Shown: positions 1 to 64,000 of the stretch, one piece after another
How positions within the stretch are numbered: the stretch's first letter is position 1
How the letters are laid out: the number at the start of each line of letters is the position of its first letter
Source: Mucilaginibacter sp.
GTDB taxonomy: Bacteria > Bacteroidota > Bacteroidia > Sphingobacteriales > Sphingobacteriaceae
Assembly (NCBI RefSeq): GCF_041088075.1
Contig: NZ_JBGCVY010000049.1
Coordinates: forward strand, 25,203 to 89,202
Reading direction: 5' to 3'
DNA length: 64,000 bases
Translations under genes and position numbers: made by a program
Notes under the pieces: model-generated
The model's input: only the letters and a program-made list of their open reading frames with translations
What the model was told of the DNA's origin: nothing
Database searches by the model: none

Positions 1-51
1 TGCCCATAAATTCTATTTTTGATATTGTACCGGTGCAAGCAAACAAAATGG

Positions 52-106
52 CACTGATTTTTAGGTGGTAAAAGAAGCATGGAATAAATTGGACAAAATT
101 TAAACA
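52..106. repeat. Family-1 right half (R-arm plus outer TTTAAACA box); the left half lies beyond the window edge
   Basis: CACTGATTTTTAGGTGGTAAAAGAAGCAT at 52-80 and TTTAAACA at 99-106. Confidence 0.8.
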
Positions 107-207
107 GTTGTACCGAAATATTAATTAAAAACCCGAGTTTAGACAGCTAACATATTTGCTACAAACCAAACTCCGCTTGCGCTCACATAAACCACATATA
201 AAATTAC

Positions 208-1020
208 ATGTCCGATCCTAAAAACCTTTTCTTCGATCACGCCACTACCATCCAGGTTACTTTGTTTGCCGTATTGCTAAGTTCTATCTGGGTGGCCGAA
301 GTGGTGTTTTGCGTAGATAAACTGGCAGTAAAATGGAAACATTCGGCCACTAACTTTTTGTTTATGTTCAGCGTGCTGCCGGTCCAGCTTTTGTTAACCT
401 TTTTTGTGGTTGCCATTTCTAATTGGGCCGGCCTACATCATTGGGGCATGCTTTCGTTTTTACCGCACCACAAACACGTCATCCTGTTCTATGTGTTGTC
501 TTTTTTATTGCTTGATTTTTTTGAATACGTCTATCATGTCGTGATGCACAAAGCCGGCCTGCTTTGGAAATTCCATTTGGTACACCATACCGATTTAGAT
601 ATTGATGTTTCTACTACCGTAAGGGAGCATCCGGGCGAGACTTTTGTGCGGGTTTGTTTTTTAATGGTTTGGGTATTTATCAGCGGTGCATCGGTAGGCG
701 TGCTTATTGTACGGCAAACCGTCCAAAGCGTGGCCAATATTTTTGCACATTCAAAAATAAGGTTGCCCTATAAAACAGAAAAACTCATCGGTACTGTTTT
801 TATCACCCCAAATTTGCACCATGTACACCACCATTACCAGCTTCCTTATACCGACAGCAATTATGGCGATGTGCTAAGTATTTGGGACAGGCTGTTCGGA
901 ACGTTCAGGCAATTAAACACAAACGATACCGTGTTTGGTTTGGATACCCACTTTGACCAGGCTACATGCGGCAGTTTTGCCAATGCAATTAAAATACCTT
1001 TTGCCCGTTTTAAAAAGTAG
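208..1020 (+). CDS. Fatty acid hydroxylase / sterol desaturase superfamily membrane protein
   Basis: 270-aa ORF with N-terminal TM helices and three His boxes (HVVMH, HLVHH, HHVHHH) typical of di-iron FAH enzymes. Confidence 0.8.
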   Translation: MSDPKNLFFDHATTIQVTLFAVLLSSIWVAEVVFCVDKLAVKWKHSATNFLFMFSVLPVQLLLTFFVVAISNWAGLHHWGMLSFLPHHKHVILFYVLSFLLLDFFEYVYHVVMHKAGLLWKFHLVHHTDLDIDVSTTVREHPGETFVRVCFLMVWVFISGASVGVLIVRQTVQSVANIFAHSKIRLPYKTEKLIGTVFITPNLHHVHHHYQLPYTDSNYGDVLSIWDRLFGTFRQLNTNDTVFGLDTHFDQATCGSFANAIKIPFARFKK

Positions 1021-1079
1021 GTTTATCCAAACGGCGCTTTAAACATTGTCCTTAAAATTAAATCAGCTTAAACGGCCAA

Positions 1080-1102
1080 CTTTAACCTGATAAAAGAAGC
1101 AT
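1080..1102. repeat. Family-1 solo R-arm (degenerate tail)
   Basis: Exact core TAAAAGAAGCAT at 1091-1102, 29 nt upstream of the CDS start. Confidence 0.7.
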
Positions 1103-1131
1103 CCTGTTGCCAATACCTGACCGTACCTTTT

Positions 1132-2352
1132 TTGAAAAAGCTGAAAATAATAGCAGTCGTCCTTGTTCAGGTTTTCTTCTTATTTAGAGGATACGCAAAA
1201 GAAAATATCGGCTTCATCAAAACTGCCGGTTTTCAATTTAACCAAGATACCGTTAAGGAAAAGGATATCATTGATATACTGCACTCTTTCAGCAAATCCC
1301 CAACTAAAACAGCGCGCCCTCCAAAACAGTTTAATTTTTCATTGGTGCCCTCTGCCGGTTATACTTTATCCACTGGTTTTGCGGTTGACCTTTCCGGCAA
1401 CGCGGTTTTTTATACCAACCCGGCCGATAAAGAAAAACTCTCGAACGTGTTTTCTAATGTTACTTACGATCAGCACAACCAGTTTTTGTTCCATACCAAC
1501 TCTACCATTTGGTCTAAAAGCGAAAACTATGTTTTTATTGGCGATTGGAGGCTGCTTAAATATCCCGAAAACACTTTTGGCCTGGGCAGTTTAACCACCT
1601 CCTCAACAGAAAACCTGGTTGATTACGATTACGTCCGTTTTTACCAAACTGTCCTCCGGAAAATCTTTACCAATTTCTATTCAGGTTTTGGCTACAACTT
1701 GGATTATCACTTTAACATTTCCGAGGCAGGCAATGCAGACCATTCTGTTTCGGATTATAAAAACTATGGTTTAAACCGTACAACTGTATCTTCCGGTATT
1801 ACTTATAATTTGTTGTACGATAGCCGTAAAAACCTTATCAACCCGATCAATGGCATTTATTCCGATGTTATTTATCGTTCCAACTTGCGGTTTTTAGGGA
1901 GTGATGAAAACTGGCAATCTTTAACCTTTGATTTCAGAAAATACTTTAAACTTTCCCCAAAAAACGACAATGTTTTTGCTTTGTGGATGTTGGATTGGTT
2001 TACGCTGAACGGCCAGCCGCCTTACCTTGATTTGCCCAGCACCGGCTGGGACACCAACGGAAATTCGGGCAGGGGCTATCCGCAGGGCAGGTTCAGGGGC
2101 AAAAGCATGCTGTACCTGGAAGGCGAATACCGCTTTAACATTACCCGAAACCACTTGCTTGGGGGCGTACTGTTTGCCAATGCAGAAAGCTTTTCGGCTT
2201 ATCCCGGCAACCAATTCCAGAAAATATTGCCCGGTTACGGGCCGGGGTTGAGGATTAAGTTTAATAAACAGTCGCGTACCAATTTGTGTATTGATTATGG
2301 CATTGGCCAGCATTCGCGGGGCTTTTTTGTGAATTTGGGCGAAGTGTTTTGA
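1132..2352 (+). CDS. Omp85/BamA-type (bacterial surface antigen) outer-membrane beta-barrel protein
   Basis: 406 aa with a signal peptide, alternating beta-strand pattern and aromatic C-terminus (GEVF); TTG start as given in the ORF track. Confidence 0.6.
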   Translation: MKKLKIIAVVLVQVFFLFRGYAKENIGFIKTAGFQFNQDTVKEKDIIDILHSFSKSPTKTARPPKQFNFSLVPSAGYTLSTGFAVDLSGNAVFYTNPADKEKLSNVFSNVTYDQHNQFLFHTNSTIWSKSENYVFIGDWRLLKYPENTFGLGSLTTSSTENLVDYDYVRFYQTVLRKIFTNFYSGFGYNLDYHFNISEAGNADHSVSDYKNYGLNRTTVSSGITYNLLYDSRKNLINPINGIYSDVIYRSNLRFLGSDENWQSLTFDFRKYFKLSPKNDNVFALWMLDWFTLNGQPPYLDLPSTGWDTNGNSGRGYPQGRFRGKSMLYLEGEYRFNITRNHLLGGVLFANAESFSAYPGNQFQKILPGYGPGLRIKFNKQSRTNLCIDYGIGQHSRGFFVNLGEVF

Positions 2353-2464
2353 TGAATCATCAATGTAACTTTATTGTTAATTACAGACTTAAATATCCTG
2401 TTTAAACCACAGTGATTTCTTCTGCAAATCATCCAATTTTCTACAAAATCTGTTTTTATTTTTA

Positions 2465-2493
2465 TCCAAATTTTTACCTGGTAAAAGAAGCAT
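2465..2493. repeat. Family-1 R-arm abutting the response-regulator start
   Basis: CCAAATTTTTACCTGGTAAAAGAAGCAT; its last T is the first base of the TTG start. Confidence 0.8.
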
Positions 2494-3167
2494 TGAAAAT
2501 ACTGATCATTGAAGACGAAACCGGCCTGCGCGAAAGTATAGAAGAATACTTTACCGAAGCAGGAAACATCTGCGAAACGGCCAGTGATTTCTTTTCGGCC
2601 AAAAACAAAATCAACTTGTACCGCTACGATTGTATTTTATTGGATATTACCTTGCCAAATGGCAATGGGCTGGAAATCTTAAAAACCTTGAAAGGGCAGA
2701 ATTATCCCGATGGTGTATTGATTATTTCGGCAAAAAACTCTTTGGATGACCGTTTGCAAGGTTTAGACTTGGGCGCGGATGATTATTTGGTAAAACCTTT
2801 TCACCTATCAGAGCTACGCGCGAGGGTTACGGCCATTATCCGCAGAAAATCTTTTGATGGAAATAACCTGCTTACTTTTAATGAAATACAAGTTGACCTG
2901 CTGGCAAAATCGGTAAAAGTACAAGGCAATATCACCAAACTAACAAAAAAAGAATATGCCTTGCTGCTGTATTTTATGGCTAATAAAGGCAAAGTAGTTT
3001 CTAAAAACGCCATTGCAGAACACTTATGTGGCGATGAAATTGATGCCGCCGATAATTTTGATTTTATCTATTCGCATATTAAAAACCTCCGTAAAAAGAT
3101 GATGGAAGCCGGTGGAACAGATTACATCAGGGCAGCATACGGCATGGGTTATAAGTTTACCGCCTGA
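2493..3167 (+). CDS. OmpR/PhoB-type response regulator
   Basis: Receiver domain (KILIIEDE...DCILLDITLP...K) plus winged-helix C-terminus. The ORF is open from 2412, but the family-typical N-terminus MKILIIEDE corresponds to the TTG at 2493. Confidence 0.85.
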   Translation: MKILIIEDETGLRESIEEYFTEAGNICETASDFFSAKNKINLYRYDCILLDITLPNGNGLEILKTLKGQNYPDGVLIISAKNSLDDRLQGLDLGADDYLVKPFHLSELRARVTAIIRRKSFDGNNLLTFNEIQVDLLAKSVKVQGNITKLTKKEYALLLYFMANKGKVVSKNAIAEHLCGDEIDAADNFDFIYSHIKNLRKKMMEAGGTDYIRAAYGMGYKFTA

Positions 3168-4426
3168 TGAAGCTTTTTGCCACTTATAACCGGGTAAACC
3201 TGGTTACAACCGTGATCGTGATCCTGATTACAGGGGTGGTCTATTACCAGGCCATCAGCCTCATCCTTACCAACCAATTGAACAAAGACCTGGAAGTAGA
3301 AGAGCAGGAAATATTAGATTTTGTAAAACTAAACCACCGGTTGCCGCAGGTTTTTGATTCGAAAGACCAGCAAATCGAGTTTAGGAAAGAACAAAATTTA
3401 CCGGTTAAAAGAAGCTTTATAAACACTTATTATTACAATAAAAAGGAACAGGAAAACGAGCCCGGCCGCGGACTGATCAGTTCTGTTGTGGTAAATGGAA
3501 ACCGCTATAAAGTTTTGATTGCCGAATCTACGGTAGAAACAGAAGACCTGATCAAAATTATTTTTATCATCACTATCGGGATTATTTTACTGTTGATCGC
3601 CATCCTGTTTTTCATCAACCGTTTTATCCTCAACCGCTTGTGGCAGCCGTTTTATGTTACTTTATCACGGATAAGTTCTTTTAATATTATGGATCAGAAG
3701 GAAACCCAAAGGCCGGAGACCAACATTGATGAGTTTAACCAACTAAACGAAGCCGTTGAAAAGATGTGGGCAAGGGTAAAAAAAGAATACCAGGAGCTTA
3801 AAAAATTTACTGAAAATGCTGCCCACGAACTGCTTACGCCAATTGCGGTGATCAATTCTAAATTGGATACGCTTATCCAAACCGACAATTTCAGCCAGCG
3901 GCAAAGCGAATTGTTGAGCGATCTGTATGGTACAGTTTCCAGGTTAAAAAGACTGAACAAAGCCATGCTGCTGCTGGTAAAAATCGAAAACGGATTGATT
4001 GAAGAAGAGCAAATGATCAGCCTGAAAGAAATGGTTACCGAAACCATTGCTTCTTTTCAGGAGCTTTTTTTGGATAAAGACTTGGAAGTGGGCTGCGAAC
4101 TGGAAAACAAAGAAATCAGGGCGAATAATTATTTGATTGAAGTATTGCTGAATAATCTAATTGGCAACGCGATCCGCCACAATTATGCCAACGGAAAAAT
4201 TAAACTCACTTTAAACCATGATTGCCTGATGATACAAAATACCGGTAAAAACATGGCTTTAAATGATAAGGAAATTTTTAGACGGTTTAATAAATCTTCC
4301 GGATCCGAAGGCAGCGGGCTGGGCTTAACCATTGCAAAACAGATTTGCGAAAATTATCATTATCAGTTTTCATACGCTTTTTACCCGCCTTTTCACACTT
4401 TTAAAATTCACTTTCAGCCTGCCTGA
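3167..4426 (+). CDS. Sensor histidine kinase
   Basis: Two TM segments, H-box AHELLTPIA, and N and G boxes (NAIRH, GSGLGLTIAKQ). Its ATG overlaps the response regulator stop (TGATG). Confidence 0.9.
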   Translation: MKLFATYNRVNLVTTVIVILITGVVYYQAISLILTNQLNKDLEVEEQEILDFVKLNHRLPQVFDSKDQQIEFRKEQNLPVKRSFINTYYYNKKEQENEPGRGLISSVVVNGNRYKVLIAESTVETEDLIKIIFIITIGIILLLIAILFFINRFILNRLWQPFYVTLSRISSFNIMDQKETQRPETNIDEFNQLNEAVEKMWARVKKEYQELKKFTENAAHELLTPIAVINSKLDTLIQTDNFSQRQSELLSDLYGTVSRLKRLNKAMLLLVKIENGLIEEEQMISLKEMVTETIASFQELFLDKDLEVGCELENKEIRANNYLIEVLLNNLIGNAIRHNYANGKIKLTLNHDCLMIQNTGKNMALNDKEIFRRFNKSSGSEGSGLGLTIAKQICENYHYQFSYAFYPPFHTFKIHFQPA

Positions 4427-4470
4427 TCCTTTAATGTTGATAAAACAAACTCATATATCTACTTTCCCTG

Positions 4471-4499
4471 ATGCTTCTTTTACCACTAAAAAATCATTG
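4471..4499. repeat. Family-1 L-arm
   Basis: ATGCTTCTTTTACCACTAAAAAATCATTG; a possible degenerate partner lies at about 4553-4571. Confidence 0.8.
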
Positions 4500-4713
4500 C
4501 CGATTAATCATTCGTTACGAAATTTATTAATGAACGGAAGGGTTTTTCTCCTACAATACCAAAAGAAACAATTAATCTTAACCTTGATTTAACAATTACA
4601 GGGTAAATCTACCAGTGTTGTTAAGCCGCGGTTATCAAATTATTACCATTTTGATCTTCCCGTTTTTTCGCTTTTCCGACTGGTAGGTTTGCGGCTTAAT
4701 CAACTTATTGCTG

Positions 4714-7542
4714 ATGAAGCTGCACCTGCTTGTACCTGGGAAACGATGCCTGGCCTTTTTTTTTCTGATCGCACTAATTAAAATCACCAATGCCCAAACT
4801 ATCAAAGGAAAGGTTTATGATTCGGCTTCTGGCGAACCTTTAACAGGTGCCTCGGTTGAGGCAGAGCAAGGCAGTTTTAAACAATATACTTCGGTAAACC
4901 TGGACGGCTCCTATACTTTTCGCAACCTAAAGCCGGGAAAATACGAATTAAAAGCCCGTTTTATCGGCTACAAAACCACCGAAGGACAAGTGGTCGAGCT
5001 GAAAGAAAATGCCACCCTTGTTGTAAACTTGAAAATGCTGAACTCCAGCACCAGCCTAAACGAAATAAAGGTTAAGGGGCAAAGCAGCAAAGAATCAGAC
5101 GGTTCGGCACGGGGAATTGAAAAAAATGCCAGCAGTATAGAAAACGTTCTTTCTGCCAATACCATCCAGCTTTTGCCGGATGTTACGGTAGCCAATGCTT
5201 TGCAACGGGTAAGTGGTGTTACGGTGCAACGGTCTTCAAGCGGTGAAGGGCGTTATGCCATTATCCGCGGGATGGACCAGCGCTACAATTCTACATTGGT
5301 TAATGGCATCAAAATCCCAAGCCCCGACCCTGCATTTCGTTTTGTGCCGATGGATGTTTTCCCTTCGGAGATGCTGGAACGTTTGGAAGTAATCAAAGCC
5401 CTGACCCCAAGCATGGAAGGCGATGCGATTGGCGGGGCAATGAATCTGGTAATGAAAAGCGCACCGGACAGGTTTGTTTTGAGCGCCAATATTTCGGGCG
5501 GATTTTCAAGTTTGTTCTCTTCATCAAGGCCTTTTTCGGCTTTTAGTGCATCGCCAAACAAAACATCGCCGGCAGCAGCAAATGGCAACAGTTATGCTGC
5601 AACTTATAGCGATTTTAATAACAAAGCCATTGCCAGCGATAAAAACCTATCCAGCCCTTTTAGTTCTACCGCCGGAATTACCATTGGCGACCGCTTTTTA
5701 AAGAATAAGTTAGGCGTTATCGTATCTGCCAGTTATCAAAATATTTACCGTGGCTCTAACTCAAAAGAGCTTACCCCAAATGCGCAGCCTTCAGCCATAC
5801 CGCTGCCCAACTCGCCGCAGTTTTCTGATGCTTACGACCGGACTTACTCTACCCAAACCGAACGTTTAGGTATTCATAATAAAATTGATTATGTCATCAA
5901 CGATAAAAACAGGTTGTCCTTATACAATTTATACATCAACCAAAACGAGTTTGAATCCAGGCTAACTTCGGATACTTTAGGCTTAGGTTTAAATTCAACA
6001 GGATTAAGCAAGCAGATCACAATTTTTAACAGGAGCACTTTAACCAAGCAAAACATTTATAACTCCACGCTGCATGGCGAACATATTTTAAGTAACAATT
6101 TAAGGTTTAACTGGAATGCTGTTTATTCTAATGCCAGCAGGCACCAGCCCGACCGTACTGAGTTTTCTTACGATGCCAACAAAGCTTTAAACAATGCGGG
6201 CGTGGTAACTACGGAGATTGACAACAACACGAAACTGACGCATCATTGGGAAAACAACAAAGACCAGGATGTGGCAGGATATGGCAACTTCGTTTACACA
6301 CCTAAAATTGCAAACCGCGATGTCGAGTTTTCTTTGGGCGGCTTGTACCGACACAAAAACCGGGATGCAGATTACATCACTTATTCTTTGACCGGTGGCA
6401 AATCTACTTTGTTTAACGATAATTTCAGTAATATTCCTTTTGGCTTTAATTCGACCGCAGATGGCATCGGTGCCAATAATCCTGACCTTCAAAACAATTA
6501 TACGGTTAAAGAAAACGACAACTCGGAATATTTGCAACTGAAGTTTGATATTGTCCCAAAATTGCAGGCAATAGGTGGTGTAAGGGTTGAAAACACTTAT
6601 ATGATTTATGCAACCCAATCGCCATTAACCGTTACGCAAAGAAGCGGCACCATCAGTTACACGGATGTTTTGCCAAGCATCCATTTAAAATATGCGCTTA
6701 CGGATAATCAAAATTTAAGGGCTTCTTATTTTGCTTCCATCAGCCGCCCTGGTTTTGGTGAAATTGTTCCGTACAAAGTTTCCGGCGAGTACTACGACCA
6801 GGTAGGCAACCCCGATTTAAAACACATTACGGCAGATAATTATGACGTCCGTTACGAACTTTTTCCCGGAGCTGCAGACCAGGTTTTGTTAGGTTCATTT
6901 TTTAAAAAGATACACAACCCGATCGAGTATTTTGTGGTAAGGGAAGGCGGCCCAAGTTCACAAGTTATTAAACCACAAAATGATGAAGGAGACGCCACCA
7001 ATTATGGTTTCGAAGCATTGGTAACCAAGTTTTTTGGCGTGGTTGGGTTTTCTGTTAACTATACTTATACGCATTCCAGGATTACAACAAACAAATTGCT
7101 TTATTATAACGACCCAACTTTAGGTTTGCAGCAATCTTTTGTGAATGAAAGCCGCCCGTTGCAAGGCCAGGCAAATAATGTTGGCAATGCTTCTGTTTTA
7201 TTTAAAAGTGCAAAAATCGGTTTGGATATGCAGGTTTCATTTGTTTTTACGGGAGAGCGGCTGGCACAGGTTTCCCCTTACTACAACTTGGATTTTTACC
7301 AGCATGCCTTTAACCAGTTGGATTTTTCTTTTGAAAAAACACTGCTAAAAAGAGTATCCTTTTACGGCAAAATCAACAACCTGACCAACACCGCCAACAA
7401 AATTTATTTAAAGTTTCCACATGGAAGTTTGGATACAAAACAGCAGGAGTTTTTAGGCAAACAGGATATAGCCGCGCAAACGCTGGTACAAAGCGATTAC
7501 TATAAAACTTTGTTTCTGGGCGGTTTCAGGTACAAATTTTAA
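4714..7542 (+). CDS. TonB-dependent receptor with N-terminal carboxypeptidase-regulatory-like domain
   Basis: About 940 aa with a signal peptide, CarbopepD_reg-like segment (IKGKVYDSASGEPLTGASV), plug domain and C-terminal barrel ending in aromatic residues (GFRYKF). Confidence 0.85.
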   Translation: MKLHLLVPGKRCLAFFFLIALIKITNAQTIKGKVYDSASGEPLTGASVEAEQGSFKQYTSVNLDGSYTFRNLKPGKYELKARFIGYKTTEGQVVELKENATLVVNLKMLNSSTSLNEIKVKGQSSKESDGSARGIEKNASSIENVLSANTIQLLPDVTVANALQRVSGVTVQRSSSGEGRYAIIRGMDQRYNSTLVNGIKIPSPDPAFRFVPMDVFPSEMLERLEVIKALTPSMEGDAIGGAMNLVMKSAPDRFVLSANISGGFSSLFSSSRPFSAFSASPNKTSPAAANGNSYAATYSDFNNKAIASDKNLSSPFSSTAGITIGDRFLKNKLGVIVSASYQNIYRGSNSKELTPNAQPSAIPLPNSPQFSDAYDRTYSTQTERLGIHNKIDYVINDKNRLSLYNLYINQNEFESRLTSDTLGLGLNSTGLSKQITIFNRSTLTKQNIYNSTLHGEHILSNNLRFNWNAVYSNASRHQPDRTEFSYDANKALNNAGVVTTEIDNNTKLTHHWENNKDQDVAGYGNFVYTPKIANRDVEFSLGGLYRHKNRDADYITYSLTGGKSTLFNDNFSNIPFGFNSTADGIGANNPDLQNNYTVKENDNSEYLQLKFDIVPKLQAIGGVRVENTYMIYATQSPLTVTQRSGTISYTDVLPSIHLKYALTDNQNLRASYFASISRPGFGEIVPYKVSGEYYDQVGNPDLKHITADNYDVRYELFPGAADQVLLGSFFKKIHNPIEYFVVREGGPSSQVIKPQNDEGDATNYGFEALVTKFFGVVGFSVNYTYTHSRITTNKLLYYNDPTLGLQQSFVNESRPLQGQANNVGNASVLFKSAKIGLDMQVSFVFTGERLAQVSPYYNLDFYQHAFNQLDFSFEKTLLKRVSFYGKINNLTNTANKIYLKFPHGSLDTKQQEFLGKQDIAAQTLVQSDYYKTLFLGGFRYKF

Positions 7543-7565
7543 CGGTTTTAATAAGATCATCAAAA

Positions 7566-8987
7566 ATGAACAAATCAATATATATTGTTTTAGTTACAAT
7601 AGTGGCCACACTTTCCGGCTGTAAAAAATGGGAAGGCGAACATACCGATATTTACACTTACACGCCTCCGGCAGCAAACCCGGTGAGTGATAAAGCGCCA
7701 TTGACTTGCAGCGGTGGCAGCACAGTTGTACCGATAAAAGGCACCATGCTTTCCGGCAAAACCTACAATGTTGCAGATGGATGCGATTTGGTTATCAATG
7801 CAAACGATACTTTGCTGATGCAACCTGGCGTAACGTTAAACATGGGCGCAGGCAGCAGTTTGATTGCATTGGGCACTTTGGTAAGCAACGGCTCCAAAAA
7901 CCAGCCAAACTTTATTACGGTTCCTGGAGTGGTTAAAAGTGATGCACCGGGCGGAGTTGCCCCGGCCGCAGACCCTGCTTTTGCCGGAAAATGGAAAGGA
8001 ATTGTAGGCGGCCCAACCTGCAATCTGATGGTATTGCGCTGGACGCATGTTGAATACGCCGGTTTAACAGAAGGCAAGGCCACTTCAACCATTGCGGGTT
8101 CTGGCACAGGAAACCAATACAGCATCTTGTTTGCCAATTATAAAGGCAACTTTATCATGGAAGATTCCTGGTTGTATGGCGGTGTGGATGACCCGATCCG
8201 TGTTTCGGCCGGTAAAATTGCCATCTTCCGCAATAATTTTGAAAAAAATGGCGTTAGCGGTGGCGATTGCATCAATGTAAAAGGAGGAACAGTGGGCACA
8301 ATGGCTTATAACTTTTTTATTGGCACCGCTACAAACGGACAAAAAGCCTCCAACAAAGGCCAGGCAACCGGTGCGCCGCAAACCAACATCGTGATGTACA
8401 ACAACACATTTGTAAATGGAGGCTACCGGCAGTCGCAAACTGGCCGCGGCGGTTGTATCAATTTTGAGGAAGGCGCGGCGGGTATGTATTATAACAATGT
8501 TGCCGTGAATTGTAAATATGGTTTCCGGGTTGTGGGCAGCCCGATTGCCGATGTGGCCCATCTTTCTTATGGCAACAATTTTCAATATGCAGATTCTTTG
8601 AGCGTGGCCAACCAGTTTTATCCAACCGGTTACATCACCCAGCCACAGGTTACAGATATTCCTTCGATCACAACTTCTGCTAAATATCTTCCTGCAAATT
8701 ATGCATTGGGTGCAATTTATGACGGAAGCGATGTTGTCCAAAAAAACAACCCCATGTTTCTTAATTTTCCGTTGCCAACTTTTGGCCATCCGTTGGCGCA
8801 ATACAGTGCGGTTGGTACATATAATTTCCGTTTGCAGGCCTCTTCGCCTTTAATTGGAAAAGGCAAAACCAATATCCAACCCTTAATTGTAGTGCCTTTG
8901 GATAAAATTTACGGCCTTTCGGAAGCTACTGCTGCCGGTTCAGATTTAGGTTGCTACCAGCTTAATGGCACTGGCAACCAGCACTAA
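7566..8987 (+). CDS. Lipoprotein, possible parallel beta-helix fold, partner of the upstream TonB-dependent receptor
   Basis: Lipobox LSGC; repeated NNxF/NG motifs; lies 24 nt downstream of the receptor; no SusD-like features. Confidence 0.5.
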   Translation: MNKSIYIVLVTIVATLSGCKKWEGEHTDIYTYTPPAANPVSDKAPLTCSGGSTVVPIKGTMLSGKTYNVADGCDLVINANDTLLMQPGVTLNMGAGSSLIALGTLVSNGSKNQPNFITVPGVVKSDAPGGVAPAADPAFAGKWKGIVGGPTCNLMVLRWTHVEYAGLTEGKATSTIAGSGTGNQYSILFANYKGNFIMEDSWLYGGVDDPIRVSAGKIAIFRNNFEKNGVSGGDCINVKGGTVGTMAYNFFIGTATNGQKASNKGQATGAPQTNIVMYNNTFVNGGYRQSQTGRGGCINFEEGAAGMYYNNVAVNCKYGFRVVGSPIADVAHLSYGNNFQYADSLSVANQFYPTGYITQPQVTDIPSITTSAKYLPANYALGAIYDGSDVVQKNNPMFLNFPLPTFGHPLAQYSAVGTYNFRLQASSPLIGKGKTNIQPLIVVPLDKIYGLSEATAAGSDLGCYQLNGTGNQH

Positions 8988-9077
8988 TTGTAAATGTTGT
9001 TTTGACAATCCTGTTGCCTTGTACTTTTTAATTTGTATTGATTTTATTATTCTAACTTGCATTAAAATTTCAGTACT

Positions 9078-9222
9078 TGTTTAAATATATTAGAGGAAAA
9101 ATTGCCAATGCTTCTTTTACCCTATAAAAATTGGTGCCTGCATCCATTTAAATAAAACGAATGTTTACCAGTTTTTAGGTGATAAAAGAAGCATGGATAT
9201 TTTATCAAGTAAATTTTAAACA
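9078..9222. repeat. Family-1 composite palindromic element (complete)
   Basis: TGTTTAAAT at 9078-9086, L-arm 9108-9136, loop, R-arm 9168-9194, TTTTAAACA at 9214-9222. Confidence 0.9.
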
Positions 9223-9248
9223 GGAACTTACAATTGTAAACTTAACCC

Positions 9249-9806
9249 ATGAAAAAAACGATAATTCCGCTGCTGCTTTTCACCATATTTTGCCTGGTAA
9301 AAGAAGCATCGGCACAAGCCGACAACCTTAAAATTGTATTTATCCGCCACGCCGAAAAACCTGCAAAAGGAGACAATTTAACCTGCCAGGGATTGAACCG
9401 CGCTTTGCAATTGCCAGAATTGATCCGCCGCAAGTTTGGCGTTCCAAACTTTCTTTTTGCTCCGGGTTTAGGTTTGGGCGAGGCAACCAAACATGCCCGT
9501 ATGTTCCAAACCATTGCCCCAATTGCAATCAAATATAATTTGCCTATCAACACCAGCCATGCCGAAAAAGATTCGATGTTGATTGCGCAAGATTTAAAAA
9601 GCCGGACAGGGACAATTATTGTTGTTTGGGAACATAAAGCCATTGCACCGATCGTCCGGTCTTTGGGTGTAACAGCATCAAATTTGATTTGGCCTGATGA
9701 CGATTATGACAGCATTTGGATTGTTGCTTTTGTAAACGGAAAAGCAGTTTTTTCAAAAGACCGGGAAGGCTTGCACCCCTCTGCTGATTGTAACTTTCAC
9801 CAATAG
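9249..9806 (+). CDS. Secreted histidine phosphatase (phosphoglycerate mutase-like) family protein
   Basis: RHAEK catalytic motif and a downstream WEH. The signal-peptide region is encoded by a full Family-1 R-arm (9281-9309). Confidence 0.7.
   Translation: MKKTIIPLLLFTIFCLVKEASAQADNLKIVFIRHAEKPAKGDNLTCQGLNRALQLPELIRRKFGVPNFLFAPGLGLGEATKHARMFQTIAPIAIKYNLPINTSHAEKDSMLIAQDLKSRTGTIIVVWEHKAIAPIVRSLGVTASNLIWPDDDYDSIWIVAFVNGKAVFSKDREGLHPSADCNFHQ
9281..9309. repeat. Family-1 R-arm inside a CDS (signal-peptide region)
   Basis: CACCATATTTTGCCTGGTAAAAGAAGCAT, encoding FTIFCLVKEAS. Confidence 0.8.
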
Positions 9807-9863
9807 TTGGCTTTCATCATCCAACACAGATAATTTTTTTCTATCAATCAAATAAAAAAAGCC

Positions 9864-10008
9864 TGTTTAAATCTGTGTTATAAAAATACACAATGCTTCT
9901 TTTATGCCTGTAAATTTAGTGCTTTGCATTACCACAAAAAATCACAATAGACCAATGATTTTTAGGCGGTAAAAGAAGCATGGAAAATAAACTGAAATAA
10001 ATTAAACC
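9864..10008. repeat. Family-1 composite element
   Basis: TGTTTAAAT at 9864-9872, L-arm 9893-9921, R-arm 9951-9981, degenerate outer box ATTAAACC. Confidence 0.85.
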
Positions 10009-10037
10009 AGATAGATATTTAAACTATTTTAACAAAT

Positions 10038-12194
10038 TTACACCAAACGGAATCCGTGCTTTTTAATTGGAAGTTCCCGAACCCTAAACCCTGTTGCGGC
10101 AAATATGGCATTGCACAATGCAGGTGCTACAGAGGGCACGGACGGCTCACCGCCCCCATCAGGTTTTTCTTCGCCAGCAACCAGGTCAATCTCGAAAGGT
10201 GGCATTTCGTTCATGCGCAATACCTGGTAATCATTAAACGACTGCTGGTTCACAATCCCGTTTGTGATCGTTATTTCGTTGTTGAACATCCCGCTTAAAG
10301 CCCAAACCAGGCTGCCTTCTATTTGTGCCTTTAAACCATCGGGGTCAATCACCAACCCGCAATCAACGGCTGCAACACAGCGGTGGATTTTCACAAGCTT
10401 GTCTTTGCTGACAGATATTTCCATGGCATGGGCCACAACTGCCCCGGAACGGCCATAAGGGCAAACGGCTATCCCGCGATAACGTCCGGTTGCCGGTTTT
10501 TCGTTCCAGCCTATTTTCTCGGCACATCGGGTCAATACGTTTTTCAGGCGTACATTGTCTTTTGGGTTGCCGTTGTTAAACAAGTTAAACCTGAAAATTA
10601 CCGGATCTATTTGGTGATGAACGGCCAGCTCGTCAATAAAACTTTCGATCACAAACACATTCTGACTGAATGAGATTGAACGCCATGACCCTATTGGTAT
10701 TGGCGATTCGACCGGATAAAATGCGCTTTGGTAATCGCCAACGGGATAGCAAAGATCGTTTGTTACGCCTCCGAAACTGTCCCATGGGCCTGATATTTCT
10801 TTGTTTGGAAACGTAGCGATCCCATATTGATGCCGCCAATGGCTGATTTGGTCTTGTGCACCTACTGCTGCCAAATGGTGATGGCTTGCTGGCCTGTAAA
10901 AATCGGCCTGGATATCATCGGTACGGTTGAACAACACCTGCACCGGCAAATCCAAAGCCTTGGTAAGCAGCATGGCTTCGGCCACATTGTCTATTTTTTC
11001 TTTTCGGCCAAAACTACCGCCCATCGGCATCAGGTTTACATTGATGGCAGAACTCTCAACCCCGAAAATTTTTGGCAAAACATTGTTGATAAACATCGGT
11101 GCCTGGAAGCCGCCCCAAACTTCATACTTGCCGTCTTTATGCCAGGCAGTACAGTTAACAGGTTCCATGGTGGCATGTCCAAGATAAGGCACTTCATAAG
11201 TAGCCTGGTAAACACCGGAATGATCATCAATGGTTTTGAATGGCGCATTTTTTTCTTTGCCATAAACCAGGGCTGGTTTAACGCTTGCAAACTCGGTTTT
11301 AAATTGGTTTGTAAGGTCTTTGTTGTTTTTTATTTTACCAAGTTCGTAGCTCCATTGTACTTTCAACAAACGCTTGCCTTCCTGGGCAGCCCAGGTATTG
11401 GTTGCAATCACCGCTACGGCATTTCTGTTAAGCGCTTCCGGTATTTGGTCAACCTGGATTACTTTAACAAACCCTTTTAAGCCTTTTAACGCGCTATCGT
11501 CCCAACTCTTTACCTTGCCACTAAATACCGGGCAGCGCACCAGTGCGGCATAAAGCATACCGGGCAGTTTAACGTCCATTGTATAGTCATACTTGCCCGT
11601 TACAATTGGTGCGATGTTTGTTTTGGTTATTTTTTGCCCGATGTGCTTAAAATCTTTTATATTTTTAAGCGGGGCCTTTTCCGGAGGGGTTAAAGCACTT
11701 GCTTCTTTTATCAGGTCTTTATAGTCTAAAACCTTGTTATTAACCGTATTGCTTACTTTACCATCCTTTGCCGTACAAGCCTCGACAGGCACTTTCCATC
11801 GTTCTGCAGCAGCCGTTATCAGCATAAGTTTAGCTGTGGCACCAACATGGCGCAGTTGCATCCACGTCCCTTTGATACTTCCGCTGGCCCAGGTGGTATA
11901 ATTGCCTGCATTTGATGCCTTGTAAGGCAGTGTTTCAACCGTTATTTCTTTTGGGTCAACTTCCAGTTCCTCTGCAATAACCAGCGGCAATGCAGTAATC
12001 ACGTTCTGGCCCATTTCCTGCTTGATCACGCTGATAACCACTTTGCCGGTATCAAATATCTTTAATAACGGGTTGGGCGAGAAAATCAAACCTTCAGGCG
12101 CAGTTACTGCCGATGAAGATACAGGCAAAGCATCCGTCAGGAGCCATGCACCTGCCGTAAATGTTGAAATACGTATAAAATCTCTTCTTTTCAC
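10038..12194 (-). CDS. Molybdopterin-binding oxidoreductase large subunit (aldehyde oxidase / IorB family)
   Basis: 718 aa with a Tat-type signal (MKRRDFIRIS) and resemblance to the xanthine-dehydrogenase-family Mo-binding domain. Confidence 0.85.
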   Translation of the reverse strand: MKRRDFIRISTFTAGAWLLTDALPVSSSAVTAPEGLIFSPNPLLKIFDTGKVVISVIKQEMGQNVITALPLVIAEELEVDPKEITVETLPYKASNAGNYTTWASGSIKGTWMQLRHVGATAKLMLITAAAERWKVPVEACTAKDGKVSNTVNNKVLDYKDLIKEASALTPPEKAPLKNIKDFKHIGQKITKTNIAPIVTGKYDYTMDVKLPGMLYAALVRCPVFSGKVKSWDDSALKGLKGFVKVIQVDQIPEALNRNAVAVIATNTWAAQEGKRLLKVQWSYELGKIKNNKDLTNQFKTEFASVKPALVYGKEKNAPFKTIDDHSGVYQATYEVPYLGHATMEPVNCTAWHKDGKYEVWGGFQAPMFINNVLPKIFGVESSAINVNLMPMGGSFGRKEKIDNVAEAMLLTKALDLPVQVLFNRTDDIQADFYRPASHHHLAAVGAQDQISHWRHQYGIATFPNKEISGPWDSFGGVTNDLCYPVGDYQSAFYPVESPIPIGSWRSISFSQNVFVIESFIDELAVHHQIDPVIFRFNLFNNGNPKDNVRLKNVLTRCAEKIGWNEKPATGRYRGIAVCPYGRSGAVVAHAMEISVSKDKLVKIHRCVAAVDCGLVIDPDGLKAQIEGSLVWALSGMFNNEITITNGIVNQQSFNDYQVLRMNEMPPFEIDLVAGEEKPDGGGEPSVPSVAPALCNAIFAATGFRVRELPIKKHGFRLV

Positions 12195-12206
12195 CTCTTG
12201 TAAATT

Positions 12207-12851
12207 TTAAGGGCTTACAGCACCTTTGCTAATCCATTCGTTAAATGCTTTTACAAATTCACGGTGCGACAAAGGCGGCTTTGCCAAACCTTGTGCCGGG
12301 TACCAGCCAGCCAGCACCAATGTGTCTTTAGTGATATGATCAATCAACGCCTTAATTGATTTTCTACCGTTCCTTTTTTTATCCAACAACTGCCCGGCCA
12401 ACTGATGGGCAGACCTGCCCTGGAAAACCATTGGCATGTTGGCAGGTGGCAAACCCCATTTTGGGTTTCCGGGCGGCATGTGCAAACCCGGAAGGTTGTG
12501 CGATTGGTGGCAATTGGCACATTTTAAAGCATAGATGCCTTTGCCGTCAGGGCCGCGCTTAACGCCTTGCAAATGCAAATGGCTGTCTTCGCCCTGCAAA
12601 GGAATATCCCCGGCAGGATGGCAGTTCATACACCTTGGACTCATCAAAACGGCATAAACTTTAAGGAATGCTTTTTTTGATGCGATGCTGTCCTTTTGTG
12701 TAAAAGGCGGCTTTTTGCTTGTAATTGATGAACCTTCCGGCCGGAAAGAAAAAACAACAACCATGCTCAACAAGGCAGCAATGGTTAATATAACAGAAAC
12801 CCCTTTTTTAGGATAGTAAGAACTTGTTTGTAAAATACGCTTAGGATGCAT
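12207..12851 (-). CDS. Membrane-anchored c-type cytochrome subunit of the Mo-oxidoreductase
   Basis: CMNCH and CANCH haem motifs and a TM anchor. The probable start MHPKR at 12851 overlaps the upstream stop by 11 nt. Confidence 0.7.
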
Positions 12852-13329
12852 TGCTAACTGATGATTTTTGAATATTGGCAGCGGTATGTATGGCTTGGCG
12901 TACCCGCAGGTAAGTACCGCAGCGGCAAATATTTCCGGATAGTGCGTCGTCAATATCACTATCTGTAGGATTGGGTTTTTCCTGAAGCAAAACGGCTGCC
13001 GACATGATTTGGCCCGACTGGCAATAACCGCATTGTGGCACGTTCACTTCGGCCCAGGCTTGTTGCAAAGGATGGTCGCCGTTTTCAGACAAGCCTTCAA
13101 TGGTTACGATTTTTTTTCCAATTGCACGGGAAACCGGTGTTACGCAAGAGCGTACCGCTTCGCCATCCAAATGTACAGTGCAGGCACCGCATTGCGCCAT
13201 CCCGCAGCCAAATTTGGTACCGGTTAAACCAACAATGTCTCGAAGGAACCACAGCAATGGCATGTCCGGTGAAACATCTGCTTTATACTTCTTTTTATTT
13301 ATAGTTAAATCCTGACTATTGCCAATCAT
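12841..13329 (-). CDS. (2Fe-2S)-binding small subunit of the Mo-oxidoreductase
   Basis: Motifs [22 protein letters not shown] and NICRCGTY. Confidence 0.9.
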
Positions 13330-13495
13330 AAAAGATAGGTAATTAAATTAAACAAATTGGAAACCAAATATAATGAAGTATTACCGAAACCCGGGCAACA
13401 GATATAACAAAAGTACAAATGATACAAAAATATGTATGATAATACAAGTATTAGTTAGTTGATAAGCATACTTTGGCTGAACGAATTGCAAGGCT

Positions 13496-13666
13496 TGTTT
13501 AAATTTTTGTTCAACCTGTTTCCGATGCTTTTTTTATCGCTTAAAATTACGGTTAAGTTTTTCATGCTTCTTTTACCGGCATAAAATTAAACTGTAAATT
13601 GTTGCCCTAAAAGAAGCATGGCGGTCAATCATAAATTTGTTGAACATTCTGGTTCGAATTTAAACA
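13496..13666. repeat. Family-1 composite element with a duplicated L-arm
   Basis: Outer TGTTTAAAT, variant L core at 13525, exact L core at 13564, R core at 13608 and TTTAAACA at 13659-13666. Confidence 0.85.
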
Positions 13667-13703
13667 GCCTTTTAATATTGTATTTTCTTAATTTAAAACA
13701 AAT

Positions 13704-14741
13704 ATGGTAAATTTATCTAAAGCTAAAATCAGCAGTTCCCGTCATTTTTATTTCGTATTAGCTCACTTGTCATTGCTTTTGTTAAGCATTCATGTTAGCA
13801 GTTTTGCACAACAGGTTGCAAATAAACCGGCATCCCCACAGGTATTGCCCGGAAAAGGCGCCAAACAATTTGATTTTTTTTATGCCGGCGAAGCAAAAGC
13901 ACGCAACATGTATATTGTGCGCAATGGCAAAATCACATGGTCTTATATAGATACAGTTGGCAAAGGGGAAATTAGCGATGCCGTTTTAATGACGAACGGG
14001 AACATCCTTTTTGCCCACCAGTTTGGCGTTACTTTAATCAACCCCGATAAAAAAGTACTTTGGAACTACGATGCACCTGCTGGTTATGAAACGCACACGG
14101 CGCAACCTATTGGAAAAAATCATGTCGTTTTTATTCAAAATGGCAATCCCGCCAAACTGTTTGTTGTAAATATCAAAACCAATAAAACGGAAAAAGAATT
14201 TGTGTTGCCGACTAAAAACCCGACATCTACTCACGGACAATTTCGCCATGCGAGGCTAACTAAAGCAGGTACGATCCTGGTGGCCCACATGGATATGGGC
14301 AAGGTATGCGAATATGATATTAACGGCAAAGAGCTTTTATCTATTGATGTTCCGGGCGTTTGGTCGGCCGAACCGTTGGACAATGGAAACATCCTTGTGG
14401 CTGGCAATAAAAAACTTGTTCAGGAAATCAACCGGAAAGGGGAAACTGTGTGGGAATGTACAACCGCCGATATCCCTGAATACCAATTTTCGTCCCCGCA
14501 AATAGCCCTTCGCCTGGACAATGGCAATATCCTGGTCAATAATTGGTACAACCAGTGGGGGCCTACCACAAACCAAAGCAGCCTGCCGGTACAAGCCATA
14601 GAAATTACGCCCGGCAAAAAAGTGGTATGGGCCTTGCGAGAATGGACTGCCCCTTTAAACCTCGGGCCATCAACTACCATTCAATTACTGGGCAAGCGTG
14701 GCGTTATTTCAGAAAACGTACATTTTGGCGATATTAAATAA
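13704..14741 (+). CDS. Secreted beta-propeller-like protein, function unknown
   Basis: Signal peptide; recurring NGNIL(F/V) blade-like motifs. Confidence 0.45.
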   Translation: MVNLSKAKISSSRHFYFVLAHLSLLLLSIHVSSFAQQVANKPASPQVLPGKGAKQFDFFYAGEAKARNMYIVRNGKITWSYIDTVGKGEISDAVLMTNGNILFAHQFGVTLINPDKKVLWNYDAPAGYETHTAQPIGKNHVVFIQNGNPAKLFVVNIKTNKTEKEFVLPTKNPTSTHGQFRHARLTKAGTILVAHMDMGKVCEYDINGKELLSIDVPGVWSAEPLDNGNILVAGNKKLVQEINRKGETVWECTTADIPEYQFSSPQIALRLDNGNILVNNWYNQWGPTTNQSSLPVQAIEITPGKKVVWALREWTAPLNLGPSTTIQLLGKRGVISENVHFGDIK

Positions 14742-14761
14742 CCGGGGTTAGTTTGGGCTAA

Positions 14762-14812
14762 AACACAAAAGCCTGCAATCAAACGATTGCAGGCTTTTGT
14801 GTTAATTTTGTT
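14762..14812. terminator. Bidirectional intrinsic terminator
   Basis: 19-bp perfect stem AACACAAAAGCCTGCAATC / GATTGCAGGCTTTTGTGTT with a 4-nt loop, followed by T-rich sequence. It sits between the convergent CDS and tRNA-Ser. Confidence 0.75.
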
Positions 14813-14823
14813 ATCAAACTTTG

Positions 14824-14910
14824 CGGAGAGCTAGGGATTCGAACCCCAGGAACCTTTCACAGTTCAACAGTTTTCAAGACTGCCGCAATCGACCACTCTG
14901 CCAGCTCTCC
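14824..14910 (-). tRNA. tRNA-Ser (anticodon UGA)
   Basis: 87-nt cloverleaf read on the minus strand: GGAGAGC acceptor stem, CT-TGA-AA anticodon loop, long variable arm and GGTTCGAATCC T-loop. Confidence 0.9.
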
Positions 14911-15035
14911 GGGGGTCAAAAGTACAAATCCCGGCGTAAACGGCAAATTTGAATGTTAAATTTTTATCATACTGTTTTTATCGGTGTAATCTGGTTAAAA
15001 TCAAGCATTTATTATCCAAAACAATTTTAGGGGCA

Positions 15036-15093
15036 TAAAAAAAGCATGTAAACTTAATGCCTACATGCTTCTTTTACCTGTGTAAAATTCGGT
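15036..15093. repeat. Family-1 compact tail-to-tail hairpin (R' then L)
   Basis: TAAAAAAAGCAT at 15036-15047 and ATGCTTCTTTTACCTGTGTAAAATTCGG from 15065. Confidence 0.75.
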
Positions 15094-16916
15094 TATTTCA
15101 CCGACAAGTCCACACTTCTTTGGATAAAGTTAGTGAGATCGGCACCGCTTAACATTCCTTGCGAAAGTAGAGCCAGGTCATAAGCTTGTTTGGCCAAGTC
15201 TTTTTTCACTCCTTCATCTGCTGCACTTAATATTTTTTGGATCAGCGGATGGTTAGCGTTTACCGCAACACTCAGCATTTCCGGCATATTGCCCATAAAC
15301 GACATACCGCCGCCGCCCATCGCCTGCATATCTTTCATACGGCGCATAAATTCAGGCTGCGTTACACTTACCGGCAATTCTTCGGGCGACATCGGTTCTA
15401 AAACCACTTTCCGGTCTTTGTTGTTGATGGCGCTTTCAAAAATTTCCTGCACCGCTTTTTCGTTTTCCGGGCTTAATAAACTTTCGGTTTTAGTGTCTTT
15501 TTCAATTAGTTTATCGGCTGTATCGGCATCTACCCTTTTCAGCGTAAATTTCTCCACTTTGCTTTCCAGCATTTGGATGAAATGACTGTCTATCGGGTGC
15601 GTAAACTCCAGCACATCATAGCCTTTGCGCTTGGCCGACTGGATGTAAGCGTCCTGTTTGTTTACATCAGTGGTGTACAACGCCACCAGGTTTCCGTTTT
15701 TGTCCTCCTGGTTTGCCCGGATATGCTCTTTATATTTATCCAATGTAAAGTACTGCTTATCAGTATCAATGTACAAACAAAAATCTTTCGCTTTGTCGTA
15801 AAACTTATCGTTGCTGATCATGCCGTACTTCACAAACAAACCAATGTCCGGCCATTTTTCGGCAAAAGCAGCTTCGTCTTGTTTGTGCAGTTCTGCCAGC
15901 TTGTCGGCCACTTTTTTGGTAATGTACGAATCAATCTTCTTCACGTTCGCATCCGCCTGCAAAAAGCTGCGCGAAACGTTCAATGGAATGTCCGGCGAAT
16001 CAATCACACCTTGCAACAGCATCAAAAACTCCGGCACAATGTCTTTTACTTCATCCGTAATAAATACCTGGCGCGAATACAATTGGATTTTATTGCGCTG
16101 AAACTCGAAATCGTTTTTCAGTTTCGGGAAGTACAAAATCCCGGTAAGGTTGAAAGGGTAATCCACATTTAAATGAATCCAGAATAACGGATCTTCAGAA
16201 AACGGGTATAAATCTTTATAGAAATTAATGTAGTCTTCGTCTTTCAGTTCGCTTGGGGATTTTGTCCAAAGTGGAACTGTATTGTTAATAATTTCGCCGT
16301 CAAACTCAATCGGCACAGGCAAAAACTTGCAATATTTTTTAAGGATTGCCTGGATGCGTGCTTTTTCTAAAAACTCTTTCGAATCTTCGGCAATATGCAA
16401 GATCACGTCCGATCCGCGGCTTGCTTTTTCTGTCGGGTCAATGGTAAATTCTGTACTGCCGTCGCAATCCCAAAGCACGGCTTCGCTGCCTTCTTTGTAC
16501 GAAAGCGTTTTGATTTCGACGTTGGAGGAAACCATAAAAGCCGAGTAAAAACCCAGACCAAAATGTCCGATGATTTCCTTGTTGTCGCCTTTGTCTTTGT
16601 ATTTTTCCACAAATTCTGTAGCACCGGAAAAAGCAATCTGGTTGATGTATTTCTTGACTTCTTCGCCGGTCATGCCAATTCCATGGTCAGAAATGGTGAT
16701 GGTTTGGTCTGCTTCGTTTATCGCAATTTTTATAGTGGTATCGCCCACTTCGCCGTTAAACTCGCCCATACTGGCCAGCCTTTTCAGCTTTTGTGTGGCA
16801 TCAACGGCGTTGGATACCAATTCCCGTAAAAAGATCTCATGATCAGAATAGAGGAACTTTTTGATGATCGGGAAAATATTTTCGGTGTGGATGGAGATAG
16901 AACCTTTTTCCTGCAT
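15093..16916 (-). CDS. htpG: Molecular chaperone HtpG (Hsp90)
   Basis: N-terminal GHKL ATPase motifs (ELVSNAVDA, GHFGLGFYSAFMV) and full-length HSP90 architecture. Confidence 0.95.
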   Translation of the reverse strand: MQEKGSISIHTENIFPIIKKFLYSDHEIFLRELVSNAVDATQKLKRLASMGEFNGEVGDTTIKIAINEADQTITISDHGIGMTGEEVKKYINQIAFSGATEFVEKYKDKGDNKEIIGHFGLGFYSAFMVSSNVEIKTLSYKEGSEAVLWDCDGSTEFTIDPTEKASRGSDVILHIAEDSKEFLEKARIQAILKKYCKFLPVPIEFDGEIINNTVPLWTKSPSELKDEDYINFYKDLYPFSEDPLFWIHLNVDYPFNLTGILYFPKLKNDFEFQRNKIQLYSRQVFITDEVKDIVPEFLMLLQGVIDSPDIPLNVSRSFLQADANVKKIDSYITKKVADKLAELHKQDEAAFAEKWPDIGLFVKYGMISNDKFYDKAKDFCLYIDTDKQYFTLDKYKEHIRANQEDKNGNLVALYTTDVNKQDAYIQSAKRKGYDVLEFTHPIDSHFIQMLESKVEKFTLKRVDADTADKLIEKDTKTESLLSPENEKAVQEIFESAINNKDRKVVLEPMSPEELPVSVTQPEFMRRMKDMQAMGGGGMSFMGNMPEMLSVAVNANHPLIQKILSAADEGVKKDLAKQAYDLALLSQGMLSGADLTNFIQRSVDLSVK

Positions 16917-17014
16917 AACTTTAAATTTTAGTTTATGTGGAAGGCGGAATCAACAATGGTTCCAAAGCGATTTTGGAGACATAAAAATGACAGGTTGACA
17001 GGGAAAGCAACCTG

Positions 17015-17043
17015 ATGCTTCTTTTATCGGGTAAAAATTGGTG
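17015..17043. repeat. Family-1 L-arm (left half of the element that hosts the MIC insertion)
   Basis: ATGCTTCTTTTATCGGGTAAAAATTGGTG. Confidence 0.85.
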
Positions 17044-17079
17044 TCTTTAATAAGTTTACTTAAATTTATGGGAGAAACG

Positions 17080-17101
17080 CACCCCTAACCCCTCTCAAGA
17101 G
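17080..17101. repeat. Left half of the 34-bp palindrome split by the MIC (includes the 12-bp duplicated target)
   Basis: CACCCCTAACCCCTCTCAAGAG; its partner GGGTTAGGGGTG lies at 18573-18584. Confidence 0.8.
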
Positions 17102-17152
17102 TAACTATATATGAGTTGGGATAAGATTTTTTTGATATTAAAAAAGCAGGTA

Positions 17153-17560
17153 TTAACGTATAATACCTGCTTCAATCATTGTGGATAGTTCAATCTCCGT
17201 CTTTTCTACACACTCATCAATATGACAATAAATTAGGTTGTCTTTTTTATTATCTACAAATATTTTTTTAGCAATACCATCCGTTAAACCAATTATGTTA
17301 TAATGGCAAGGATCGCCTTGCGAATCATCAAATTCTATTTGGCAATTTGGTAATAAGTCCCCACTGAATTTGAAATACATTGGAGGATTGGTGTGTTTTG
17401 GGAAATAGTTTCTAATATGGCTACACGTTCCACCTGACAATTTAATTGCACATTCTGAATCAATAACGGATATTCCGTTTTTACCCCTAAAGGCCATGCT
17501 GTTGAATCTTTTTCCTTTTGTTTCATAATGGTGTAAGGATAAAATTCTGATAAACTCCAT
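17153..17560 (-). CDS. Hypothetical protein (MIC cargo)
   Basis: 135-aa ORF that overlaps the upstream ORF by 226 nt in another frame, so its true start or a frameshift is unresolved. Confidence 0.4.
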   Translation of the reverse strand: MEFIRILSLHHYETKGKRFNSMAFRGKNGISVIDSECAIKLSGGTCSHIRNYFPKHTNPPMYFKFSGDLLPNCQIEFDDSQGDPCHYNIIGLTDGIAKKIFVDNKKDNLIYCHIDECVEKTEIELSTMIEAGIIR

Positions 17561-17982
17561 TGTGTTCTTTGATGTATTAATTCCTTTTTTAATCCCTCTA
17601 TGCTTAAAATATCTGATTGGTATAAATCATTATCTTCTTTGTCCATGATTGAAAAATGAAATTTGTTATCGTTTTTAACAAAAATCTCAACCGCTGAATT
17701 TAAAAAATATATTTTAATTAAAACTTCACCATCAAATCCAGGAAAAACGTCTATTGAGGTAAATAACATATTATAAAGGTAAAAACATAGATTTTTTGAC
17801 CTATCAATTGTTTCTATGTTAAATATTTCACCTTCTCCATAGTGCCAACCTTTCTTAAAGGTTAAGAATGTATCAAGCTTTTTAAAAATTGAATTCTTGC
17901 TTTCGCTTGGATTTAAAACAAATAATCCGTAGTTTATTTTATTTTGTTTCATCATCTCTAAGTTTAGCCATTGCCCGATCAA
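17335..17982 (-). CDS. Hypothetical protein (MIC cargo)
   Basis: 215-aa ORF; internal Met codons at 17955 and 17952 are more likely starts; contains a GWHYGEGE...FPGFDGEVLI motif. Confidence 0.5.
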   Translation of the reverse strand: MIGQWLNLEMMKQNKINYGLFVLNPSESKNSIFKKLDTFLTFKKGWHYGEGEIFNIETIDRSKNLCFYLYNMLFTSIDVFPGFDGEVLIKIYFLNSAVEIFVKNDNKFHFSIMDKEDNDLYQSDILSIEGLKKELIHQRTQWSLSEFYPYTIMKQKEKDSTAWPLGVKTEYPLLIQNVQLNCQVERVAILETISQNTPILQCISNSVGTYYQIAK

Positions 17983-18268
17983 TTACATCAGTAGTCATTA
18001 TTTCATTGTTTGAACTTGTTTCCAATCCTACAATTAATCCAGAAAGTTGCATAACAAGCGTTTTAGCAACACTCAAAGATAAGTTAAGTACAGCCTTAGA
18101 CTCATTATTTAGTTTTGCAAGTATTACTATATCGGCATTTGTCATTCCCGTTACAAATCCGTTAAAATAAAGCTTAGGTACATTAGGGTCTTTGTTCGCT
18201 TTGGGTAAATCGTTTACATCTGGCGTTGGTGGTGATATTTTTTGATATTTTAATGTTTTGTCAGACAT
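17939..18268 (-). CDS. Hypothetical protein, DUF3467-like (MIC cargo)
   Basis: 109 aa. The pattern YFNGF..(T/S)..D(I/V)V(I/L)......V.L.LS...AK.L...L matches my recollection of DUF3467; not verified by search. Confidence 0.45.
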   Translation of the reverse strand: MSDKTLKYQKISPPTPDVNDLPKANKDPNVPKLYFNGFVTGMTNADIVILAKLNNESKAVLNLSLSVAKTLVMQLSGLIVGLETSSNNEIMTTDVIDRAMAKLRDDETK

Positions 18269-18560
18269 AATTACTGTTTGATTGCTTACTATATAGGTTT
18301 ATTTTAAACAAAATACGAAAAGATTTTCTTTTTATTTGGTATAAATGTAATTACAATTACCACATTAAAGTGTATAAATTTTGTTAAGGTTTTTCTTTTT
18401 TTGTGTTTTCCTAAAAAATACTCTAATAGCCTCATCAAACTACCTTTGATAGCCATATCTCTTTTTTCATCTTTAACAGGAGGCGGTTTTTCTTTTTTCT
18501 CCTTTGCCGATACTGCATTAAAAAACGGTTCACACCCTTGTTCCAACTCGTATATAGTTA

Positions 18561-18584
18561 CCCTATCAAGAGGGGTTAGGGGTG
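18561..18584. repeat. Right target-duplication copy plus the right half of the split palindrome
   Basis: CCCTATCAAGAG followed by GGGTTAGGGGTG. Confidence 0.8.
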
Positions 18585-18607
18585 TGTCCTTTCAACAAAT
18601 ATTTAAT

Positions 18608-18657
18608 GCTATAAAAGCATCAGGTTCAAAAACCTTTCTCTATACAAAATTGGTGAC
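18608..18657. repeat. Degenerate Family-1 remnants (R-like GCTATAAAAGCAT, L-tail-like TATACAAAATTGGTG)
   Basis: Partial matches only. Confidence 0.4.
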
Positions 18658-19040
18658 TATTCCTTCTTCTCCAACTCCTTCTCCTTCACCTTAGCTTCCG
18701 TTTTTTCGATCTTGATGTCCAAGCGGATCAAGCCGTACAAACTCATGTAAATGTTGGCAATCCAAACCAGACTGAAACCGGCAATTAAATAGCCGCGCCA
18801 ACCATCAAACAACAATTTGTAACCGGTAATGATCAGCATAAAAATGGTGATGTAATGGCTGAAACAGTATTCGCAGGTAAACAAATAGAAAAACTTACGG
18901 GCGGCCAGTGTTTTTTGTTCGTGGCTGTTTTTCACGCAAAACTCCCGGATCTCTTTAAAAACTTCTTCGTGCGTAACCGTCCACGAAATGCAGGCAACCG
19001 GAATGGCCAGCACAAATAACATAACGAAAGGGTTGTACAT
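18657..19040 (-). CDS. Small integral membrane protein
   Basis: 127 aa with 3-4 predicted TM helices. A variant Family-1 arm ends 3 nt upstream of the ATG. Confidence 0.55.
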   Translation of the reverse strand: MYNPFVMLFVLAIPVACISWTVTHEEVFKEIREFCVKNSHEQKTLAARKFFYLFTCEYCFSHYITIFMLIITGYKLLFDGWRGYLIAGFSLVWIANIYMSLYGLIRLDIKIEKTEAKVKEKELEKKE

Positions 19041-19043
19041 GCG

Positions 19044-19072
19044 ATGCTGTTTTTATGCCTGTTTTTTAGTTA
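19044..19072. repeat. Family-1 variant arm (core ATGCTGTTTTTA)
   Basis: Same 2-mismatch variant as at 21193 and 44549; lies 3 nt from the minus-strand ATG at 19040. Confidence 0.65.
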
Positions 19073-20059
19073 GTTGTTTACCATTTTCATCGCATCTTCG
19101 TAGTAGCGTTCGCCCACATGCGGATAGGTTTTCAATATTTCTTCAATTTCCTGCAAGTCATTTTTCGATAAATTGACATCGGCCGCACCGGCGTTTTCTT
19201 CTAAGTATTTTCGTTTTTTAGTTCCTGGGATTGGGATGATCTCTTCGCCTTGCGCCAAAACCCAGGCCAAAGCCAATTGTGCAGGCGTAATTTCTTTGGA
19301 AGCTGCAAACTCTTTTAAGGCCGAAGCCAGTTGCTGATTGTTCTTTAAATATTGTTCTTCTTTAAAACGCGGCAGGGTTTTGCGGAAATCGTTGTCTTTT
19401 AATTGATCGGCAGAAACAGAAGCGGCCGTAAACAAACCGCGCGAAAGCGGACTGAACGGAATAAAAGAAATCTTCAATTCCTGGCACAAAGGCAAAACCT
19501 CTTTCTCCGGATCCCGCGTAATAAAAGAATATTCGGACTGCAAAGCCGAAATCGGATGTTCTTTGTGTGCTTTTCGGATTGAGGCCGGAGAAGCTTCCGA
19601 CAAACCTAAAAAACGCACTTTGCCTTCTTTCACCAGTTCGCCCATCGCGCCAACGGTTTCCTCCACAGGAACGTTCGGGTCAACCCGGTGCGCGTAATAC
19701 AAGTCAATCACGTCAACGCCCAAACGTTTTAAACTGCCTTCGCAGGCCTTTTTTACATAAGCCGGAGAAGCATCGAAAATGTTTTTAGAACCATCGTCAG
19801 ATTTGCGGAAACCAAACTTGGTGGCAATAAAAACCTCTTTGCGGTTAGGCACCAGCACTTTGCTGATCAGTTCTTCGTTGGTATGCGGGCCGTAAACATC
19901 GGCCGTGTCCCAAAAGTTGATGCCCAGGTCAATCGCCATATTTAGCGTCGCGATGGATTCTTCATCATTCGTTTCGCCGTAGGCATGGCTCATGCCCATG
20001 CAGCCCAAACCAATAACGGACAGTTTTTCGTTGGTGTTGCCCAGTTTTCTATATTTCAT
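19070..20059 (-). CDS. Aldo/keto reductase
   Basis: 329 aa with AKR signatures ([27 protein letters not shown]). Confidence 0.9.
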
Positions 20060-20063
20060 GCCA

Positions 20064-20137
20064 ATGCTTCTTTTATACCTGCAAAACGCATAAGCGGCAA
20101 TGCTGTTTTATAATATTTATGCCGGTAAAAGAAGCAT
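20064..20137. repeat. Family-1 short composite (L-arm ... R-arm)
   Basis: Exact cores at 20064 and 20126. The L core lies 4 nt from the aldo/keto reductase start codon. Confidence 0.85.
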
Positions 20138-20178
20138 AAAAAAAGCGCTTCCGTTTGGTGGAAGCGCTGATGTTTTTT
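20137..20178 (-). terminator. Intrinsic terminator (hairpin with flanking A and T runs)
   Basis: Stem AGCGCTTCC / GGAAGCGCT with a 7-nt loop. The A-run on the plus strand reads as a T-run on the minus strand, downstream of CDS 20196-20432. Confidence 0.7.
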
Positions 20179-20195
20179 AAAGGACAAGCCGGTGC

Positions 20196-20432
20196 TTAGT
20201 CGTTTCCTTCTAATTTTACCAATTTGTTATAAAGGCCCAACAGCAAAAATGGTGCTGGCCATTGGCCTACAAAAAGTGCGTTGTGCGGTTTGTTCATAAT
20301 TTTAAGGGCTAATGAAAGGCCGATGGAGCCTAAAGCTGCCCATAAAAAAATGTCGGAAGGGATTTTTGCGGTCTGGTTCTCAATTGCGGTTGCAACTGGC
20401 CCTTCGGTGTGTTCCGGGTGTTGGTTTGACAT
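20196..20432 (-). CDS. Small membrane protein
   Basis: 78 aa with two hydrophobic helices. Confidence 0.5.
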   Translation of the reverse strand: MSNQHPEHTEGPVATAIENQTAKIPSDIFLWAALGSIGLSLALKIMNKPHNALFVGQWPAPFLLLGLYNKLVKLEGND

Positions 20433-20641
20433 CGTTTTTTAGTTTAGTTAATAATTTAATTTTGGTTGATTCTTTTTTGTTCAAATTAAAACTGCCGGGT
20501 TTACACCAAATAAATTCAATTTAAACCCGGCAATCACTTTTTAATTATCAATAGCATAACACGCAATTGCAAAAATGTGTTTCTGCTAAACAAAAAATTT
20601 ATTGATTGCTTTTGATATATATTTATTAAAACCAAGAAACC

Positions 20642-21100
20642 ATGATAGAAAATACAGCAACTGTTGAAATTTTGAACGACCTCATCGAAATTAACAATGA
20701 CCGGATCGAAGGTTATGAAAGGGCGATTAAAGAATCAACCGAAGAAAATGCTGATCTGAAACCTTTGTTCGAGCACATGATCCACGAAAGCCACGAATGC
20801 AAGCTGGCTTTGGCCACCGAAGTTTTGGTTTTGAAAGGCGAAACGGCCGAAGGAACCACCAACAGCGGCAAAATTTACCGTACCTGGATGAAAGTGAAAG
20901 GCACATTTACCGGCCACGACCGCCATTCGATTTTGGCCGACTGCGAAAAAGGGGAAGACGCTGCACAAGCTGCTTATAAAACCGCTTTGGCCGATGAAAA
21001 CCTGCCGCATTATTTGCACGAGCTGGTTGCCCAGCAGCAGGCCAAATTAAAACTATCGTACGATAAGGTTAAAATGCTGCGCGATATGCAGCAGGATTAG
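20642..21100 (+). CDS. PA2169/DUF2383 family four-helix-bundle (ferritin-like) protein
   Basis: The N-terminus LNDLIEINNDRIEGYERA is typical of this family; 152 aa. Confidence 0.65.
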   Translation: MIENTATVEILNDLIEINNDRIEGYERAIKESTEENADLKPLFEHMIHESHECKLALATEVLVLKGETAEGTTNSGKIYRTWMKVKGTFTGHDRHSILADCEKGEDAAQAAYKTALADENLPHYLHELVAQQQAKLKLSYDKVKMLRDMQQD

Positions 21101-21122
21101 TTTTTGATTTTTTGTTTGAATG

Positions 21123-21151
21123 AAAGCCTTTTGATTTAGAAAGGCTTTTTT
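21123..21151 (+). terminator. Intrinsic terminator
   Basis: 8-bp stem AAAGCCTT / AAGGCTTT followed by a T-run, 22 nt after the stop at 21100. Confidence 0.65.
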
Positions 21152-21175
21152 GTTGGGAGGTTATTTTCGGTTTGA

Positions 21176-21204
21176 CACCAATTTTTACCCGATAAAAACA
21201 GCAT
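21176..21204. repeat. Family-1 variant solo R-arm
   Basis: CACCAATTTTTACCCGATAAAAACAGCAT. Confidence 0.7.
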
Positions 21205-21310
21205 TATCTAAAATCAATGTAAAACCTTGCGCCAGGACACAACCGCAAATGGTAGAAACCCAGTATATTTGTGTAGTTGCCTTACCCGGGTTTAGAGGCA
21301 CAAATAAATT

Positions 21311-21787
21311 ATGGCTACAAAAGTAATCATGAATGATGATGCTTTTTTAAAAAAAGGTTTCCTGATTTCTACCGATAAAACTTTGCTGGATGTTGCGCTG
21401 GTTCACCATTTTTTGGACCAGCTTTCGTATTGGGGCAAAGGCATCAGCTTGGAAACGGTGGAAACTTCTATACAAAACTCCTTGTGCTTTGGTGTTTACC
21501 AGCATCAAAAACAGGTTGGTTTTGCGCGTGTCATTACCGACGAAGCTACTTTTGCTTACCTCTGCGATGTTTTTATTTTGCCCGATTTCCGCAAGTTGGG
21601 ATTGTCAAAATGGCTGGTTCAAACGGTTCGCCATCATTCAACATTAAAAAATTTAAGACGTTTTGTTTTGGCTACGGCCGATGCGCACCGATTGTACGGG
21701 CAGTTTGGCTTTAACCCGTTAAAAAACCACGACCGCTGGATGGAAATTTTTCAGCCTTACCCGCAAAAGCCGGAGGAACCTGCATGA
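21311..21787 (+). CDS. GNAT family N-acetyltransferase
   Basis: 158 aa with an acetyl-CoA-binding-like motif (RKLGLSKWLV). Confidence 0.8.
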   Translation: MATKVIMNDDAFLKKGFLISTDKTLLDVALVHHFLDQLSYWGKGISLETVETSIQNSLCFGVYQHQKQVGFARVITDEATFAYLCDVFILPDFRKLGLSKWLVQTVRHHSTLKNLRRFVLATADAHRLYGQFGFNPLKNHDRWMEIFQPYPQKPEEPA

Positions 21788-22407
21788 ACATCAAAAGAAT
21801 GATTATGGAAGGCGAAGGCGTTGCGCAGGATTTTAAAAAAACCATCACCAGCTCCGAAAAAATTGCCAAAACTTTGGTTGCCTTTGCCAACAACAAAGGC
21901 GGCAAGTTGCTGATTGGCGTTTTGGATGACGGCACGATCAAAGGCGTAAAATCAGAAGACGAAGAAAAATACATGATCAACCGCGCCGCTACTTTTTTTT
22001 GCCGCCCGGTTTTAGAACCAACTTTCGAAGAAGTTTATGTAGATGACAAATTGGTTTTGGTGGCCGAAGTTGCACCGAGTGACTCGAAACCGCATTATGC
22101 TTTGGGCGAAGACGGCAAGTGGTGGGTTTACATTCGCATCAAGGATAAAAGTATGCTGGCCAGCAAAATTGTGGTCGAGGTTTTAAAGCGTTCCAACAAC
22201 AGCGATGGCGTGCTGATTGAGTATTCTTCCAAAGAAAAAGCGTTGCTGGAATACCTGCATTTGCAAGAGCGCATCACCGTAAAAGAATACTGCGAAATGC
22301 TGAACCTGAGCCGGCGGCGGGCGCAACGCATTTTGGTAAACCTGGTACTTTCGGGCGTAATCCGTGTGCATACCAACGAAAAAGAGGAATATTATACGGC
22401 TTCCTAA
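21784..22407 (+). CDS. AlbA_2 (Schlafen-like) DNA-binding domain protein with C-terminal winged helix
   Basis: The segment EGEGVAQDFKKT...LVAFANNKGGKLLIGVLDDGTIKGV matches the AlbA_2 signature. Its start overlaps the GNAT stop (ATGA). Confidence 0.65.
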   Translation: MNIKRMIMEGEGVAQDFKKTITSSEKIAKTLVAFANNKGGKLLIGVLDDGTIKGVKSEDEEKYMINRAATFFCRPVLEPTFEEVYVDDKLVLVAEVAPSDSKPHYALGEDGKWWVYIRIKDKSMLASKIVVEVLKRSNNSDGVLIEYSSKEKALLEYLHLQERITVKEYCEMLNLSRRRAQRILVNLVLSGVIRVHTNEKEEYYTAS

Positions 22408-22450
22408 GGAGTTGTAGGTTGTGAGTTGCCTGTTGCGCGTTCTTGGCGCT

Positions 22451-22532
22451 GTCATTTCGACCGTAGGGAGAAATCTTCTTTCAACCAAAACTACCGCTTT
22501 AAAAAAGATTCCTCTCTTCGGTTCGGAATGAC
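22451..22532. repeat. Family-2 hairpin repeat (GTCATTTCGACCG-AGGGAGAAATC type)
   Basis: Arms at 22451-22475 and 22507-22532, imperfectly inverted. Confidence 0.75.
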
Positions 22533-22544
22533 AAAATTAACCCA

Positions 22545-22573
22545 ATGCTTCTTTTATCACCTATTTTTTTGTC
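22545..22573. repeat. Family-1 L-arm (degenerate tail)
   Basis: Exact core at 22545-22556. Confidence 0.7.
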
Positions 22574-22640
22574 AACGATTTTTTACCAATTTGCATTCGT
22601 TGACTGCTAAAAGCTGAAAGCTGATACCTCAAACCTCAAC

Positions 22641-24017
22641 ATGAAAAAACTCTACGTCCTTTACCAGCCATTTTACCGCGATAATTTACGCCTGGCCATC
22701 CCGGTCGTGATTTCGCAATTGGGGCAGGTGCTGGTGCAAACTTCAGATAGTATTATTGTTGGTCAATTTGCCGGAACAACCGCTTTGGCTGCCGTTTCTT
22801 TGGTGAACAGTGTTTTTATTGTGATTTTGGTAATCGGGATTGGCATTGCTTACGGTTTAACGCCTTTGATTGCGCAGGAAAACGGACGGGAGAATTATCA
22901 GGCTTGCGGTAAACTGCTTTCGGGAAGCCTGACCATCAATATTATTTCCGGTGCTATACTGTTTTTATCGGTATATTTTGGGTCTGTGTTCGCACTAAAC
23001 CACCTCGACCAATCGCCGGCCGTCATCCGGGAAGCAAAACCTTTTTTAGTATTGATGGGCTTTTCCATCATTCCGCTGATGGTTTTCAACACCTTTAAAC
23101 AATTTGCCGAAGGTTTGGGCTTTACCAAACAAGCCATGATGATTTCCATTTGGGGAAATATCTTAAACATTTGCCTGGGGATTATTTTTGTAAAAGGCTT
23201 GTTTGGCATAACACCGATGGGCGTGCGTGGCGTAGGTTTAAGCACGGTGATAGACCGAAACGTCATGGCCATCGTCATCAGCTTTTACGTTTTCCGGTCG
23301 AAGCATTTTAAAAAATACCTTTCCGGCTTTCAATTATTCAAATTCAGCAAAAGTATTTCCAAACGCATTTTGGCCATCGGCGCGCCGGTTGCCATCCAAT
23401 ATGCTTGCGAAGTAAGCGCTTTCAGTGGTGCCGCTATTCTAATCGGAACAATTGGCGCGGTAGAACTGGCGGCACACCAGGTTGCCATCAACCTTGCTTC
23501 CATCACTTATATGATGGCCAGCGGAATTGCGGCCGCCGCAGCCATTCGTTCCGGCAATAATTTTGGCGCTAAAAATTATGCAATGCTTCGTTTATCGGCC
23601 ATTTCCAGTTACCACATCGTTCTGGTTTTTATGGCTTGTACGGCAATCATTTTCGCGCTTGCAAACCACCTCATTCCCTGGATTTATACCACCGACAAAA
23701 ACGTGATCAGCATTGCTGCCCAACTGCTTTTGATTGCCGCTTTTTTCCAGCTTTTTGATGGCATGCAAGTAGTTGGACTGGGCATTTTGCGGGGAATAGG
23801 CGACGTTGCCATTCCTGCCTGTATCACCTTTATCGCTTACTGGGTCATCGGTTTGCCGGTTGGCTATTTTTTAGGAATGAAGCTTGGTTTGGGCGCATCC
23901 GGCATTTGGTACGGACTAACGCTTGGGCTGGTGGTTGCTTCCCTGCTACTTTATTTCCGCTTTAATTATTTCAGCAAAAACCTGCAAAAAACTAATCTTA
24001 CAGAAACCTTTGTTTAA
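22641..24017 (+). CDS. MATE family efflux transporter
   Basis: 458 aa with 12 TM helices and a MatE-like N-terminus. Confidence 0.9.
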   Translation: MKKLYVLYQPFYRDNLRLAIPVVISQLGQVLVQTSDSIIVGQFAGTTALAAVSLVNSVFIVILVIGIGIAYGLTPLIAQENGRENYQACGKLLSGSLTINIISGAILFLSVYFGSVFALNHLDQSPAVIREAKPFLVLMGFSIIPLMVFNTFKQFAEGLGFTKQAMMISIWGNILNICLGIIFVKGLFGITPMGVRGVGLSTVIDRNVMAIVISFYVFRSKHFKKYLSGFQLFKFSKSISKRILAIGAPVAIQYACEVSAFSGAAILIGTIGAVELAAHQVAINLASITYMMASGIAAAAAIRSGNNFGAKNYAMLRLSAISSYHIVLVFMACTAIIFALANHLIPWIYTTDKNVISIAAQLLLIAAFFQLFDGMQVVGLGILRGIGDVAIPACITFIAYWVIGLPVGYFLGMKLGLGASGIWYGLTLGLVVASLLLYFRFNYFSKNLQKTNLTETFV

Positions 24018-24041
24018 AAAATTTCTGTAAGATTTATATTT

Positions 24042-24194
24042 TGTTTAAATTTCATCCAACGTATTTTCAATGCTTCTTTTACCACCTAAAAATCACTGTC
24101 TTTTTGTGGTTTTTGTACCGGGAAAATATCAAGACACCAAATTTATAGGCATAAAAGAAGCATTATAAATTTTTAAGATAGCAATTTAAACAAG
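24042..24194. repeat. Family-1 composite element (complete)
   Basis: TTGTTTAAAT outer box, L-arm 24070-24098, R-arm 24135-24163, TTTAAACA at about 24186-24193. An extra TTTGTTTAAA at 24009-24018 contains the MATE stop codon. Confidence 0.9.
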
Positions 24195-24197
24195 CTC

Positions 24198-24443
24198 TTA
24201 TTTAAATGCCAGTTTAATCCGGTTAGGAATGTTTGAGGAAAAAGTTTTGGCACGTCTCTTAATCTCCTCACGCCTTTTTTCCTGTTTAAAGTTTTCAACG
24301 CGGTCCACAACAGCTTCCCGTGTGGCTACATTGTATTTTACCATCGCCTGTTCAATCGAAACCAAACCAGCATTAATCTCTTTAACCATTTTTTTCATTT
24401 GATTTTCACGCATCAGCGTGGCCATCATATATAAATTTTGCAT
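24198..24443 (-). CDS. Hypothetical small protein
   Basis: 81-aa charged helical ORF; no family recognised. Confidence 0.35.
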   Translation of the reverse strand: MQNLYMMATLMRENQMKKMVKEINAGLVSIEQAMVKYNVATREAVVDRVENFKQEKRREEIKRRAKTFSSNIPNRIKLAFK

Positions 24444-24587
24444 AACAATTCTACTTTAATAACAACGGCTCTTCGTAAGCCGTTTTATACTTTTACGAAG
24501 AACAATCAAAAAGGTTGCCAATATTATTAAGCAATTAATTATTTAATATAAAATTGATATTAAAATTACTTTTTTGTTGAAGATTTA

Positions 24588-25490
24588 CTAAAAATACAAA
24601 TCAATCGCCGTTTTATAGGTATTGCAGTGCGCATCCACAATATCTTTAATGTCTGCCGAATAACCGCCGCCCATGCTTACCTGCACAGGTATTTTATTTG
24701 CCTGACATAATTGCAGTACAAATTCATCGCGCGCTTTGCAGCCTTCTTTCGATAAAGCCAATTTCCCTAATTTGTCCGTCGCCAGTACGTCAACGCCAGC
24801 CAGGTAAAAAATAAAATCAGGTTTAGTTTGATCAATCAATTTTGGCAATGCTTCTTTTAGCAGCATAAAATAAGCGTCGTCGCCTATTCCATCCAACAAC
24901 GGAATGTCCAAATCAGAACGTTCTTTTCGGTACGGGAAATTGTTGGCGCCGTGCATCGAAAAAGTAAAAACTTTGGGTTGATGTTGAAATATTTCGGCCG
25001 TTCCGTTTCCCTGGTGCACATCCAAATCAACAATTAAAATCGAGTCTGCCAATGCTTCTTTTAGCAGGTAATTTGCAGCGATGGCCTGGTCATTCAGCAT
25101 ACAAAAACCTTCGCCCCAATTGCTGCCGGCATGGTGCGTGCCGCCGGCAACGTTAAAAGCGATACCATTTTCGAAAGCGAAATGACAGCCATCAATCGTC
25201 CCCTGTGCAATACGGATTTCGCGTTCTACCAATTGCGCCGATAAGGGGAAACCAATCCTTCGTTGTTCTTTTGCTGGTAACGTTAAATCGCGCAGTTGCT
25301 GCCAGTAATATGCATCATGTGTCCACAATATTTTTTCTTCGGAAATTGGTTTTGGGGAGAAAATATTTTCTGCCGAAATCACGCCTTCATGCAGCAATTG
25401 CGCCGGGATCAGTTCGTATTTCAGCATCGGGAAACGATGGCCAGGCGGCAAAGGGTGCGCGTAAATTGGATCGAAAGCGATTTTCAACAT
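24588..25490 (-). CDS. Histone deacetylase / acetoin-utilisation family deacetylase
   Basis: Motifs GGTHHAG and DLDVHQGNG; 300 aa. Confidence 0.9.
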   Translation of the reverse strand: MLKIAFDPIYAHPLPPGHRFPMLKYELIPAQLLHEGVISAENIFSPKPISEEKILWTHDAYYWQQLRDLTLPAKEQRRIGFPLSAQLVEREIRIAQGTIDGCHFAFENGIAFNVAGGTHHAGSNWGEGFCMLNDQAIAANYLLKEALADSILIVDLDVHQGNGTAEIFQHQPKVFTFSMHGANNFPYRKERSDLDIPLLDGIGDDAYFMLLKEALPKLIDQTKPDFIFYLAGVDVLATDKLGKLALSKEGCKARDEFVLQLCQANKIPVQVSMGGGYSADIKDIVDAHCNTYKTAIDLYF

Positions 25491-25556
25491 AAAAAATTAA
25501 AGGATTAAAATGCCTTCTTGTTGCATTAAATTTTTGTTTTGTAGTAGCTTTATTGT

Positions 25557-25769
25557 ATGAAACAAATCAAGCCAAAAGCACTTTTCATTTATTTTATAAT
25601 TGTAACACTTTCTATGTTTATATTGAATGTCCTCTTTAAAATTTATACCTTAAAGCAAGGCATCGTTCCAAGTATCTTTTCAGGTTTGTTGGCCACTTGT
25701 TTCTTTTACTTTTTTATCAAATTAAAATTGAAACGCGATAGCAAACTGGAGCAGGAAGAAGACGACTAA
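25557..25769 (+). CDS. Small membrane protein
   Basis: 70 aa with two TM helices. Confidence 0.4.
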   Translation: MKQIKPKALFIYFIIVTLSMFILNVLFKIYTLKQGIVPSIFSGLLATCFFYFFIKLKLKRDSKLEQEEDD

Positions 25770-25781
25770 TGGTTTTAACCC

Positions 25782-25810
25782 ATGCTTCTTTTACCACATA
25801 AAAAAAGGTG
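25782..25810. repeat. Family-1 L-arm fused to a terminator
   Basis: ATGCTTCTTTTACCACATAAAAAAAGGTG. Confidence 0.75.
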
Positions 25811-25833
25811 AACCAAAACAGTTCACCTTTTTT
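25800..25833. terminator. Bidirectional intrinsic terminator
   Basis: AAAAAA-GGTGAAC-caaaaca-GTTCACC-TTTTTT between convergent genes; it merges with the tail of a Family-1 L-arm. Confidence 0.75.
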
Positions 25834-25851
25834 CATTACAAATATTTTAAA

Positions 25852-26349
25852 CTACAATTGTATCTTTCCATGATCGCCCTGATCATATTTTTCGCCGGTA
25901 ATTGCGGCTTTTAGCATCTGGAAACCAACCACCATTTTGCTCGAATTGCTGTCCCAATATTCGGCTTCCTGTGTATCAATTTTTAGCAACGTTAATTTCG
26001 GGTCGTCCAAACCATCTGGGAAAAAAGCTTTGATGATCGGGTTCCACAATTGCTTCATTTTTTCGCGGTCATCCACCAAAGATGCCGTGCCTTTGATGCT
26101 CAAATACGTGTTGTTGTTTGGGTTGGAATACGTTACCACCACTTTGTTTTCGTGCGAAACTTCGTCAACTTTGGAAGAATACTCATTGGTAAAAAACCAA
26201 ATGTTGCCTTGCGCATCCACATCGGCCGTTCCCATTGGGCGGGCGTGGATTTCGTGGTTTTGGTTTACGGTTACCAGCATGGCAATCCGTACGTCTTCTA
26301 TCTTGTCTTTTAAAAATTTTAGCTGGTCTGCTTTTGGTTCCGTGCTCAT
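25852..26349 (-). CDS. Pyridoxamine 5'-phosphate oxidase family protein (general stress protein 26-like)
   Basis: PNPOx-like fold pattern. The ORF is open to 26373; the Met at 26349 is the likelier start. Confidence 0.7.
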   Translation of the reverse strand: MSTEPKADQLKFLKDKIEDVRIAMLVTVNQNHEIHARPMGTADVDAQGNIWFFTNEYSSKVDEVSHENKVVVTYSNPNNNTYLSIKGTASLVDDREKMKQLWNPIIKAFFPDGLDDPKLTLLKIDTQEAEYWDSNSSKMVVGFQMLKAAITGEKYDQGDHGKIQL

Positions 26350-26407
26350 AATTATCTGAATTAATTTATACAAGCTTAACCCAAAAACTTCAATTTTGAT
26401 TTAATAT

Positions 26408-27010
26408 TTATCGGTTTGGTTTGCTCACGTAAGGGTTTCCCTTCACATAAAAACGATAAGGCAGCAGCGCATCTTCTTTGGCATAAGCCACGCCAACGCG
26501 TGGAACGGCAGCAATTTGTTCATTATTATAGATAAGTCCTCGGTCTTCGATCCAAATTTCTTCGCCCAAAAAACTAAAACCATTCATTTTTCGGGAAATA
26601 CCCAAAGCTTTGGCAACAGAACCCGGACCGGCCGTCAAATTATTTTTGACAGACGGCATATTCCTTCTTTCCAGCATCAATTCAATACCTTCGGTTGGGT
26701 TGATGGCACGGATCAAAACGGCGTGCGGTTCGCCTTCCACCGAAGTTACCACGTTCAGCATTTCGTGGATGCCATAGCACAAATAAACGTAAGCAATGCC
26801 GCCGTTTTCATACATCGTTTTGGTGCGGTTGGTTTTGCGGTTGCCAAAAGCATGCGAAGCTTTATCAACGATGCCTGCATAAGCTTCGGTTTCTACAATA
26901 AAACCACCGCTCACTTCGCCGTTAATGTTGGTGAACAAATATTTGCCCAGCAAATCACGTGCGATTTGTGATACTTCTTTTATCAAGTAAAAATCAGTGG
27001 GTAGTTTCAA
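26408..27010 (-). CDS. mpg: DNA-3-methyladenine glycosylase (Mpg/AAG family)
   Basis: Motifs IVETEAYAG, SHAF, YVYLCYGIH and VLIRA. Residues 4-14 are encoded by a Family-1 arm. Confidence 0.9.
   Translation of the reverse strand: MKLPTDFYLIKEVSQIARDLLGKYLFTNINGEVSGGFIVETEAYAGIVDKASHAFGNRKTNRTKTMYENGGIAYVYLCYGIHEMLNVVTSVEGEPHAVLIRAINPTEGIELMLERRNMPSVKNNLTAGPGSVAKALGISRKMNGFSFLGEEIWIEDRGLIYNNEQIAAVPRVGVAYAKEDALLPYRFYVKGNPYVSKPNR
26971..27001. repeat. Family-1 arm inside the mpg coding sequence
   Basis: ATACTTCTTTTATCAAGTAAAAATCAGTGGG; on the gene strand it encodes PTDFYLIKEV. Confidence 0.75.
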
Positions 27011-27483
27011 AACTTTAACAGCTTTAATATTTGTTCCAGGTATTTGGCATCGGTTTCGTCAAACTCATTCAAATCAGCACTGTCCGCATCCAATACGCCA
27101 ACTACATTTTCTCCCGCAAAAACCGGCACCACAATTTCTGATCTCGACAAAGAACTGCAGGCAATATGCCCAGGAAAAGCGTCCACATCCGGCACAAGCA
27201 GCGTTTTTGCTTCTGCCCAGGAAGTGCCGCAAACGCCGCGCCCTTTTTGGATGCGTGTACAGGCAACCGGCCCTTGAAACGGGCCAAGCACCAATTGTGC
27301 TTCTTTTACCAGGTAAAATCCTATCCAAAACCAGTTGAATTGTTGTTTTAAAGCCGCCGCAATGTTGGCCAGATTGGCAATTAAATCCGTTTCGCCTTCA
27401 ATTAAAGCTTTAATTTGCGGAATCAGCGCTTCATATTGTTCTGCTTTTGTTCCGCTTCGCGTGATGGTTAAATCTTCTGCCAT
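27007..27483 (-). CDS. GAF domain protein (free methionine-R-sulfoxide reductase-like)
   Basis: Motifs KGRGVCGTSW and PGHIACSSLSRSEIVVPV; 4-nt overlap with mpg. Confidence 0.8.
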   Translation of the reverse strand: MAEDLTITRSGTKAEQYEALIPQIKALIEGETDLIANLANIAAALKQQFNWFWIGFYLVKEAQLVLGPFQGPVACTRIQKGRGVCGTSWAEAKTLLVPDVDAFPGHIACSSLSRSEIVVPVFAGENVVGVLDADSADLNEFDETDAKYLEQILKLLKF

Positions 27484-27574
27484 GGCGCAAAGTTAAAGAA
27501 CGCGCTGTCATGCCGGTGTCGGAATGAAAAACATTTGAAAAGCCTCCGCAAAATTTATCGTTAATTCGCTTGCT

Positions 27575-28309
27575 ATGATCGTGAGTTTAACCATCGTCCG
27601 TTACCCAAAAGCATTTGTCCCGCTGGCGCTGATGGCGATGGCGATACTTCGTTTACCGATGCTTTTTCAGCGTAAATGTTCTTTTTATAAATTGATGGGC
27701 AGCGGCAAAAACGGCACTTTCGATTTTCATCCCGACTGGCAACAATGGGCTTTGCTGGCCGTTTGGGAAGATGAGGAAAGCTTCAACCGTTTCGACCAAA
27801 ATTCCTTTGTTTCGAAGTGGTGGAAAAATTTAACTGCCGAAAAATGGACGGTTTTGCTTCAACCCATCCAAACACATGGCAAATGGGACAAACAGGAACC
27901 TTTTGGCGAACCCAACTTAACTGATTATCAAGGGCCAATTGCTGTTTTGACCCGCGCCACCATCAACTTAAACCGTTTAAAAAACTTTTGGCAAAATGCG
28001 GCCAATATTGCTTCGATCATGACTTCCGCGCCGGGTTATATTACGTCGCTGGGCGTTGGCGAAGACCCGTTTTTGCACCAAGCCACCATTTCTTTTTGGC
28101 AAGATTTGGAAGCAGTGAAAAACTTTGCCTACCGCTCGCCGAAACATGTAGAAGTGATCAAAAAAACGCGCAGTGAAAACTGGTACAGCGAAGAACTTTT
28201 TGCCCGTTTTGTTCCTTTAAAAGCTTGGGGAACGCTGCGCGGAAAAAACCCGTTGCAAGGTTTTGTTGATGATGCTGCAACGAAAAACGATGCTTCTTTT
28301 ACCGGCTAA
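27575..28309 (+). CDS. DUF3291 / spheroidene-monooxygenase-like family protein (assignment uncertain)
   Basis: 244 aa; N-terminal pattern recalled from that family. The last 7 codons and the stop lie inside a Family-1 L-arm. Confidence 0.45.
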   Translation: MIVSLTIVRYPKAFVPLALMAMAILRLPMLFQRKCSFYKLMGSGKNGTFDFHPDWQQWALLAVWEDEESFNRFDQNSFVSKWWKNLTAEKWTVLLQPIQTHGKWDKQEPFGEPNLTDYQGPIAVLTRATINLNRLKNFWQNAANIASIMTSAPGYITSLGVGEDPFLHQATISFWQDLEAVKNFAYRSPKHVEVIKKTRSENWYSEELFARFVPLKAWGTLRGKNPLQGFVDDAATKNDASFTG

Positions 28310-28318
28310 AAATCAACC
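28290..28318. repeat. Family-1 L-arm containing a CDS stop codon
   Basis: ATGCTTCTTTTACCGGCTAAAAATCAACC; it encodes DASFTG plus the stop. Confidence 0.8.
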
Positions 28319-28344
28319 TAAAACTTTATTTTTAAACTATTTAT

Positions 28345-28590
28345 ATGCGCGTTATTGCAGAATTGCCTCACCCGGAGTTTAAAGTTTCAATTTTTTACAT
28401 GAACGGGAAGTTCATTGCCAAGTTTGAAAAAGGCGTTTTTGAACAAACCTACAAAGTGGCCGAAATGGATTTGACCGACGGCGTAAACAGTGTTTTTGAA
28501 CTGCTGGACGAAGAATTTATGAAAACCGTTGCCAAACGTTTTGAAGAAATGCTGACTGATTTTAGGGCAACATATAAAAGGTATAATTAG
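28345..28590 (+). CDS. Hypothetical protein
   Basis: 81-aa ORF with a protein-like composition. Confidence 0.45.
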   Translation: MRVIAELPHPEFKVSIFYMNGKFIAKFEKGVFEQTYKVAEMDLTDGVNSVFELLDEEFMKTVAKRFEEMLTDFRATYKRYN

Positions 28591-28617
28591 CTTTTGCTGT
28601 CATTCAGGCTGCGCTTT

Positions 28618-28699
28618 GTCATTTCGACCGCAGGGAGAAATCCTCTTCGAAGCGGTTGTTCTGGTTGAAATAGGATTTCTCCCTTCGGATCGAAATGAC
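28618..28699. repeat. Family-2 hairpin repeat
   Basis: GTCATTTCGACCGCAGGGAGAAATCC at 28618-28643 and GGATTTCTCCCTTCGGATCGAAATGAC at 28673-28699. Confidence 0.8.
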
Positions 28700-28710
28700 A
28701 AAAAAAACAA

Positions 28711-29160
28711 TTACTTCGTTTCTTTTTCCTCCTTAATTTCCGGGTGTGGCTGCCCGTTGTGGCAAGTGTTGCAGTTGACGGCCGCCATCGCCATCATGCC
28801 GTCTTCGCCTTTTTTGGCATGAAAAAACTTTTTGTTGATCTTGCCGGTCATGGTAAACATTTGGCGCGCCATTTCTTTTTCGGGTTTGGCATCGCTTGCA
28901 AAATTGAGTTTACGCGGGTTGTCAGCAGAAGCGGCATGGCAGAAATTGCATTTCACGCCTAAAGCACCTTTCCACTCGTCCATCACTTTGCCCAGGTTTT
29001 CTTTGCTGATGTTTTTGGGCAGCACTTTTAAATTGCGTTTGGGCTGGGCAGCGGTTTCCTGCAAATTTGCCGATGCGCCCATGGCGGCAACGGCAGTGAT
29101 CAACAAAGAAAATATAATCGTTTTCGGCTTAATCATTTTGAACGGAATTTGGTGAAGCAA
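28711..29160 (-). CDS. c-type cytochrome (dihaem)
   Basis: Signal peptide plus CNFCH and CNTCH motifs. Confidence 0.7.
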   Translation of the reverse strand: MLHQIPFKMIKPKTIIFSLLITAVAAMGASANLQETAAQPKRNLKVLPKNISKENLGKVMDEWKGALGVKCNFCHAASADNPRKLNFASDAKPEKEMARQMFTMTGKINKKFFHAKKGEDGMMAMAAVNCNTCHNGQPHPEIKEEKETK

Positions 29161-29394
29161 GATAAAGATTAATCGGAAAAATAAAAGCCGGTAACAAAAT
29201 TATCAGAAAACGGTTGGCGCAAACGGTATAGTCAAATTTAAAAAATCGGAACATTTGATGCAGAAAAAACTGCTTTAAACTCCTATCATTGCCTGTTTGA
29301 AAGCTTTTGTTTTTTTACATGAAATTGAAAACGGGATCAGCATTTAAAGCATCAAGGGAAAAGTAAAGCAGCGCAAAAGTAAAATCAACCCATT

Positions 29395-30429
29395 TTGACA
29401 AAACCAATCCTCGTATTAAAATTTGGAACGGCCTCCATTACCCAAAAAAACGGGGAACTGGACGAAGCCGTACTTGCCGAGATTGCACGGCAGGTGGCGC
29501 AACTGCACGGGCAATACAACATTGTGCTGGTTTCTTCCGGTGCGGTTGGCGCGGGCAAACACTTCATCAAAAACTACAGCGGCACCATCAGTGAGCGCAA
29601 AGCGGCGGCGGCCATCGGCAACCCTTTATTGCTGGGCAGGTACGCATACTTCTTTTACCCCTATAAAATCAATATCGCGCAAAGCTTGTGCGAGCGGACG
29701 CATTTTTCTAACCGGAAACAGTTTTTGCAGTTGAAGAAAACGTATGAAGAATTGTGGGCGAACAACATCATTCCGGTTGCTAACGAAAACGATGTTGTAA
29801 GTGATCTGGAACTCAAGTTTTCGGATAATGATGAACTCGCTACGCTGATTGCCGTAGGTTTTGGCGCTTCGTTGTTGCTGTTCAGCACTTCTGTTCCCGG
29901 CGTTTTGGATGCAGATGGAAAAGTAATCCCGAAGATTGAAGTGATTGATAAAAACGCATTGTCTCTCGCCAATAAAGAAAAATCAACTTTAGGTTTAGGC
30001 GGAATGGTTTCCAAGTTGACTTTTGCACGATTGGCCACACAAATGGGTATTAAAGTAGTGATTTTTGGTGTGAGGACAGAAGACGGAATCCTGAATGCGA
30101 TACAGGAAAAAACCGGTACGCTTTGCCTGCCACAAGCTTGTACCATTCCGGCGCGAAAAAAATGGCTGGCCAGCGGCAGTTTAGTTACGGGGCGGTTGCA
30201 GGTTGATGCAGGCGCACAACAAGCTTTGCAAAACGGAAAAAGTTTGCTGGCCGTAGGGATTACTGAAATTATAGAAAAATTTGAAAACGGTGAAGTGTTT
30301 GAGATTTTAGACGGGCAAAACCAGGCTATTGCCGTTGCACGGGCGCGTGTGGCTTCGGATGAAATCCAATTGGATCAAAAAACAGAAAAAGTTACGGTGG
30401 CACATGCGGATGAGATTGTGTTGTTGTAA
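29395..30429 (+). CDS. proB: Glutamate 5-kinase
   Basis: Kinase motifs (VLKFGTASIT, VSSGAVGAG, NENDVV, SDNDELA) and a C-terminal PUA-like domain; TTG start. Confidence 0.9.
   Translation: MTKPILVLKFGTASITQKNGELDEAVLAEIARQVAQLHGQYNIVLVSSGAVGAGKHFIKNYSGTISERKAAAAIGNPLLLGRYAYFFYPYKINIAQSLCERTHFSNRKQFLQLKKTYEELWANNIIPVANENDVVSDLELKFSDNDELATLIAVGFGASLLLFSTSVPGVLDADGKVIPKIEVIDKNALSLANKEKSTLGLGGMVSKLTFARLATQMGIKVVIFGVRTEDGILNAIQEKTGTLCLPQACTIPARKKWLASGSLVTGRLQVDAGAQQALQNGKSLLAVGITEIIEKFENGEVFEILDGQNQAIAVARARVASDEIQLDQKTEKVTVAHADEIVLL
29646..29677. repeat. Family-1 arm-like segment inside proB
   Basis: ATACTTCTTTTACCCCTATAAAATCAATATCG, encoding YFFYPYKINI. Confidence 0.7.
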
Positions 30430-30444
30430 TAACGTTTGATTTTA

Positions 30445-30761
30445 CGTTCTTTTTGCTTGATGAAAAAGAACCAAAAATTCAAGACAAACCCGATCCCTCC
30501 GGGCGTTTTGTCGGGCCTTTCCGCACCTGGGCGGAGACCTGCCGCTTTGGGATATCAGCGGTTATCGTGCGCTTGTTGAACAACCTTTTTAAATGCTTCT
30601 TTTACCGGTATAAATTTGGTGAGATGGAAAGTAGCTTGTTGTTTTTTAGAAACATGCAAGGCCGTTTGCAGATAGCCGCCCAGGAGCGTGGGGCTGAATG
30701 CCGCCCAGAGGCGATCGGCATTCTTGATTTTTTGGTTCTTTTTGATCAAGCAAAAAGAACG
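30445..30761. mobile_element. Foldback (MITE-like) element between proB and proA
   Basis: 40-bp terminal inverted repeats with 38/40 identity (30445-30484 and 30722-30761). Each arm is itself a hairpin (GTTCTTTTT...AAAAAGAAC), and the inverted similarity continues inward. A Family-1 L-arm sits at the centre. Confidence 0.55.
30593..30621. repeat. Family-1 L-arm at the centre of the foldback element
   Basis: ATGCTTCTTTTACCGGTATAAATTTGGTG. Confidence 0.85.
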
Positions 30762-30888
30762 GACAAAAACAGGGCAACGACCCGTTAATTGTCATTTTAA
30801 CAAACCTTTGGTTGATTGATTTGACGTTCCTTTGTATCAAGACCAAAAAACGAACGCAAGCAACTTCTGGTTGCAAACAAAAAATAAT

Positions 30889-32136
30889 ATGCAGACCATC
30901 CAACCACTTTTAGAGAACGCTGCCAAAGCAACCCGTTTCGTCCGAATTTTGGCCGATATACAAAAAAAGCTGTTGCTCGAAAAATTAGCGCAGCAAATCC
31001 AAGCTTCTACCCAGGAAATTATCCGGGAAAACCAAAAAGATTTAGACCGGATGGACGATACCGACCCGAAAAAAGACCGTTTGCTGTTGAACGAAAACCG
31101 CATTCATAATTTGGCCGAAAGCGTTTTTGCGGTTTCTTTGCTCACCGATCCCACCAACCGGATTTTGTCTGAAAAAACTTTGCCCAATGGCTTGTTCATC
31201 CAACAAAAAACCGTTCCGTTGGGCGTTATCGGCATCATTTATGAATCGCGCCCAAACGTAACCATTGATGTTGCCACATTATGCATCCGTTCGGGCAATG
31301 TTTGCGTGCTGCGCGGCGGCACCGATGCTTCTTTTACCAATGTTTTTTTAGTCTCGCTGATCCGAAAAGTGCTGGAAGGTTTCGGGCTGGATCAAAACAT
31401 CGTGCAGCTTTTGCCAACTGACCGCAAGTTCATTATGGAAATGCTCACGGCGGTGAAATACATTGATGTTATCATTCCGCGCGGTTCGCAACAACTGATC
31501 AATTATGTGCGCGAACATGCCAAAGTTCCGGTCATCGAAACCGGTGCCGGCGTTTGCCACACTTATGTTGAACGTACGGCTGACTTGGAAAAAGCTACCG
31601 CCATTGTGGTGAATGCAAAAGTTTCACGCCCGTCGGTCTGTAATGCGTTGGATACCATTTTGGTGGATGAAAACATTGCCGAAAAACTACTGCTAAAAAC
31701 AGCATCGCAATTCAAGGAGTTTCAGGTAGAGATTTTTGCGGACGAACGCGCCTTTGCCATCCTCAAAAACAACAATTACCCCTACTTGCAACAAGCAAAA
31801 CCGGAAGACTTTGGCCGGGAGTTTTTGGATTTTAAATGCTCTGTAAAAATAGTATCCGGTTACGAAGAAGCGCTGGGACACATTGTACAGTTTTCCTCCA
31901 AACATTCGGAAGCCATCGTTTCGCAAGACCAAAACCTGTGCGAAGCCTTTTTAAACGACGTGGATGCCGCTGCCGTTTACGCCAATGCTTCCACCCGTTT
32001 TACCGACGGCAGCGAATTTGGCCTGGGTGCCGAAATTGGTATCTCTACCCAAAAACTACATGCCCGCGGCCCGTTTGCCCTGGAAAAACTGGTTACGGAG
32101 AAATGGGTTGTGCGGGGCGATGGGCAGGTGCGGTAG
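30889..32136 (+). CDS. proA: Glutamate-5-semialdehyde dehydrogenase
   Basis: Motifs IYESRPNVT, VCNALDT and NASTRFTDG. The ORF is open from 30832, but that extension overlaps repeat sequence. Confidence 0.9.
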   Translation: MQTIQPLLENAAKATRFVRILADIQKKLLLEKLAQQIQASTQEIIRENQKDLDRMDDTDPKKDRLLLNENRIHNLAESVFAVSLLTDPTNRILSEKTLPNGLFIQQKTVPLGVIGIIYESRPNVTIDVATLCIRSGNVCVLRGGTDASFTNVFLVSLIRKVLEGFGLDQNIVQLLPTDRKFIMEMLTAVKYIDVIIPRGSQQLINYVREHAKVPVIETGAGVCHTYVERTADLEKATAIVVNAKVSRPSVCNALDTILVDENIAEKLLLKTASQFKEFQVEIFADERAFAILKNNNYPYLQQAKPEDFGREFLDFKCSVKIVSGYEEALGHIVQFSSKHSEAIVSQDQNLCEAFLNDVDAAAVYANASTRFTDGSEFGLGAEIGISTQKLHARGPFALEKLVTEKWVVRGDGQVR

Positions 32137-32158
32137 GAAGTGGGGTATATAACTTTTT

Positions 32159-32187
32159 ATGTTAGATTTTACTATAAAAACCATTAC
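32159..32187. repeat. Degenerate Family-1 L-arm at the left edge of the AT-rich islet
   Basis: ATGTTAGATTTTACTATAAAAACCATTAC; gapped similarity only. Confidence 0.35.
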
Positions 32188-32241
32188 ACTTATGCCATTG
32201 TAACATTATTAAATAAACTTTTGTATAACTAAAGTTGTTAA

Positions 32242-32249
32242 TATATTTG
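32242..32249 (+). promoter_or_regulatory. Candidate Bacteroidota -7 box (TATATTTG) with TTTG at 32220-32223
   Basis: Matches TAnnTTTG, with an upstream TTTG after an 18-nt spacer. Confidence 0.3.
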
Positions 32250-32283
32250 TTTATCTCATTAACCAGGATGTTAAAGGAGAAAC

Positions 32284-32320
32284 GAAGCCGTTAAGTTTTC
32301 TTAGCGGCTTCAGCTTTTTT
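32284..32320 (+). terminator. Intrinsic terminator
   Basis: 12-bp stem GAAGCCGTTAAG / CTTAGCGGCTTC (one mismatch), loop TTTT, then AGCTTTTTT. Confidence 0.7.
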
Positions 32321-32335
32321 GTAAGCTTCGTATTC

Positions 32336-32614
32336 TTGCAGCAACCTTCTTTTTTTGTTAGGAAAGGTTGTTACTATGTATGCTATTCAAGAACGATGAG
32401 TACGAATGGTTTCAGACCAGTTGATGGTTTTAAACAACATTTGAATAATTGGATTGCACGATTTAAGTCGGTAAAAACAGTATCGCCCCAACAAAAAGTA
32501 ATTATTCCCGGCGAAGCTGAATTGGATCGAAAAGTAAATGGTATTCTTTTGGTGGATCCGGTGGTTAAAGATTTAAATGAATTGACCGAGAAGTTGTGTG
32601 TGGAAGGGTTATAA
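32336..32614 (+). pseudogene. Remnant of a malate/L-lactate dehydrogenase (Ldh_2) family gene, C-terminal part only
   Basis: The 92-aa ORF resembles only the C-terminal tail of Ldh_2 oxidoreductases (...IPGEAELDRK...GILLVD...); the N-terminal ~250 aa are missing. Recollection-based. Confidence 0.4.
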
Positions 32615-32785
32615 ATTATAAGTTACTTTTTATTGATTAGAAATTTATAGTTCTAAGATCGGAATTGCAAATCACGACAAGTATAAGGGGTTATAGTTAC
32701 AAATCCCATATAATAGATTAATCTTTAACAATTAAAGTATATTTGAAAGACGATGTATTAAAGTTTTAAAATTATTCTCATAATC

Positions 32786-33076
32786 ATGAATTATTCAAAT
32801 ACACAATTAAAAGTAGCAGTAAAATTTCTGGCTGCAGCTCAAGGTGACATTAAAGAAAGACTTTTAATAGCTTTTAACGGAACTTTACACAAACTTAATA
32901 ATGATGATTTTCCTGAAGACCAGAAAGAGGAATGGAAATTAATCTATAATGCTTTGACTACCAGGAATGGTAAAACAGAGAGTGTAGAAGAAATATTAAG
33001 GGAATTAGATTCAGAAAAATGCGTAGAAATTGCAAAAATGATTTGCATATTGTGTTTTAAAGATTGTGTAAAATAA
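32786..33076 (+). CDS. Hypothetical protein (AT-rich islet)
   Basis: 96-aa helical ORF. Confidence 0.4.
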   Translation: MNYSNTQLKVAVKFLAAAQGDIKERLLIAFNGTLHKLNNDDFPEDQKEEWKLIYNALTTRNGKTESVEEILRELDSEKCVEIAKMICILCFKDCVK

Positions 33077-33125
33077 ATTATGTTATGAATTAAAAACGTT
33101 ATTATGCTGGTCAGGATAAGTAATT

Positions 33126-33248
33126 CTAATTATCAAATACAAATGCGTGACTTGAGGTAAAGAAAAGTATAGCCAACAAAATAAGTACAACTACAGCCAT
33201 AATTGTTGAATGTAGCTTTAGTGGTTTTAAAGAACTCCAATTAACCAT
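33126..33248 (-). CDS. Possible 40-aa single-TM peptide
   Basis: Hand-translated as MVNWSSLKPLKLHSTIMAVVVLILLAILFFTSSHAFVFDN. Its ATG lies 1 nt after the stop of the upstream zinc-ribbon ORF. Confidence 0.25.
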   Translation of the reverse strand: MVNWSSLKPLKLHSTIMAVVVLILLAILFFTSSHAFVFDN

Positions 33249-33249
33249 A

Positions 33250-33498
33250 TTAAAATTTATAATGAATTATAAGTACGATTAATATTATGGCAACTATCCA
33301 TAAAACAACAATGCTTTGTATAAGTCTTCCTTTGTTAATAGAAAAAGCACAATCTTCACAGACACTTCTCAGTCCCGTATTTGTTCTCGTGCTGTAACTT
33401 GTTCCACGTTTACCATAATAGGTGCCACTTGATTGTCCTGTTATTACGCTTCTACGATAATTAGCACCATATCGTCCACAATTATAACAAGAAGCCAT
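33250..33498 (-). CDS. Zinc-ribbon protein with C-terminal TM anchor
   Basis: CxxC (CYNC) ... CxxC (CEDC) followed by a hydrophobic tail (IVVLWIVAIILIVLII). Confidence 0.45.
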   Translation of the reverse strand: MASCYNCGRYGANYRRSVITGQSSGTYYGKRGTSYSTRTNTGLRSVCEDCAFSINKGRLIQSIVVLWIVAIILIVLIIHYKF

Positions 33499-33775
33499 AG
33501 TAAAGTATGTAGTTAGTTTAAAAAAAGTGTAGCGTAGCTAAATTAAAAAATATTAATTAAAGAACGGTTAAAAATGTTATCTGCAAAAACTAATGTAAAA
33601 TGATTTTAAATCTATTTAAGTTAAAAAATAACACCCTACTGGTCGAATTTCATAATCTTGTTTTTTGAATCATGATCTACGAATCAGTCTATTAATTCAT
33701 AAGATTTTCATCCTGATCTATTTCCAACTAACTATTCTTTAAAATACAAAAGATGTAACCTCTCCGATTATACCT

Positions 33776-33804
33776 TTTATATTTTACACCGATAAAAGAA
33801 ACAT
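33776..33804. repeat. Family-1 R-arm (1 mismatch) at the right edge of the AT-rich islet
   Basis: ...TTTTACACCGATAAAAGAAACAT, 3 nt from the lepB stop. Confidence 0.6.
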
Positions 33805-33807
33805 TCC

Positions 33808-34920
33808 CTACTTAATCCCCATAAACAACCTGCTCCACCGAATCTTGTGCATAAAAGAAGCATTCTCGTCCCAGCTCATCCACACAAATAAAGCTTTGCC
33901 TACAATGTGGTCTTCGGGTACAAAACCCCAGAAACGGCTGTCTAACGAGTTGTGGCGGTTATCGCCCATCATCCAGTAATAATCCATTTTGAAGGTGTAC
34001 TGGTTGGTTTTGGTGCCGTTGATGAAAATATCGTTGCCGCGTTTTTCCAGCTTGTTGTTTTCGTACAGTTTGATGGCGCGTTCGTAGATCATGTAATTCA
34101 GCGAATCCAGCGTAACCGTCCAGCCTTTTTTCGGGATAATGATCGGGCCGTAATTATCCACGTTCCATTTCAAACGGGTATCGTGCGGAAAAACCTGCAA
34201 ATCGGCCTGGCCCGGCGGCTGGATATAAGGCGCAATGTAAGTGATGTTGGAGTACGATTTTAAAATGGGCACACTGGCGCGCGGCATAATCCATTCCAAA
34301 TCGGTGGCGTTAACCTGGCCATGCGAAGGATCAATATGCAAATCGTACAAAACTTGCGGGTTTAATTCCTGACCGTTGGTGCGAATTAAGTAAGAAGTCT
34401 GGCTTTCGGACGGCGTTTCGGCTGCTTTTCCGTTTACATAAACCTGCGTATTGATGAGTTTCAACGTATCGCCCGGCGTTCCCTGGCAGCGTTTGATGTA
34501 GTTTTCGCGCTTATCCACCGGGCGGTACAAAGGCGAGTCGGCATCCATCGGATAATTAAAAACAACGACATCACCTTTTTTAACATGACTGAATCCCGGC
34601 AAACGGTAATAAGGCAATTTCACGCCGTCCCAGTAGGATTTGATGTCGAACAGCGGCATGGTATGATGGGCAAACGGAAAAGAAATCGGTGTCATCGGTG
34701 TGCGTGCGCCATAGTTTACCTTGCTTACAAACAAGAAATCGCCAACCAGCAGCGAGCGTTCCATGGATGGCGTTGGAATGGTAAATGCTTCGATAAACAA
34801 ACCACGGATCAACGTAGCGGCGATGACGGCAAACACAATCGCATCAATCCATTCGCGCGTGGCGCTTTTCTTTTTTTTCTTGGTATCGGCAGCAGTTTTG
34901 TTCCAGAATCTCCAACTCAT
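33808..34920 (-). CDS. lepB: Signal peptidase I
   Basis: S26 motifs [27 protein letters not shown]. Confidence 0.9.
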
Positions 34921-34952
34921 TGTTTCTATTTTGAAGGGCGAAAGTACTGTTT

Positions 34953-35705
34953 TTAAGCGTTAAAATTAAACAGATCGGCGGCTGTAAAGAAACCTTTACG
35001 GTCTTTAACCCACTCGGCGGCCAGCACCGCGCCCAAAGCAAAACCTGAGCGATTGTGCGCCGTATGTTTAAACTCGATGCTGTCCACTTCCGAATCGTAA
35101 ACCACGGTATGCGTGCCTGGAACATTTTCGATCCGGTGCGATTCGATCAGCAATTGCTGCGGCGTAATGCTAAGCGGCGAAGCATCATTCAAAGTGCCCG
35201 AAACCACATTGACCCATGCTTCTTTTACCGGCATATTTTCGATGATGCCTTCGGCGATGGTGATGGCCGTTCCGCTTGGCGCATCTAATTTTTGGGTATG
35301 GTGGATTTCTTCGACCTGAACTTCGTAATCCGGGAAACGATTCATCACTTTGGCCAGCATTTTATTGATATGGAAAAAAATATTCACACCAACACTAAAA
35401 TTGGAAGCGTAAATCAGGGAAGCATTGCGCTGCAAACACTCAATTTTAACTTCCTGCAATTTTTCGTACCAGCCCGTTGCGCCAACCACAACCGGAATTT
35501 CGGCTTCAAAACAAAGCGCAATATTGTTTAAAACGGTATGCGGCGTACTAAATTCGATCGCAACGTCTGCTTTTTGCAGGTTTTCTAAAGTTAGTTCCTG
35601 CAAATTATCATGATCAATTTTCAGAACAATTTCGTGTTTGCGCTCCAGGGCAACCTGCTCGATCATCTTGCCCATTTTTCCGTATCCGAGTAAAGCTATT
35701 TTCAT
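34953..35705 (-). CDS. dapB: 4-hydroxy-tetrahydrodipicolinate reductase
   Basis: Motifs GYGKMG and [15 protein letters not shown]. Confidence 0.9.
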
Positions 35706-35807
35706 TTTTTTAGGTATGGGGTTTGAGGTATCAGCCCTGTAAATTTATCTGTTTTAATGATTGTTTAAAGTCGGTTGCAGTGCTCATACCTGATACCTCT
35801 TACCTCT

Positions 35808-36446
35808 TCACCTCAGCTTCACCGTTACTTTCAATCCGGGAACAAAACCACCGTAAGCAAACGCTGGCAAACTGAGCATCGTTGGCGTAACCTTAAAACC
35901 CAAATTGTTGTCCATCGTGTACGAATGCTGGAACTTGGCCGCGATATAAGCATCAATGGCCTGTATTCCCCAAAAAGCAACCGTACCGATGATGGTTAAA
36001 TCGCGGTTGCGGTGATAAAAATCTTTAAAAACAAGGATCGTCGCATTTTGACCGTTATAAATAGGATCTACTTTTCCTCCAACAGATTGGATTTGTGCCA
36101 CCTTTAAATACTTTTTGTAATTGGTTTGCGCCACATAATACGAATAACCTAAGCCAACAAACCCGCCATAAACAATGGGTAGTTTCCAATATTGGTGGTT
36201 GTAAATTTGCCCTAATCCCGGAAATACCAAAGATTTAATGACCGCTTTATGCGGGCTGTGCGTACTGTCCGGGTGGTAAACTTTATCTTTTGGCTGCTCG
36301 TTTTTGGGCTTAAAAGGCGACAAAACGGTTGTGGTATCACCCGTAACACTCACCGTATCGCGGCGGTTTTTGCGTGGTTTTTTTTGGGCATGAAGCACCT
36401 CTGCACAAAAAAACAGCAGTAAAAGAAGTATCAGGGATTTGTACAT
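35808..36446 (-). CDS. DUF5683 domain protein
   Basis: Motif PGLGQIYN; conserved position between parB and dapB in Bacteroidota. Confidence 0.65.
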   Translation of the reverse strand: MYKSLILLLLLFFCAEVLHAQKKPRKNRRDTVSVTGDTTTVLSPFKPKNEQPKDKVYHPDSTHSPHKAVIKSLVFPGLGQIYNHQYWKLPIVYGGFVGLGYSYYVAQTNYKKYLKVAQIQSVGGKVDPIYNGQNATILVFKDFYHRNRDLTIIGTVAFWGIQAIDAYIAAKFQHSYTMDNNLGFKVTPTMLSLPAFAYGGFVPGLKVTVKLR

Positions 36447-36447
36447 T

Positions 36448-37365
36448 TTACCAGTCGAGCATTTCCAGTATGCGGTTCAAATCGTCTTCAGACAAAAACG
36501 GGATTTCGATGCTGCCTTTTCCGTTTTGCCCCACTTTTAGTTTTACCGGAGAATTGAACTTGGAAGCCAGATCAGATTGTATCTTTTGCGCCTGAAAAGA
36601 AGGTTTAGGGCTTGGTTTGCCAATGCTGTTTTTAGCAGGTGTTTTTTGGAGTTCGCGCACCAGTTCTTCCACTTTACGCACCGATAAACCTTTTTCAATA
36701 ATCTGGTGATGGATAAAAAGCAGTTTTGCCGCATCTTCCACGTTGACCAAAGCGCGGGCGTGGCCCATTGTAATTTGCCCGTCGCGAATGGAAGATTGTA
36801 CCACCGGCGGCAATTTTAACAAGCGCAAATAATTGGTAACGGTTGATCGGTTTTTGCTAACGCGCTCGCCCAGTTCGTCCTGCTTTAAATTACATTCGTC
36901 AATCATCCGCTGAAAACTCAACGCCATTTCTATCGCGTTCAGGTTTTCCCGCTGGATATTTTCGATCAAAGCCATTTCCAACATCTGCTGATCGTTGGCG
37001 GTGCGCACGTAAGCCGGAATTTCTGTTAAACCAGCTATTTTAGAGGCACGCAAACGCCGTTCGCCGGAAATTAATTGGTAAGAACGCACGCCGGTTTTAC
37101 GAACGGTAACCGGCTGGATCAAACCCTGGACAGAAATTGAATCGGCCAGTTCCTGCAAAGCCTGCTCGTCAAATTCTGTTCTTGGCTGAAAAGGGTTTAC
37201 TTCGATCTCACTGATTTTAACGGCGTTAACCGATTTTAAACCTTCCGTTTCCGGCGCGGCAACAATCGGGGTTGCTTTTTTTGCAGCCGTTCCGTTTACA
37301 TAATCCGAATCGTTTAGCAAAGCGCCTAAACCTCTTCCCAACGCATTTCTCTTATCTGCACTCAT
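36448..37365 (-). CDS. parB: Chromosome partitioning protein ParB
   Basis: Motifs [20 protein letters not shown] and an HTH. Confidence 0.9.
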
Positions 37366-38171
37366 TTGCTCCCTACTTTCTTCAGCTTAACGTCTTCCTC
37401 TTTCACCATGCCGTTGTTGCGCAAAATTTCGCGAGCCAGGTTGAGGTAATTGATGGTGCCTTTGCAGGTGGCATCGTGCATAATTACCGACATGCCAAAA
37501 CTCGGCGCCTCGCTTAAACGCGTGTTCCGCTGGATGATGGTGTTAAAAACCAAATTCTCAAAATGCGTCCGAACTTCTTCCACCACCTGGTTGGATAAGC
37601 GCAAACGTACATCGTACATCGTTAACAAAATACCTTCGATATCCAAGGCCGGGTTTAAGCGGTTTTGTACAATTTTGATGGTGTTGAGCAGTTTTCCCAA
37701 TCCTTCCAACGCAAAATACTCGCATTGAACCGGAATGATGACCGAATTTGCAGCCGTTAAAGCATTGATCGTGATCAAACCCAACGAAGGCGAACAATCC
37801 ACAATGATAAAATCGTACTGGTCTTTGATTTTTTCCAACACCGCTTTCATCTTGTATTCGCGGTTGGTCAGGTTGATCATCTCGATCTCCGCCCCCACCA
37901 AATCAATATGCGCCGGCAACAAATCCAGGTTTGGCGTTTCCGTTTTCTGGATCGCTTCGGCCGGTTCAATATCGTTGATGATACACTCGTAAATGCTGTT
38001 TTTGATCGTCCGCGGATCAAAACCGATACCAGATGTCGAGTTTGCCTGCGGGTCTGCATCTACCAGCAGGGTTTTATATTCTAACACCGCTAAACTTGCC
38101 GCCAGGTTTATGGAAGAAGTAGTTTTGCCTACGCCGCCTTTCTGGTTAGCCAACGCGATTATTTTACTCAT
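37362..38171 (-). CDS. parA: Chromosome partitioning ATPase ParA
   Basis: Deviant Walker A ([10 protein letters not shown]); 4-nt overlap with parB. Confidence 0.9.
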
Positions 38172-38215
38172 TGATAGTCCTCGATATATAAATTACAATG
38201 TAAATTTTTGTGCCA

Positions 38216-38253
38216 TAAAAGAAGTATTGTGTTCATGAAAAATGCTTCTTTTA
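38216..38253. repeat. Family-1 compact tail-to-tail hairpin upstream of parA
   Basis: TAAAAGAAGTAT at 38216-38227, a 14-nt loop, then ATGCTTCTTTTA at 38242-38253. Confidence 0.8.
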
Positions 38254-38498
38254 TGCCTGCTTTTTTACAATTTTTATTGGTGCAAGATACCTACATTTTT
38301 ACAATTTGTAAGCCTTCATGTTTCCACATCCAACCGTGTTTCTCAAAGGGTTTATGTGGATAAGTTTGCTGTAACACTACAACGTTGCAATACGGCTTTT
38401 ATCTTAACGGCCATTACTTTTTACGCTGATTTAACCAAATCGTTTAAACTATTAATTAAAAGTGCTGTTATGCAACACATACACTAAACGATAAAACT

Positions 38499-38669
38499 AT
38501 GACAAACGGCGTTTTTGAAGCAGGCGAACGGGTAATTACCAAAGATGGCGAAGGAAAAGTGAACAAAAGCCAGGAGAAAAAGGAAGACCACATTGAAGTA
38601 AAATTGGATACCGGCGAAGTTAAAACCTATCCTCCAGCCGAAGTTTCGGACGATGCCGATGCGGGATAA
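38499..38669 (+). CDS. Possible 56-aa protein
   Basis: Hand-translated as MTNGVFEAGERVITKDGEGKVNKSQEKKEDHIEVKLDTGEVKTYPPAEVSDDADAG; below the ORF-track length cutoff. Confidence 0.35.
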   Translation: MTNGVFEAGERVITKDGEGKVNKSQEKKEDHIEVKLDTGEVKTYPPAEVSDDADAG

Positions 38670-38677
38670 AACGGGAA

Positions 38678-38857
38678 ATGGAAGAAGATAAAGAAGGTAC
38701 TTTTACCACCTTGAAAGGCTACAAGCTTTTGATTTTGCTTGTTTTTTTGCTGCTGGTTTTGGGGATTGGATGCTGGCTGGTTAAAAGGCGCGCACCAAAC
38801 TCCACCGAAGTGCGCAAAGATGGCGTGCTGCGGCAGTTGGACCAACGGACGAAATAA
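38678..38857 (+). CDS. Possible 59-aa single-TM protein
   Basis: Hand-translated as MEEDKEGTFTTLKGYKLLILLVFLLLVLGIGCWLVKRR...; begins 8 nt after the previous stop. Confidence 0.35.
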   Translation: MEEDKEGTFTTLKGYKLLILLVFLLLVLGIGCWLVKRRAPNSTEVRKDGVLRQLDQRTK

Positions 38858-38922
38858 CCCTCAGCTAAAGCCTCACCCAGAGAGAGGAATTAAGAAAACC
38901 TTAACTTTATCCTGTCAGAGCC

Positions 38923-39069
38923 TGTTTAAAATTTTCCAATTTATTTTCCATGCTTCTTTTACCCTATAAAAATTAGTAAATATTTGGTTTTTAGTTTATA
39001 AAAATTGATGCCGGCACCAATTTTTATAGGGTAAAAGAAGCATTGGCATTTTTCATATAAATTTAAACA
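38923..39069. repeat. Family-1 composite element (complete)
   Basis: TGTTTAAAA outer box, L-arm 38950-38978, R-arm 39015-39043, TTTAAACA at 39062-39069. Confidence 0.9.
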
Positions 39070-39105
39070 AGCTCTTAATATTCATTCCCAAACCAATACT
39101 TGCCC

Positions 39106-39627
39106 ATGCTCACCATTATTGCCGGCACCAACCGGCCCAACAGCAGTACTTTAAAATTAGCCAATTATTACCAAAAAAAGCTGGTTGAAAAAGGTGTTGA
39201 AGCAGCAATCCTATCTTTAGAAAACTTGCCGGACAACTTGCTGAAAACCGATCTGTACGGAAAACGCAGCGAAGCCTTTAAACCTATACAAGCGCAAATT
39301 GACGCTTCCGATAAATTCATTTTTATTATTCCGGAATACAACGGCAGCTTTCCGGGCGCGTTAAAAGTTATGATGGATGCCTGCGATTTCCCTGAAAGTT
39401 TTTTTGATAAAAAAGCGGCTTTGGTTGGTATTTCTTCGGGCAAATACGGCAATATCCGCGGCGTGGACCATTTTACGGGAGTTTGCAATTACCTGAATAT
39501 GCATGTATTTTCGCTTAAACTGCATATTCCTTTTATTCGAAAAGAAATGGATGCAGAGAACAATCTGACGCAGGAAGACACGATTAAATTTACCGAAGAA
39601 CAAATGGACAGGTTTTTGAAGTTTTAG
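39106..39627 (+). CDS. NAD(P)H-dependent FMN reductase family oxidoreductase
   Basis: Motifs GTNRPNSST and IIPEYNGSFPG. Confidence 0.8.
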   Translation: MLTIIAGTNRPNSSTLKLANYYQKKLVEKGVEAAILSLENLPDNLLKTDLYGKRSEAFKPIQAQIDASDKFIFIIPEYNGSFPGALKVMMDACDFPESFFDKKAALVGISSGKYGNIRGVDHFTGVCNYLNMHVFSLKLHIPFIRKEMDAENNLTQEDTIKFTEEQMDRFLKF

Positions 39628-39890
39628 GTTGATTTGTTTTTGATGCTTCTTTTATCGCATAAAAATCATTGTCTGGTATTTTCCAATAATGTTTTGGCTA
39701 AAGCCATTCGCCGATCTGCTTTAACCACGGCCTCAAGCCATGGCAATTGAAGTTTCTGAAGTTTTAGGTTGAATTGTTTTTGATGCTTCTTTTATCGCAT
39801 AAAAACATTGGCTGTATTTGCAAAAATGTTTTGGCTAAAGCCATTTGCCGGTCTGCTTTAACCACGGCCTAAAGGCCATGGCAATTGTAG
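39612..39890. repeat. Tandem direct duplication (2 x about 140 bp); each copy carries a Family-1 L-arm and a Family-4 half
   Basis: Copy 1 is 39612-39751 and copy 2 is 39752-39890. Copy 1 starts inside the last 16 nt of CDS 39106-39627. Confidence 0.8.
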
Positions 39891-39978
39891 CAAAATTTTG
39901 GGGAAGAAATTCGGTTATTTTCATTGCCACGGCCTTTAGGCCGTGGTTAATGTCGCTTAGCATTGGCTTTAGCCAAAA
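39829..39978. repeat. Family-4 long palindrome (TTGGCTAAAGCCA / AACCACGGCCTAAAGGCC modules)
   Basis: 39858-39885 pairs with 39923-39950, and 39829-39844 pairs with 39962-39978. Confidence 0.75.
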
Positions 39979-40025
39979 TAATCAGTGCCTTTTCATCTAC
40001 AACAAAATAAACAAATCAAGACTCT

Positions 40026-40715
40026 CTACTTCCCATTAATCAATTTTGCCACTACAAATGCCGCCGCCGCTGCCAGCGCGCCAATCACCACCACTTTTAT
40101 AGCTCCAGAAAACGGTGCCTGTCCGGTAACTTTACTTTTAAAATACCCAAAAACAAACAGGCAAAGCACCGTTACCGCACACGAATAATACAACGCCACG
40201 CCGGATTCAGCAATAAAAAAATAAGGCGACAAAGGAATAATGCCACCGGCGATGTAAGACAAACCGATGGTTAAAGCACTCTGCGAGGCGCGGTTAGCTT
40301 CCGGTTTTTCCAGGCCCAATTCGTAACGCATCATAAAATCTACCCATTTATCGGTGTCTTTTGCCATTTCATCGGCCACCTCGTTTTGCAATTGCGGCGA
40401 TAAACCAAAACCGGCAAATACTTCTTTTACCTCTGTTTTTTCCTGCTCGGGCACACGGGCAACTTCGTCGTATTCGCGTTGCAGTTCCGATGCGTAATGG
40501 TCGGCTTCTGTTTTTCCGGCCAAAAATCCGCCCAAACCCATCGCGATAGAACCGGCCACAATTTCGGCAATGCCAGCGGTGATGATAATGCTGGATGAAT
40601 TGACCGCGCCGCTTAAACCGGCAGCCAAAGCAAACGGAACGGTTAAACCATCCGACATACCGATCACAATATCCCGAATGGTATCCGAACTGCGCAAATG
40701 ATGTTCGTGGTGCAT
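40026..40715 (-). CDS. VIT1/CCC1 family iron/manganese transporter
   Basis: Motifs IVIGMSDGLTVPFAL and 5 TM helices. Confidence 0.8.
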   Translation of the reverse strand: MHHEHHLRSSDTIRDIVIGMSDGLTVPFALAAGLSGAVNSSSIIITAGIAEIVAGSIAMGLGGFLAGKTEADHYASELQREYDEVARVPEQEKTEVKEVFAGFGLSPQLQNEVADEMAKDTDKWVDFMMRYELGLEKPEANRASQSALTIGLSYIAGGIIPLSPYFFIAESGVALYYSCAVTVLCLFVFGYFKSKVTGQAPFSGAIKVVVIGALAAAAAFVVAKLINGK

Positions 40716-40829
40716 CCGTCAAAAGTAGGAAGGTTTAGGCAAGGTGCCGAAAATAATTGCTATTTGGGATTGGTCTTGATTCAGGAAAATTTGATTATTT
40801 TGACTTTCTTTAGTGATAGAAAAAACGAC

Positions 40830-41381
40830 ATGAAAAATAGCTTTCTTATCCTCTTCATTGCTTTGATTGCAACCGGGTTTTATAGCTGTTCGGGAAACGG
40901 CAAAAACGCTTCAACCGATAGCACGGCGACAACATCTGCTAAACAACCGATGGATACGGCGGATACACATTTGGCAAAAGACCTTTCTATATTTTGCAAC
41001 AACCAGGTTGAAGCAGCGAAACTGGCCCAAACCAAAGCTTCAACCCAAAAGGTAAAAACTTTTGCCAAGCAAAACGAACAGCTTTACGCCCAATTAAGCA
41101 ATCATTTGAACCAAATATCAGAAAGTTACAATATCAAATTACCGGCAGAACAATCGGCAACCGCGCAAAAAAACCTGCAAGATTTAAAGGCTGTAAAAGG
41201 TTCTTCTCTTGACCATGCTTATTTGCTGCGGATGTTAAAAGATCATAACGCAACCATTCGTGAATATAATGCGGCAAAAAATATCCAATGTATCCCGTTG
41301 AAAATGTTTGTGGGCAGTAATCAGGCAGCCATTATTAAACAGGCTTATGCGATTTCGGATTTGAAGGATAAGACGCCGTAG
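40830..41381 (+). CDS. DUF4142 domain lipoprotein
   Basis: Lipobox FYSC and a DHAYLLRMLKDH-type motif. The ORF is open from 40698, but the signal peptide begins at 40830. Confidence 0.65.
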   Translation: MKNSFLILFIALIATGFYSCSGNGKNASTDSTATTSAKQPMDTADTHLAKDLSIFCNNQVEAAKLAQTKASTQKVKTFAKQNEQLYAQLSNHLNQISESYNIKLPAEQSATAQKNLQDLKAVKGSSLDHAYLLRMLKDHNATIREYNAAKNIQCIPLKMFVGSNQAAIIKQAYAISDLKDKTP

Positions 41382-41511
41382 TTAAACTTAAAGTGATTTG
41401 AATTGATGGTTTTGCTTTTTTAGATTTTGCCTGCTATCAATAAAAAGCGGTTGATTTTTATAACTTAGCTATCTGTACTCACCGATAAATAAAGAAACTT
41501 ATTTAATAATT

Positions 41512-42318
41512 ATGTTCCGATACGAAGAATATCAAATAAGGAGAGAACTATCAGTATTTATTAAAAAGCTATGGACACTAAATAACTTGAATGATTCATT
41601 ACCAGTACTTAATAAATCTGTATTGCCAAATGGCTGCTTTAACATAGCGTTTATACAAGGGCTTGGATTGCAAATTAAGCATCAAAACATAGATAAGCTC
41701 CTACCAGCAGGCGTTTATTTTTGCGGACAAATGACCGAAGCACTAAGTGTTAGCATTGAACCATTTACCAAGGCAACAATGGTTCAGCTTTACCCTTGGA
41801 CACCCGTACATTTTATATCCGCTAATTTAAGCCTTTATACCGACCAGATCGTACCCACCACTGATATGGGTTTTGTGCCTTTCAACAACCTGAAAATTGT
41901 AGAAGGTTTAACCTATTCATCAATCTGCCGTCAGGTAATAGCAGCCTTTAACCCCTTGTTAAACTTTAGTACAGCCAGCTCTTTAATTTTAAGGGGTACC
42001 CAAATGATTGTAAATACCCATGGTAATACAACTATTATAGAAGTAGCAACTACCCTAAATTGCTCGGTACGATACCTGCAAAAGTTATTTAAAACATATA
42101 TCGGTTTAACCCCTAAACAACTCGCTGTTATCATCAAGCTGCGTGATGCAGTAGATGATATTGCTTATCCTGGTAGCGACAGTGCTACGCTGACCAGGCT
42201 TGCACTGGCCAACCGGTTTTACGACCAAGCGCATTTTAACAATACCTTTCAGGCTATTGTAAAGACTTCGCCTAATAAATTTCACGTGCCTGACTATTTT
42301 TTATCATTTAAAAATTAA
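41512..42318 (+). CDS. AraC family transcriptional regulator
   Basis: C-terminal HTH_18 (VRYLQKLFKTYIGLTPKQ ... FYDQAHFNNTF). Confidence 0.8.
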   Translation: MFRYEEYQIRRELSVFIKKLWTLNNLNDSLPVLNKSVLPNGCFNIAFIQGLGLQIKHQNIDKLLPAGVYFCGQMTEALSVSIEPFTKATMVQLYPWTPVHFISANLSLYTDQIVPTTDMGFVPFNNLKIVEGLTYSSICRQVIAAFNPLLNFSTASSLILRGTQMIVNTHGNTTIIEVATTLNCSVRYLQKLFKTYIGLTPKQLAVIIKLRDAVDDIAYPGSDSATLTRLALANRFYDQAHFNNTFQAIVKTSPNKFHVPDYFLSFKN

Positions 42319-42395
42319 ACTCCCCTGTTCGCATTTTTCCAATTACCGTTTAAACAGCAATTCTACCTTTGGCAGTATATATTTCTACTGTTATT

Positions 42396-43937
42396 ATGAA
42401 CTTAGCATACACAAGCCTTATTAAGAAAAATGTTTTACCCAGTTGCAGGTTATTAAAAAAGATAGGCTATGCCGTTTTGATAGCTGTAGCTATGGTAGCC
42501 AGCACTTCCGTCCAAGCCCAGGTCAGCACGTCCTCCGCTTTGTATCAAACCTTAAAAAAGCAGGACAGCCTTTTATTTAATGTCGGCTTTAATACCTGCA
42601 ATCTGCCAACATTTGAGATGCTGGTCAGCGATAACTTCGAGTTTTACCACGACCAAGCCGGTATGATGCTTACCAAAGCCTCCTTCATTAACAGTGTAAA
42701 AAACAATGTTTGCGGACTAAATTATAAAGCAGTCAGGACGTTAGAACCAGGCAGCATGGAAGTGTACCCACTTGAAAAAAACGGAGTGTTATATGGGGCT
42801 ATTCAAAATGGCGTACACCGCTTTTATGCTATTGAAGCCGGAAAGCCTGAGTATTTTACCAGCCGTGCCAAATTTAGTAATGTATGGAAACTGGAAAGCG
42901 GCAGTTGGAAGCTGATCCGAAGTTTGAGCTATGACCATCAGGAAACAGAAGCCGGAGTACCTAAGCTTGAAGATGTAGCTGGTGTTGAAGCATGGCTAAA
43001 GCAAAATAAAGTACCGGCACTCGCGCTCGGCCTGATTAATCACGGTAAATTACAGGAGATTAAAGTTTACGGTGAACTGGACAAAGGACGGCCTGCTTCT
43101 TACAATTCCATCTTTAACGTGGCCTCTTTGACCAAAACGGTAACAACGATGTTAACTTTACGCTTAGTAACGCAAGGCAAGTGGTCCTTGGACGAACCGC
43201 TTTACAAATACTGGACAGACCCGGATGTAAAGGCTGACCCCCGTAGCAAAACACTAACAACGCGGCATATTCTTACCCAGCAAAGTGGCTTTCCAAACTG
43301 GCGCTGGCAGTTAAAAGATAAAAAGCTGGCTTTCCAGTCGAATCCGGGAACAAAATACGAATATTCAGGTGAGGGCTTTGAGTATTTGCGCAGGGCACTG
43401 GAGGCTAAGTTCCATAAACCACTAGACCAGTTAGCGGATGAACTCATTTTTAAACCTCTAAGCATGACTGACAGCCACCTTACCTGGGATGCACGGATGG
43501 ATGAATCCAGGTTTGCCGTTCCGCATGATACTAGTGGCAAAGCAATGCCTATCGAGAAAAACAAGGTTCCCAGCGCAGCCGACCAGTTGAAGACGACGAT
43601 CGCAGATTATGGAAAGTTTATGATTGCAGCAGCAAACCACGAAGGAATATCAGAAGAATTCTTTCAACAGATGATCAGCCACAATACCAAAACCAAAGAC
43701 GGCCGTTATATCGGTTTGGGCTGGTTTATTTACGACCCTTTAGGCGATGGTGAATATGCGATTTCGCATGGTGGCGATGATCCAGGCGCCCACTCCATTT
43801 GTTTTCTTTTACCTAAATCAGGGCAAGGCATTATCATCTTTACCAATTCAGAAAACGGAACCAAGCTTTATATCGATCTCATTAGAGCCTATTTAAAGGA
43901 AAAGGGACAGGCAATTCTTGATATCGAACTGAAATAG
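42396..43937 (+). CDS. Serine hydrolase (beta-lactamase/transpeptidase-like) with N-terminal SnoaL/DUF4440-like domain
   Basis: SxxK motif (SLTKT), a YSGEGF motif and a signal peptide. Confidence 0.8.
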   Translation: MNLAYTSLIKKNVLPSCRLLKKIGYAVLIAVAMVASTSVQAQVSTSSALYQTLKKQDSLLFNVGFNTCNLPTFEMLVSDNFEFYHDQAGMMLTKASFINSVKNNVCGLNYKAVRTLEPGSMEVYPLEKNGVLYGAIQNGVHRFYAIEAGKPEYFTSRAKFSNVWKLESGSWKLIRSLSYDHQETEAGVPKLEDVAGVEAWLKQNKVPALALGLINHGKLQEIKVYGELDKGRPASYNSIFNVASLTKTVTTMLTLRLVTQGKWSLDEPLYKYWTDPDVKADPRSKTLTTRHILTQQSGFPNWRWQLKDKKLAFQSNPGTKYEYSGEGFEYLRRALEAKFHKPLDQLADELIFKPLSMTDSHLTWDARMDESRFAVPHDTSGKAMPIEKNKVPSAADQLKTTIADYGKFMIAAANHEGISEEFFQQMISHNTKTKDGRYIGLGWFIYDPLGDGEYAISHGGDDPGAHSICFLLPKSGQGIIIFTNSENGTKLYIDLIRAYLKEKGQAILDIELK

Positions 43938-44102
43938 TCATTAGGCAATAGTAATGAAACAGTTGTTACGATCTGGTGATTATCCAGCTTCTAACAGTAT
44001 ATTCCTTTGTAGGTTTAACCGCTATTTATGCCTGTTAACAGTTTTCTTGTAATTTTGATCCATTAACCCACACGGTAGTAATGTGTTTGCATTTATAAAG
44101 CC

Positions 44103-44272
44103 TGTTTAAGTTTCTACAAGAAAATATGTTAATGCTTCTTTTAGCCTATAAAAATTGGTGTTTGCATCTGCGTAAACAAACACAAAACCAGGTACACACC
44201 AATTTTTACGTGGTAAAAGAAGCATTATGATCAATCCTGAACATGTTGAAGGATATGGTATAAATTTAAACA
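44103..44272. repeat. Family-1 composite element (complete)
   Basis: TGTTTAAG outer box, L-arm 44132-44160, R-arm 44197-44225, TTTAAACA at 44265-44272. Confidence 0.9.
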
Positions 44273-44301
44273 GGCGTCAGATCCTACTTCAAAACCAACC
44301 C

Positions 44302-44544
44302 CTACTTCTTAATACTATTCGCAATATAAAACTCCAGTGCCAGTTGTTTTACGCGTTCGTTTTTCTCGCCAAAAATTTCGTCGGTTGTTTTTTGTTGCAG
44401 CAAAGCCAGGATTTCTACCTGCATCTGGTAAATCATTTCTACTTTAGCGCTGTTGATGCCCAGCTCTTTGATTAAAATCGTGTTGATGTCAAATTCGCTG
44501 GCGGCACTGGTTGCTGGTGTATTTTCTCCTTCGGTTGGGTTCAT
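44302..44544 (-). CDS. Hypothetical protein
   Basis: 80-aa ORF, preferred over the antisense ORF 44227-44475. A variant Family-1 arm ends 4 nt upstream of the ATG. Confidence 0.4.
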   Translation of the reverse strand: MNPTEGENTPATSAASEFDINTILIKELGINSAKVEMIYQMQVEILALLQQKTTDEIFGEKNERVKQLALEFYIANSIKK

Positions 44545-44548
44545 GGCA

Positions 44549-44580
44549 ATGCTGTTTTTATCGGTATAAAATTGGTATTG
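44549..44580. repeat. Family-1 variant arm abutting a start codon
   Basis: ATGCTGTTTTTATCGGTATAAAATTGGTATTG, 4 nt from the minus-strand ATG at 44544. Confidence 0.7.
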
Positions 44581-44594
44581 TTTCCGGTCTGGTT

Positions 44595-45284
44595 TTACTT
44601 TTTGTAAAGGTCTCTTAACGTTTGTTTCAAAGTTTTAACAGCGGGTACGGCCGAAGGTTTTTTATTGGCAAACAAAGCTGCGGCATCATCTTCGGCACCA
44701 TAAAAAGCATCGTTGGCTTTTTGGTCAATATCCAACGAAGAACCACTTAAACTGATCCCGGCAAAAAGCCCCTTGCTGCGCGAATAAGTATAAACTTCGG
44801 ATTCCAACTTGTAATCCGTTCCGGCAGAAGAAGTTCGGCCAAGCGGACCGGCAGCCACAGAAATATCGCCGCCCAGCGTAAAACTGCTTTTTTCAATTTC
44901 TAACAAGGAAGTTTTGTTGAGGAAAACCAGCACCAGATCAACCGATTGGATACCAGCCTGGAAACCAAAACTGCCACCCGTCATGGTCAAAAAAACCGGG
45001 TTGCTCCAGGTTCCGTTGTCGTTTTTAACCATCGCGATGCCTTTTCCGCGCTTGCCGCCAATCATAAACCCTGCGTTGATGAGGCCCGGGATAATGATGA
45101 TGCCTTCTGTTTTTTGCATTAGTTGTTTGGGGATGCTTTCGCGCAGCTTGCCAAATTCCTGGATCACGCGGATGGAAGCATCGAGTTTTTGCTGCTGCTT
45201 GTCTTGCGCCTGTACCGATGTGGTAAACGAAAAAAATAGTGCTAAAAGAAGTACGCGGTGTTTTAGAGAGAGAAAAAAGTTCAT
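44595..45284 (-). CDS. SYLF (Ysc84-like, DUF500) lipid-binding domain protein
   Basis: Motifs GGSFGFQAG and signal peptide from MNFFLSL. Confidence 0.75.
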   Translation of the reverse strand: MNFFLSLKHRVLLLALFFSFTTSVQAQDKQQQKLDASIRVIQEFGKLRESIPKQLMQKTEGIIIIPGLINAGFMIGGKRGKGIAMVKNDNGTWSNPVFLTMTGGSFGFQAGIQSVDLVLVFLNKTSLLEIEKSSFTLGGDISVAAGPLGRTSSAGTDYKLESEVYTYSRSKGLFAGISLSGSSLDIDQKANDAFYGAEDDAAALFANKKPSAVPAVKTLKQTLRDLYKK

Positions 45285-45338
45285 GGTGAATAGATAATGG
45301 TTGAACAATAACACACAACCCGGCGTTTTATTGCGCGG

Positions 45339-46091
45339 CTACATTTGCGTGTACCAGTTGCGTAAACGCACATCTATTTTAGGGTTTTTATCATTCACCA
45401 ATTTTTTAAACTGCTCGATGTCGCTCAATTTATTGCCCGGCTGGCGGTAGTGGTACGGGTAAACCACGGCCGGTTTAAACGCCAGAACGGCATCGGCAGC
45501 AGGCGCAACATCCATGGTATAAGGCGGGTTCATGCAAACAAAAGCAATATCAATGTTTTTCAGGCTACGCATATCCGGCGTGCCATCGGTATCGCCGGAA
45601 ATGTAAACGCGTTTCCCGCCAAAATTCAAAACATAACCGTTGCCAACGCCTTTTTTGTGCCTGGCGGTTTCTTCGGGGATGTTGTATGCGCCAACCGCTT
45701 CGATTTTAATGTTTTTATAAGTTGAACTTTGGCCGTTTCCTAAAACCGTAACCTTGGCAAAACTTTTGTTTTTAAGCTGATCCACTACTTTTTGCGGCGC
45801 AATCAATTCTGTTTTGCTTAGGTCGAGGCTGCTTAAAGTAGCTTCGTCCAAATGGTCGCCGTGTTCGTGGGTGATGAGGATCAGATCAGGTGCTTTCATA
45901 CCTTTATACCTTTCGGCCCCGCCATAAGGATCGGCAAAAACGGTTAAACCATTCCATTGCAAAACCAAAGCGGCATGAAAAACAGGCGTGATTTCGAGGT
46001 TGCCTTTTTTTGTCGGGAAAACATCAGCCTGGGCAAAAACCGAAAAAAACGGCAGTAAAAACAGTACGGCAAAAAGAAAATGCTTCATCAC
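45339..46091 (-). CDS. MBL-fold metallo-hydrolase
   Basis: Motif HEHGDH and a signal peptide. Confidence 0.8.
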   Translation of the reverse strand: MMKHFLFAVLFLLPFFSVFAQADVFPTKKGNLEITPVFHAALVLQWNGLTVFADPYGGAERYKGMKAPDLILITHEHGDHLDEATLSSLDLSKTELIAPQKVVDQLKNKSFAKVTVLGNGQSSTYKNIKIEAVGAYNIPEETARHKKGVGNGYVLNFGGKRVYISGDTDGTPDMRSLKNIDIAFVCMNPPYTMDVAPAADAVLAFKPAVVYPYHYRQPGNKLSDIEQFKKLVNDKNPKIDVRLRNWYTQM

Positions 46092-46115
46092 GTTGTTTAA
46101 TTTTTTTTAGAGATT

Positions 46116-46218
46116 GACCTTTTATACCATCAATTGGTGTAGCTATCTAAAAAGAAAAATGGCCGAAAAAGTTTTGATACTTATCGGCCATGCTTCTTTT
46201 ATCGGTATAAATTACATT
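46116..46218. repeat. Two tandem Family-1 L-arms
   Basis: A degenerate arm ending CAATTGGTG at 46139, and an exact core at 46190-46201. Confidence 0.7.
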
Positions 46219-46493
46219 TTGGCCGGCTTGGTTTTGTTGGCTTTGTAGCGCATATCGGGTGTGCCGTCTTTTTTCATCGGTCCGGCTGCCATTGGTTTTG
46301 CGGACTGGTAGGCTTTGTAGCGTTTGTCGGGCGTGCCGTCTTTTTTCATTGGTGCGGCAGTCTGTTTGGTTGTTGCCGACCTGGAACTCATTTTTGCAGT
46401 GGTTTGGCTGGAAGTTGCTTTTGCCGGAACTTGTGCGAAACCAGCAGTTGCCATAAAAGCAAGTAACATCAAGGCGCTGAATAATTTTTTCAT
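46212..46493 (-). CDS. Small secreted protein with internal tandem repeat
   Basis: Signal peptide, then PMKKDGTPDKRYKA and GPMKKDGTPDMRYKA. Confidence 0.5.
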   Translation of the reverse strand: MKKLFSALMLLAFMATAGFAQVPAKATSSQTTAKMSSRSATTKQTAAPMKKDGTPDKRYKAYQSAKPMAAGPMKKDGTPDMRYKANKTKPAKM

Positions 46494-46649
46494 GTTGTTT
46501 TGGTTTTTAGTTTGCCTAATATACGTTTTTAATTGTTCGTTTGTGCATCACAAAAAATATCAATACTGTTTTTACCAGGTAATTTTTGGTGAAGCAATAC
46601 CTCAGCGTTTTACAAGTTTTAAAGGAATGCGTATCATTGCAAAAAATCA

Positions 46650-46722
46650 GACTTCGTAGCTCAGCTGGTAGAGCAAGTGACTCTTAATCACTGGGTCCAG
46701 GGTTCGATCCCCTGCGGGGTCA
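46650..46722 (+). tRNA. tRNA-Lys (anticodon CUU)
   Basis: 73-nt cloverleaf: GACTTCG acceptor stem, AGCTCAGCTGGTAGAGC D-arm, CT-CTT-AA anticodon loop and GGTTCGATCC T-loop. Confidence 0.9.
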
Positions 46723-46731
46723 TTAATTTGG

Positions 46732-46770
46732 GGACAAGCGTAAAAAAATTACGGCTTGTCCTTTTGTTTT
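46732..46770 (+). terminator. Intrinsic terminator after tRNA-Lys
   Basis: Stem GGACAAGC / GCTTGTCC followed by TTTTGTTTT. Confidence 0.7.
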
Positions 46771-46837
46771 AAGGCTCGTTTAAGTTAGAAATTGTTTATG
46801 GATTATGGTTCATAGATCCTGGTTCATCATATACAAA

Positions 46838-46866
46838 CACCAATTTTACAGGCATAAAAGAAGCAT
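46838..46866. repeat. Family-1 solo R-arm
   Basis: CACCAATTTTACAGGCATAAAAGAAGCAT. Confidence 0.85.
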
Positions 46867-46907
46867 TAACAATTATTTTGTAAGGATATTTATCTTGCCA
46901 CCATATT

Positions 46908-47237
46908 TTGTGTAGGTTGTACTTTGGCTTTTACCGGCAGTTGATGCAAACAAAACAACCTTCCCACCAAAGGCTCAACTTGCGTACACCAAAAGACTAT
47001 GCCGACCGCCTGGCCGTACACGTAAACCACCTCAACAAAGTGCTGAAAGAAACTACCGGCAGCACCACTACCGAAACCATCAGCAAAAGGTTGATCCAGG
47101 AAGCCAAAATCTTGCTGAAACAAACGCACTGGAGCGTGGCAGAAATTGCCTACACTTTAGGTTTTGATGATTTGGCGCATTTTTCCAATTACTTTAAAAA
47201 ACAAACTACTTTGGCGCCCTTGGCCTTTCGGGCCTGA
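46908..47237 (+). pseudogene. 5'-truncated AraC-family regulator (HTH_18 domain only)
   Basis: 109 aa containing only the C-terminal HTH (YADRLAVHVNHLNKVLKE...EIAYTLGFDDLAHFSNYFKK); no ligand-binding domain. Confidence 0.55.
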
Positions 47238-47253
47238 TGGTGTTGAAATTTTG

Positions 47254-47388
47254 ATGCTTCTTCCCTCCTCTTTCTGGTGATGCTTCTTTTACCGCACAAA
47301 AATCAGTGTTGACAGCCTCAGCCCAACCTTTTTTAAAATAGAGAAAGCCTGCTACACTTTCACTAATTTTATGCGGTAAAAGAAGCAT
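47254..47388. repeat. Family-1 composite (partial L, full L-arm, R-arm)
   Basis: Partial ATGCTTCTTCC at 47254, L-arm 47280-47308 and R-arm 47361-47388. Confidence 0.85.
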
Positions 47389-47394
47389 CGGCAT

Positions 47395-47474
47395 GTCATC
47401 CTGAACTTGTTTCAGGATCCCTCAGGATAGGAGTAAAACTTTTCTGTGGGATGCCGAAACAGGTTCGGCATGAC
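47395..47474. repeat. Family-2-related hairpin repeat (GTCATCCTGAACTTGTTTCAGGATC / GATGCCGAAACAGGTTCGGCATGAC)
   Basis: Inverted arms at 47395-47419 and 47450-47474. Confidence 0.7.
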
Positions 47475-47486
47475 AAAAGCACAACG

Positions 47487-47515
47487 CACTGATTTTTATA
47501 CGATAAAAGAAGCAT
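47487..47515. repeat. Family-1 solo R-arm
   Basis: CACTGATTTTTATACGATAAAAGAAGCAT. Confidence 0.85.
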
Positions 47516-47700
47516 TGCTCCCTTCGCGTTTAAAAAATTCCGGCTTGCTCCTTTTTATAAAATATTGATAATTTAGCCACCGGAACCTTTTTTAAAACCT
47601 GTTCATCAACACCAATTACTGACTGATTAATTTCATTTTCCAATTTGGCCAACAGCTATCGCCCAGCCAAAAGGCATGACCTTAACTAACCCCGACCAAC

Positions 47701-48732
47701 ATGCGCATCAGCTTGTCAAAACTTGTAATTGCATTAACCGGCATTAGCATCGCGCTGTCCATTGCCGGGTGCAACCCAAAACCGCAAGGCAGCACCACGA
47801 ATACGCGGTTGCAGCCTTCCATCACAAGCAAAAAAGACCTTTCTAAAATCACGGTTGGCTACTGTTCGCCTTCGCTCAACGCTTCTTTTTACGTTGCCTT
47901 AAACAAAGCCGTACAGGCCAATGTAGAATCGTACGGCATGAAGTTTATTTCGGTGGACGGGCAGGGCGACATCACCAAACAAATCACCGGGATTGAAGAC
48001 ATGGTGGCCAAAGGCGTTAAAGTTTTAATCATCAACCCTTTGGATTACAAAGCATTGGTTTCAACCGTAAACGCTGCAACCCAGGCTGGCGTAGCGGTGT
48101 TTATTTTGGATAGTTATATTGACCCTTCTGCGCATTATGTTTCTTCGGTTTTTGCAAACAATACGTTGAACGGCGAACTGGTTGGCGAATGGGTGGCCGA
48201 AAAAATGGCCGGCAAAAAAATCAACGCGGCCATTATCAGCGGAAACCAGGGCAACGAGGCCGGAAAAGAAAAACGCCTGGGCTTTTTGAGCGGCCTTGCC
48301 GAAGGGCAATTGCGGACGCAGGGAAAAACAAACTTCACGGTCATTTCGCAGGGTTGGGGCGGCTGGGCCAACAACGAAGGTTTAAAAGCGATGGAAGACA
48401 TCCTTTCGGCACACCCGGACATCAATGTTTTGATGGCAGAAAACGATGCCATGGCTTTGGGCGCTTTGCGGGCCGTTAAAGAACTGGGGAAAGAAACCAA
48501 CATTATGGTGGTGGCTTTTGATGGGCAAAAAGAAGCATTGAAACTGATCAAACAAAACAAATATGGCGTTGCCGCTTTAAACAGCCCGAACCGTTTGGGG
48601 AAATTGGTGGTCGAATCGGCGGTGCGCTACCTGAACGGCGATAAATACCTGGACAGGGTAATGTACACACAATCCATACTGATTGACAAAAACAACGTTG
48701 ACCAGTTTTACGATGAAAAAGCTGCCTTTTAG
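47701..48732 (+). CDS. Sugar ABC transporter substrate-binding lipoprotein (ribose-binding type)
   Basis: Lipobox IAGC and a Peripla_BP-like pattern. Confidence 0.85.
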   Translation: MRISLSKLVIALTGISIALSIAGCNPKPQGSTTNTRLQPSITSKKDLSKITVGYCSPSLNASFYVALNKAVQANVESYGMKFISVDGQGDITKQITGIEDMVAKGVKVLIINPLDYKALVSTVNAATQAGVAVFILDSYIDPSAHYVSSVFANNTLNGELVGEWVAEKMAGKKINAAIISGNQGNEAGKEKRLGFLSGLAEGQLRTQGKTNFTVISQGWGGWANNEGLKAMEDILSAHPDINVLMAENDAMALGALRAVKELGKETNIMVVAFDGQKEALKLIKQNKYGVAALNSPNRLGKLVVESAVRYLNGDKYLDRVMYTQSILIDKNNVDQFYDEKAAF

Positions 48733-48761
48733 TCCATCCTTCAACCTAAAACCCTAACCAC

Positions 48762-50264
48762 GTGGAAAATAAAAGTTTAACAAACCGGGTTGAGCTGCGC
48801 AACATTGCCAAATCTTTCGGCGGCGTTGCTGCCTTAAAAGACGTTACGCTGAAAGCCTTGCCCGGAGAAATCCATGCGCTGATGGGCGAAAACGGTGCCG
48901 GCAAATCCACGCTGATGAAAATACTTTCGGGCGTGCACCAAAAAGACAAAGGCCAGATTTTTATTGACGGAGAAGAAGCGCATATCAAAAACACATTCGA
49001 CAGCAAAAAGCTGGGCATCGGCATTATTTACCAGGAATTTTCTTTGGTGCCCGATTTATCCGTTGCCGAAAACATCTTTTTAAACCGTTTGAGCGAAAAC
49101 GGTTGGTGGCTGAAACGGAAAAAGTTGAACCAGGAAGCCGCTGCTTTGATCGAAAGCATCGGTTTTACGATTGACCCTTCGGTAAAAGTAAACCGCCTGA
49201 GCATTGCACAACAACAGGTGGTAGAAATAGCAAAAGCTTTATCAGAAAACATTAAAGTGCTGATTTTGGACGAACCATCGGCGGTTTTAGGGCCGACAGA
49301 AGTGCTGAAACTGTTTGACACTTTGTTTAGGTTGAAGAAAAACGTCGTGGCCATCATCTACATCTCGCACCATTTGAGCGAGATTTTTAAAATCGCCGAC
49401 CGCGTAACGGTGATTAAAGACGGTGCTTCCAGCGAAACCCTGAACGTGGCCAGTACCGATAAAGACACGATCATCAGGATGATGCTGGGCAGGACTTTGA
49501 ACGCGATGTTCCCGCCGCGCGAAACGGCGGTTGGAAAAGAAGTGCTGCGGGCAGAAAACATCGGCATTGCCGGAAAAGTAAAAAATGTATCGTTGCAGGT
49601 AAACGAAGGGGAAGTTTTAGGGATTGCCGGTTTGGTGGGCAGCGGAAGGACAGAAACGGTGCGCGCTATTTTTGCCGCCGATAAACGCACTGCCGGTACT
49701 GTTTTTATCCATGAAAAAAAGGTGGATTTTGGTTCGTCGGTGGATGCCGTAAAACATGGGATAGGCATGGTGCCAGAAGACCGCAAGCTGCAGGGCGTTA
49801 TCCTTTCTTTGCCCATCAAAGAGAACATCAGCCTGACCAATTTAAAAGGCATTTCAAACGGGCTGGGCTTTATCAACGCTGCCAAAGAAACAGAAAATGC
49901 AGACAGCCTGATAAAAAAACTAAACATTAAAGCACAAAACGGAGACCTGGCAACCGGCAAACTGAGCGGTGGAAACCAGCAGAAAGTAGTTTTGGCCAAA
50001 TGGGCCAACACCAATTGCAAAGTGATGCTAATTGACGAGCCGACACGGGGCGTAGACGTGGGCGCAAAAGTGGAAATTTATAAACTGATCAACGACCTGG
50101 CTGCGCGAGGCGTGGCAACCATTGTTGTTTCTTCGGAAACGGCAGAACTGATGGGCATTTGCGACCGGATTTTGGTGATGCGCGAAGGGCAAATTCAAGG
50201 CGAGTTAAACAAAACAGAATTTACAGAAGAAAATATTTTGAGGCTTTCTATCGGTGCACATTGA
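48762..50264 (+). CDS. Sugar ABC transporter ATP-binding protein (tandem ATPase domains, RbsA-like)
   Basis: Two Walker A / signature sets (GENGAGKST, LSIAQQQ; GLVGSGRTE, LSGGNQQK). Confidence 0.9.
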   Translation: MENKSLTNRVELRNIAKSFGGVAALKDVTLKALPGEIHALMGENGAGKSTLMKILSGVHQKDKGQIFIDGEEAHIKNTFDSKKLGIGIIYQEFSLVPDLSVAENIFLNRLSENGWWLKRKKLNQEAAALIESIGFTIDPSVKVNRLSIAQQQVVEIAKALSENIKVLILDEPSAVLGPTEVLKLFDTLFRLKKNVVAIIYISHHLSEIFKIADRVTVIKDGASSETLNVASTDKDTIIRMMLGRTLNAMFPPRETAVGKEVLRAENIGIAGKVKNVSLQVNEGEVLGIAGLVGSGRTETVRAIFAADKRTAGTVFIHEKKVDFGSSVDAVKHGIGMVPEDRKLQGVILSLPIKENISLTNLKGISNGLGFINAAKETENADSLIKKLNIKAQNGDLATGKLSGGNQQKVVLAKWANTNCKVMLIDEPTRGVDVGAKVEIYKLINDLAARGVATIVVSSETAELMGICDRILVMREGQIQGELNKTEFTEENILRLSIGAH

Positions 50265-50325
50265 CCATAAAAATTGTTCAAACTTTTGTTTTTATGAGAA
50301 CAAGATTATTTACAACGACATCAAC

Positions 50326-50450
50326 TCATCCCCCTAACCCCCTTCAAAGGGGGGAAGCCTATCGCCTACCTTTCTAAAGTTCAAAAGATTGGGGATGAAA
50401 AGATATGCGCCCTGGTCCTTTTCCCCCTTTGAAGGGGGCCAGGGGGATGA
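50326..50450. repeat. Family-3 inverted hairpin pair (TCATCCCCCTAACCCCCTTCAAAGGGGG type)
   Basis: Arms at 50326-50354 and 50421-50450, each internally palindromic; located between the ABC ATPase and permease genes. Confidence 0.8.
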
Positions 50451-50479
50451 CCTTAATTTTTACCCGATAAAAGAAGCAT
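50451..50479. repeat. Family-1 solo R-arm
   Basis: CCTTAATTTTTACCCGATAAAAGAAGCAT. Confidence 0.8.
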
Positions 50480-50532
50480 CCGGAAATGAGTTTAAACGAA
50501 TTAAAATTAAACCAAAACCAAACCAACAAATA

Positions 50533-51477
50533 ATGGGGACAACCTTTAAAAACCCGGTCCAGTTTATTATCAGGCACAACACGATTGTCATTTTTTTGAT
50601 CATGTTGCTGGTTTCGGCCATGATGTCTGATGCTTTTTTTACCGCCAATAATTTGTCAAACTTGATCCGGCAGTTGGCACCGGTCGGCATCGTGAGCATG
50701 GGTATGTTGCTGGTTATTTTAACTGGTGGAATTGATTTGTCGGTAGGTTCAGTTGTAGCCATGGCTGGCGTATTGGTTGCCTTGTTTTCTCAATCCATGC
50801 CGCTTTCCGTGGCTATTTTGGCTGCACTTGGCTCCGGTATTTTGGCCGGAGCGGTTTCCGGTTACTTGGTTTCTTATCAAAAAATAGCCCCTTTTATTGC
50901 AACCCTTGCTTTGATGACGATCGTGCGCGGCTGCGGTTTTATTTTTTCAAAAGGCGCGCCCATTATGGTGGATGACCAAGCCGCAGCCTTGACTGATTTT
51001 GGCAGCGGAAGGACGCTCGGCATCCCAAACCCGGCAATTGTTTTATTTATCGTGTTTGCCATAACTGCCATCCTTTTAAAATACAATGTTTTTGGCCGAA
51101 TTTTAATTGCCACCGGCAGCAACGAAGAAGCGGTACATTTGTCAGGCATCAAAGTGCACCTTTATAAATTTAGCGTTTACGCAATTATTGGCGGGCTGGC
51201 AGCTTTGGCCGGGGTCATCAGTACGGCCAGGACTTCGGTAGGTTCGCCCAATTTGGGTGTGGGCATGGAACTGGATGTGATTGCGGCCGTAGTGATCGGC
51301 GGTACGAGTTTAAAAGGCGGAAAAGGTTCGGCCATCAATACTTTTTTGGGCGTGCTGATTTTGGGCATGATGGGAAACGTGATGAATTTGCTGGACATCA
51401 CCGCTTATTCCCAACAAATTATCAAAGGCGTAATTATCATTTTGGCAGTGTTGCTGCAAAGATTTCAAGATAAATAA
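50533..51477 (+). CDS. Sugar ABC transporter permease (RbsC-like)
   Basis: Multi-TM protein of the BPD_transp_2 type. The ORF is open from 50389, but that extension is repeat sequence. Confidence 0.85.
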   Translation: MGTTFKNPVQFIIRHNTIVIFLIMLLVSAMMSDAFFTANNLSNLIRQLAPVGIVSMGMLLVILTGGIDLSVGSVVAMAGVLVALFSQSMPLSVAILAALGSGILAGAVSGYLVSYQKIAPFIATLALMTIVRGCGFIFSKGAPIMVDDQAAALTDFGSGRTLGIPNPAIVLFIVFAITAILLKYNVFGRILIATGSNEEAVHLSGIKVHLYKFSVYAIIGGLAALAGVISTARTSVGSPNLGVGMELDVIAAVVIGGTSLKGGKGSAINTFLGVLILGMMGNVMNLLDITAYSQQIIKGVIIILAVLLQRFQDK

Positions 51478-51479
51478 CC

Positions 51480-52985
51480 ATGGAACAAAAGGCTGTAAAA
51501 CTGAATGTTGAAAATTTATCATCGCTGCCAAAAGCAGTAAAAGTTCCGGGATACGACCGGTCTAAAATAAAAACCGGGATTGTACATGTGGGCATCGGCG
51601 GTTTCCATCGGGCGCACCAGGCTTTTTACACCGACCAGTTATTGGAACTTGGCGTAACCGATTGGGGGATTTGCGGCATCGCTTTGTTGCAGCACGACAA
51701 AAAAATTTACGATACGCTGGTTGGGCAGAACGGGTTGTACACACTAATGATTACGGAAGCCGACGGCACCAGGACTGCGCGGGTGATCGGCTCAGTTACT
51801 GAATATTTGTTTGCGCCGGAAAACCCAAATGCCGTGATCGAAAAAATGGCGCACCCGGATACAAAGATCATCACGCTGACCATTACCGAAGGCGGCTATA
51901 ATTTCAATCCCGCCACCGGAAAGTTTATGGCCGATAACCCTGCCATCCAAACCGATCTAAAAAACCCGGACCGCCCTGCTACCATTTTTGGCTATCTTGC
52001 CCAAGCCTTGAAACGGCGCAAACAACGCGGTTTACAAGGCATTACCTTGCAATCCTGCGACAACATTCAGCAAAACGGAGCCGTGGCCAAAGAAATGCTT
52101 TTGGCTTATATTGCTTTGGCCGAGCCGGAATTATTGAACTGGGTGAACGAAAATGTTTCTTTTCCGAATGCCATGGTTGACCGCATTACACCGGTAACTT
52201 CTCCCGAAGCCATCGCCGAGCTTCAGGATCAGTTTCAGGTTGAGGATGCCTGGCCGGTGGTGTGCGAGCCTTTTTGCCAATGGATTATAGAAGATGATTT
52301 TGTAAACGGCAGGCCGGATTGGAACTTGGTTGGCGCGCAGTTTGTAAAAGATGTACACCCTTACGAAAAAATGAAGATCAGGTTGGTGAACGGCGGCCAC
52401 GTTGCCTTGGGTTTTACCGGTTTTTTAAACGGTTATCATTTTGTTGATGAAACCATGGCCGACCCTTTGTTTTTTAATTTTGTACATGATTTTTTGGATC
52501 AGGAAGTAACGCCGATTTTGGATGAGGTTCCGGGAATTGACATAAAAGCCTACAAAAAAATTTTGATGCAGCGTTTTGCAAACCCTTATATCAAAGATCA
52601 GCTTGCCCGCATTTTTTCGGAAAGCTCGGCCAAAATCCCTAAGTTTTTGTTGCCAACCATCCAGGAACAATTGGCCAAAGGCGTTACTTTAAAAAAGGCT
52701 GCTTTGATACTGGCGGCCTGGTGCCATTACCTGGAAATAGCCGGGCTTCCGGCCAATAATTTTGACGTGCAGGACGACATGAAAAAAACACTGGTAAAAG
52801 AAGCATCGGCATCTGTACAAGAAGATCCGCTTGCTTTCCTAAAAATAAAACCCATTTTTGGAGATCTGGCAGCATCGGAAAATTTTTCGGCGCAATATCT
52901 TTTCTTTTTAAATATAATACGAAAAGAAGGTATTGCAAAAGCCATCAGCGGGATTGATGGGGAAAAACAGGTTACGGCAAACTAA
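51480..52985 (+). CDS. Mannitol dehydrogenase family oxidoreductase (mannitol/fructuronate/arabinitol type)
   Basis: N-terminal GIVHVGIGGFHRAHQAFY; about 500 aa. Confidence 0.85.
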   Translation: MEQKAVKLNVENLSSLPKAVKVPGYDRSKIKTGIVHVGIGGFHRAHQAFYTDQLLELGVTDWGICGIALLQHDKKIYDTLVGQNGLYTLMITEADGTRTARVIGSVTEYLFAPENPNAVIEKMAHPDTKIITLTITEGGYNFNPATGKFMADNPAIQTDLKNPDRPATIFGYLAQALKRRKQRGLQGITLQSCDNIQQNGAVAKEMLLAYIALAEPELLNWVNENVSFPNAMVDRITPVTSPEAIAELQDQFQVEDAWPVVCEPFCQWIIEDDFVNGRPDWNLVGAQFVKDVHPYEKMKIRLVNGGHVALGFTGFLNGYHFVDETMADPLFFNFVHDFLDQEVTPILDEVPGIDIKAYKKILMQRFANPYIKDQLARIFSESSAKIPKFLLPTIQEQLAKGVTLKKAALILAAWCHYLEIAGLPANNFDVQDDMKKTLVKEASASVQEDPLAFLKIKPIFGDLAASENFSAQYLFFLNIIRKEGIAKAISGIDGEKQVTAN

Positions 52986-52989
52986 GGGC

Positions 52990-53141
52990 CTTTTTAAATT
53001 TATACGAGAAAGAATAATGATGCTTCTTTTACCCTATAAAAATTGGTGTACGCATCAATCTAAATAAACCAGAATTGAATGTTTACGGTTTTTTAGGCGA
53101 TAAAAGAAGCATCGGAAAATATATTAAACAAAATTTAAACA
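52990..53141. repeat. Family-1 composite element (complete)
   Basis: L-arm 53020-53048, R-arm 53085-53112 and TTTAAACA at 53134-53141. The loop is homologous to the loop of the 9078-9222 copy. Confidence 0.9.
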
Positions 53142-53216
53142 GGGTTTAAATCAAGCAGCTTATCTTTATCAAAAACAAGAAATTTAGCTTTTAATTTACG
53201 CTTCCGAAATAAAAAA

Positions 53217-53873
53217 ATGAAGAATTTAACAATGGCTGCATTTGTATTGTTGCTTTTTTTGGCTGCTTGCAATCGAAAAAACACAAATGAAGGATCAATA
53301 GTTTACCAGCTTGAATACCAGTTGCCCGACAGCCTGAAACAATACGCGGAGTTTTTGCCCAAAGAGGCAATTGTTTATTTTAAAGGGGATTCTACCGTGA
53401 GCATCCAGAAAACCAATCAAGAATCAACCACCATTATTACCGACAAGAAAACAAATTTTATGCGTGTTTTGCTGAAATCCCCCGCCCGGCAGTTTGTGGT
53501 GGATTACAACAAAAACGACCAGGCCGAAGAGATTGGCCAGCTTCCGCCGCACACCATTGCCAGGCAAAACGAAACAAAAACGATCGTCGGTTATCAGGCC
53601 ACAAAGTATTTGGTGAAAGACAAACTATCCGACGAAACAACAGCGATGTGGTTTACAAAAGACATTTCCCTCATTCCAAACTCGTTAACGATGATGCTGG
53701 ATTCCACTTTGGGCGTGCCGCTTACTTTCAGCATCAACCAAAACGGGATGAAAACAAAAACGACGGTAAAAGAAATCAAGTTTGAACCGGTGCCTGCCAA
53801 TGTGTTCTCTACGCCTGCCGGTTACACGCCTTTAACGCCGCAACAGTTGCGGCAAATGCCGGTTGGAAATTAA
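53217..53873 (+). CDS. Lipoprotein, function unknown
   Basis: Lipobox LAAC; 218 aa. Confidence 0.5.
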   Translation: MKNLTMAAFVLLLFLAACNRKNTNEGSIVYQLEYQLPDSLKQYAEFLPKEAIVYFKGDSTVSIQKTNQESTTIITDKKTNFMRVLLKSPARQFVVDYNKNDQAEEIGQLPPHTIARQNETKTIVGYQATKYLVKDKLSDETTAMWFTKDISLIPNSLTMMLDSTLGVPLTFSINQNGMKTKTTVKEIKFEPVPANVFSTPAGYTPLTPQQLRQMPVGN

Positions 53874-53915
53874 AATCTATAAAAAGTTTTTTGCTTTAGA
53901 TTGTACAAGCTAGCT

Positions 53916-54212
53916 TTAATGGTTCAGCATATGGCCGAAGATTTTTCCCTCCGGAAAAAAATGGTCAAAAGTTACCAGGCATTTTTTACGGATATAATCC
54001 GGCAGGTCAGAATCATCATGAAACCCAAAATAAGCCGTTTCGTTAATCATTTCAAACCGGTAATGGTTTTCCAGCTTGTCCATTTCATCCTCTTGAAATT
54101 TAGGTTCGCGGATCAGAAAAAAAGCCAGGTTGTCTGCATCAATTTTGTTTAATGCGGTTAAAAATTGTTTAGCGTTTTTTTCCATATCAGCCATATCAGT
54201 ACCGTTAATCAA
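53916..54212 (-). CDS. Hypothetical protein
   Basis: 98-aa acidic ORF. Confidence 0.4.
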   Translation of the reverse strand: MINGTDMADMEKNAKQFLTALNKIDADNLAFFLIREPKFQEDEMDKLENHYRFEMINETAYFGFHDDSDLPDYIRKKCLVTFDHFFPEGKIFGHMLNH

Positions 54213-54273
54213 ATTTAAGACTGTTTGTTGATGAAATTAAGGGCATGTTCAAATTTATACAAGAAAAAATGCA

Positions 54274-54474
54274 ATGCTTCTTTTATCGTATAAAAATTGG
54301 TGCCCGTATCAATTCTTATAAACCAAAACCAAAGGTTCACCAATTTTTAGGTGGTAAAAGAAGCATCGCAAATAAGTTCAACAGAATTTAAACAAGCTCC
54401 AAATGTTCACCAATTTTTATAGGGTAAAAGAAGCATCGCAAATAACTTCAACAAAATTTAAACAAGCTTTTCTA
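54274..54474. repeat. Family-1 composite element with a tandemly duplicated right half
   Basis: L-arm 54274-54302; R-arms 54338-54366 and 54408-54436; 70-bp units at 54335-54404 and 54405-54474. Confidence 0.9.
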
Positions 54475-55369
54475 TTTGAAATTTTTTAACCACGCGCCTG
54501 AATGCTATTTTTTTTGCAAAGTAAGAACGGCCTTCCAATGCCATGAATTTTTCAAAACATTGTTTTACTTCGGCGGTCATTGCCGGAGCATATTGCTTGT
54601 AAAAAAGGCGGGCCAGTTCAAACCGGATGGAAAGGAAATCGTCTTTGCCCCGGATGACTTTAAACAATTGTTCTGTAAGGGTACGGTAACGGTTCCTTGG
54701 TTTTGTATTGGTTTTGATAGTTACATTGTTATCGTGTTTGCGGTATTTAACAAGCGGCTCTTTAATACTTGCAACTTTTCCGAAAGCAAAGGCAGCTACG
54801 GCTATCCAGTCGTCGTGGTGAAAACGAACTTTATCGGGAATGTTTTTAAACATTTGCCTCAATGCCGGATTGAGTATGGTAGTACATCCGTTTACAAATT
54901 GCCCGAACAATAACGTTTGCAGGTTATGCCGATATTTTTCCTGTTGCCCTACTTCGTTCCAAAACGATGCGTTCAATAGCTTTTCATCCCGGTCAACCAG
55001 CATCAAATCAGAATAAACCATGCAAGGTATAGCTGCATCATCTATTTCTTTTAATCGTTGGATGGATTTTTCTAATTTTTCCGGCATCCATTCATCGTCC
55101 TGGTCGGCAAGTGAAATATAATTACCGGGCGCCGCCAGGGAAACGGCTTTAACAAAGTTGTTGATAACCCCCAACTGGGATGGATTAACCACATAAATTA
55201 GCTGCGACAGCTGCCTGTATTTTTCTAAAATATTGATGGTGCCATCGGTTGAACTGTCATCGCACACAATAAATTCGTCAGGTTTTAAGGTTTGGCCGAG
55301 TATTGATTTGATTTGTTGTTCCAGGTACTTTTCGCCGTTGTAAGTAGCCATTACTACTGATATTTTCAT
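54458..55369 (-). CDS. Glycosyltransferase family 2
   Basis: Motifs ISVVMATYNGEKYL and DDSSTDGT with a DQDD motif. The stop codon lies in the outer TTTAAACA box of a Family-1 element. Confidence 0.85.
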   Translation of the reverse strand: MKISVVMATYNGEKYLEQQIKSILGQTLKPDEFIVCDDSSTDGTINILEKYRQLSQLIYVVNPSQLGVINNFVKAVSLAAPGNYISLADQDDEWMPEKLEKSIQRLKEIDDAAIPCMVYSDLMLVDRDEKLLNASFWNEVGQQEKYRHNLQTLLFGQFVNGCTTILNPALRQMFKNIPDKVRFHHDDWIAVAAFAFGKVASIKEPLVKYRKHDNNVTIKTNTKPRNRYRTLTEQLFKVIRGKDDFLSIRFELARLFYKQYAPAMTAEVKQCFEKFMALEGRSYFAKKIAFRRVVKKFQIEKLV

Positions 55370-56805
55370 GCCTTAATGGTTTTATCCATTTTCACCTTTA
55401 TAATATTGATAATAATAAATACAAAATTATTTTTAAATAAAAACATTTGTATGATTGTGTAAGCCAAGGCGCAGCCGCCTATTGAGATAATAAGCATATA
55501 GGCTAAAGGCAGTTCCAGTTGTTTTACCATCCAAATTAGTGGAATAAATATCAGCGCACTGATTACTGCCTTAACCAATAATGACCACTGGTAGGTAAAA
55601 GAAAAGTGTTTGGTAATGATATAAAAATACGATGCAGTAACCACTAATTCTGAACTTACATTAGCGATAGAAGAACCTACTTGCCTTAAAGAAGGTATTA
55701 AAAGAATATTTAACGCCAAACTCACTACTAAGCCCCCTATTACACATAAAAACATTTCTCTATTTTTTCCGGACGGCACCAGGATCAGGTATTGCAAAAA
55801 GCGCGAAAACCCTACAGTTAACGGTAGTACCGAAAGCAAACGCATACTGTTTGTTGCTTCTAAAAATTGCTTTCCCGAAAATAAAGCAATAAATTCGGGC
55901 GCCAGCAAGGCCAGGCCAAATACAATGGGCACGCCTAAAAATACCAGAAACTTAAAAGCCTGGTTTAGCGTATTTTGTACCGAAAGCATGTTTTTGTCTG
56001 CAAAATCTTTAGTTATTTGGGGCATTAATATTACAGCAAGAGAAGTTACAATCGGAATGCTGACCATACTTAATTTATCAGCGGCCGTATAAAGGCCAAC
56101 CGCTTTAACATCAGCGATAAAACCGAGCAAAACAGTATCCGTATCAGCCATGATTACGGCTATCGTTGTACCAAAAATAAAAAACAGCGGCATTAAATGT
56201 TTGCGCAACAACAGCCCCGAAAATAGCAGCCGTACCTTCCCTTTTAATAAAAAAATGCTGAGTACATTGTTTCCCAAAAAGGAAAACAACATCAAATAAA
56301 GATAAAGCTTGTAATCAGAAGCTGTTTTTATAAACAAAAACATCAGTAGCAAGCCGATTACTTTAAACAACACCGATCGTAAAGCAATAGATTTAAATTC
56401 CTCCATTCCTGTATATACCCACTCCATGTATGAACATCCGAGCAATATCAGCAATAAAGCTGCGAGGTACATATCCCTGTCTACCTTAAAATACGGGAAT
56501 GTGTAAACAACAGCTAAATACACAATAGATAAGCAAATGCTTGAGACTACATAAATGACGGTCAATTCTGAAAATACACGAGAGCGGCCCTCCTTATCAT
56601 CTTTGAAACGCGCAATTTCTTTCATCCCGTAAATAGGAATACCTAAACCTGCTATAATGGCGAAATAGTATGCAAATGAAAATATAAATTGCACTTTGCC
56701 TATACCATCCGGGCCTAAAACGCGCGAAATATAAGGAAAACTTAATATTGGAAATAATAAATTGGCTAATGTAAGAAGTAAATTATAAAAGTAGTTTTTA
56801 GCCAT
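55366..56805 (-). CDS. Oligosaccharide flippase (Wzx / polysaccharide biosynthesis protein family)
   Basis: 479 aa with about 12-14 TM helices; 4-nt overlap with the GT2 gene. Confidence 0.8.
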   Translation of the reverse strand: MAKNYFYNLLLTLANLLFPILSFPYISRVLGPDGIGKVQFIFSFAYYFAIIAGLGIPIYGMKEIARFKDDKEGRSRVFSELTVIYVVSSICLSIVYLAVVYTFPYFKVDRDMYLAALLLILLGCSYMEWVYTGMEEFKSIALRSVLFKVIGLLLMFLFIKTASDYKLYLYLMLFSFLGNNVLSIFLLKGKVRLLFSGLLLRKHLMPLFFIFGTTIAVIMADTDTVLLGFIADVKAVGLYTAADKLSMVSIPIVTSLAVILMPQITKDFADKNMLSVQNTLNQAFKFLVFLGVPIVFGLALLAPEFIALFSGKQFLEATNSMRLLSVLPLTVGFSRFLQYLILVPSGKNREMFLCVIGGLVVSLALNILLIPSLRQVGSSIANVSSELVVTASYFYIITKHFSFTYQWSLLVKAVISALIFIPLIWMVKQLELPLAYMLIISIGGCALAYTIIQMFLFKNNFVFIIINIIKVKMDKTIKA

Positions 56806-56844
56806 GCAATAGGTAAGATAAAAGTTGCGAAACCGATATTGATT

Positions 56845-57008
56845 TGTTTAAACTTTTTTTCCAGCCCTCTTTTTTTGGGCTGATGCTTCTTTTACCCTAT
56901 AAAAATTGGTGCCTGTATCGGCCTAAACAAATTAAAAACCGGGCAATGCCAATTTTTTAGGCGATAAAAGAAGCATGGTGCAAAGCATAAAAGAATAAGT
57001 TTAAACAA
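56845..57008. repeat. Family-1 composite element (complete)
   Basis: TGTTTAAAC at 56845-56853, L-arm 56884-56912, R-arm 56949-56977, GTTTAAACA at 57000-57008. Confidence 0.9.
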
Positions 57009-57040
57009 CTTCATTGCTAAATTGCAATATCAATAAAAAC

Positions 57041-57859
57041 TTATCTTATTATCTTTTTTATTGTCCTTAATAAAATAGGCGGAACGATATCATGTACAAT
57101 ATCTTTAAAAGTAACAGGTTCTTTAATCGTCTCTCCTTTCATATTTGCCCTGTCTTTAAAAATTGTAGCGTGCGGCCTGTTTACTTCGCTTTTTGGACGC
57201 CCGTTACTGTAATAATACAAAGCCAAAGATTTCCTGCTGCGGCCAGGAGGGCAAGTGAGGGCGTTGGGATGACCGTGATTAGAAAAATCCGTAGTAGAAA
57301 AAATGGCGATCCGGTTAAATACTGGCAATATCTTTTTAACTGCATTTTTCATCTCTTTGTCCCATAACTCAAAATGTCCGCCATAACTTTCGTCCCAATC
57401 TTTATTTAAATAAACCAGTAAATTCAGCCTCCGGTCAAGCAAGGTAAATTCATGTTTATTAAAATCAGAGTGCACCTTAAGTAAACCGCCAGGTTTAATC
57501 TCGTGATAGCCACCGCCGTTAAAATGAGGATCAGGTATCAGTGTTTCTTTTATGCCGGTAAGTTTTTGTAAAAATTCAAGAAAAGGCTGAGAATTAAGGT
57601 AGTGGGCAAACGATTTAGTGGTTTCACTAAAACTCCCTTCGCCCTTTGCCGCCAGCTTTTTCTCATTTGGGTTATCGTACACAATTATATCTTTCTTTTT
57701 TGAAAGGTCAGGAAAATCATCGGTTACCTTACTTAGTATATCTTCATTAAAAAAATCATCAATTACAATATTAGGAAATGGCTCAGCATTAAGATACTCT
57801 TTCTGTCTGTCCTCACCAAATTGATTAAGGTCTTTTATTAAAGGATTAAGATAATTCAT
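57041..57859 (-). CDS. 2OG-Fe(II) oxygenase family protein
   Basis: HxD...H facial triad candidates (HSDFN ... HGHP); prolyl-hydroxylase-like. Confidence 0.65.
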   Translation of the reverse strand: MNYLNPLIKDLNQFGEDRQKEYLNAEPFPNIVIDDFFNEDILSKVTDDFPDLSKKKDIIVYDNPNEKKLAAKGEGSFSETTKSFAHYLNSQPFLEFLQKLTGIKETLIPDPHFNGGGYHEIKPGGLLKVHSDFNKHEFTLLDRRLNLLVYLNKDWDESYGGHFELWDKEMKNAVKKILPVFNRIAIFSTTDFSNHGHPNALTCPPGRSRKSLALYYYSNGRPKSEVNRPHATIFKDRANMKGETIKEPVTFKDIVHDIVPPILLRTIKKIIR

Positions 57860-58014
57860 ATTTGTGTTTTGTTCAATTGCACAAATCTAAATAATTAAAA
57901 AATAAATAAAATAGGTATATCGAATGCCCTAAACTTGTTTTTTTGATTGTTTGCGCTTGTTTTTTTGATATGCGGTGTTATATTGCACGGTTACACAAAA
58001 ACCCTTTATACAAA

Positions 58015-58935
58015 ATGCCTAAAAAGGTTGCATTGATTTTGCTTAATTGGAATACTCCGATACATACCGCAAATTGTATAAAGTCATTAAAACAGTATTG
58101 CAACGAACAACTATTTGATATTATTGTAGCAGATAATGGTTCAACGGATGGTTCTCTTGCATTGCTCCAAAATCAATTTCCGGGCTTAGTTTACATTAAC
58201 AACGAGAGAAACCTGGGCTTTGCCGAAGGCAATAACCGCGCTTTGGTTTACAGTATTGAAAAGGGGTACACTTACTCGCTTGTAATTAATACGGATACCC
58301 TTGTTGATGAGGATATTGTTTTGGCGCTAAGTACACATTTAGATAATTATCCCCAAGCTGCTATTGTGCAGCCAGCCATTTATTGGATGCACGACAAAAC
58401 CCGGATATGGAATGGCAGAGGCTGTTTTAACCAGTTATCGGGTTTAATTTATTCTGAAAAAAAATGCCCGTCGCCTGTGAATGGTTTGGATAGTTTTGAA
58501 ATTGCCAAATGGGCAACTGGCTGTTGTATGCTTCTAAGGAATGCTGCCCTAATAAATAATGGCCTGTTTAATAAACAATTCTACTTATATTATGAGGATG
58601 TAGAACTTTCGTTCAGGATGCGTGGCAATGGTTACGAACTGCATTATTTACCGTCAAGCAAAATGTACCACGAGGCCGGTGCATCTGCCAAGGTTGAAAA
58701 AAAGGAAGGTGTGTTAAGCCCTGTTATTCACTATTATATCAGCAGAAACCGGTTATGGTTTTTAAGAAGATACGGTAACCCTGTTTATTACCCGGTTTAC
58801 ATCTTCGGAGGTTTTTTATATTATGCATCCCTTTGGATATACTTTAAATTACGTGGTAGAAACCAAAAGGCCACATTTTTAATAAAAGGCTTGAGGGACG
58901 GTATTTTTACCCCCAATCAGCACATTTGGAATTGA
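58015..58935 (+). CDS. Glycosyltransferase family 2
   Basis: Motifs LILLNWNT, ADNGSTDGS, INTDT and YYEDVELS. Confidence 0.85.
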   Translation: MPKKVALILLNWNTPIHTANCIKSLKQYCNEQLFDIIVADNGSTDGSLALLQNQFPGLVYINNERNLGFAEGNNRALVYSIEKGYTYSLVINTDTLVDEDIVLALSTHLDNYPQAAIVQPAIYWMHDKTRIWNGRGCFNQLSGLIYSEKKCPSPVNGLDSFEIAKWATGCCMLLRNAALINNGLFNKQFYLYYEDVELSFRMRGNGYELHYLPSSKMYHEAGASAKVEKKEGVLSPVIHYYISRNRLWFLRRYGNPVYYPVYIFGGFLYYASLWIYFKLRGRNQKATFLIKGLRDGIFTPNQHIWN

Positions 58936-58944
58936 AAATATCAC

Positions 58945-59817
58945 TTATTTTTCAGCGACTATAAAAAGTAGCGTATCCAATATCAACTTACTGATATCAT
59001 AACCCGTAACTATCTTTACCGATGTAAATCCAGCATCCCGGAAGCTATCCAGCAGGTCCCACCCAAAATGATAATAACAAAGAATGCCTTTAAGCAACAA
59101 TGGGTCTCCGTGATAATCTGGCGGCAGCAAATGCGCAATTTCACCCTTTTCATTAATGGTTGCCCGCACAATTGTTTTATCATTTTCAAAGATAATAGGT
59201 GTACTTAATAAAACGTGGCCACCAGGCTTGGTAACCCTGTATAGTTCTTTAATAGCTGTTTCGTAATCAGGTATGTGCTCTATATCTTCAAACGACATGC
59301 ACAAATCAAATGAGTTATCCGGAAAAGTAAGTTTAGTTAAATCCTGGTGAAGAACATCTCCGGGTCTGTACGTGCTGGTAATTAAACCCTGGGGGCGCAG
59401 TTTTTTTATATTTTTATGATACAGCGTATCGTGTTCTGTAAGATATATTTTTTTAGCATCCGAAAAACAATGCTTCATAATTTCTAAACTAAAGCGCATG
59501 CGCGAGTTTAAACCTGTATGATCAGTACACGCTTCCCGGAAAGAGAAATTTCCATAAAATCTGTTAAAATGGTACAGTGTGCCCAACAACTTTACATAAG
59601 AAGCGTTGGTAAATTTCAAAAGGTTTTTCTCAAAAGATTTACGAAACCCGGTGTACTCGTTATAATTCTCGAAATCTTCTTTTTTATCCAATTGGGCTAT
59701 CAGGCTGTTGTAAGGAGAATCTTGGTATAGATGATCAATATTGCGTGCAAGTGCCTTTTGTACAACAGTCCTGATTTTTCTTAACTCTTTTTTTACCGGT
59801 TTAATCATCCTATGCAA
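58945..59817 (-). CDS. Class I SAM-dependent methyltransferase
   Basis: C-terminal methyltransferase-like block (FDLCMSFEDIEHIPD ... KPGGHVLLSTP). Confidence 0.7.
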   Translation of the reverse strand: MHRMIKPVKKELRKIRTVVQKALARNIDHLYQDSPYNSLIAQLDKKEDFENYNEYTGFRKSFEKNLLKFTNASYVKLLGTLYHFNRFYGNFSFREACTDHTGLNSRMRFSLEIMKHCFSDAKKIYLTEHDTLYHKNIKKLRPQGLITSTYRPGDVLHQDLTKLTFPDNSFDLCMSFEDIEHIPDYETAIKELYRVTKPGGHVLLSTPIIFENDKTIVRATINEKGEIAHLLPPDYHGDPLLLKGILCYYHFGWDLLDSFRDAGFTSVKIVTGYDISKLILDTLLFIVAEK

Positions 59818-59853
59818 GTATAATTTATTAAAGGTGGAAACAAAATTGCAGTC

Positions 59854-60030
59854 TGTTTAAAAATGTCATATCCAAGAGCGTGTTTAAAAATCATCCTGTT
59901 GATTTTCTATACTTCTTTTACCGGCTTAAAATCACGAAAGCTTTATCCTTTCTATGATTTCATCTCAGGCAAAAACAAAAATCACCAGCATAAAAGAAGC
60001 AATATCAATTTTGAAATACAAATCTAAACA
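59854..60030. repeat. Family-1 composite element (diverged cores, duplicated outer box)
   Basis: TGTTTAAAAATG at 59854 and TGTTTAAAAATC at 59881; ATACTTCTTTTA at 59909; TAAAAGAAGCAA at 59991; outer box TCTAAACA. Confidence 0.75.
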
Positions 60031-60132
60031 GGCGCTAATGTATATATGCTTAATTAAAATTTTGAAAGATGTATTTCAGTGCAAAAAACCTAATTTGGCC
60101 CGAAGATACTTAATAGAGTAGTACCCTAAAAA

Positions 60133-61542
60133 ATGTTGTTCATTTTCCCGCTTATTTTTATTACTTCTTTCATTATTGCACTTAAAGATATATTGAATGG
60201 AAGAACCAGCGGGATACTTGTATTTATGATTTTCGGCCTATCCATATATACCACCGCAATGTCGGTTACATTTATGCTGGGTTTGAAAGGTTTTATCCCT
60301 TACATGCAGGGTTTTAAAGAAGCACTTGTTCTTACTGTACTTTTTTTAAATATAGCAAGCTTAAAACACCGCCCCAGGTTTCATCTTATAGATTACCTGA
60401 TATTTGCTTTTTTGCTATACCTCATTATCTACGCCATTTTGCCTATTGGTGAGCAGGGATTTGTGAATCGGCTAATGGCTTTAAAAGGTCTTTCTTTTTA
60501 TATTATGGTTTATTTTATGGGACGTTTTTTTGATCCTAAAACCATTTACATCAATAAATATTTCAGTTATATTATATTACTGACTATCGCGGCCGGGGCC
60601 ATACTGCTTGTTGAGGTAGCTGCCCAAAGTCCTTTGCAATTTCATTCCGGTTATTTTGATTACAGCTATTACTTCTTCAATCTCGACTCAAGTGGTGCTT
60701 ATGGGCTGCAAACATCTTTTACCTCTGATAGTGGCTACATCCGTTTCGGCAGCTTTTTTACCAACCCGCTTGAACATGCCACCGCCACGCTGCTTGCCCT
60801 TGCCGTAATTGCCGGCCTATACACCAGGGACGACAATAAACTAAACATCAATGGCATCGGTCTGCTTGCCCTCGGCGCCACATTTTTGTCTATCCTGTTT
60901 GCCTTATCGCGCGCGCCATTGGCCAGCTATTTTATTATGATCTATGTATATGCATTGGTTACCAAAAGAAAAATGATTGTCAATGCGATCCAAACGTTGT
61001 TGGGTTTAAGCGCAGTTTATATTGCCTATTTGTTTTATCAATTTGAAAACAACCACAGTGGTATTATTGCGGTTATTTTGAATACGATCGATTTTAGCGA
61101 CCCATCCAGCGTGGGGCATCTTTTAGCTTGGGTAGAAGGAATTGCATCCATCATCCAATATCCTTTCGGGCTTGGGTTAGGGTCATCAGGAAGGGTTGGT
61201 GCTACTTTAGATCAAAATATAGGCGGCGAAAATCAATTCATTATCATTGGCGTTCAGGCCGGAATCATAGCTATGGTTTTATACTTATTGGTTTACGTAA
61301 TGTTTATTAAAACAAGCTTAAAATGGCTCCCTTTGTTAAAAGGAAAGGAAAGAAAAGTGTGCATGACTGTTTTTTTGATAAAAATTGGACTTTTGATCTC
61401 TACCTTAACTTCGGAAATAGAGTCGTCCACGTATTTATCCTACATGAACTGGTTTTTGTCCGGTTTATTAATCAACATGATTATGCAGGTAAAAACAGCA
61501 CCGGCACCCAAACCCGAATTAGCAGAAGCCCATGTTTATTGA
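60133..61542 (+). CDS. O-antigen ligase / polymerase (Wzy_C) family membrane protein
   Basis: About 12 TM helices with a central loop (SRAPLASY). Confidence 0.7.
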
Positions 61543-62221
61543 AAACCTGATCCGAAAGCTAAAAAACAACCCGGACTACAAATGGGAAAGCGAATATTCC
61601 TTCCGGGATTTGATGGGCATCACCGGCGTTCGTTTGGTGCAGCTTGCACGGGGGTTGTTGCTGAAGCCTTTTTTAAAGCAATCGTCCGGGTTTGTTTTTT
61701 TGGGAAATAATGTAAAAGTTCGCCATGCTTATCAGTTAAGTGCCGGAAAAAATTTGATTTTGGAAGACAACGTAAGCATCAATGCACTTTCTGCAAACGG
61801 GATTGTTTTGGGCGATGATGTTTCTATCGCACGCGATGGTATTTTGTTTTGTACCGGAATTATCGCCCAAAAAGGAACCGGAATTACGATCGGAAACCGA
61901 ACCGGGATCAGCGCGCGGGTTTATCTGGCCGGACAAGGCGGGATCACGATTGGCAATGATGTTATTTTTGGGCCAAACGTGCAGGTGTTTTCAGAAAACC
62001 ATAATTATGCCGATCAGGAAAAAACGATCAAAGAACAAGGTGTTGCCAAAAACCCAGTGTTTATTGGCAACAATTGCTGGATTGGCGCCGGGGCAACTAT
62101 TTTGGCAGGCGTAATTATTGGCGATGGCTGTGTGGTTGCGGCCGGAAGCGTAGTTACCAAATCCGTTCCGGCAAATTCGATTGTGGCTGGCGTTCCGGCA
62201 AAAATATTAAAGGAAAGATAA
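61532..62221 (+). CDS. Hexapeptide-repeat (left-handed beta-helix) acyltransferase
   Basis: Repeats [31 protein letters not shown]. Confidence 0.8.
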
Positions 62222-62239
62222 AAACATTTGGGTTGATCA

Positions 62240-62326
62240 ATGCTTCTTTTACCACCTAAAAATTAGTGTGATCGAAAGATATTTTCCAAATTGAACACAC
62301 CAAAATTATACCGATAAAAGAAGCAT
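62240..62326. repeat. Family-1 short composite (no outer boxes seen)
   Basis: L-arm 62240-62268 and R-arm 62298-62326. Confidence 0.85.
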
Positions 62327-62364
62327 TCCATGAAATTGGCTCAACTTCTATTCAAAATAAAACC

Positions 62365-63495
62365 ATGCGCAAACCGCTAACCATTGGTGTAGATATCCGC
62401 GATTTGCGTGTGGCCAAAACCGGCACCAAAACTTACCTGGAAGAGTTGTGCAAAGCGTTTAAGCAGATGGATCAGTCGAATATTTGCTTTCATTTTTTAG
62501 ATACCAGCCTTCCCATTTACACCGGCAACAACAAAATTTTAAAATGGATTGAGCATTTTAAATATCAGCTTTGGAAGCAACTGGTTTTGCCGCTGAAAGC
62601 TTTTTTTAAAAACTGCGATGTGGTTTTTTGCACCGATAATTTTGTCCCGTTTATCCATTTGGGCTATCAAACCGTTCCTGTTTTTCATGATGCCTTCTTC
62701 TTTGAAAACCCCGAAAACTACGGCAAGTTGTGGTTGTGGCTGTATAAAAAAATGGCAATCCCGGCAGCAAAAAGGGCGGCATTTATAATTACGCCGACTG
62801 AATATGCCAAACAACAAATCCATCGTTTCACACAAATCCCAAACGAAAAACTGGTGGTGGTTTATGAAGGCCCGAAATCTTTAAACGAAACCAAAAGCAA
62901 CAATCAACCCGAACAATTGCTCAAAGCCTTTTCGATATTGCCTTTGCAGTACATCTTACACGTAGGTTCGATGTTTAAACGGAAAAATATTCCAACCTTG
63001 ATTACTGCTTTTGCCAAGGTAAAAAAAGCCGGGTTTGAACATTTGAAATTGGTTTTGGCCGGGCCAATTCCTCCGGCTGCAAATGAAACAGATTATAAAT
63101 TGATTTTGGAGGCCATCAAAAAAAACCAGCTTCAAAACGAGGTTGTCCTGACAGGATATTTGCCGGATACCGCTTTAAGCCAGCTTTATCAAAACGCTTT
63201 GCTGTACGTTTTCCCTTCGGTGAACGAAGGTTTCGGGATACCGGTTTTAGAAGCTTTTGCACACAATATTCCCGTTTTGGTTGCCAACAACACCTGCCTG
63301 CCCGAAGTTGGCGGCGATGCCGTTTTGCAATTTGACCCTTTTGATACCGATGCTGTTTTTACCGCCATAAAAACAGTATTGGAAGATGCGGAACTTAGAA
63401 AAGAAATGATCCGGAAAGGGCAAATACGTTTACAGAGGTTTTCCTGGGAAAAAACAGCCCGGCAAATTGTTGAAGTATTCAAAAAAGCGGTTTAG
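62365..63495 (+). CDS. Glycosyltransferase family 4 (GT-B)
   Basis: Motif FPSVNEGFGIPVLEAF (E-x7-E). Confidence 0.85.
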   Translation: MRKPLTIGVDIRDLRVAKTGTKTYLEELCKAFKQMDQSNICFHFLDTSLPIYTGNNKILKWIEHFKYQLWKQLVLPLKAFFKNCDVVFCTDNFVPFIHLGYQTVPVFHDAFFFENPENYGKLWLWLYKKMAIPAAKRAAFIITPTEYAKQQIHRFTQIPNEKLVVVYEGPKSLNETKSNNQPEQLLKAFSILPLQYILHVGSMFKRKNIPTLITAFAKVKKAGFEHLKLVLAGPIPPAANETDYKLILEAIKKNQLQNEVVLTGYLPDTALSQLYQNALLYVFPSVNEGFGIPVLEAFAHNIPVLVANNTCLPEVGGDAVLQFDPFDTDAVFTAIKTVLEDAELRKEMIRKGQIRLQRFSWEKTARQIVEVFKKAV

Positions 63496-63503
63496 CTAAA
63501 ACC

Positions 63504-64000
63504 TTAATAAGCACCTTTTAAAGCACTAAACTGTTTCAAAGTGTCGTGGTTTATTTTTTCCCTGCCGCGGTCAAAAAACCAACCCCATTTATTAAAATAG
63601 TAAATGGCCGACTTTAAATAGATTTTAAATATTTTAAAATCTACAAAAGATTTTCTTTCATGGTCATGGTACACCGATACGCTTGGAAAAAACATACACC
63701 GGTAGCCCAAATCTATGATCCTTCGGCAGATATCAATATCTTCGGTGTACATAAAAATATTTTCGTCAAAAGCGCCAATCTTTAACAAGGCACTTGTACG
63801 AAATATGATAAAACAACCGGAAAGGAAAGGAACATTAAACGACCGGTTATAACCCGATTTCCGTAACTCAAAACGGTTATCAATTTTATTTCTGATAAAA
63901 TCAAAAGGTATAAACCTACGCACAATAAAATCTAAAGGCGTAGGCAAAAGTTTTGCTAAATATTGTGTCCTGCCGTCCGGATATAAAATTTTGGGCATTA
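63504..64000 (-). CDS. Glycosyltransferase family 2, C-terminal part (runs off the window)
   Basis: YTEDIDICRR-type motif; the N-terminus lies beyond position 64000. Confidence 0.65.
   Translation of the reverse strand, partial: MPKILYPDGRTQYLAKLLPTPLDFIVRRFIPFDFIRNKIDNRFELRKSGYNRSFNVPFLSGCFIIFRTSALLKIGAFDENIFMYTEDIDICRRIIDLGYRCMFFPSVSVYHDHERKSFVDFKIFKIYLKSAIYYFNKWGWFFDRGREKINHDTLKQFSALKGAY

Follow-up and report, generated by a model that had tools for sequence, protein, structure and literature searches.

Why two unrelated proteins of one genome should be encoded, over seven consecutive codons, by exactly the same nucleotides is the question raised by the 21-mer CTGGTAAAAGAAGCATCGGCA, which occurs as an exact match at 9294-9314 and at 52791-52811, both on the plus strand, in the 64-kb stretch of Mucilaginibacter sp. 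DNA that was analyzed here (the window). The first-pass annotation, which had noticed this identity from the sequence, assigned one copy to the signal peptide of a histidine phosphatase and the other to the inside of a mannitol-dehydrogenase-family (MDH) gene, and both assignments were correct. The first copy covers residues 16-22 of a histidine-phosphatase homologue (9249-9806) and the second covers residues 438-444 of the MDH-family protein (51480-52985; Pfam Mannitol_dh and Mannitol_dh_C). Both genes are real, and the 21-mer is read in the same frame in each of them, CTG GTA AAA GAA GCA TCG GCA, giving LVKEASA. The number of matches to CTGGTAAAAGAAGCATCGGCA expected in shuffled sequence is 0.00, and the window contains eight other copies at 2-3 mismatches.

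The 21-mer is the 3' part of a unit of ~33 bp, and both of its copies belong to a very abundant, lineage-specific motif. According to the information profile, the unit is composed of an A/T tract, G(G/A), an invariant core TAAAAGAAGCAT and then yGG, with the consensus CACCAATTTTTA-nnn-G(G/A)-TAAAAGAAGCAT-yGG, in which the A/T tract is either T-rich or A-rich. Among variants of the word, GCA to GTA is a frequent one. The core TAAAAGAAGCAT is not self-complementary, neither a GTAG nor a CGTC tag is present in the unit consensus, and no consistent self-palindrome was seen by eye within the listed copies; a single-unit hairpin was also considered and rejected, as CACCAAT/ATTGG pairing was not consistent across copies by eye. 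The 11-mer core TAAAAGAAGCA has 52 exact occurrences in the window, distributed about evenly between the strands (23 plus, 29 minus), and 72 occurrences at no more than one mismatch vs 3.5 expected. When units were counted with a position weight matrix (PWM) at a cut-off of at least 14 bits, where the highest score in shuffled sequence was 14.4, the window contained 66 units, 52 of them with the exact core. The 3' extension proposed earlier for intergenic arms was also found, as GCGGTAAAAGAAGCATCGGCA at 47373 and AGGGTAAAAGAAGCATTGGCA at 39028, both of them intergenic. No Rfam family matches the unit, with only two tRNAs reaching the gathering score, a literature search for the core string returned unrelated primers only, and a search for uptake-sequence or REP/RAYT reports returned nothing specific to Mucilaginibacter or Bacteroidetes.

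The motif is limited, at ~0.9 per kb, to one clade of uncultured Mucilaginibacter-like Sphingobacteriaceae, and it is essentially missing from sister genomes. Motif-bearing DNA carries 337 units and 240 exact cores in 368.5 kb (0.91 units/kb), while 6 units and 5 exact cores were counted in 151 other loci (2.30 Mb) from sister Mucilaginibacter, Pedobacter and others. Motif-bearing and motif-free genomes have a common gene order, and their orthologues are ~80% identical. Within the window, 15 of the 66 units (~20%) are located inside ORFs, at least three of the 15 being coincidences, which leaves about a dozen in-gene units; the density is 3.7/kb between genes vs 0.30/kb within genes, a 12-fold difference. 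The low-GC, window-specific DNA at 17045-18678 carries no units.

The unit that holds the first 21-mer (9280..9314, plus strand, 37.0 bits by PWM) encodes F-T-I-F-C-L-V-K-E-A-S-A in the signal-peptide region of the histidine phosphatase and is present at the same site in eight motif-bearing genomes. Its codons are xTA in 8/8, GCA in 7/8, TCG in 7/8 and GCA in 7/8, although these genomes are akin to each other, so conserved codons among them are not independent observations. Third-position identity along the gene peaks at the unit, and the codon varies in 76 of the 93 degenerate columns with identical residues, whereas the unit codons are identical in 7-8 of the 8 genomes. Orthologues from motif-free genomes have unrelated signal peptides. 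As well, the A-x-A site of this signal peptide is encoded by the motif. The unit with the second 21-mer (52777..52811, plus strand, 29.3 bits; D-M-K-K-T-L-V-K-E-A-S-A) has counterparts only in L081 and L087, two relatives with the motif, and the site shows no indel. In its place, the motif-free MDH orthologues at four loci carry LIKEATE, LIKEALE, LAEKATE and LIEKATA in other codons, for instance CTG ATT AAA GAA GCG ACT GAA; the upstream A-tract is mostly ancestral and ~18 bp have changed. LVKEASA is therefore conserved in the motif-free orthologues of neither protein, and since orthologues without the motif differ, protein-level constraint fails to account for the identity at either site. The earlier suspicion that the shared 21-mer is a DNA-level effect, linked to the repeat family of the window, is thus borne out at both 21-mer sites.

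A gene for an HDAC-like deacetylase carries two units on the minus strand. Site 1 (25049..25081; N-Y-L-L-K-E-A-L-A) reads CTG CTA AAA GAA GCA TTG in 8/9 motif-bearing genomes, with L095 having AAA instead of GAA, and the corresponding columns of motif-free orthologues are LL[NHSKY][NKS][GNEKS][LI]x. Site 2 (24845..24877; A-Y-F-M-L-L-K-E-A-L-P) is kept across the motif-bearing clade, and the columns in motif-free orthologues are mostly [IL][LV][YKT][DKNQR][TAK][LV]P, two of them straying further. The rare Leu codon CTA (5% usage) is unvarying at both sites in nine genomes. There is no indel at these sites relative to PDB homologues or motif-free orthologues, and 7-8 changes fall inside 18 bp. 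Within the clade, the unit windows diverge by 6-11% vs 18-19% for the remaining gene, and against motif-free orthologues they diverge by 33-47% vs 26-29%. An extra unit in the HDAC gene of L097 was rejected as a scoring artefact of a site already counted.

The variant-core TAAAAGAAGTA unit at the N-terminus of a methylpurine-DNA glycosylase (MPG; 26968..27000, minus strand; D-F-Y-L-I-K-E-V) is similar, in that AAA GAA GTA (K-E-V) is present in 7/7 motif-bearing sequences and NNV, PDV, DDV or NDV in four motif-free orthologues, with no indel at the site. Units are also present at the same position in 6/6 covering motif-bearing loci in a gene for a GAF-domain protein (27294..27326, minus strand; F-Y-L-V-K-E-A-Q) and, in antisense, over the last codons and stop of a DUF3291 gene (28287..28319, minus strand; D-A-S-F-T-G-stop). 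Another unit lies in dapB (35213..35245, minus strand; E-N-M-P-V-K-E-A-W), in a loop that is variable among PDB DapB sequences, and an antisense unit lies in an aldehyde-dehydrogenase-family gene (31322..31354, minus strand; T-D-A-S-F-T-N). Reading frames are strongly preferred, with xTA-AAA-GAA-GCA in 8/9 sense copies and GCT-TCT-TTT-ACC in 5/6 antisense copies. As a whole, and with codon-level orthologue comparison covering six of about a dozen in-gene sites, the in-gene units are not insertions but clusters of about 3-10 substitutions without length change, positioned where L-[VIL]-K-E-A-[SL] (sense) or D-A-S-F-T (antisense) is compatible with the protein, and K-E-A or K-E-V took the place of ancestral residues. 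Retention afterwards is at the DNA level, and for this reason the rare codon CTA and the synonymous positions are almost invariant across species.

Most units are intergenic and occur either single or as outward-pointing inverted pairs, of which the window has 27, and many pairs lie within dispersed palindromic elements of ~150-165 bp. The complete element at 38917..39075 is arranged, from left to right, as AGAGCCTGTTTAAA, spacer, reverse unit, loop, forward unit, spacer and TTTAAACAAGCTCT, and it is predicted to fold into a long hairpin (-53.1 kcal/mol, z = -7.7). Another complete element, at 52985..53145 directly 3' of the MDH stop codon (fold z = -4.4), is broken in its L087 orthologue by another, GC-rich repeat, and a third, at 9072..9228, lies 5' of the histidine-phosphatase gene in a position kept in L001 and L084. 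The terminal inverted repeats of the elements are AGAGCYTGTTTAAA, and full-length identity is 73-81%. Elements are present in convergent, divergent and tandem spacers in either orientation, and they make up extra DNA in the intergenic spacers, which are longer in motif-bearing than in motif-free genomes. Where such spacers have diverged, the core is retained and the flanking sequence is unalignable. Solo units also border a response regulator-histidine kinase (RR-HK) cassette, one adjoining what appears to be the TTG start codon of the response regulator on the left (2464..2496, plus strand) and one 46 bp past the histidine-kinase stop codon on the right (4468..4500, minus strand). Indel and synteny breakpoints between relatives adjoin units. 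No clear target-site duplication was seen at element ends, a Pfam scan of ~50 window ORFs gave no Y1_Tnp (RAYT) or other transposase, and no IS sharing the terminal repeat turned up; DDE transposase genes near element fragments in L090 and L091 were considered as the parent IS, but no link between them and the terminal repeat could be established.

Other explanations were weighed as well. LVKEASA-like peptides might be favoured at the protein level, or arise by chance, with identity of the DNA following from codon bias, and it is true that AAA and GAA are the majority codons for K and E in this genome (81% each). Nevertheless, the probability of the exact 21-mer given LVKEASA is 4.4e-4 under this codon usage, the rare CTA together with the non-majority GCA and TCG is nearly fixed, the word is far commoner in non-coding DNA, and the peptides are missing from motif-free orthologues of the histidine phosphatase, MDH, HDAC (two sites) and MPG. 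The explanation does apply to some look-alikes. A Mo-oxidoreductase had been put forward as a third example, and its CTGATAAAAGAAGCAAGTGCT (core 11700-11710, minus strand) indeed encodes LIKEASA; its membership of the family was not upheld, because the peptide DL[IVL]KEASALTPP is conserved and is found in the motif-free locus L092 (GTA AAA GAA GCT AGC GCC), and the motif-bearing L090 has CTA AAA GAG GCC without an exact core. This LIKEASA was hence excluded as a unit and treated as a protein-level coincidence, as were weak units at 48527 and 50631 with conserved peptides; GQKEALK of a binding protein and DAFFTANN of a permease are likewise conserved peptides with chance resemblance to the motif. 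For both 21-mer sites convergence or chance is already refuted, and as an account of the motif it is very improbable indeed. The word could instead be an expression signal recognized by RNA polymerase or at the RNA level, such as a promoter, 5'-UTR element, terminator part or RNA-binding-protein site, with in-gene copies acting as internal signals, and this would suit the outward pairs, which put a forward unit ahead of gene starts and a reverse unit after gene ends, the units that adjoin start codons (2482, 20065) and the stable hairpins formed by pairs. However, pairs are equally frequent in convergent and divergent spacers, in-gene copies have both orientations, no Rfam family matches, and the motif is missing from sister genomes with the same expression machinery. 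Bacteroidetes promoters have the layout -33 TTTG / -7 TAnnTTTG, a consensus that the unit does not fit by inspection, and the distance from unit to start ranges, again by inspection, from 0 to >280 nt. A promoter or ribosome-binding-site reading was ruled out by this layout, by these distances and by the pairs between convergent genes, and an expression signal of any kind appears improbable.

The more serious competitor is a conventional non-autonomous mobile element, MITE-like or REPIN-like, whose in-gene copies would be by-products, namely short tracts from thousands of genomic units that ectopic gene conversion, or template switching during repair, had copied to coding sites of partial similarity and that survive only where the peptide is harmless. 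The dispersed elements of ~150-165 bp, with their terminal inverted repeats, internal inverted units, 73-81% identity and long hairpins, agree with it, as do the occupation of all spacer types in both orientations, the longer spacers of motif-bearing genomes and the breakpoints that adjoin units. A recurrent double-variant subfamily, TAAAAACAGCA, suggests copying, and the 7-8 changes in 18 bp at the HDAC sites resemble patches. Furthermore, RAYT subclasses with atypical flanking structures are known in Bacteroidetes (PMC6006769). Yet the length is unchanged at every in-gene copy set against orthologues, the ~18 bp changed at the MDH site are fewer than RecA-type conversion would need with a diverged donor, and the conserved Leu-Leu and Val are preserved via the compatible variants CTA and GTA. 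A core that outlasts unalignable spacer flanks would not be expected if mobile copies decayed neutrally, the ~50 window ORFs scanned include no RAYT or transposase and no IS was found whose terminal repeat matches, and the unit lacks a GTAG or CGTC tag and is not palindromic by eye. We consider this explanation rather unlikely.

Among known systems, USS and DUS build up in coding DNA in favoured reading frames and at residues of low conservation, recently acquired genes lack them, and 34-65% of copies are located in ORFs (PMC2817400). Similar to USS of Pasteurellaceae and DUS of Neisseriaceae, the motif has a short asymmetric core with A/T flanks, occurs at ~1/kb on both strands, is clade-restricted and frequently forms inverted pairs between genes, and its in-gene copies keep to favoured frames, occupy residues of low conservation and arose without indels, with none in new DNA. 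Unlike them, it has only ~20% of its units in ORFs, sits within dispersed palindromic elements of ~150 bp and belongs to uncultured organisms of another phylum, Bacteroidota. HIP1 of cyanobacteria (GCGATCGC) is conserved both inside ORFs and in the DNA between them (PMC5861425), and the motif shares with it great abundance, conservation inside and between ORFs and upkeep not by protein function; HIP1, however, is an 8-bp perfect palindrome found across coding DNA, whereas the word here is asymmetric, ~12 nt plus flanks, and mainly intergenic. Like REP, BIME and REPIN sequences, the units are high-copy, intergenic and 20-40 bp long, single or in hairpin-forming inverted pairs, vertically inherited and kept in position, but unlike REP/REPIN-RAYT systems they are not palindromic by inspection and have no GTAG/CGTC tag; among ~50 window proteins no RAYT was seen. 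REPs in genes are insertions that add residues (PMC3733652), whereas the in-gene copies here add none. The elements share with MITEs (Correia/NEMIS, ERIC, RUP) a size of 100-170 bp, non-coding character, terminal inverted repeats, location at gene borders, hairpins and full-length homology of many copies; they differ in that conservation is strongest in the internal 12-nt word rather than at the termini and in-gene copies occur without insertion. Neither a target-site duplication nor a parent IS was identified. Rickettsia palindromic elements (RPE) are likewise repeats that come to be translated within functional genes (PMC3733652), but they are in-frame insertions of tens of residues, and here the proteins keep their length and have residues exchanged at MDH, HDAC (two sites) and MPG. 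Unlike polar chromosome motifs such as Chi and KOPS, the word has no strong strand bias within these 64 kb (23 plus and 29 minus). The in-gene behaviour resembles USS/DUS or HIP1 and not transposon insertion, and the elements between genes have the appearance of MITEs or REPINs.

Our preferred explanation, which we consider probable, is that a genome-wide DNA word has been written into genes by in-place substitution and then kept at the DNA level. A sequence-specific, genome-wide process on DNA would favour alleles that match the word, and a protein that recognizes the core may take part in it; DNA-uptake bias would be a parallel, acting in this way for USS/DUS, and selection of unresolved function for HIP1. 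As to the process itself, an uptake or recombination-type drive is a plausible candidate that falls short of being probable, while selection for a host DNA-binding function and short-patch templated conversion from thousands of repeat copies are each somewhat unlikely, other processes taking up the remainder. To our knowledge, neither an uptake sequence nor natural competence with sequence-specific uptake is known in Bacteroidota, and a literature search on sequence-specific uptake in this phylum found nothing. The motif could be tied to no competence gene, reader protein, transposase or methylase, and in ~370 kb of clade sequence no gene stood out as a competence gene. The homology of the elements over their full ~150 bp, together with the extra DNA, looks like copying and not in-place drift; this counts against the preferred explanation, as does the 12-fold intergenic excess, with only ~20% of units in ORFs. 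More boldly, and with considerable doubt, TAAAAGAAGCAT plus the A/T tract might be the self-recognition word of a DNA-handling machine, the first uptake-signal-like or drive-propagated sequence in Bacteroidota, which rewrites proteins to K-E-A and seeds palindromic elements at operon borders. If so, this pressure would rewrite proteins at several sites in the window, extrapolated to several hundred per genome, and the elements at operon borders would mark the gain and loss of gene cassettes.

We know of very few lineages in which iterated genome-wide words enter coding sequence by substitution (USS, DUS and HIP1), and each of these raises lasting questions of molecular drive vs function. The motif looks like a fresh and clear-cut instance of a coding-invading word in a different phylum. 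Its sharp boundary, together with shared gene order and ~80% identical orthologues, makes ancestral states directly readable, and its cost to proteins is measurable in the K-E-A and K-E-V replacements, the fixed rare codon and the motif-encoded A-x-A site of a signal peptide. The motif is also tied to palindromic elements and indel breakpoints, and the question of drive or selection becomes testable on existing metagenomes. For annotation, peptide likeness among unrelated proteins of this clade may stem from a DNA motif. Finally, the element had no match in plasmid, phage and viral collections, and a 17-mer of the unit was present once each in four viral contigs, where it was unclustered.

The window scan found CTGGTAAAAGAAGCATCGGCA exactly at 9294-9314 and at 52791-52811, where both copies are read in the same frame, CTG GTA AAA GAA GCA TCG GCA, as LVKEASA, just as the first-pass annotation had reported. 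The first copy covers codons 16-22 of a histidine-phosphatase homologue (185 aa, 9249-9806) and the second covers codons 438-444 of a mannitol-dehydrogenase-family (MDH) protein (501 aa, 51480-52985), which carries Pfam domains PF01232 and PF08125. Even with the LVKEASA peptide given, the codon usage of the same genome yields P = 4.4e-4 for CTGGTAAAAGAAGCATCGGCA, and a DNA-level cause is therefore needed for the identity. Eight more copies with 2-3 mismatches are present in the window, and none in shuffles. The shared 21-mer is real, and the DNA-level interpretation first attached to it was essentially right: the 21-mers are units of the window repeat family, and the units in genes were shown to be made in place by substitution and then constrained as DNA. 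As well, the identity opens onto a larger, genome-wide phenomenon. The histidine-phosphatase homologue itself has hundreds of homologues with an invariant RH[AG]EKP motif, and gave no Pfam-A match at E <= 1e-3.

The core of the unit, TAAAAGAAGCA, has 52 exact copies in the 64 kb, 23 of them plus-strand and 29 minus-strand, and 72 window copies are found at <=1 mismatch, against 3.5 expected. Aligned copies define a unit of ~33 bp, consisting of C-A-C-(C)-A-A-T-T-T-T-T-A, three bases under little constraint, G, G/A, TAAAAGAAGCA, T, y and G. A weight matrix made from the window copies, with a threshold of >=14 bits, identified 66 units in the window, the best score in shuffled sequence being 14.4 bits. 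Core variants are nonrandom across the 337 units of all motif-bearing loci: TAAAAGAAGTA (C->T in GCAT) accounts for 45/337, the double variant TAAAAACAGCA, recurrent across genomes, for 18/337, and T at position -1 is rare (6/337). The C->T variant might come from cytosine modification.

The nearest proteins belong to uncultured 'Mucilaginibacter sp.' and Sphingobacteriaceae MAGs. When 80 histidine-phosphatase loci were scanned, the core was present only in the four closest (L001-L004, 68-90% identity), at 0.34-0.72 per kb, with 0-1 copies apiece in the other 76 (Mucilaginibacter, Pedobacter, Chitinophagaceae). The same sharp split was given by a metagenome scan with an HDAC-like deacetylase gene, which found 0.5-1.05 units/kb in 10 loci at >=88% identity and no unit in 70 loci at <=83% identity. 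Pooled motif-bearing DNA (368.5 kb) holds 337 units and 240 exact cores, that is 0.91 units/kb, compared with six units and five exact cores in 2.30 Mb of pooled DNA without the motif. By extrapolation, the 3.70-Mb chromosome of relative L003 would carry ~3,000 copies.

Supported gene models make up 78% of the window, with 0.30 units per kb inside genes versus 3.7 per kb between them. Fifteen window units lie within ORFs. Their frames are preferred ones: xTA-AAA-GAA-GCA, encoding [VIL]-K-E-A, in 8/9 sense copies, and GCT-TCT-TTT-ACC, encoding A-S-F-T, in 5/6 antisense copies.

In the histidine phosphatase, the unit occupies the identical signal-peptide place in eight motif-bearing genomes, with variable flanks (FTIFCL, FTNFYL, FANFYA and others) that follow the unit consensus, T-N-F-Y-R-V-K-E-A-S-A in translation, and more distant Mucilaginibacter homologues have signal peptides equally long but unrelated. 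Across the gene, the codon varies at 76/93 identical-residue degenerate columns; the unit codons are xTA, AAA and GAA in 8/8 and GCA, TCG and GCA in 7/8 each, and the third-position identity of this six-codon window (0.92) is the gene maximum (mean 0.57). Its GCA-TCG-GCA encodes the A-x-A before a conserved Gln, a putative signal-peptidase site. At the MDH site, CTG (G/A)TA AAA GAA GCA TCG GCA is shared by the window and a pair of motif-bearing relatives. No indel separates these from four motif-free outgroups (CTG ATT AAA GAA GCG ACT GAA; CTG ATT AAA GAA GCG CTT GAA; CTG GCA GAA AAA GCA ACC GAA; TTG ATA GAA AAA GCA ACG GCA), so that 3-5 point changes turned a near-match into the motif. Being limited to close relatives, the MDH unit is probably recent.

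The HDAC-like gene has two such sites, each CTG CTA AAA GAA GCA TT(G/A) in 8/9 motif-bearing genomes; the exceptions are L095 (AAA AAA, site 1) and L094 (AAA GGA, site 2). The Leu codon CTA, the second-rarest at 5% usage, is invariant at both sites in 9/9 of these genomes. Motif-free orthologues show no indel in these columns and are mostly of LL-N-N-K-LA and IL-Y-D-T-LP types (e.g., TTG TTA AAT AAT AAA TTA). At site 2, a CTG-to-TTT substitution further upstream, replacing Leu with Phe, also made the T-tract. Divergence within the clade is 6-11% in the unit windows versus 18-19% in the rest of the gene, and against motif-free orthologues 33-47% versus 26-29%, a pattern that marks a burst of change and, after it, constraint. 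Similarly, the methylpurine glycosylase N-terminus has K-E-V (AAA GAA GTA) in motif-bearing genomes versus N-N-V, P-D-V, D-D-V or N-D-V in those without, the common core variant GTA preserving the conserved Val. The unit position in the GAF and DUF3291 orthologues is identical in all six motif-bearing loci covering both genes.

A Mo-oxidoreductase gene had been offered as a third example. Its LIKEASA reading stands, but it does not belong to the family: the peptide DL[IVL]KEASALTPP is conserved with or without the motif, being encoded in motif-free L092 by GTA AAA GAA GCT AGC GCC, and motif-bearing L090 lacks the exact core. Weak matches at 48527 and 50631 were also rejected, their peptides being conserved. 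All three are chance matches and illustrate how a pre-adapted site looks.

The majority of window units are intergenic. All units are positionally conserved between the window and relative L001 (~89% identity), and one spacer that has diverged badly retains intact cores but not intact flanks. The SLFN-MatE spacer keeps its unit in 7/7 motif-bearing sequences examined amid unalignable surroundings; it measures 64-234 bp there, whereas the motif-free genomes in which SLFN could be located have 40-57 bp and no unit. These longer spacers with kept units indicate that intergenic units are extra DNA, conserved thereafter.

Outward-pointing inverted unit pairs, ~80 bp apart, are common between genes and are embedded in larger elements whose mutual homology spans ~150-165 bp. 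Outermost is an inverted repeat, AGAGCYTGTTTAAA ... TTTAAACARGCTCT, enclosing in order a ~22-nt spacer, the reverse unit, a loop, the forward unit and a second spacer. Two elements fold into long hairpins (z = -7.7 and -4.4). Elements sit in convergent, divergent and tandem spacers in either orientation, which argues against a directional transcription role. No Rfam family matched the unit or element, and the element was absent from plasmid, phage and viral-contig collections.

Differences between relatives recurrently adjoin units. A response regulator (2493-3167) and histidine kinase (3167-4426) form a cassette (2493-4426) with inward-pointing units at its borders (2464-4500), and L001 has instead 47 bp between such units (4060-4170). 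A homologous cassette lies elsewhere, in opposite orientation, in L004 and L086. The regulator apparently starts at TTG 2493, directly 3' of the core (TAAAAGAAGCA-TTG-AAA-ATA-CTG, M-K-I-L), and its Pfam receiver domain begins shortly after this codon, at residue 30 of the longer ORF. A 2.5-kb FAH-Omp85 segment starts directly after a core in L001 relative to L084, and the 54275 element has its outer repeat where synteny of the window with L087 ends. A window-specific 1.6-kb insert (17045-18678) directly adjoins unit 17016(-) on its A/T-tract side. No motif-bearing relative covering the region has this insert. It has 30.8% GC versus 41.5% for the window, no units, and ORFs without Pfam matches, and has the look of DNA gained recently by horizontal transfer.

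A sequence-specific process acting genome-wide would favour the word. Two working models come closest: uptake signal sequences (USS), which have preferred frames, fall on poorly conserved residues and are missing from new genes (PMC2817400), and HIP1, which is conserved inside and between ORFs and whose function is unknown (PMC5861425). Unlike a pure USS model, the present units are strongly intergenic and lie in dispersed 150-bp elements with MITE- or REPIN-like behaviour. Transposition cannot yield in-gene copies without indels, and the window ORFs searched with Pfam included no transposase, RAYT or otherwise. Ectopic short-patch conversion is a live rival explanation of the in-gene copies. 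We rate the finding as a genome-wide iterated word in Bacteroidota, USS-/HIP1-like in genes and carried between them in REP-/MITE-like elements; literature searches with the core string and on uptake sequences and REP/RAYT in Mucilaginibacter/Bacteroidetes found no description of the larger phenomenon.

Finally, local duplication of segments that carry units was seen in near-identical arms at 54355 and 54425, 70 bp apart (54338-54440), and in units 39644 and 39784, 140 bp apart with near-identical flanks (39644-39794). Other GC-rich palindromic repeats occur at 50326-50450 and 39858-39950 (TCATCCCCCTAACCCCCTTCAAAGGGGGGAA and TTAACCACGGCCTAAAGGCCATGGCAAT, each with its complement), and a similar CCCCTCTCAAGAGGGG-type repeat splits the orthologous element 3' of the MDH gene in L087 (1760-1880). 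Apparently fragmentary DDE_Tnp_1-family transposase genes are present in motif-bearing L090 (7460-8500) and L091 (6766-7257), the former lying between a copy of the outer repeat (AGAGCCTGTTTAAAT) and a pair of units in compact arrangement.

Follow-up and report, generated by a model that had tools for sequence, protein, structure and literature searches.

The window, the whole 64,000-nucleotide stretch of Mucilaginibacter DNA that we analysed, contains an element of 1,463 bp at 17100-18562 that lies beside htpG, with the gene for a 127-aa membrane protein on its other side. The interior of the element has a GC content of 0.25-0.35, compared with about 0.41-0.49 in the flanking genes, and the abundant GRTAAAAGAAGCAT motif has no copy within it, in agreement with the AT-rich interior free of that motif described in an earlier note on this DNA. 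The features of the locus are given below in order of position, with L001 denoting a longer metagenomic element that has the same ends.

17034-17046, no strand: left outer direct repeat, AAAATTGGTGTCT, matching 18646-18658 at 12 of 13 positions; the pair brackets the whole extra segment of ~1.6 kb
17047-17091, no strand: left part of a ~128-bp hairpin-bearing unit, with the palindrome arm CACCCCTAACCCCTC at 17080-17094; the unit is missing from relatives
17092-17099, no strand: left target-site duplication, 8 bp, CTCTCAAG, set by comparison of paired elements
17100-17125, plus strand: terminal inverted repeat AGTAACTATATATGAGTTGGGATAAG, matching the cargo-side end of L001; tip AG where the consensus has GG
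17143-17173, minus strand: intrinsic-terminator-like hairpin, a 13-bp stem and then a T run, overlapping the ORF3 stop codon
17153-17560, minus strand: ORF3, 135 aa, Cys/His-rich C-terminal domain, in the -1 frame relative to ORF2 and with a conserved ATG
17335-17955, minus strand: ORF2, 206 aa from ATGATG (215 aa from an upstream TTG), annotated as hypothetical protein V5804_12055
17939-18268, minus strand: ORF1 (V5804_12060), 109 aa, a small protein at best distantly DUF3467-like, 67% identical to P0003
18304-18546, minus strand: 80-aa ORF, of which ~18400-18504 is homologous to the 47-aa post-transposase ORF of L001 in DNA and protein local alignments
18505-18536, no strand: approximate deletion junction; homology to L001 extends over the outermost 27 nt and picks up again in the 47-aa ORF region
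18537-18562, minus strand: terminal inverted repeat GGTAACTATATACGAGTTGGAACAAG, matching the transposase-side end of L001
18563-18570, no strand: right target-site duplication, 8 bp, CTATCAAG, with one mismatch to the left copy
18571-18645, no strand: right part of the ~128-bp hairpin-bearing unit; its palindrome arm spans 18570-18584 and shares base 18570 with the duplication
18646-18658, no strand: right outer direct repeat, AAAATTGGTGACT, overlapping the stop codon of the 127-aa membrane-protein gene

The inverted ends reported in the earlier note, TAACTATATATGAGTTGG at 17102-17119 and TAACTATATACGAGTTGG at 18543-18560 on the minus strand, hold up well. At up to 3 mismatches, the 18-nt ends have just two matches in the 64 kb, where 0.06 are expected. 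The inverted repeat can be followed for 28 nt at 86% identity, and both terminal inverted repeats of ~26 bp, with the consensus GGTAACTATATAYGAGTTGGGACAAG and the end motif GGTAACTATATAYGAGTTGG, are retained. We reset the outer boundaries from the conserved GG tips of copies with the same ends: of 39 ends, taken from 32 loci whose flanks are unrelated, 38 have GG directly outside TAAC, and because it is kept whatever the flank, these two bases are part of the element and not of the target duplication. The AG at the left tip of the window copy is the sole exception. The 12-nt strings that had been taken for a 12-bp duplication around a 1,459-bp cassette, CCCTCTCAAGAG at 17090-17101 and CCCTATCAAGAG at 18561-18572, are present, but we reject a duplication of that length, as each string is composed of the 8-bp duplication, the 2-bp tip of the element and 2 bp of palindromic target. 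The two copies of the 8-bp duplication are identical in five of the seven paired elements; in the other two, L034 and the window copy (CTCTCAAG and CTATCAAG), they agree at 7 of 8 positions. Given its AG left tip and the one duplication mismatch, the window copy may be an old one that has lost the capacity to be mobilised.

The same 18-24-nt ends recur at 30 genome loci across Bacteroidota and in the metagenomic elements L001-L010. Further copies of the ends, and elements that share them and carry a transposase, both of which the earlier note had proposed to look for, do exist; related transposase-bearing copies such as L013 and L039 reside in Mucilaginibacter genomes. An IS1595-type transposase accompanies the same terminal inverted repeats in L001-L010, L011, L013, L017, L032, L035 and L039, and uninterrupted transposase matches adjoin the ends in the last six of these. 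L001, found on metagenomic contigs, is 3,184 bp long, has ends identical to those of the window copy and carries, in order, a gene for a 191-aa protein, an IS1595 transposase, a 47-aa ORF and homologues of ORF1, ORF2 and ORF3, which are 67%, 46% and 62% identical, respectively, to the window proteins. After correction of a frameshift, the L001 transposase matches PF12762 (E 8.6e-45, positions 1-153 of 153) as well as PF12760 (E 2.5e-7), and it combines a zinc ribbon with a DDE domain (DDE_Tnp_IS1595). Over the cargo, the window and L001 share ~73% DNA identity, so that under the usual naming rules the window element would count as a separate IS.

The transposase carriers with the same ends and the 8-bp duplication, which is the ISfinder value for the IS1595 family, place the element in the IS1595 lineage. 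Within this family, passenger-bearing variants occur in the ISNwi1 subgroup, whose end consensus is ggnnatTAT. The ends of the copies found here start GGTAACTAT and agree with the ISNwi1 consensus at 8 of 9 positions, a comparison that covers the ends only. Like the 'transporter' ISs of the IS1595 family (Siguier, Gagnevin & Chandler 2009, as cited in PMC3129680), the element has relatives with the same ends and a zinc-ribbon plus DDE_Tnp_IS1595 transposase, an 8-bp duplication and passengers inside its inverted repeats; unlike them, the window copy lacks a transposase. Passengers of sister elements include a PIN domain in L032, a DUF5615 and DUF433 pair together with an aspartyl protease and DUF5678 in L034, and an EcoRI-like methylase in L014.

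Domain and profile searches detected no transposase or integrase domain inside 17100-18562, as the earlier note had read the interior, and no transposase was found in the 64-kb window. The absence of such a domain from the element makes it non-autonomous; it is not an autonomous IS1595-family IS. Relative to L001, it is missing the ~1.7 kb that there encode the 191-aa protein and the transposase. We consider it about 85% probable that 17100-18562 in the window derives by internal deletion from a passenger-carrying IS1595-family element and is itself non-autonomous. Passenger-carrying ISs (the 'transporter ISs' of the IS1595 family) have been described before, as have MITE/MIC derivatives (PMC3129680). 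The deletion would have spared the cargo operon with its own terminator, along with a remnant from the small post-transposase ORF. L014, L034 and L035 also keep the 47-aa ORF behind the transposase, L031 has a weak match to it on the opposite strand, and the alignments suggest that the 80-aa ORF of the window is probably such a remnant or the upstream region of the cargo, not a fourth cargo gene.

The order of events at this locus can be read in two ways. The earlier note had described a mobile insertion cassette mobilised in trans, and the structural part of that description stands: IS-type inverted repeats surround non-transposition genes with no transposase among them, IS1595 elements with the same ends exist, L001 bears the same cargo, and the orthologous site in relatives is empty. 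Mobilisation in trans is putative, as one copy is known and loss of the transposase in place fits equally. In a true mobile insertion cassette, the transposase would have been gone before arrival, and a cognate IS1595-family transposase elsewhere in the genome would have acted on the cassette in trans, a course of events to which we give a little less than an even chance. It is consistent with the almost intact state of both inverted repeats, with other copies that have the same ends and no transposase (L012, 367 bp; L020, 666 bp; L014, which holds a transposase remnant along with its methylase), with the transposase-bearing copies in Mucilaginibacter genomes and with the activation in trans that has been described for MITEs and MICs (PMC3129680). 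The available 64 kb holds no transposase, however, and genome, metagenome and viral scans returned no second copy of the deleted form, whose proteins form one-member clusters from one contig; with a single known copy, the mobility of this form is only putative. Since deletion of a full-length copy in place gives exactly the same structure, arrival before and after the loss are indistinguishable by structure. We lean slightly towards loss of the transposase in place, after insertion.

The nearest parallel to the first course of events comes from MIC231 of Bacillus cereus, of the IS231/IS4 family (De Palmenaer et al. 2004, as cited in PMC3129680). The window element resembles MIC231 in having IS-type inverted repeats around non-transposition genes, no transposase and an origin in a recognisable IS lineage, and it differs in belonging to another IS family and host phylum. 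The two also differ in the kind of evidence at hand, in that the window cassette is known from sequence, as a single copy, whereas MIC231 was reportedly moved in trans by experiment.

The earlier note had listed three small ORFs and an 80-aa ORF in the interior. All four are present, although they are better described as ORF1, one two-domain protein in two pieces, and an ORF remnant. The end of ORF1 overlaps the start of ORF2 by 17 nt, and the 75-codon tail of ORF2 overlaps ORF3 by 226 nt. Substitutions at the three codon positions number 31/18/59 in ORF1 and 54/35/77 in the N-terminal part of ORF2, and those in the overlap number 15/16/36 in the ORF3 frame versus 19/34/19 in the ORF2 frame. 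Coding-type evolution in ORF2 is thus confined to its first ~131 codons (17561-17955), the N-terminal domain with its GWHYGEG motif. Judged by these substitution patterns, purifying selection is shown for ORF1, for the N-terminal part of ORF2 and for ORF3.

An exhaustive HMMER search returned 803 representative homologues of the two-domain family. Fused single-chain members of 259-279 aa are collinear with the N-terminal part of ORF2 followed by ORF3, and many homologues of 130-145 aa align to ORF3 from residue one. The ORF3 family has near-invariant C, H and D residues, with six near-invariant Cys/His positions. By homology, ORF2 and ORF3 are two halves of one two-domain protein family, not unrelated genes. 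In all loci that cover the region (L001, L121, L124, L128, L131 and L132), the two-domain gene is preceded by an ORF1 homologue, and on this comparative evidence the cargo is a two-component module made up of ORF1 and a two-domain protein that is split in the window and its closest relatives.

The split itself could be bridged if programmed -1 ribosomal frameshifting joined ORF2 and ORF3 into a protein of ~268 aa, as in IS3 or IS1 transposases. ORF3 does lie in the -1 frame of ORF2, selection changes frame near the ORF3 start, fused single-chain homologues exist, and X_XXA_AAG heptamers in the ORF2 frame precede the ORF3 ATG by 30-33 nt (A_AAA_AAG in the window, T_TTA_AAG in L001). These heptamers coincide with a conserved Leu-Lys-Lys motif, however, and the ORF3 ATG is kept in every split member examined, with >100 representative proteins starting there. 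In L122 and L124, a -1-frame stop lies 1-4 codons before the ORF3 ATG and is followed by no slip site; L123 offers no more than an imperfect A-run, and L128 lacks a heptamer upstream of the ATG. With a usable slip site missing in L122, L124 and L128, we reject programmed -1 frameshifting as a general property of the family and regard it as improbable in the window.

The cargo has few counterparts among characterised proteins. ORF1 and P0003 have no Pfam match at E<=10. The description of ORF1 as DUF3467-like in the earlier note survives only through the ORF1 homologue of L121 (30% identical to ORF1, E 8e-13), which scores 21.9 bits against PF11950 (DUF3467; E 1.8e-4), below the gathering threshold of 25 bits; the kinship of ORF1 to DUF3467 appears distant at best. 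Structure prediction, which had been suggested for the cargo, gave a confident two-domain fold and an ORF1 model too poor for use (pLDDT 57). A fold search with the two-domain model returned no PDB match better than E 0.09, and in BFVD its matches are uncharacterised phage proteins only. Profile searches with both cargo families found nothing in PDB sequences, NCBIfam or Pfam, and searches for a cargo function in Pfam, NCBIfam, PHROGs, PDB sequences and fold searches were likewise without a match. The lone exception is a weak match of the N-terminal domain to PADLOC PDC-M32A (E 4e-4). A word-index homology search gave only the self-match for ORF2 and nothing for ORF3, exact-sequence look-ups with the window proteins and P0001 returned no record, and no match came from plasmids, viral contigs or Rfam.

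A toxin-antitoxin or defence-like role of the cargo is plausible, though still a conjecture. The module has AbiEi-like, RelE and Peptidase_M78 genes as neighbours elsewhere, which together with the cargo of the sister elements lends circumstantial support to a toxin-antitoxin or anti-phage function. Toxin-antitoxin pairs are also carried in Tn3-family transposons. Like type II toxin-antitoxin cargo, the window operon is small, co-oriented and overlapping, with the small protein first and the whole inside a transposable element, and sister elements carry PIN and DUF5615/DUF433 pairs. Unlike type II systems, it has no recognisable toxin or antitoxin domain in Pfam, NCBIfam, PHROG or PDB searches, and its architecture is unusual, with a protein of two domains that is often divided between overlapping -1 ORFs. 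In the mechanism we envisage, the cargo would be a selfish stabilising module, toxin-antitoxin-like or defence-like, in which the small ORF1 protein would control the Cys/His-rich effector and so keep the element in the genome. We tentatively extend this to a fuller proposal, which we hold to be possible and rather unlikely as a whole: the cargo would be a widespread two-component module for addiction or phage defence that has so far escaped recognition, in which a small DUF3467-like protein restrains a Cys/His-rich effector, the effector gene in a Bacteroidota clade would take the form of two -1-frame ORFs whose overlap of about 230-245 nt might fix the proportion of the two products, and IS1595-family elements would spread the module and be stabilised by it.

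The cargo genes might instead encode accessory or regulatory transposition factors. Their location inside the inverted repeats of two diverged elements, the window copy and L001, would fit such a role, as would the fact that no function has yet been assigned to them. Sisters with the same ends and related transposases hold quite different cargo, however, and in L121, L124, L128, L131 and L132 the module stands outside any recognisable IS, without these ends or a transposase and with the ORF1 homologue directly upstream; a search for inverted repeats on either side of it in L124 and L128 gave AT-rich chance matches only. We judge a role in transposition to be very improbable.

The insertion site has a history of its own. 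The outer arms CACCCCTAACCCCTC, at 17080-94 and 18570-84, are perfectly complementary, and taking out the element and one repeat copy restores a hairpin of 34 bp whose 15-bp arms enclose a TCAA loop, which bears out the earlier claim of an insertion into the centre of a 34-bp palindrome. On folding, the reconstructed 128-bp unit has a central stem of 24 bp, and the half-palindrome is the same as L001 3906-3929. In relatives with 90-91% identical HtpG, the 127-aa gene is followed by a spacer of ~145 bp and htpG, and both hairpin and element are absent; L041-L044 and L049 have this ~145-bp intergenic region with a single copy of the outer repeat, CACCAATTTT. The empty site sought in relatives was thus found as far as the element is concerned. 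The intact palindrome was not, as a 45-nt pattern of the hairpin and its flanks gave no match in metagenome contigs. The repeat-like unit of ~128 bp with its 34-bp hairpin would first have been inserted between htpG and the 127-aa membrane-protein gene, and a DDE transposase would then have cut the centre of the hairpin with an 8-bp stagger, placing the element in the loop.

Hairpins are a recurrent target of elements with these ends. The window copy, L001, L013, L027, L028, L030 and L037 all lie in hairpins, and C-run/G-run hairpins account for about 7 of 32 independent sites; intact hairpins of this kind are rare (two in 64 kb). The remainder, and thus most target sites, are AT-rich, near-palindromic 8-mers such as TTAATTTA. 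Hairpin targeting by this family is a preference, not a restriction, within a clear preference for symmetric sites, repeat hairpins included. IS1397 and ISKpn1 of the IS3 family insert into REP or palindromic-unit hairpins. The window element is like them in its position at the centre of an intergenic repeat hairpin, and unlike them in its transposase family, its duplication length and a hairpin preference that is not exclusive. A hairpin-targeting, palindrome-associated single-strand transposon derivative of the IS200/IS605 type has next to no chance of being the correct identification, for although the target is the centre of a perfect hairpin and several further copies sit in similar hairpins, the terminal inverted repeats, the 8-bp duplication and the DDE transposase of relatives are not IS200/IS605 features and the majority of insertions fall in AT-rich 8-mers without a hairpin. 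Chance or structural repeats in a conserved intergenic block, with no insertion at all, may be dismissed just as firmly: the region is AT-rich with many short chance repeats, and the palindromic target inflates the apparent direct repeat, but the ends are unique in the window and recur at >30 unrelated sites with 8-bp duplications, and the whole segment is absent from relatives with 90% identical HtpG; the recurrence, the duplications and the absence have already refuted this reading.

As an element, the internally deleted IS1595-family derivative in the window is of an ordinary type, one more passenger carrier that has decayed to a transposase-less cassette. The cargo is the more useful outcome, with ~800 representative homologues, no Pfam family, no structural relative in the PDB and a conserved layout of overlapping split genes. 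It is a widespread protein family that nobody has characterised, and its presence on a transposable element whose sisters bear PIN and methylase genes gives reasonable grounds for regarding it as a candidate new family of toxin-antitoxin or defence systems.

The ends of the window element, TAACTATATATGAGTTGG (17102-17119) and the reverse complement of 18543-18560, agree at 17 of 18 positions, the same match count as in the earlier note, and the terminal inverted repeat reaches 28 nt at 86%. A degenerate form of the 18-mer has only two matches in the 64 kb at ≤3 mismatches (0.06 expected), making the pair unique there. Of 39 ends, 38 carry GG immediately outside TAAC whatever the flank, so these two tip bases are part of the element; the sole exception, with the tip AG, is the window's left end. 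With the 2-bp tip counted as element, we observed 8-bp duplications at seven paired elements from the window and the comparison loci (L numbers).

Target duplications of the seven paired elements (8 bp)
L012: TTAATTTA
L020: TTATAGTT
L032: GACGCAAC
L039: TCAAAAAT
L001: CTTTGAAG
L034: 7/8 match
Window element: CTCTCAAG / CTATCAAG, 7/8 match

The duplication value of the IS1595 family is likewise 8 bp (ISfinder). The tips and duplications together place the window element at 17100-18562; the cassette with inverted ends thus stands, but its length becomes 1,463 bp rather than 1,459 bp. The 12-nt strings CCCTCTCAAGAG and CCCTATCAAGAG that directly adjoin the ends, formerly taken for a 12-bp duplication, are real but contain the true 8-bp duplication, the 2-bp tip and 2 bp of palindromic target. 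Both the AG tip and the single mismatch between the duplication copies suggest that this copy is not recent.

The interior is AT-rich, as first described, with a GC content of 0.25-0.35 against about 0.41-0.49 in flanking genes. Searches of Pfam, PHROGs and PADLOC found no transposase, integrase or recombinase domain in it, in keeping with the first reading, and no transposase was found anywhere in the 64-kb window. The DNA comes from a Mucilaginibacter sp. MAG, in which the 206-aa ORF2 product is V5804_12055 and the 109-aa ORF1 product V5804_12060. In a word-indexed search, the sole non-self homologue of the latter was P0003 (67% identical), encoded at ten metagenomic loci (L001-L010) behind a zinc-ribbon and DDE_Tnp_IS1595 transposase. 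L001 bears the window's 18-mer end at 4005 and 7184, bounding an element of 3,184 bp with tips that comprises, in order, a 191-aa gene (opposite strand), the transposase, a 47-aa ORF, an ORF1 homologue, a 213-aa ORF2 homologue, the ORF3 frame and a terminator. This transposase is broken at GGA_AAA_AAG, and a -1 correction yields a full-length PF12762 match (E 8.6e-45) plus PF12760. In L013, L039, L032 and other relatives the match runs unbroken across that point, and the break is either an inactivating mutation or a sign of frameshift-dependent expression. The break (L001 5215-5226, also in L002-L010) falls on A_AAA_AAG, a canonical -1 slippery heptamer that is in the correct frame.

Scanning 185,579 species genomes with TAACTATATAYGAGTTGGRA gave 30 loci, in Mucilaginibacter, Pedobacter, Chitinophagaceae, Flavisolibacter, Dyadobacter, Arcticibacterium and others, and the ends adjoin uninterrupted transposase matches in L039, L032, L013, L017, L035 and L011. 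The transposase-bearing element with the same ends that the earlier note had envisaged therefore exists, in these loci and as the L001 type. Other same-ended elements are as follows.

L012 6802-7168: non-autonomous derivative, 367 bp, MITE-like
L020 1358-2023: non-autonomous derivative, 666 bp
L014 6261-7661: non-autonomous derivative with a 57-aa transposase remnant and an EcoRI-like adenine methylase (E 2e-118)
L032 626-3621: full-length transposase, 284-aa protein, PIN protein
L034 3528-5991: DUF5615 and DUF433 pair, aspartyl protease with DUF5678

Ends in L021 (5645-5668) and L032 (3596-3619), MAGs of different genera (Flavisolibacter and Chitinophagaceae), lie beside the common 8-mer GACGCAAC with similar downstream flanks, and may mark an orthologous or hot-spot insertion. 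In L019, co-oriented ends 387 bp apart (5809-5832 and 6196-6219), each followed by an identical 30-nt flank, suggest a local tandem duplication that took in an element end.

The cargo DNA of the window and L001 is ~73% identical, and the terminal 18 nt differ by at most one base. On the transposase side, homology covers the first 27 nt and resumes within the 47-aa ORF region, a gap indicating that the window copy lacks ~1.7 kb, including the transposase and the 191-aa gene. The three small ORFs and the 80-aa ORF noticed at first are present as reading frames, but the last is, by its homology, probably a remnant of the post-transposase 47-aa ORF of the L001 type. The 191-aa gene (L001 4112-4687, minus strand) has an inverted repeat on one side and the transposase on the other, with no Pfam match; a counterpart 31% identical occupies the equivalent position in the Mucilaginibacter element of L013 (6890-7234). 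This makes it a second conserved gene, passenger or accessory, that the window copy does not have.

Passenger-carrying ISs ('transporter ISs') were defined first in the IS1595 family, and the recognised IS derivatives open to activation by a cognate transposase include MITEs, MICs and solo inverted repeats (PMC3129680). The window element belongs to this known class: it has the structure that defines a MIC and derives from a passenger-carrying IS1595-family IS. The proposal of a mobile insertion cassette is upheld in its structure and in the same-ended, transposase-bearing relatives. It is at least as likely, however, that the transposase was lost in place after insertion as that the cassette moved in trans. 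A single copy is known, with proteins that form one-member clusters on one contig.

At the insertion site, the outer arms CACCCCTAACCCCTC (17080-94 and 18570-84) are perfect complements, and the reconstructed empty site is the hairpin that the earlier note had proposed as a 34-bp palindromic target. No exact match to the intact hairpin plus flanking sequence was found in metagenome contigs. Five metagenomic loci with HtpG 90-91% identical (L041-L044 and L049) carry a 127-aa gene, a ~145 bp spacer and htpG, without either element or hairpin, so that an empty site exists in relatives but the expected palindrome does not. Compared with these loci, the window contains an additional ~1.6 kb between 13-nt direct repeats at 17034-46 and 18646-58 (12/13), AAAATTGGTG[T/A]CT, which the relatives have in single copy. 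Within 17034-17099 and 18563-18658, the hairpin belongs to a ~128-bp unit itself absent from close relatives, and the bracketing repeat suggests that this is a small repeat unit that moves or recombines. The simplest reading of the locus is a nested insertion, in which this hairpin-bearing unit would have inserted between the 127-aa gene and htpG, and the IS-derived element would then have landed in its central hairpin.

The majority of insertions lie in AT-rich near-palindromic 8-mers (e.g. TTAATTTA, TAAATTTA), and those of the window, L001, L013, L027, L028, L030 and L037 in loops of C-run/G-run hairpins. Intact CCCC-N8-GGGG hairpins number only two in the 64 kb, and the repeat unit 50326-50450 contains both. 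Since hairpins are occupied despite being rare, the transposase appears to favour symmetric targets, these hairpins included; alternatively, such insertions may be preferentially retained because they are harmless. The right hairpin of that unit (50415-50455) is alike at ~32/34 positions to the reconstructed L001 target in our own comparison, and so serves as a paralogous 'empty site'. Both hairpins of the unit, of the form CCCCC-N6-GGGGG, are unoccupied.

A separate repeat, GRTAAAAGAAGCAT, probably the 'Family-1' motif of the first reading, occurs 76 times in the window at ≤3 mismatches (3 expected), frequently in intergenic inverted pairs about 75-80 bp apart, for example 9107-9121(-)/9181-9195(+), 24069/24150, 38949/39030, 44131/44212, 53019/53099, 54273/54353, 56882/56963 and 62239/62313. 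One copy, 17014-17028(-), lies just outside the element, and the motif also occurs upstream of htpG in relatives.

Within the cargo, the end of ORF1 falls inside the ATGATG with which ORF2 starts (17-nt overlap), and ORF3 lies in the -1 frame relative to ORF2, overlapping it by 226 nt.

Substitutions between the window and L001 at codon positions 1/2/3
ORF1: 31 / 18 / 59
First 131 ORF2 codons: 54 / 35 / 77
Overlap, ORF3 frame: 15 / 16 / 36; 19 synonymous codons
Overlap, ORF2 frame: 19 / 34 / 19; 5 synonymous codons

This pattern indicates that ORF1, the N-terminal part of ORF2 and the whole of ORF3 evolve as coding sequence, whereas the tail of ORF2, read in its own frame, does not. Searched exhaustively with HMMER (E≤1e-3), the conceptual fusion of the ORF2 N-terminal part and ORF3 matched 803 representative proteins. 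Many have 130-145 aa, their first residue aligning at the ORF3 start; those of roughly 170-230 aa align only over the N-terminal part; and P0009, P0014, P0015, P0059, P0078 and P0013 (259-279 aa) are single chains collinear with the fusion. ORF2 and ORF3, first listed as separate genes, are thus halves of one two-domain protein family. A programmed -1 frameshift was rejected as a general mechanism, the window/L001 heptamers having no counterpart in L122, L124 and L128, other loci of the split gene. What split members keep is the ORF3 ATG, nested in a conserved ORF2 Trp codon. ORF2 also remains open across the overlap, over 75-81 codons, in all four diverged split members, although substitutions follow the ORF3 frame.

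Window 17335-17560: open ORF2 overlap
L001 6715-6958: open ORF2 overlap
L124 2027-2261: open ORF2 overlap
L128 1839-2082: open ORF2 overlap

Synonymous recoding of ORF3 left the ORF2 frame open in just 0-10% of trials. In L121, L124, L128, L131 and L132, which lack these IS ends, an ORF1 homologue immediately precedes the two-domain gene. The description of the 109-aa protein as DUF3467-like finds an echo in the L121 homologue (sub-threshold, 21.9 bits), but the window protein itself has no DUF3467 match in Pfam.

A confident structure model of the fusion (mean pLDDT 87.9) predicts two helices with a five-stranded sheet for the N-terminal domain and an alpha/beta C-terminal domain. In the latter, R137, F151, F156, S163, C169, C178, H180, Y185, P191, D215, C217, H218 and C244 (fusion numbering) are near-invariant, a pattern that suggests a candidate metal site or Cys/His active site. 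Fold searches with the model gave nothing better than E 0.09 in the PDB and, in BFVD, uncharacterised phage proteins only, with one domain covered. The cargo has no match in Pfam, NCBIfam or PDB sequences; the sole match is a weak one of the N-terminal domain to PADLOC PDC-M32A (E 4e-4). Among the sister elements, L032 carries a PIN-domain gene whose 284-aa partner is unannotated, L034 a DUF5615 and DUF433 pair and an aspartyl protease with DUF5678, and L014 a methylase; elsewhere the module neighbours AbiEi-like, RelE and Peptidase_M78 genes. These associations point circumstantially to addiction or defence, the most likely role for the cargo, which we hold tentatively and at clearly less than even odds. 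The chromosomal surroundings of the L001 element are rich in addiction modules: DUF2683 is paired with ParE/YoeB, and a weakly Zeta_toxin-like gene has an 80-aa partner (L001 821-1287, 8808-9688). With the element itself placed in a known class, the part worth pursuing is the cargo family with its conserved overlapping split.

Follow-up and report, generated by a model that had tools for sequence, protein, structure and literature searches.

A clade-specific repeated DNA motif lies within proB and other housekeeping genes of Mucilaginibacter-like Bacteroidota, with protein length unchanged

How can a conserved gene come to contain, in frame, a sequence that resembles one arm of an intergenic repeat? 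The question is raised by proB in the 64-kb stretch of DNA analysed here, referred to below as the window. The gene (positions 29,395-30,429, + strand) starts with TTG and encodes a glutamate 5-kinase of 344 amino acids; PF00696 and PF01472 were found on all homologues. Within it the 32-mer ATACTTCTTTTACCCCTATAAAATCAATATCG (29,646-29,677, + strand) encodes YFFYPYKINI. A preliminary description of this DNA had placed the 32-mer in frame in glutamate 5-kinase, with which the open reading frame and the Pfam domains of the homologues agree, and had likened it to an L-arm consensus, ATGCTTCTTTTACCCTATAAAAATTGGTG. That consensus is real, with 5 exact copies in the window and 10 with no more than 3 mismatches, where none is expected, and the proB site scored 28.0 bits in a PWM search. 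The highest-scoring site in outgroup DNA, of which 187 kb was scanned on both strands (374 kb of strand), reached 6.5 bits. This difference, together with the repeat counts, places the resemblance far beyond chance.

The motif is an asymmetric unit of approximately 30 nt, in which a 14-nt core, ATGC(TTC/TGT)TTTTAYC, is followed by four unconstrained spacer nucleotides and then by a run of five or six A/T. At the proB site these parts are the core ATACTTCTTTTACC (29,646-29,659), the spacer CCTA (29,660-29,663) and the A/T run TAAAAT (29,664-29,669), and there is no mismatch to a 19-position degenerate consensus. The window contains 65 PWM matches, 36 on the + strand and 29 on the - strand, and 55 sites scored at least 20 bits, so that the proB score falls among those of genuine members of the family; the PWM was trained on 40 intergenic copies and leans toward A-runs. 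The 12-mer CTTCTTTTACCC was found 33 times with at most one mismatch, compared with 0.49 expected. The A/T runs consist of approximately 70% A and 30% T, and both A-rich and T-rich runs occur. The core variants are sharply bimodal (TTC 152, TGT 104, TTT 8 and TGC 2), and TTC and TGT are present side by side in each genome.

Over 1.06 Mb the motif density was 0.73 per kb, or about 0.7-1 per kb overall. Coding sequence holds only approximately 13-19% of the strict copies, and the intergenic density is about 15-20 times the coding density. The coding copies (51 sense, 51 antisense) occupy all five stop-free reading frames and never the stop-containing one. Within the window, 13 of the 65 PWM matches lie well inside Pfam-supported genes, and approximately 30 of 90 consensus-like sites are inside genes, without any indel. 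When the degenerate consensus was applied to 42 kb of coding DNA, 10, 5 and 15 sites were found at 0, 1 and 2 mismatches, compared with 0, 0 and 1 in 250 kb of outgroup DNA; fewer than one coding site was expected, and 30 were observed. Nearly all intergenic regions of at least 200 bp contain a copy, whatever the direction of the flanking genes. Tandem, convergent and divergent spacers carry approximately 3.1-3.6 copies per kb, with no preference for terminator-type over promoter-type spacers, and the spacing between copies was not significantly more regular than random (CV 0.72, null 0.83, P = 0.16). T-rich runs were not significantly enriched in coding copies (Fisher P = 0.16), a comparison that the A bias of the PWM makes unusable. 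A search of Rfam returned two tRNAs only, the repeats matching no family, and a literature search for the motif sequence, for uptake sequences in Sphingobacteriia and for M. arboris repeats found nothing. The Bacteroidetes promoter (-33/-7), the ECF promoter, the DnaA box and the IHF site were rejected by eye because the consensus does not fit them; these readings also leave the conserved intragenic copies in both orientations unexplained.

The motif family was present in all genomes of an M. arboris-like clade that was monophyletic in 200 of 200 bootstraps. The 13 outgroup loci searched, 250 kb in all, gave no copy; the outgroups without copies are Chitinophaga, Pedobacter, Spirosoma, M. paludis and the 78%-identical MAG GCA_900291625. 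Beyond proBA a single genome, L003, is collinear with the window, and the other intragenic copies were checked via additional loci. The window and L003 are 88% identical overall, and between them the core (96.2%) and the A/T run (96.1%) are far better conserved than the 4-nt spacer (83.8%) and the flanks (83.3%; Fisher P = 8e-9), the spacer evolving at the flank rate. Motif sites have been kept at orthologous positions in 4-10 genomes, within genes and spacers alike. The constraint acts on DNA, and at motif sites it sets the choice of both residue and codon.

To follow the origin of the proB copy, orthologues were compared at the protein and nucleotide levels. Nearly all of the best 120 ProB homologues are 344 residues long, and an alignment of 25 loci has no gap at this part of the gene; its sole gap, elsewhere, is one codon in L024, which encodes 343 residues. 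In E. coli glutamate 5-kinase (2j5t/8zpj), LWEQLFSIYGIHVGQML stands opposite ryayffypykiniaqsl without a gap, as the preliminary description had it in judging a simple arm insertion unlikely; on both points it was right. The family-free orthologues of Chitinophaga, Pedobacter, Spirosoma, M. paludis and MAG GCA_900291625 read xYFAPYGIxI and score -12 to -45 with the PWM. These relatives differ from the motif in nucleotides and in residues while length is unchanged, and neither an identical sequence in a repeat-free relative nor a clean insertion was found.

Without exception, a motif in proB is accompanied by the repeat family in the same genome. Within the clade the codon at the variable core position of proB takes two forms only, TTC (Phe) and TGT (Cys), the same pair that distinguishes the core variants of the family. 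Both are the rarer synonyms (TTC is 19% of Phe codons and TGT 37% of Cys codons), Cys is never found at this codon in outgroups, and 3-5 state changes are required on every bootstrap tree. Apparent intermediates were seen in L024 (..TAT TTT GCT CCG TAT AAA), L022 (CAC TAT TTT TTG CCT TAT AAA) and L023 (CAC TTC TTT TAT CCC TAT AAA). Part of the match is ancestral, as the conserved F..PY.I skeleton gives TTT..CCnTAT..AT for free; K (AAA) is already present in L024, a genome without the family, and the positions of the four changed residues also vary among outgroups. The proB motif state is derived, and the alignments show that it arose at a variable patch of the protein by point substitutions, with length unchanged. 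L022 is a clade member without a proB copy, and may have lost the motif or never gained it. A recombinant patch in L022 was rejected, since the gene is that of an ordinary clade member throughout and identity falls at the motif patch only. As a descriptive account there is very little doubt: the proB 32-mer genuinely belongs to a motif family that is found genome-wide and in this clade only, and it was written by substitutions and not by insertion.

A second in-frame copy is found in proA (30,889-32,136, + strand; located by tblastn), which encodes gamma-glutamyl phosphate reductase of 415 amino acids. Residues 1-415 were recovered at 19 loci in single, gap-free tblastn segments of exactly 415 columns. 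The copy, GATGCTTCTTTTACCAATGTTTTTTT (31,324-31,349, + strand), encodes DASFTNVFL and is invariant in 10 clade genomes, forming a run of 26 nt in a gene where just 22% of third positions do not vary and the second-longest such run measures 11 nt. Outgroup proA reads GAT GCT TTT TAT ACC AAT ACC TGC CTG at this position, and the changes toward the motif fall into two clusters with an unchanged ACC AAT between them. The distance from the proB stop to the proA ATG is 459 nt in the window, approximately 100-460 nt in the clade and approximately 10-40 nt in outgroups; in the window this spacer contains a further copy (30,593-30,622, + strand).

Other genes carry the motif in other frames and orientations. 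In dapB (34,953-35,705, - strand) an antisense copy (35,216-35,245, + strand) encodes PVKEAW; a clade variant, PVKTAW (ACA), corresponds to the TGT core variant, and outgroups have D-S-K-x-E-W. The GAA/ACA switch (Glu/Thr) in dapB mirrors, on the opposite strand, the TTC/TGT switch in proB. The DapB alignment, like that of ProA, is gap-free at its motif copy. A sense copy near the C-terminus of lepB, encoding signal peptidase I (33,834-33,863, - strand), has kept NASF while the codons changed from GCA AGC TTC to GCT TCT TTT, a switch of serine codon family. Another sense copy lies in the signal-peptide region (ILLLLLFFC) of a DUF5683 gene (36,402-36,431, - strand), where the nucleotides are conserved in four clade genomes and different in M. 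paludis. A VIT1-family gene has an antisense copy (40,418-40,447, + strand) encoding EVKEVF; the outgroup sequence is EVMEVF, and two of the four nucleotide differences are synonymous. The copies in lepB, VIT1 and DUF5683 were gained through both synonymous and non-synonymous changes. At 28,290-28,319 (+ strand) a copy provides the last codons and the stop (DASFTG-stop) of a DUF3291 open reading frame (27,575-28,309).

Intergenic DNA is rich in inverted doublets of 85-105 bp, which are hairpin elements made of two motif copies. The window has 13 convergent motif pairs, and over 1.06 Mb, 179 of 245 such pairs are spaced 70-90 nt apart. Doublet arms are 29 nt and inverted, six window doublets have homologous loops, and an identical 29-mer arm was found in at least 120 metagenome loci. 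The doublet hairpins are strong (z-scores -5.5 and -7.4). For single units the folding energy was 0 to -3.2 kcal/mol (z +0.45 to -1.5); a REP-like hairpin of the single unit is not supported by these energies, and the single arm is not palindromic. A 94-bp doublet with L and R arms (Family-1; 38,950-39,043) is missing from L003, L026 and L027, the polymorphism being a 155-bp indel, larger than the element itself. No target-site duplication was visible at the doublets examined, and Pfam detected no transposase, RAYT or autonomous partner in the window. A tblastn search for Y1 transposases over approximately 1.5 Mb, with IS200 and IS608 TnpA queries, gave no match at E < 0.3, a weak negative.

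The preliminary description had proposed that the coding sequence was shaped toward the motif, as by uptake-like drive, a selected binding site or gene conversion. The shaping was borne out; the three are not fully separable by sequence alone, and a single conversion patch is disfavoured by the free spacer and by the intermediate states of the relatives. By analogy with known uptake sequences, we tentatively favour an uptake-type molecular drive as the force behind the motif, and give it somewhat less than an even chance. A persistent directional force would turn chance near-matches into motif copies and then keep them, whatever the strand or the open reading frame, and some of the changes alter amino acids. 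The cell's machinery for DNA uptake or processing would favour fragments carrying the motif, better-matching alleles would replace weaker ones through homologous recombination, and selection at the protein level would merely veto harmful versions. We count for drive the family membership of the proB site, its derived state without an indel, the constraint on DNA, the independence of orientation, the TTC/TGT and GAA/ACA switches, the excess of coding sites, the intermediates and the likeness to the uptake sequences USS and DUS.

USS and DUS occur at about the same density, on both strands, with an A/T tract, intergenic inverted pairs and genic copies at poorly conserved residues, and the coding share is 34.5-65% in H. 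influenzae, A. pleuropneumoniae and N. meningitidis (PMC2817400). As with these sequences, the present genic copies arose by substitution, in several frames, and altered local peptide composition (PMC2817400). The present motif is likewise short, asymmetric and lineage-specific, with approximately one copy per kb on both strands, intergenic inverted pairs and orthologous copies conserved between species; as in the USS of Pasteurellaceae (core AAGTGCGGT with A/T-rich flanks), a conserved core is followed by an A/T tract. In contrast, its core, ATGCTTCTTTTAYC, is longer (14 nt) and on direct reading unrelated to AAGTGCGGT or to the DUS of Neisseriaceae, ATGCCGTCTGAA. The host belongs to Bacteroidota, in which we know of no DNA-uptake specificity, and a large share of the copies lies in a hairpin element of fixed geometry (approximately 95 bp) that resembles a mobile element. 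Several results count against drive: a coding share of only 13-19% compared with 34.5-65%, which is a far stronger intergenic bias; two discrete, bimodal core variants in every genome, unknown for USS and DUS; spacing no more regular than random; and the lack of a proB copy in L022. The fixed doublet geometry, shared loops, identical arms, indel polymorphism and expanded spacers are marks of a mobile element and not of a drive by point mutation. No competence or uptake-receptor gene was found in the 64-kb window, and nothing on competence or sequence-specific uptake was found in the literature for this clade.

These marks fit a different account, on the whole unlikely, in which a REPIN- or MITE-like hairpin element is mobilised by a single-copy transposase elsewhere and near-matching coding DNA undergoes short-patch conversion. 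Template switching or short gene-conversion tracts would overwrite genes, and ongoing conversion would homogenise the copies. REP and REPIN elements, for example those of Pseudomonas fluorescens SBW25 and the BIMEs of E. coli, are mobilised by RAYT transposases, and REPs are extragenic by definition. The present family resembles them in its units of approximately 30 nt in hundreds to thousands, singlets beside inverted doublets with a short spacer, long hairpins, discrete subfamilies in one genome and long persistence at orthologous intergenic sites. The account is favoured by the fixed geometry and strong hairpins of the doublets (z -5.5 to -7.4), the homologous loops shared by six window doublets, the 29-mer at at least 120 metagenome loci, the doublet missing in three relatives and intergenic regions longer than in outgroups; the two core variants resemble subfamilies from master copies, and conversion readily explains why one codon switched repeatedly between TTC and TGT, a change of two nucleotides. 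The family departs from REPs in having 13-19% of its strict core copies in coding sequence, a non-palindromic single unit, no GTAG-type head and no RAYT in the DNA searched. Copying also fits poorly with the genic sites, where the spacer and outer flank were not copied and follow protein needs, the spacer evolves at the flank rate, and the proA changes flank an unchanged ACC AAT. A run that may be A- or T-rich suits a physical requirement better than copying, and the proB site shows stepwise intermediates. The sites originally resembled the motif over 8-13 nt at most, mismatches included, and RecA-dependent conversion needs more than this. Target-site duplications were not seen, and neither a transposase in the window (Pfam) nor, as a weak negative, a Y1 enzyme in approximately 1.5 Mb was found. 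It is also conceivable, if rather improbable, that a single undescribed mechanism, by which a selfish element rewrites near-matching host DNA, gives rise to both the hairpin family and the intragenic copies: the element's machinery or an abundant single-stranded arm copy would rewrite the DNA by templated patch repair without insertion, substitution would carry the element into essential genes, and the TTC and TGT cores would represent competing element lineages. Repeated DNA would thereby propagate in a new way, one that differs from transposition and from uptake-sequence drive.

The motif could instead be the binding site of an abundant sequence-specific DNA-binding protein, concerned with chromosome organisation, replication or the loading of repair, and selected for reasons unrelated to uptake. 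Its asymmetry, strand independence, conserved core with A/T run and free spacer are footprint-like, orthologous sites are kept across 4-10 genomes in genes and spacers, and nearly every intergenic region of at least 200 bp has a copy regardless of gene direction. We nevertheless consider such a binding site unlikely, since selection would have to fix 4-8 substitutions per site, several of them non-synonymous and in conserved enzymes, at approximately 0.7 sites per kb of coding DNA; single sites are dispensable, as in L022, and two core variants would require one tolerant protein or two paralogues. The architectural motifs Chi and KOPS are 8-mers mostly accommodated at synonymous sites, and compared with such motifs (5-8 nt, strong replication strand skew) the present one is larger (14+6 nt) and without skew (36 + and 29 -). 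The HIP1 sequence of cyanobacteria (GCGATCGC), an 8-bp palindrome tied to a methylation site, is similarly over-represented in coding and non-coding DNA and is kept at orthologous positions more often than neutrality predicts, with function unknown; the present motif differs in being asymmetric, in its 14+6 nt and in forming hairpin doublets. Coincidence, in which lineage-specific ProB replacements from evolution at the protein level mimic a degenerate repeat, draws on the ancestral F, P, Y and I residues, the AAA of family-free L024 and the variability of the four changed residues among outgroups. It is effectively refuted, its probability being very small, by the gap between 28 bits and the 6.5-bit outgroup maximum in 374 kb of scanned strand, the absence of the family from outgroups, the recurrence of the phenomenon, in further frames and also on the opposite strand, in proA, dapB, lepB, VIT1 and DUF5683, and 30 coding sites at no more than 2 mismatches compared with fewer than one expected; moreover, codon use is confined to the rare TTC and TGT, the Phe/Cys dimorphism repeats the family's two variants, and Cys never occurs in outgroups. 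Insertion of a mobile arm in frame has in its favour the sequence resemblance alone. Rickettsia palindromic elements are likewise found in frame and translated inside conserved genes, but their insertions add 30-50 residues; here ProB is approximately 344 amino acids across the best 120 homologues, there is no gap relative to E. coli glutamate 5-kinase or among 25 loci, and ProA and DapB are also gap-free. Insertion is refuted, and we give it practically no chance.

The host clade is one of lichen- and plant-associated, Mucilaginibacter-like Bacteroidota and includes the cultured isolate M. arboris HMF7410. In these bacteria the 30-nt motif determines which codons and residues are used where it occurs in proB, proA, dapB, lepB and further housekeeping genes, and its two discrete variants yield Phe/Cys and Glu/Thr polymorphisms at orthologous codons. 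To our knowledge, the only detailed accounts of repeats reshaping conserved enzymes without a change of length concern uptake sequences in two proteobacterial families. If biased DNA uptake is the force, the clade would provide the first example of an uptake-signal system beyond the Proteobacteria, and sequence-specific transformation in Bacteroidota would be directly testable; if it is the hairpin element, repeats would be shown to colonise genes through substitution. Under either explanation the motif strongly confounds dN/dS selection analyses, codon-usage studies and MAG binning in this clade, and it is a convenient clade marker. Viral contigs of the whole collection gave three isolated motif matches, too few to be informative. 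Near the end of the window, inside a GT4 glycosyltransferase gene (63,350-63,379), two TGT-variant copies on opposite strands overlap in the sequence ATGCTGTTTTTACCGCCATAAAAACAGTAT.

The sequence ATACTTCTTTTACCCCTATAAAATCAATATCG at positions 29646-29677 of the window lies in frame in the proB open reading frame (29395-30429, + strand, 344 aa, TTG start), where it is translated YFFYPYKINI. The close homologues of this frame all have AA_kinase and PUA domains and bear the name glutamate 5-kinase. The site agrees with a degenerate consensus of the repeat motif at all 19 positions, and scores 28.0 bits with a position weight matrix trained on 40 intergenic copies, against a best score of 6.5 bits in 187 kb of outgroup DNA scanned on both strands. 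The preliminary description had compared the segment with the L-arm consensus of a repeat family. This consensus is real: the window contains 5 exact matches and 10 with at most three mismatches, where none is expected. ProB is 344 aa long in nearly all of its 120 best homologues. The alignment to E. coli ProB given in the preliminary description proved correct: glutamate 5-kinase (2j5t, 8zpj) aligns without a gap through the segment, placing LFSIYGIHVG opposite FFYPYKINIA. The gap-free alignment excludes a simple insertion and, together with the constant length, bears out the earlier view that insertion of a mobile arm is unlikely.

The architecture of the motif was determined by aligning 151 copies, taken from ten related genomes as well as the window. 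The 14-nt core, ATGCTTCTTTTAYC, hardly varies and is followed on its 3′ side by four unconstrained bases, five A/T positions (A about 70%, T about 30%) and a weaker T-Y-R-G tail, and neither the sequence 5′ of the core nor that past about +29 is conserved. Every genome of the clade, the M. arboris-like genomes that carry the family, also has a second variant of the core, ATGCTGTTTTTAYC; the variants were counted as TTC 152, TGT 104, TTT 8 and TGC 2. The window yielded 65 sites with the matrix (36 on the + strand and 29 on the – strand), and the 12-mer CTTCTTTTACCC occurs there 33 times with at most one mismatch, compared with 0.49 expected. Motif density is about 0.7-1 per kb, with both strands used. 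The majority of copies lie between genes, where their density is about 3 per kb whether the spacer is tandem, convergent or divergent, and only 13-19% lie in coding sequence, a strong intergenic bias. As the motif is present in an isolate assembly of M. arboris (L002, L027), the closest named species to the window's source, it is not an artefact of MAG assembly. No Rfam family matches the repeats, and the motif sequence was not found in the searchable literature.

A genome scan yielded 21 proB loci, to which the nearest outgroups were added afterwards. Eleven of the 21 (L001-L011) come from M. arboris HMF7410 and from lichen and other MAGs, and encode proteins 86-95% identical to that of the window. 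The family is present in all of them except L004, a 2.4-kb fragment with just the proB copy, and the proB site of the 11 reads GCA TAC T(TC/GT) TTT TAY CCN TAT AAA ATY. Ten outgroups (Chitinophaga, Pedobacter, Spirosoma and a Sphingobacteriaceae MAG) contained no motif copies; their orthologous sites, for example CAG TAT TTT CAG CCT TAT AAT ATT, scored -12 to -45. The family is also absent from M. paludis (L025; GGA TAT TTT GCG CCC TAT GGT) and from a 78%-identical MAG (L024; CAA TAT TTT GCT CCG TAT AAA). All 200 bootstrap trees recovered the clade as monophyletic. The motif-like codons are thus derived in this lineage with protein length unchanged, as the preliminary description had proposed, since repeat-free orthologues differ. 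Part of the match was already in place as conserved F, P, Y and I residues, and the four changed residues (Q/G/R to Y, Y to F or C, A to Y, G to K) fall at positions that vary among outgroups. Two loci have apparent intermediates. L022 reads CAC TAT TTT TTG CCT TAT AAA (HYFLPYK) and has no motif copy there though its genome carries the family, and it groups as an ordinary clade member over the rest of proB; L023, with a score of 20 bits, reads CAC TTC TTT TAT CCC TAT AAA.

Within the clade, the second codon of the segment is dimorphic: six of the sampled genomes have TTC (Phe) and seven have TGT (Cys). No sampled clade genome has TTT or TGC there, although in the window's genome 81% of Phe codons are TTT and 63% of Cys codons are TGC. 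Cys occurs at this position in no outgroup. The two alternatives coincide exactly with the two core variants of the family, and 3-5 changes of state within the clade were required on each of 200 bootstrap trees. The same switch occurred independently on the opposite strand in dapB (34953-35705, – strand), which has an antisense motif copy at 35216-35245: the clade protein reads PVKEAW (GAA), or in L026 PVKTAW (ACA), and GAA and ACA are TTC and TGT read from the other strand. In outgroups the residues here are D-S-K-x-E-W, without an indel. The codons at these sites are dictated by the DNA motif rather than by the protein. To our knowledge, there is no earlier description of a core with two forms that has repeatedly switched the amino acid at orthologous codons. 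The TTC:TGT ratio itself varies strongly by genome (window 49:9, L003 14:4, L023 3:9, L010 11:12) and tends to match the proB codon state of the same genome, which hints at drift of a genome-level 'dialect'.

Motif copies in genes are a general phenomenon, and the motif is conserved as DNA. In proA, the 26-nt run GATGCTTCTTTTACCAATGTTTTTTT (31324-31349, DASFTNVFL) is identical in 10 of 10 clade genomes; over the gene as a whole just 22% of third codon positions do not vary, and no other unchanged stretch exceeds 11 nt. The outgroup sequence, GAT GCT TTT TAT ACC AAT ACC TGC CTG (DAFYTNTCL), aligns without gaps. In lepB the NASF residues are ancestral, and the codons changed from GCA AGC TTC to GCT TCT TTT, which includes a switch of serine codon family. 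The motif was likewise acquired by substitution in a VIT1 gene and in a DUF5683 signal peptide. At 17 sites shared by the window and L003 (88% identical overall), identity was 96.2% in the core and 96.1% in the A/T run, compared with 83.8% in the spacer and 83.3% in the flanks (Fisher P = 8e-9). Orthologous intragenic and intergenic copies around parAB-dapB-lepB are kept in four genomes. Across 1.06 Mb of metagenomic sequence in which the exact 29-mer occurs, copies well inside genes were divided equally between sense and antisense (51 each) and used all five stop-free frames, the proB frame least (5 of 102), and never the frame containing TAA. In the 42 kb of coding DNA in the window, 10 sites match the degenerate consensus fully, 5 with one mismatch and 15 with two, compared with 0, 0 and 1 in 250 kb of outgroup DNA; at three or more mismatches the two are equal. 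A DUF3291-family frame (27575-28309) ends in motif-encoded DASFTG and uses the TAA of the motif's A-run as its stop (28290-28309), as it does in L003.

Many intergenic copies are paired as convergent inverted doublets, and in the same 1.06 Mb 179 of 245 convergent pairs were spaced 70-90 nt apart. Single units do not fold, while the doublets form long hairpins (z = -5.5 and -7.4). Six doublets of the window have homologous loops, so a MITE/REPIN-like sub-family exists, and the doublet at 38950-39043 is missing from three relatives. No transposase, RAYT or competence gene was found within the 64-kb window. Other arrangements were also observed. A divergent pair (38214 –, 38242 +; region 38172-38260) immediately upstream of parA (37362-38171; parB, 36448-37365) is kept in four clade genomes, including L003, L026 and L027. 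Two TGT-variant copies overlap on opposite strands at 63350-63379, forming the near-perfect palindrome ATGCTGTTTTTACCGCCATAAAAACAGTAT within the Glycos_transf_1 domain of a GT4 glycosyltransferase gene (62365-63495). Downstream of an FMN reductase gene, direct copies at 39643-39672 and 39783-39812 are separated by 140 nt and resemble each other in their flanks (TTTTTGATGCTTCTTTTATCGCATAAAAA); a single L003 copy aligns to both, which suggests that a unit of about 140 bp was duplicated in tandem.

From the copies in genes we infer a persistent, strand-independent force on DNA, which would upgrade chance near-matches into motif copies and then preserve the informative positions while leaving the spacer free. 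Coincidence is effectively refuted by the 28.0-bit score against an outgroup maximum of 6.5 and by the excess of coding sites, and in-frame insertion by the constancy of 344 aa and the lack of a gap against E. coli. By behaviour, the nearest known systems are the uptake sequences of Pasteurellaceae and Neisseriaceae (USS/DUS). Among the features that can be read from the DNA, the motif shares with them a core with an A/T tract, about 0.7-1 copies per kb on both strands, inverted pairs between genes, restriction to one clade and location at poorly conserved residues; because of these matches, uptake-sequence molecular drive, the best-documented process with properties of this kind, is tentatively the likeliest mechanism, although we would not give it even odds. 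In such drive (Findlay and Redfield 2009, PMC2817400), motif-bearing fragments are taken up preferentially and then replace homologous DNA, and selection on the protein does no more than veto changes.

The main evidence against uptake drive is the clear mobile-element character of the intergenic doublets: their geometry is fixed, identical 29-mers recur, loops are homologous, a doublet may be present in one genome and absent from another, and the spacers are expanded. The intergenic bias and the coexistence of two discrete variants also weigh against it, as does the fact that we know of no report of competence in this group. REPINs are the nearest system by structure of the intergenic copies, and a REPIN- or MITE-like element acting with short-patch conversion might have made the copies. 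This is one of two serious rivals but rather unlikely, as the spacer is free at motif sites, the run may be A or T, the proA changes fall in two separate clusters and stepwise intermediates exist. The other, a protein-binding site maintained by ordinary selection, is slightly more doubtful still, since coding DNA has about 0.7 sites per kb and each would entail the cost of several non-synonymous changes. The motif lacks the extragenic location and palindromic unit that define REP, the insertion that defines Rickettsia palindromic elements, and the length and skew that define Chi and KOPS. No description of the motif, or of a comparable system in Bacteroidota, was found in the literature.

Some further features of the proB region were observed. 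The proB-proA spacer contains an element of about 327 bp (30440-30766) around a motif copy at 30593, flanked by 45-nt inverted repeats (30440-30484 and 30722-30766, 91% complementary) whose arm has no other occurrence in the window; the gap in outgroups is just 10-40 nt or so. Three MAGs titled 'Janthinobacterium lividum' (L001, L006, L011) have ProB and ProA 83-92% identical to those of the window and the same repeat family, and these labels appear to be wrong. A Peptidase_M28 gene of about 1.7 kb lies between a cytochrome c gene and proB in L003 (8292-9999), L022 and L023, and its absence from the window (29312-29393) marks a deletion or lineage-specific indel just upstream of proB.
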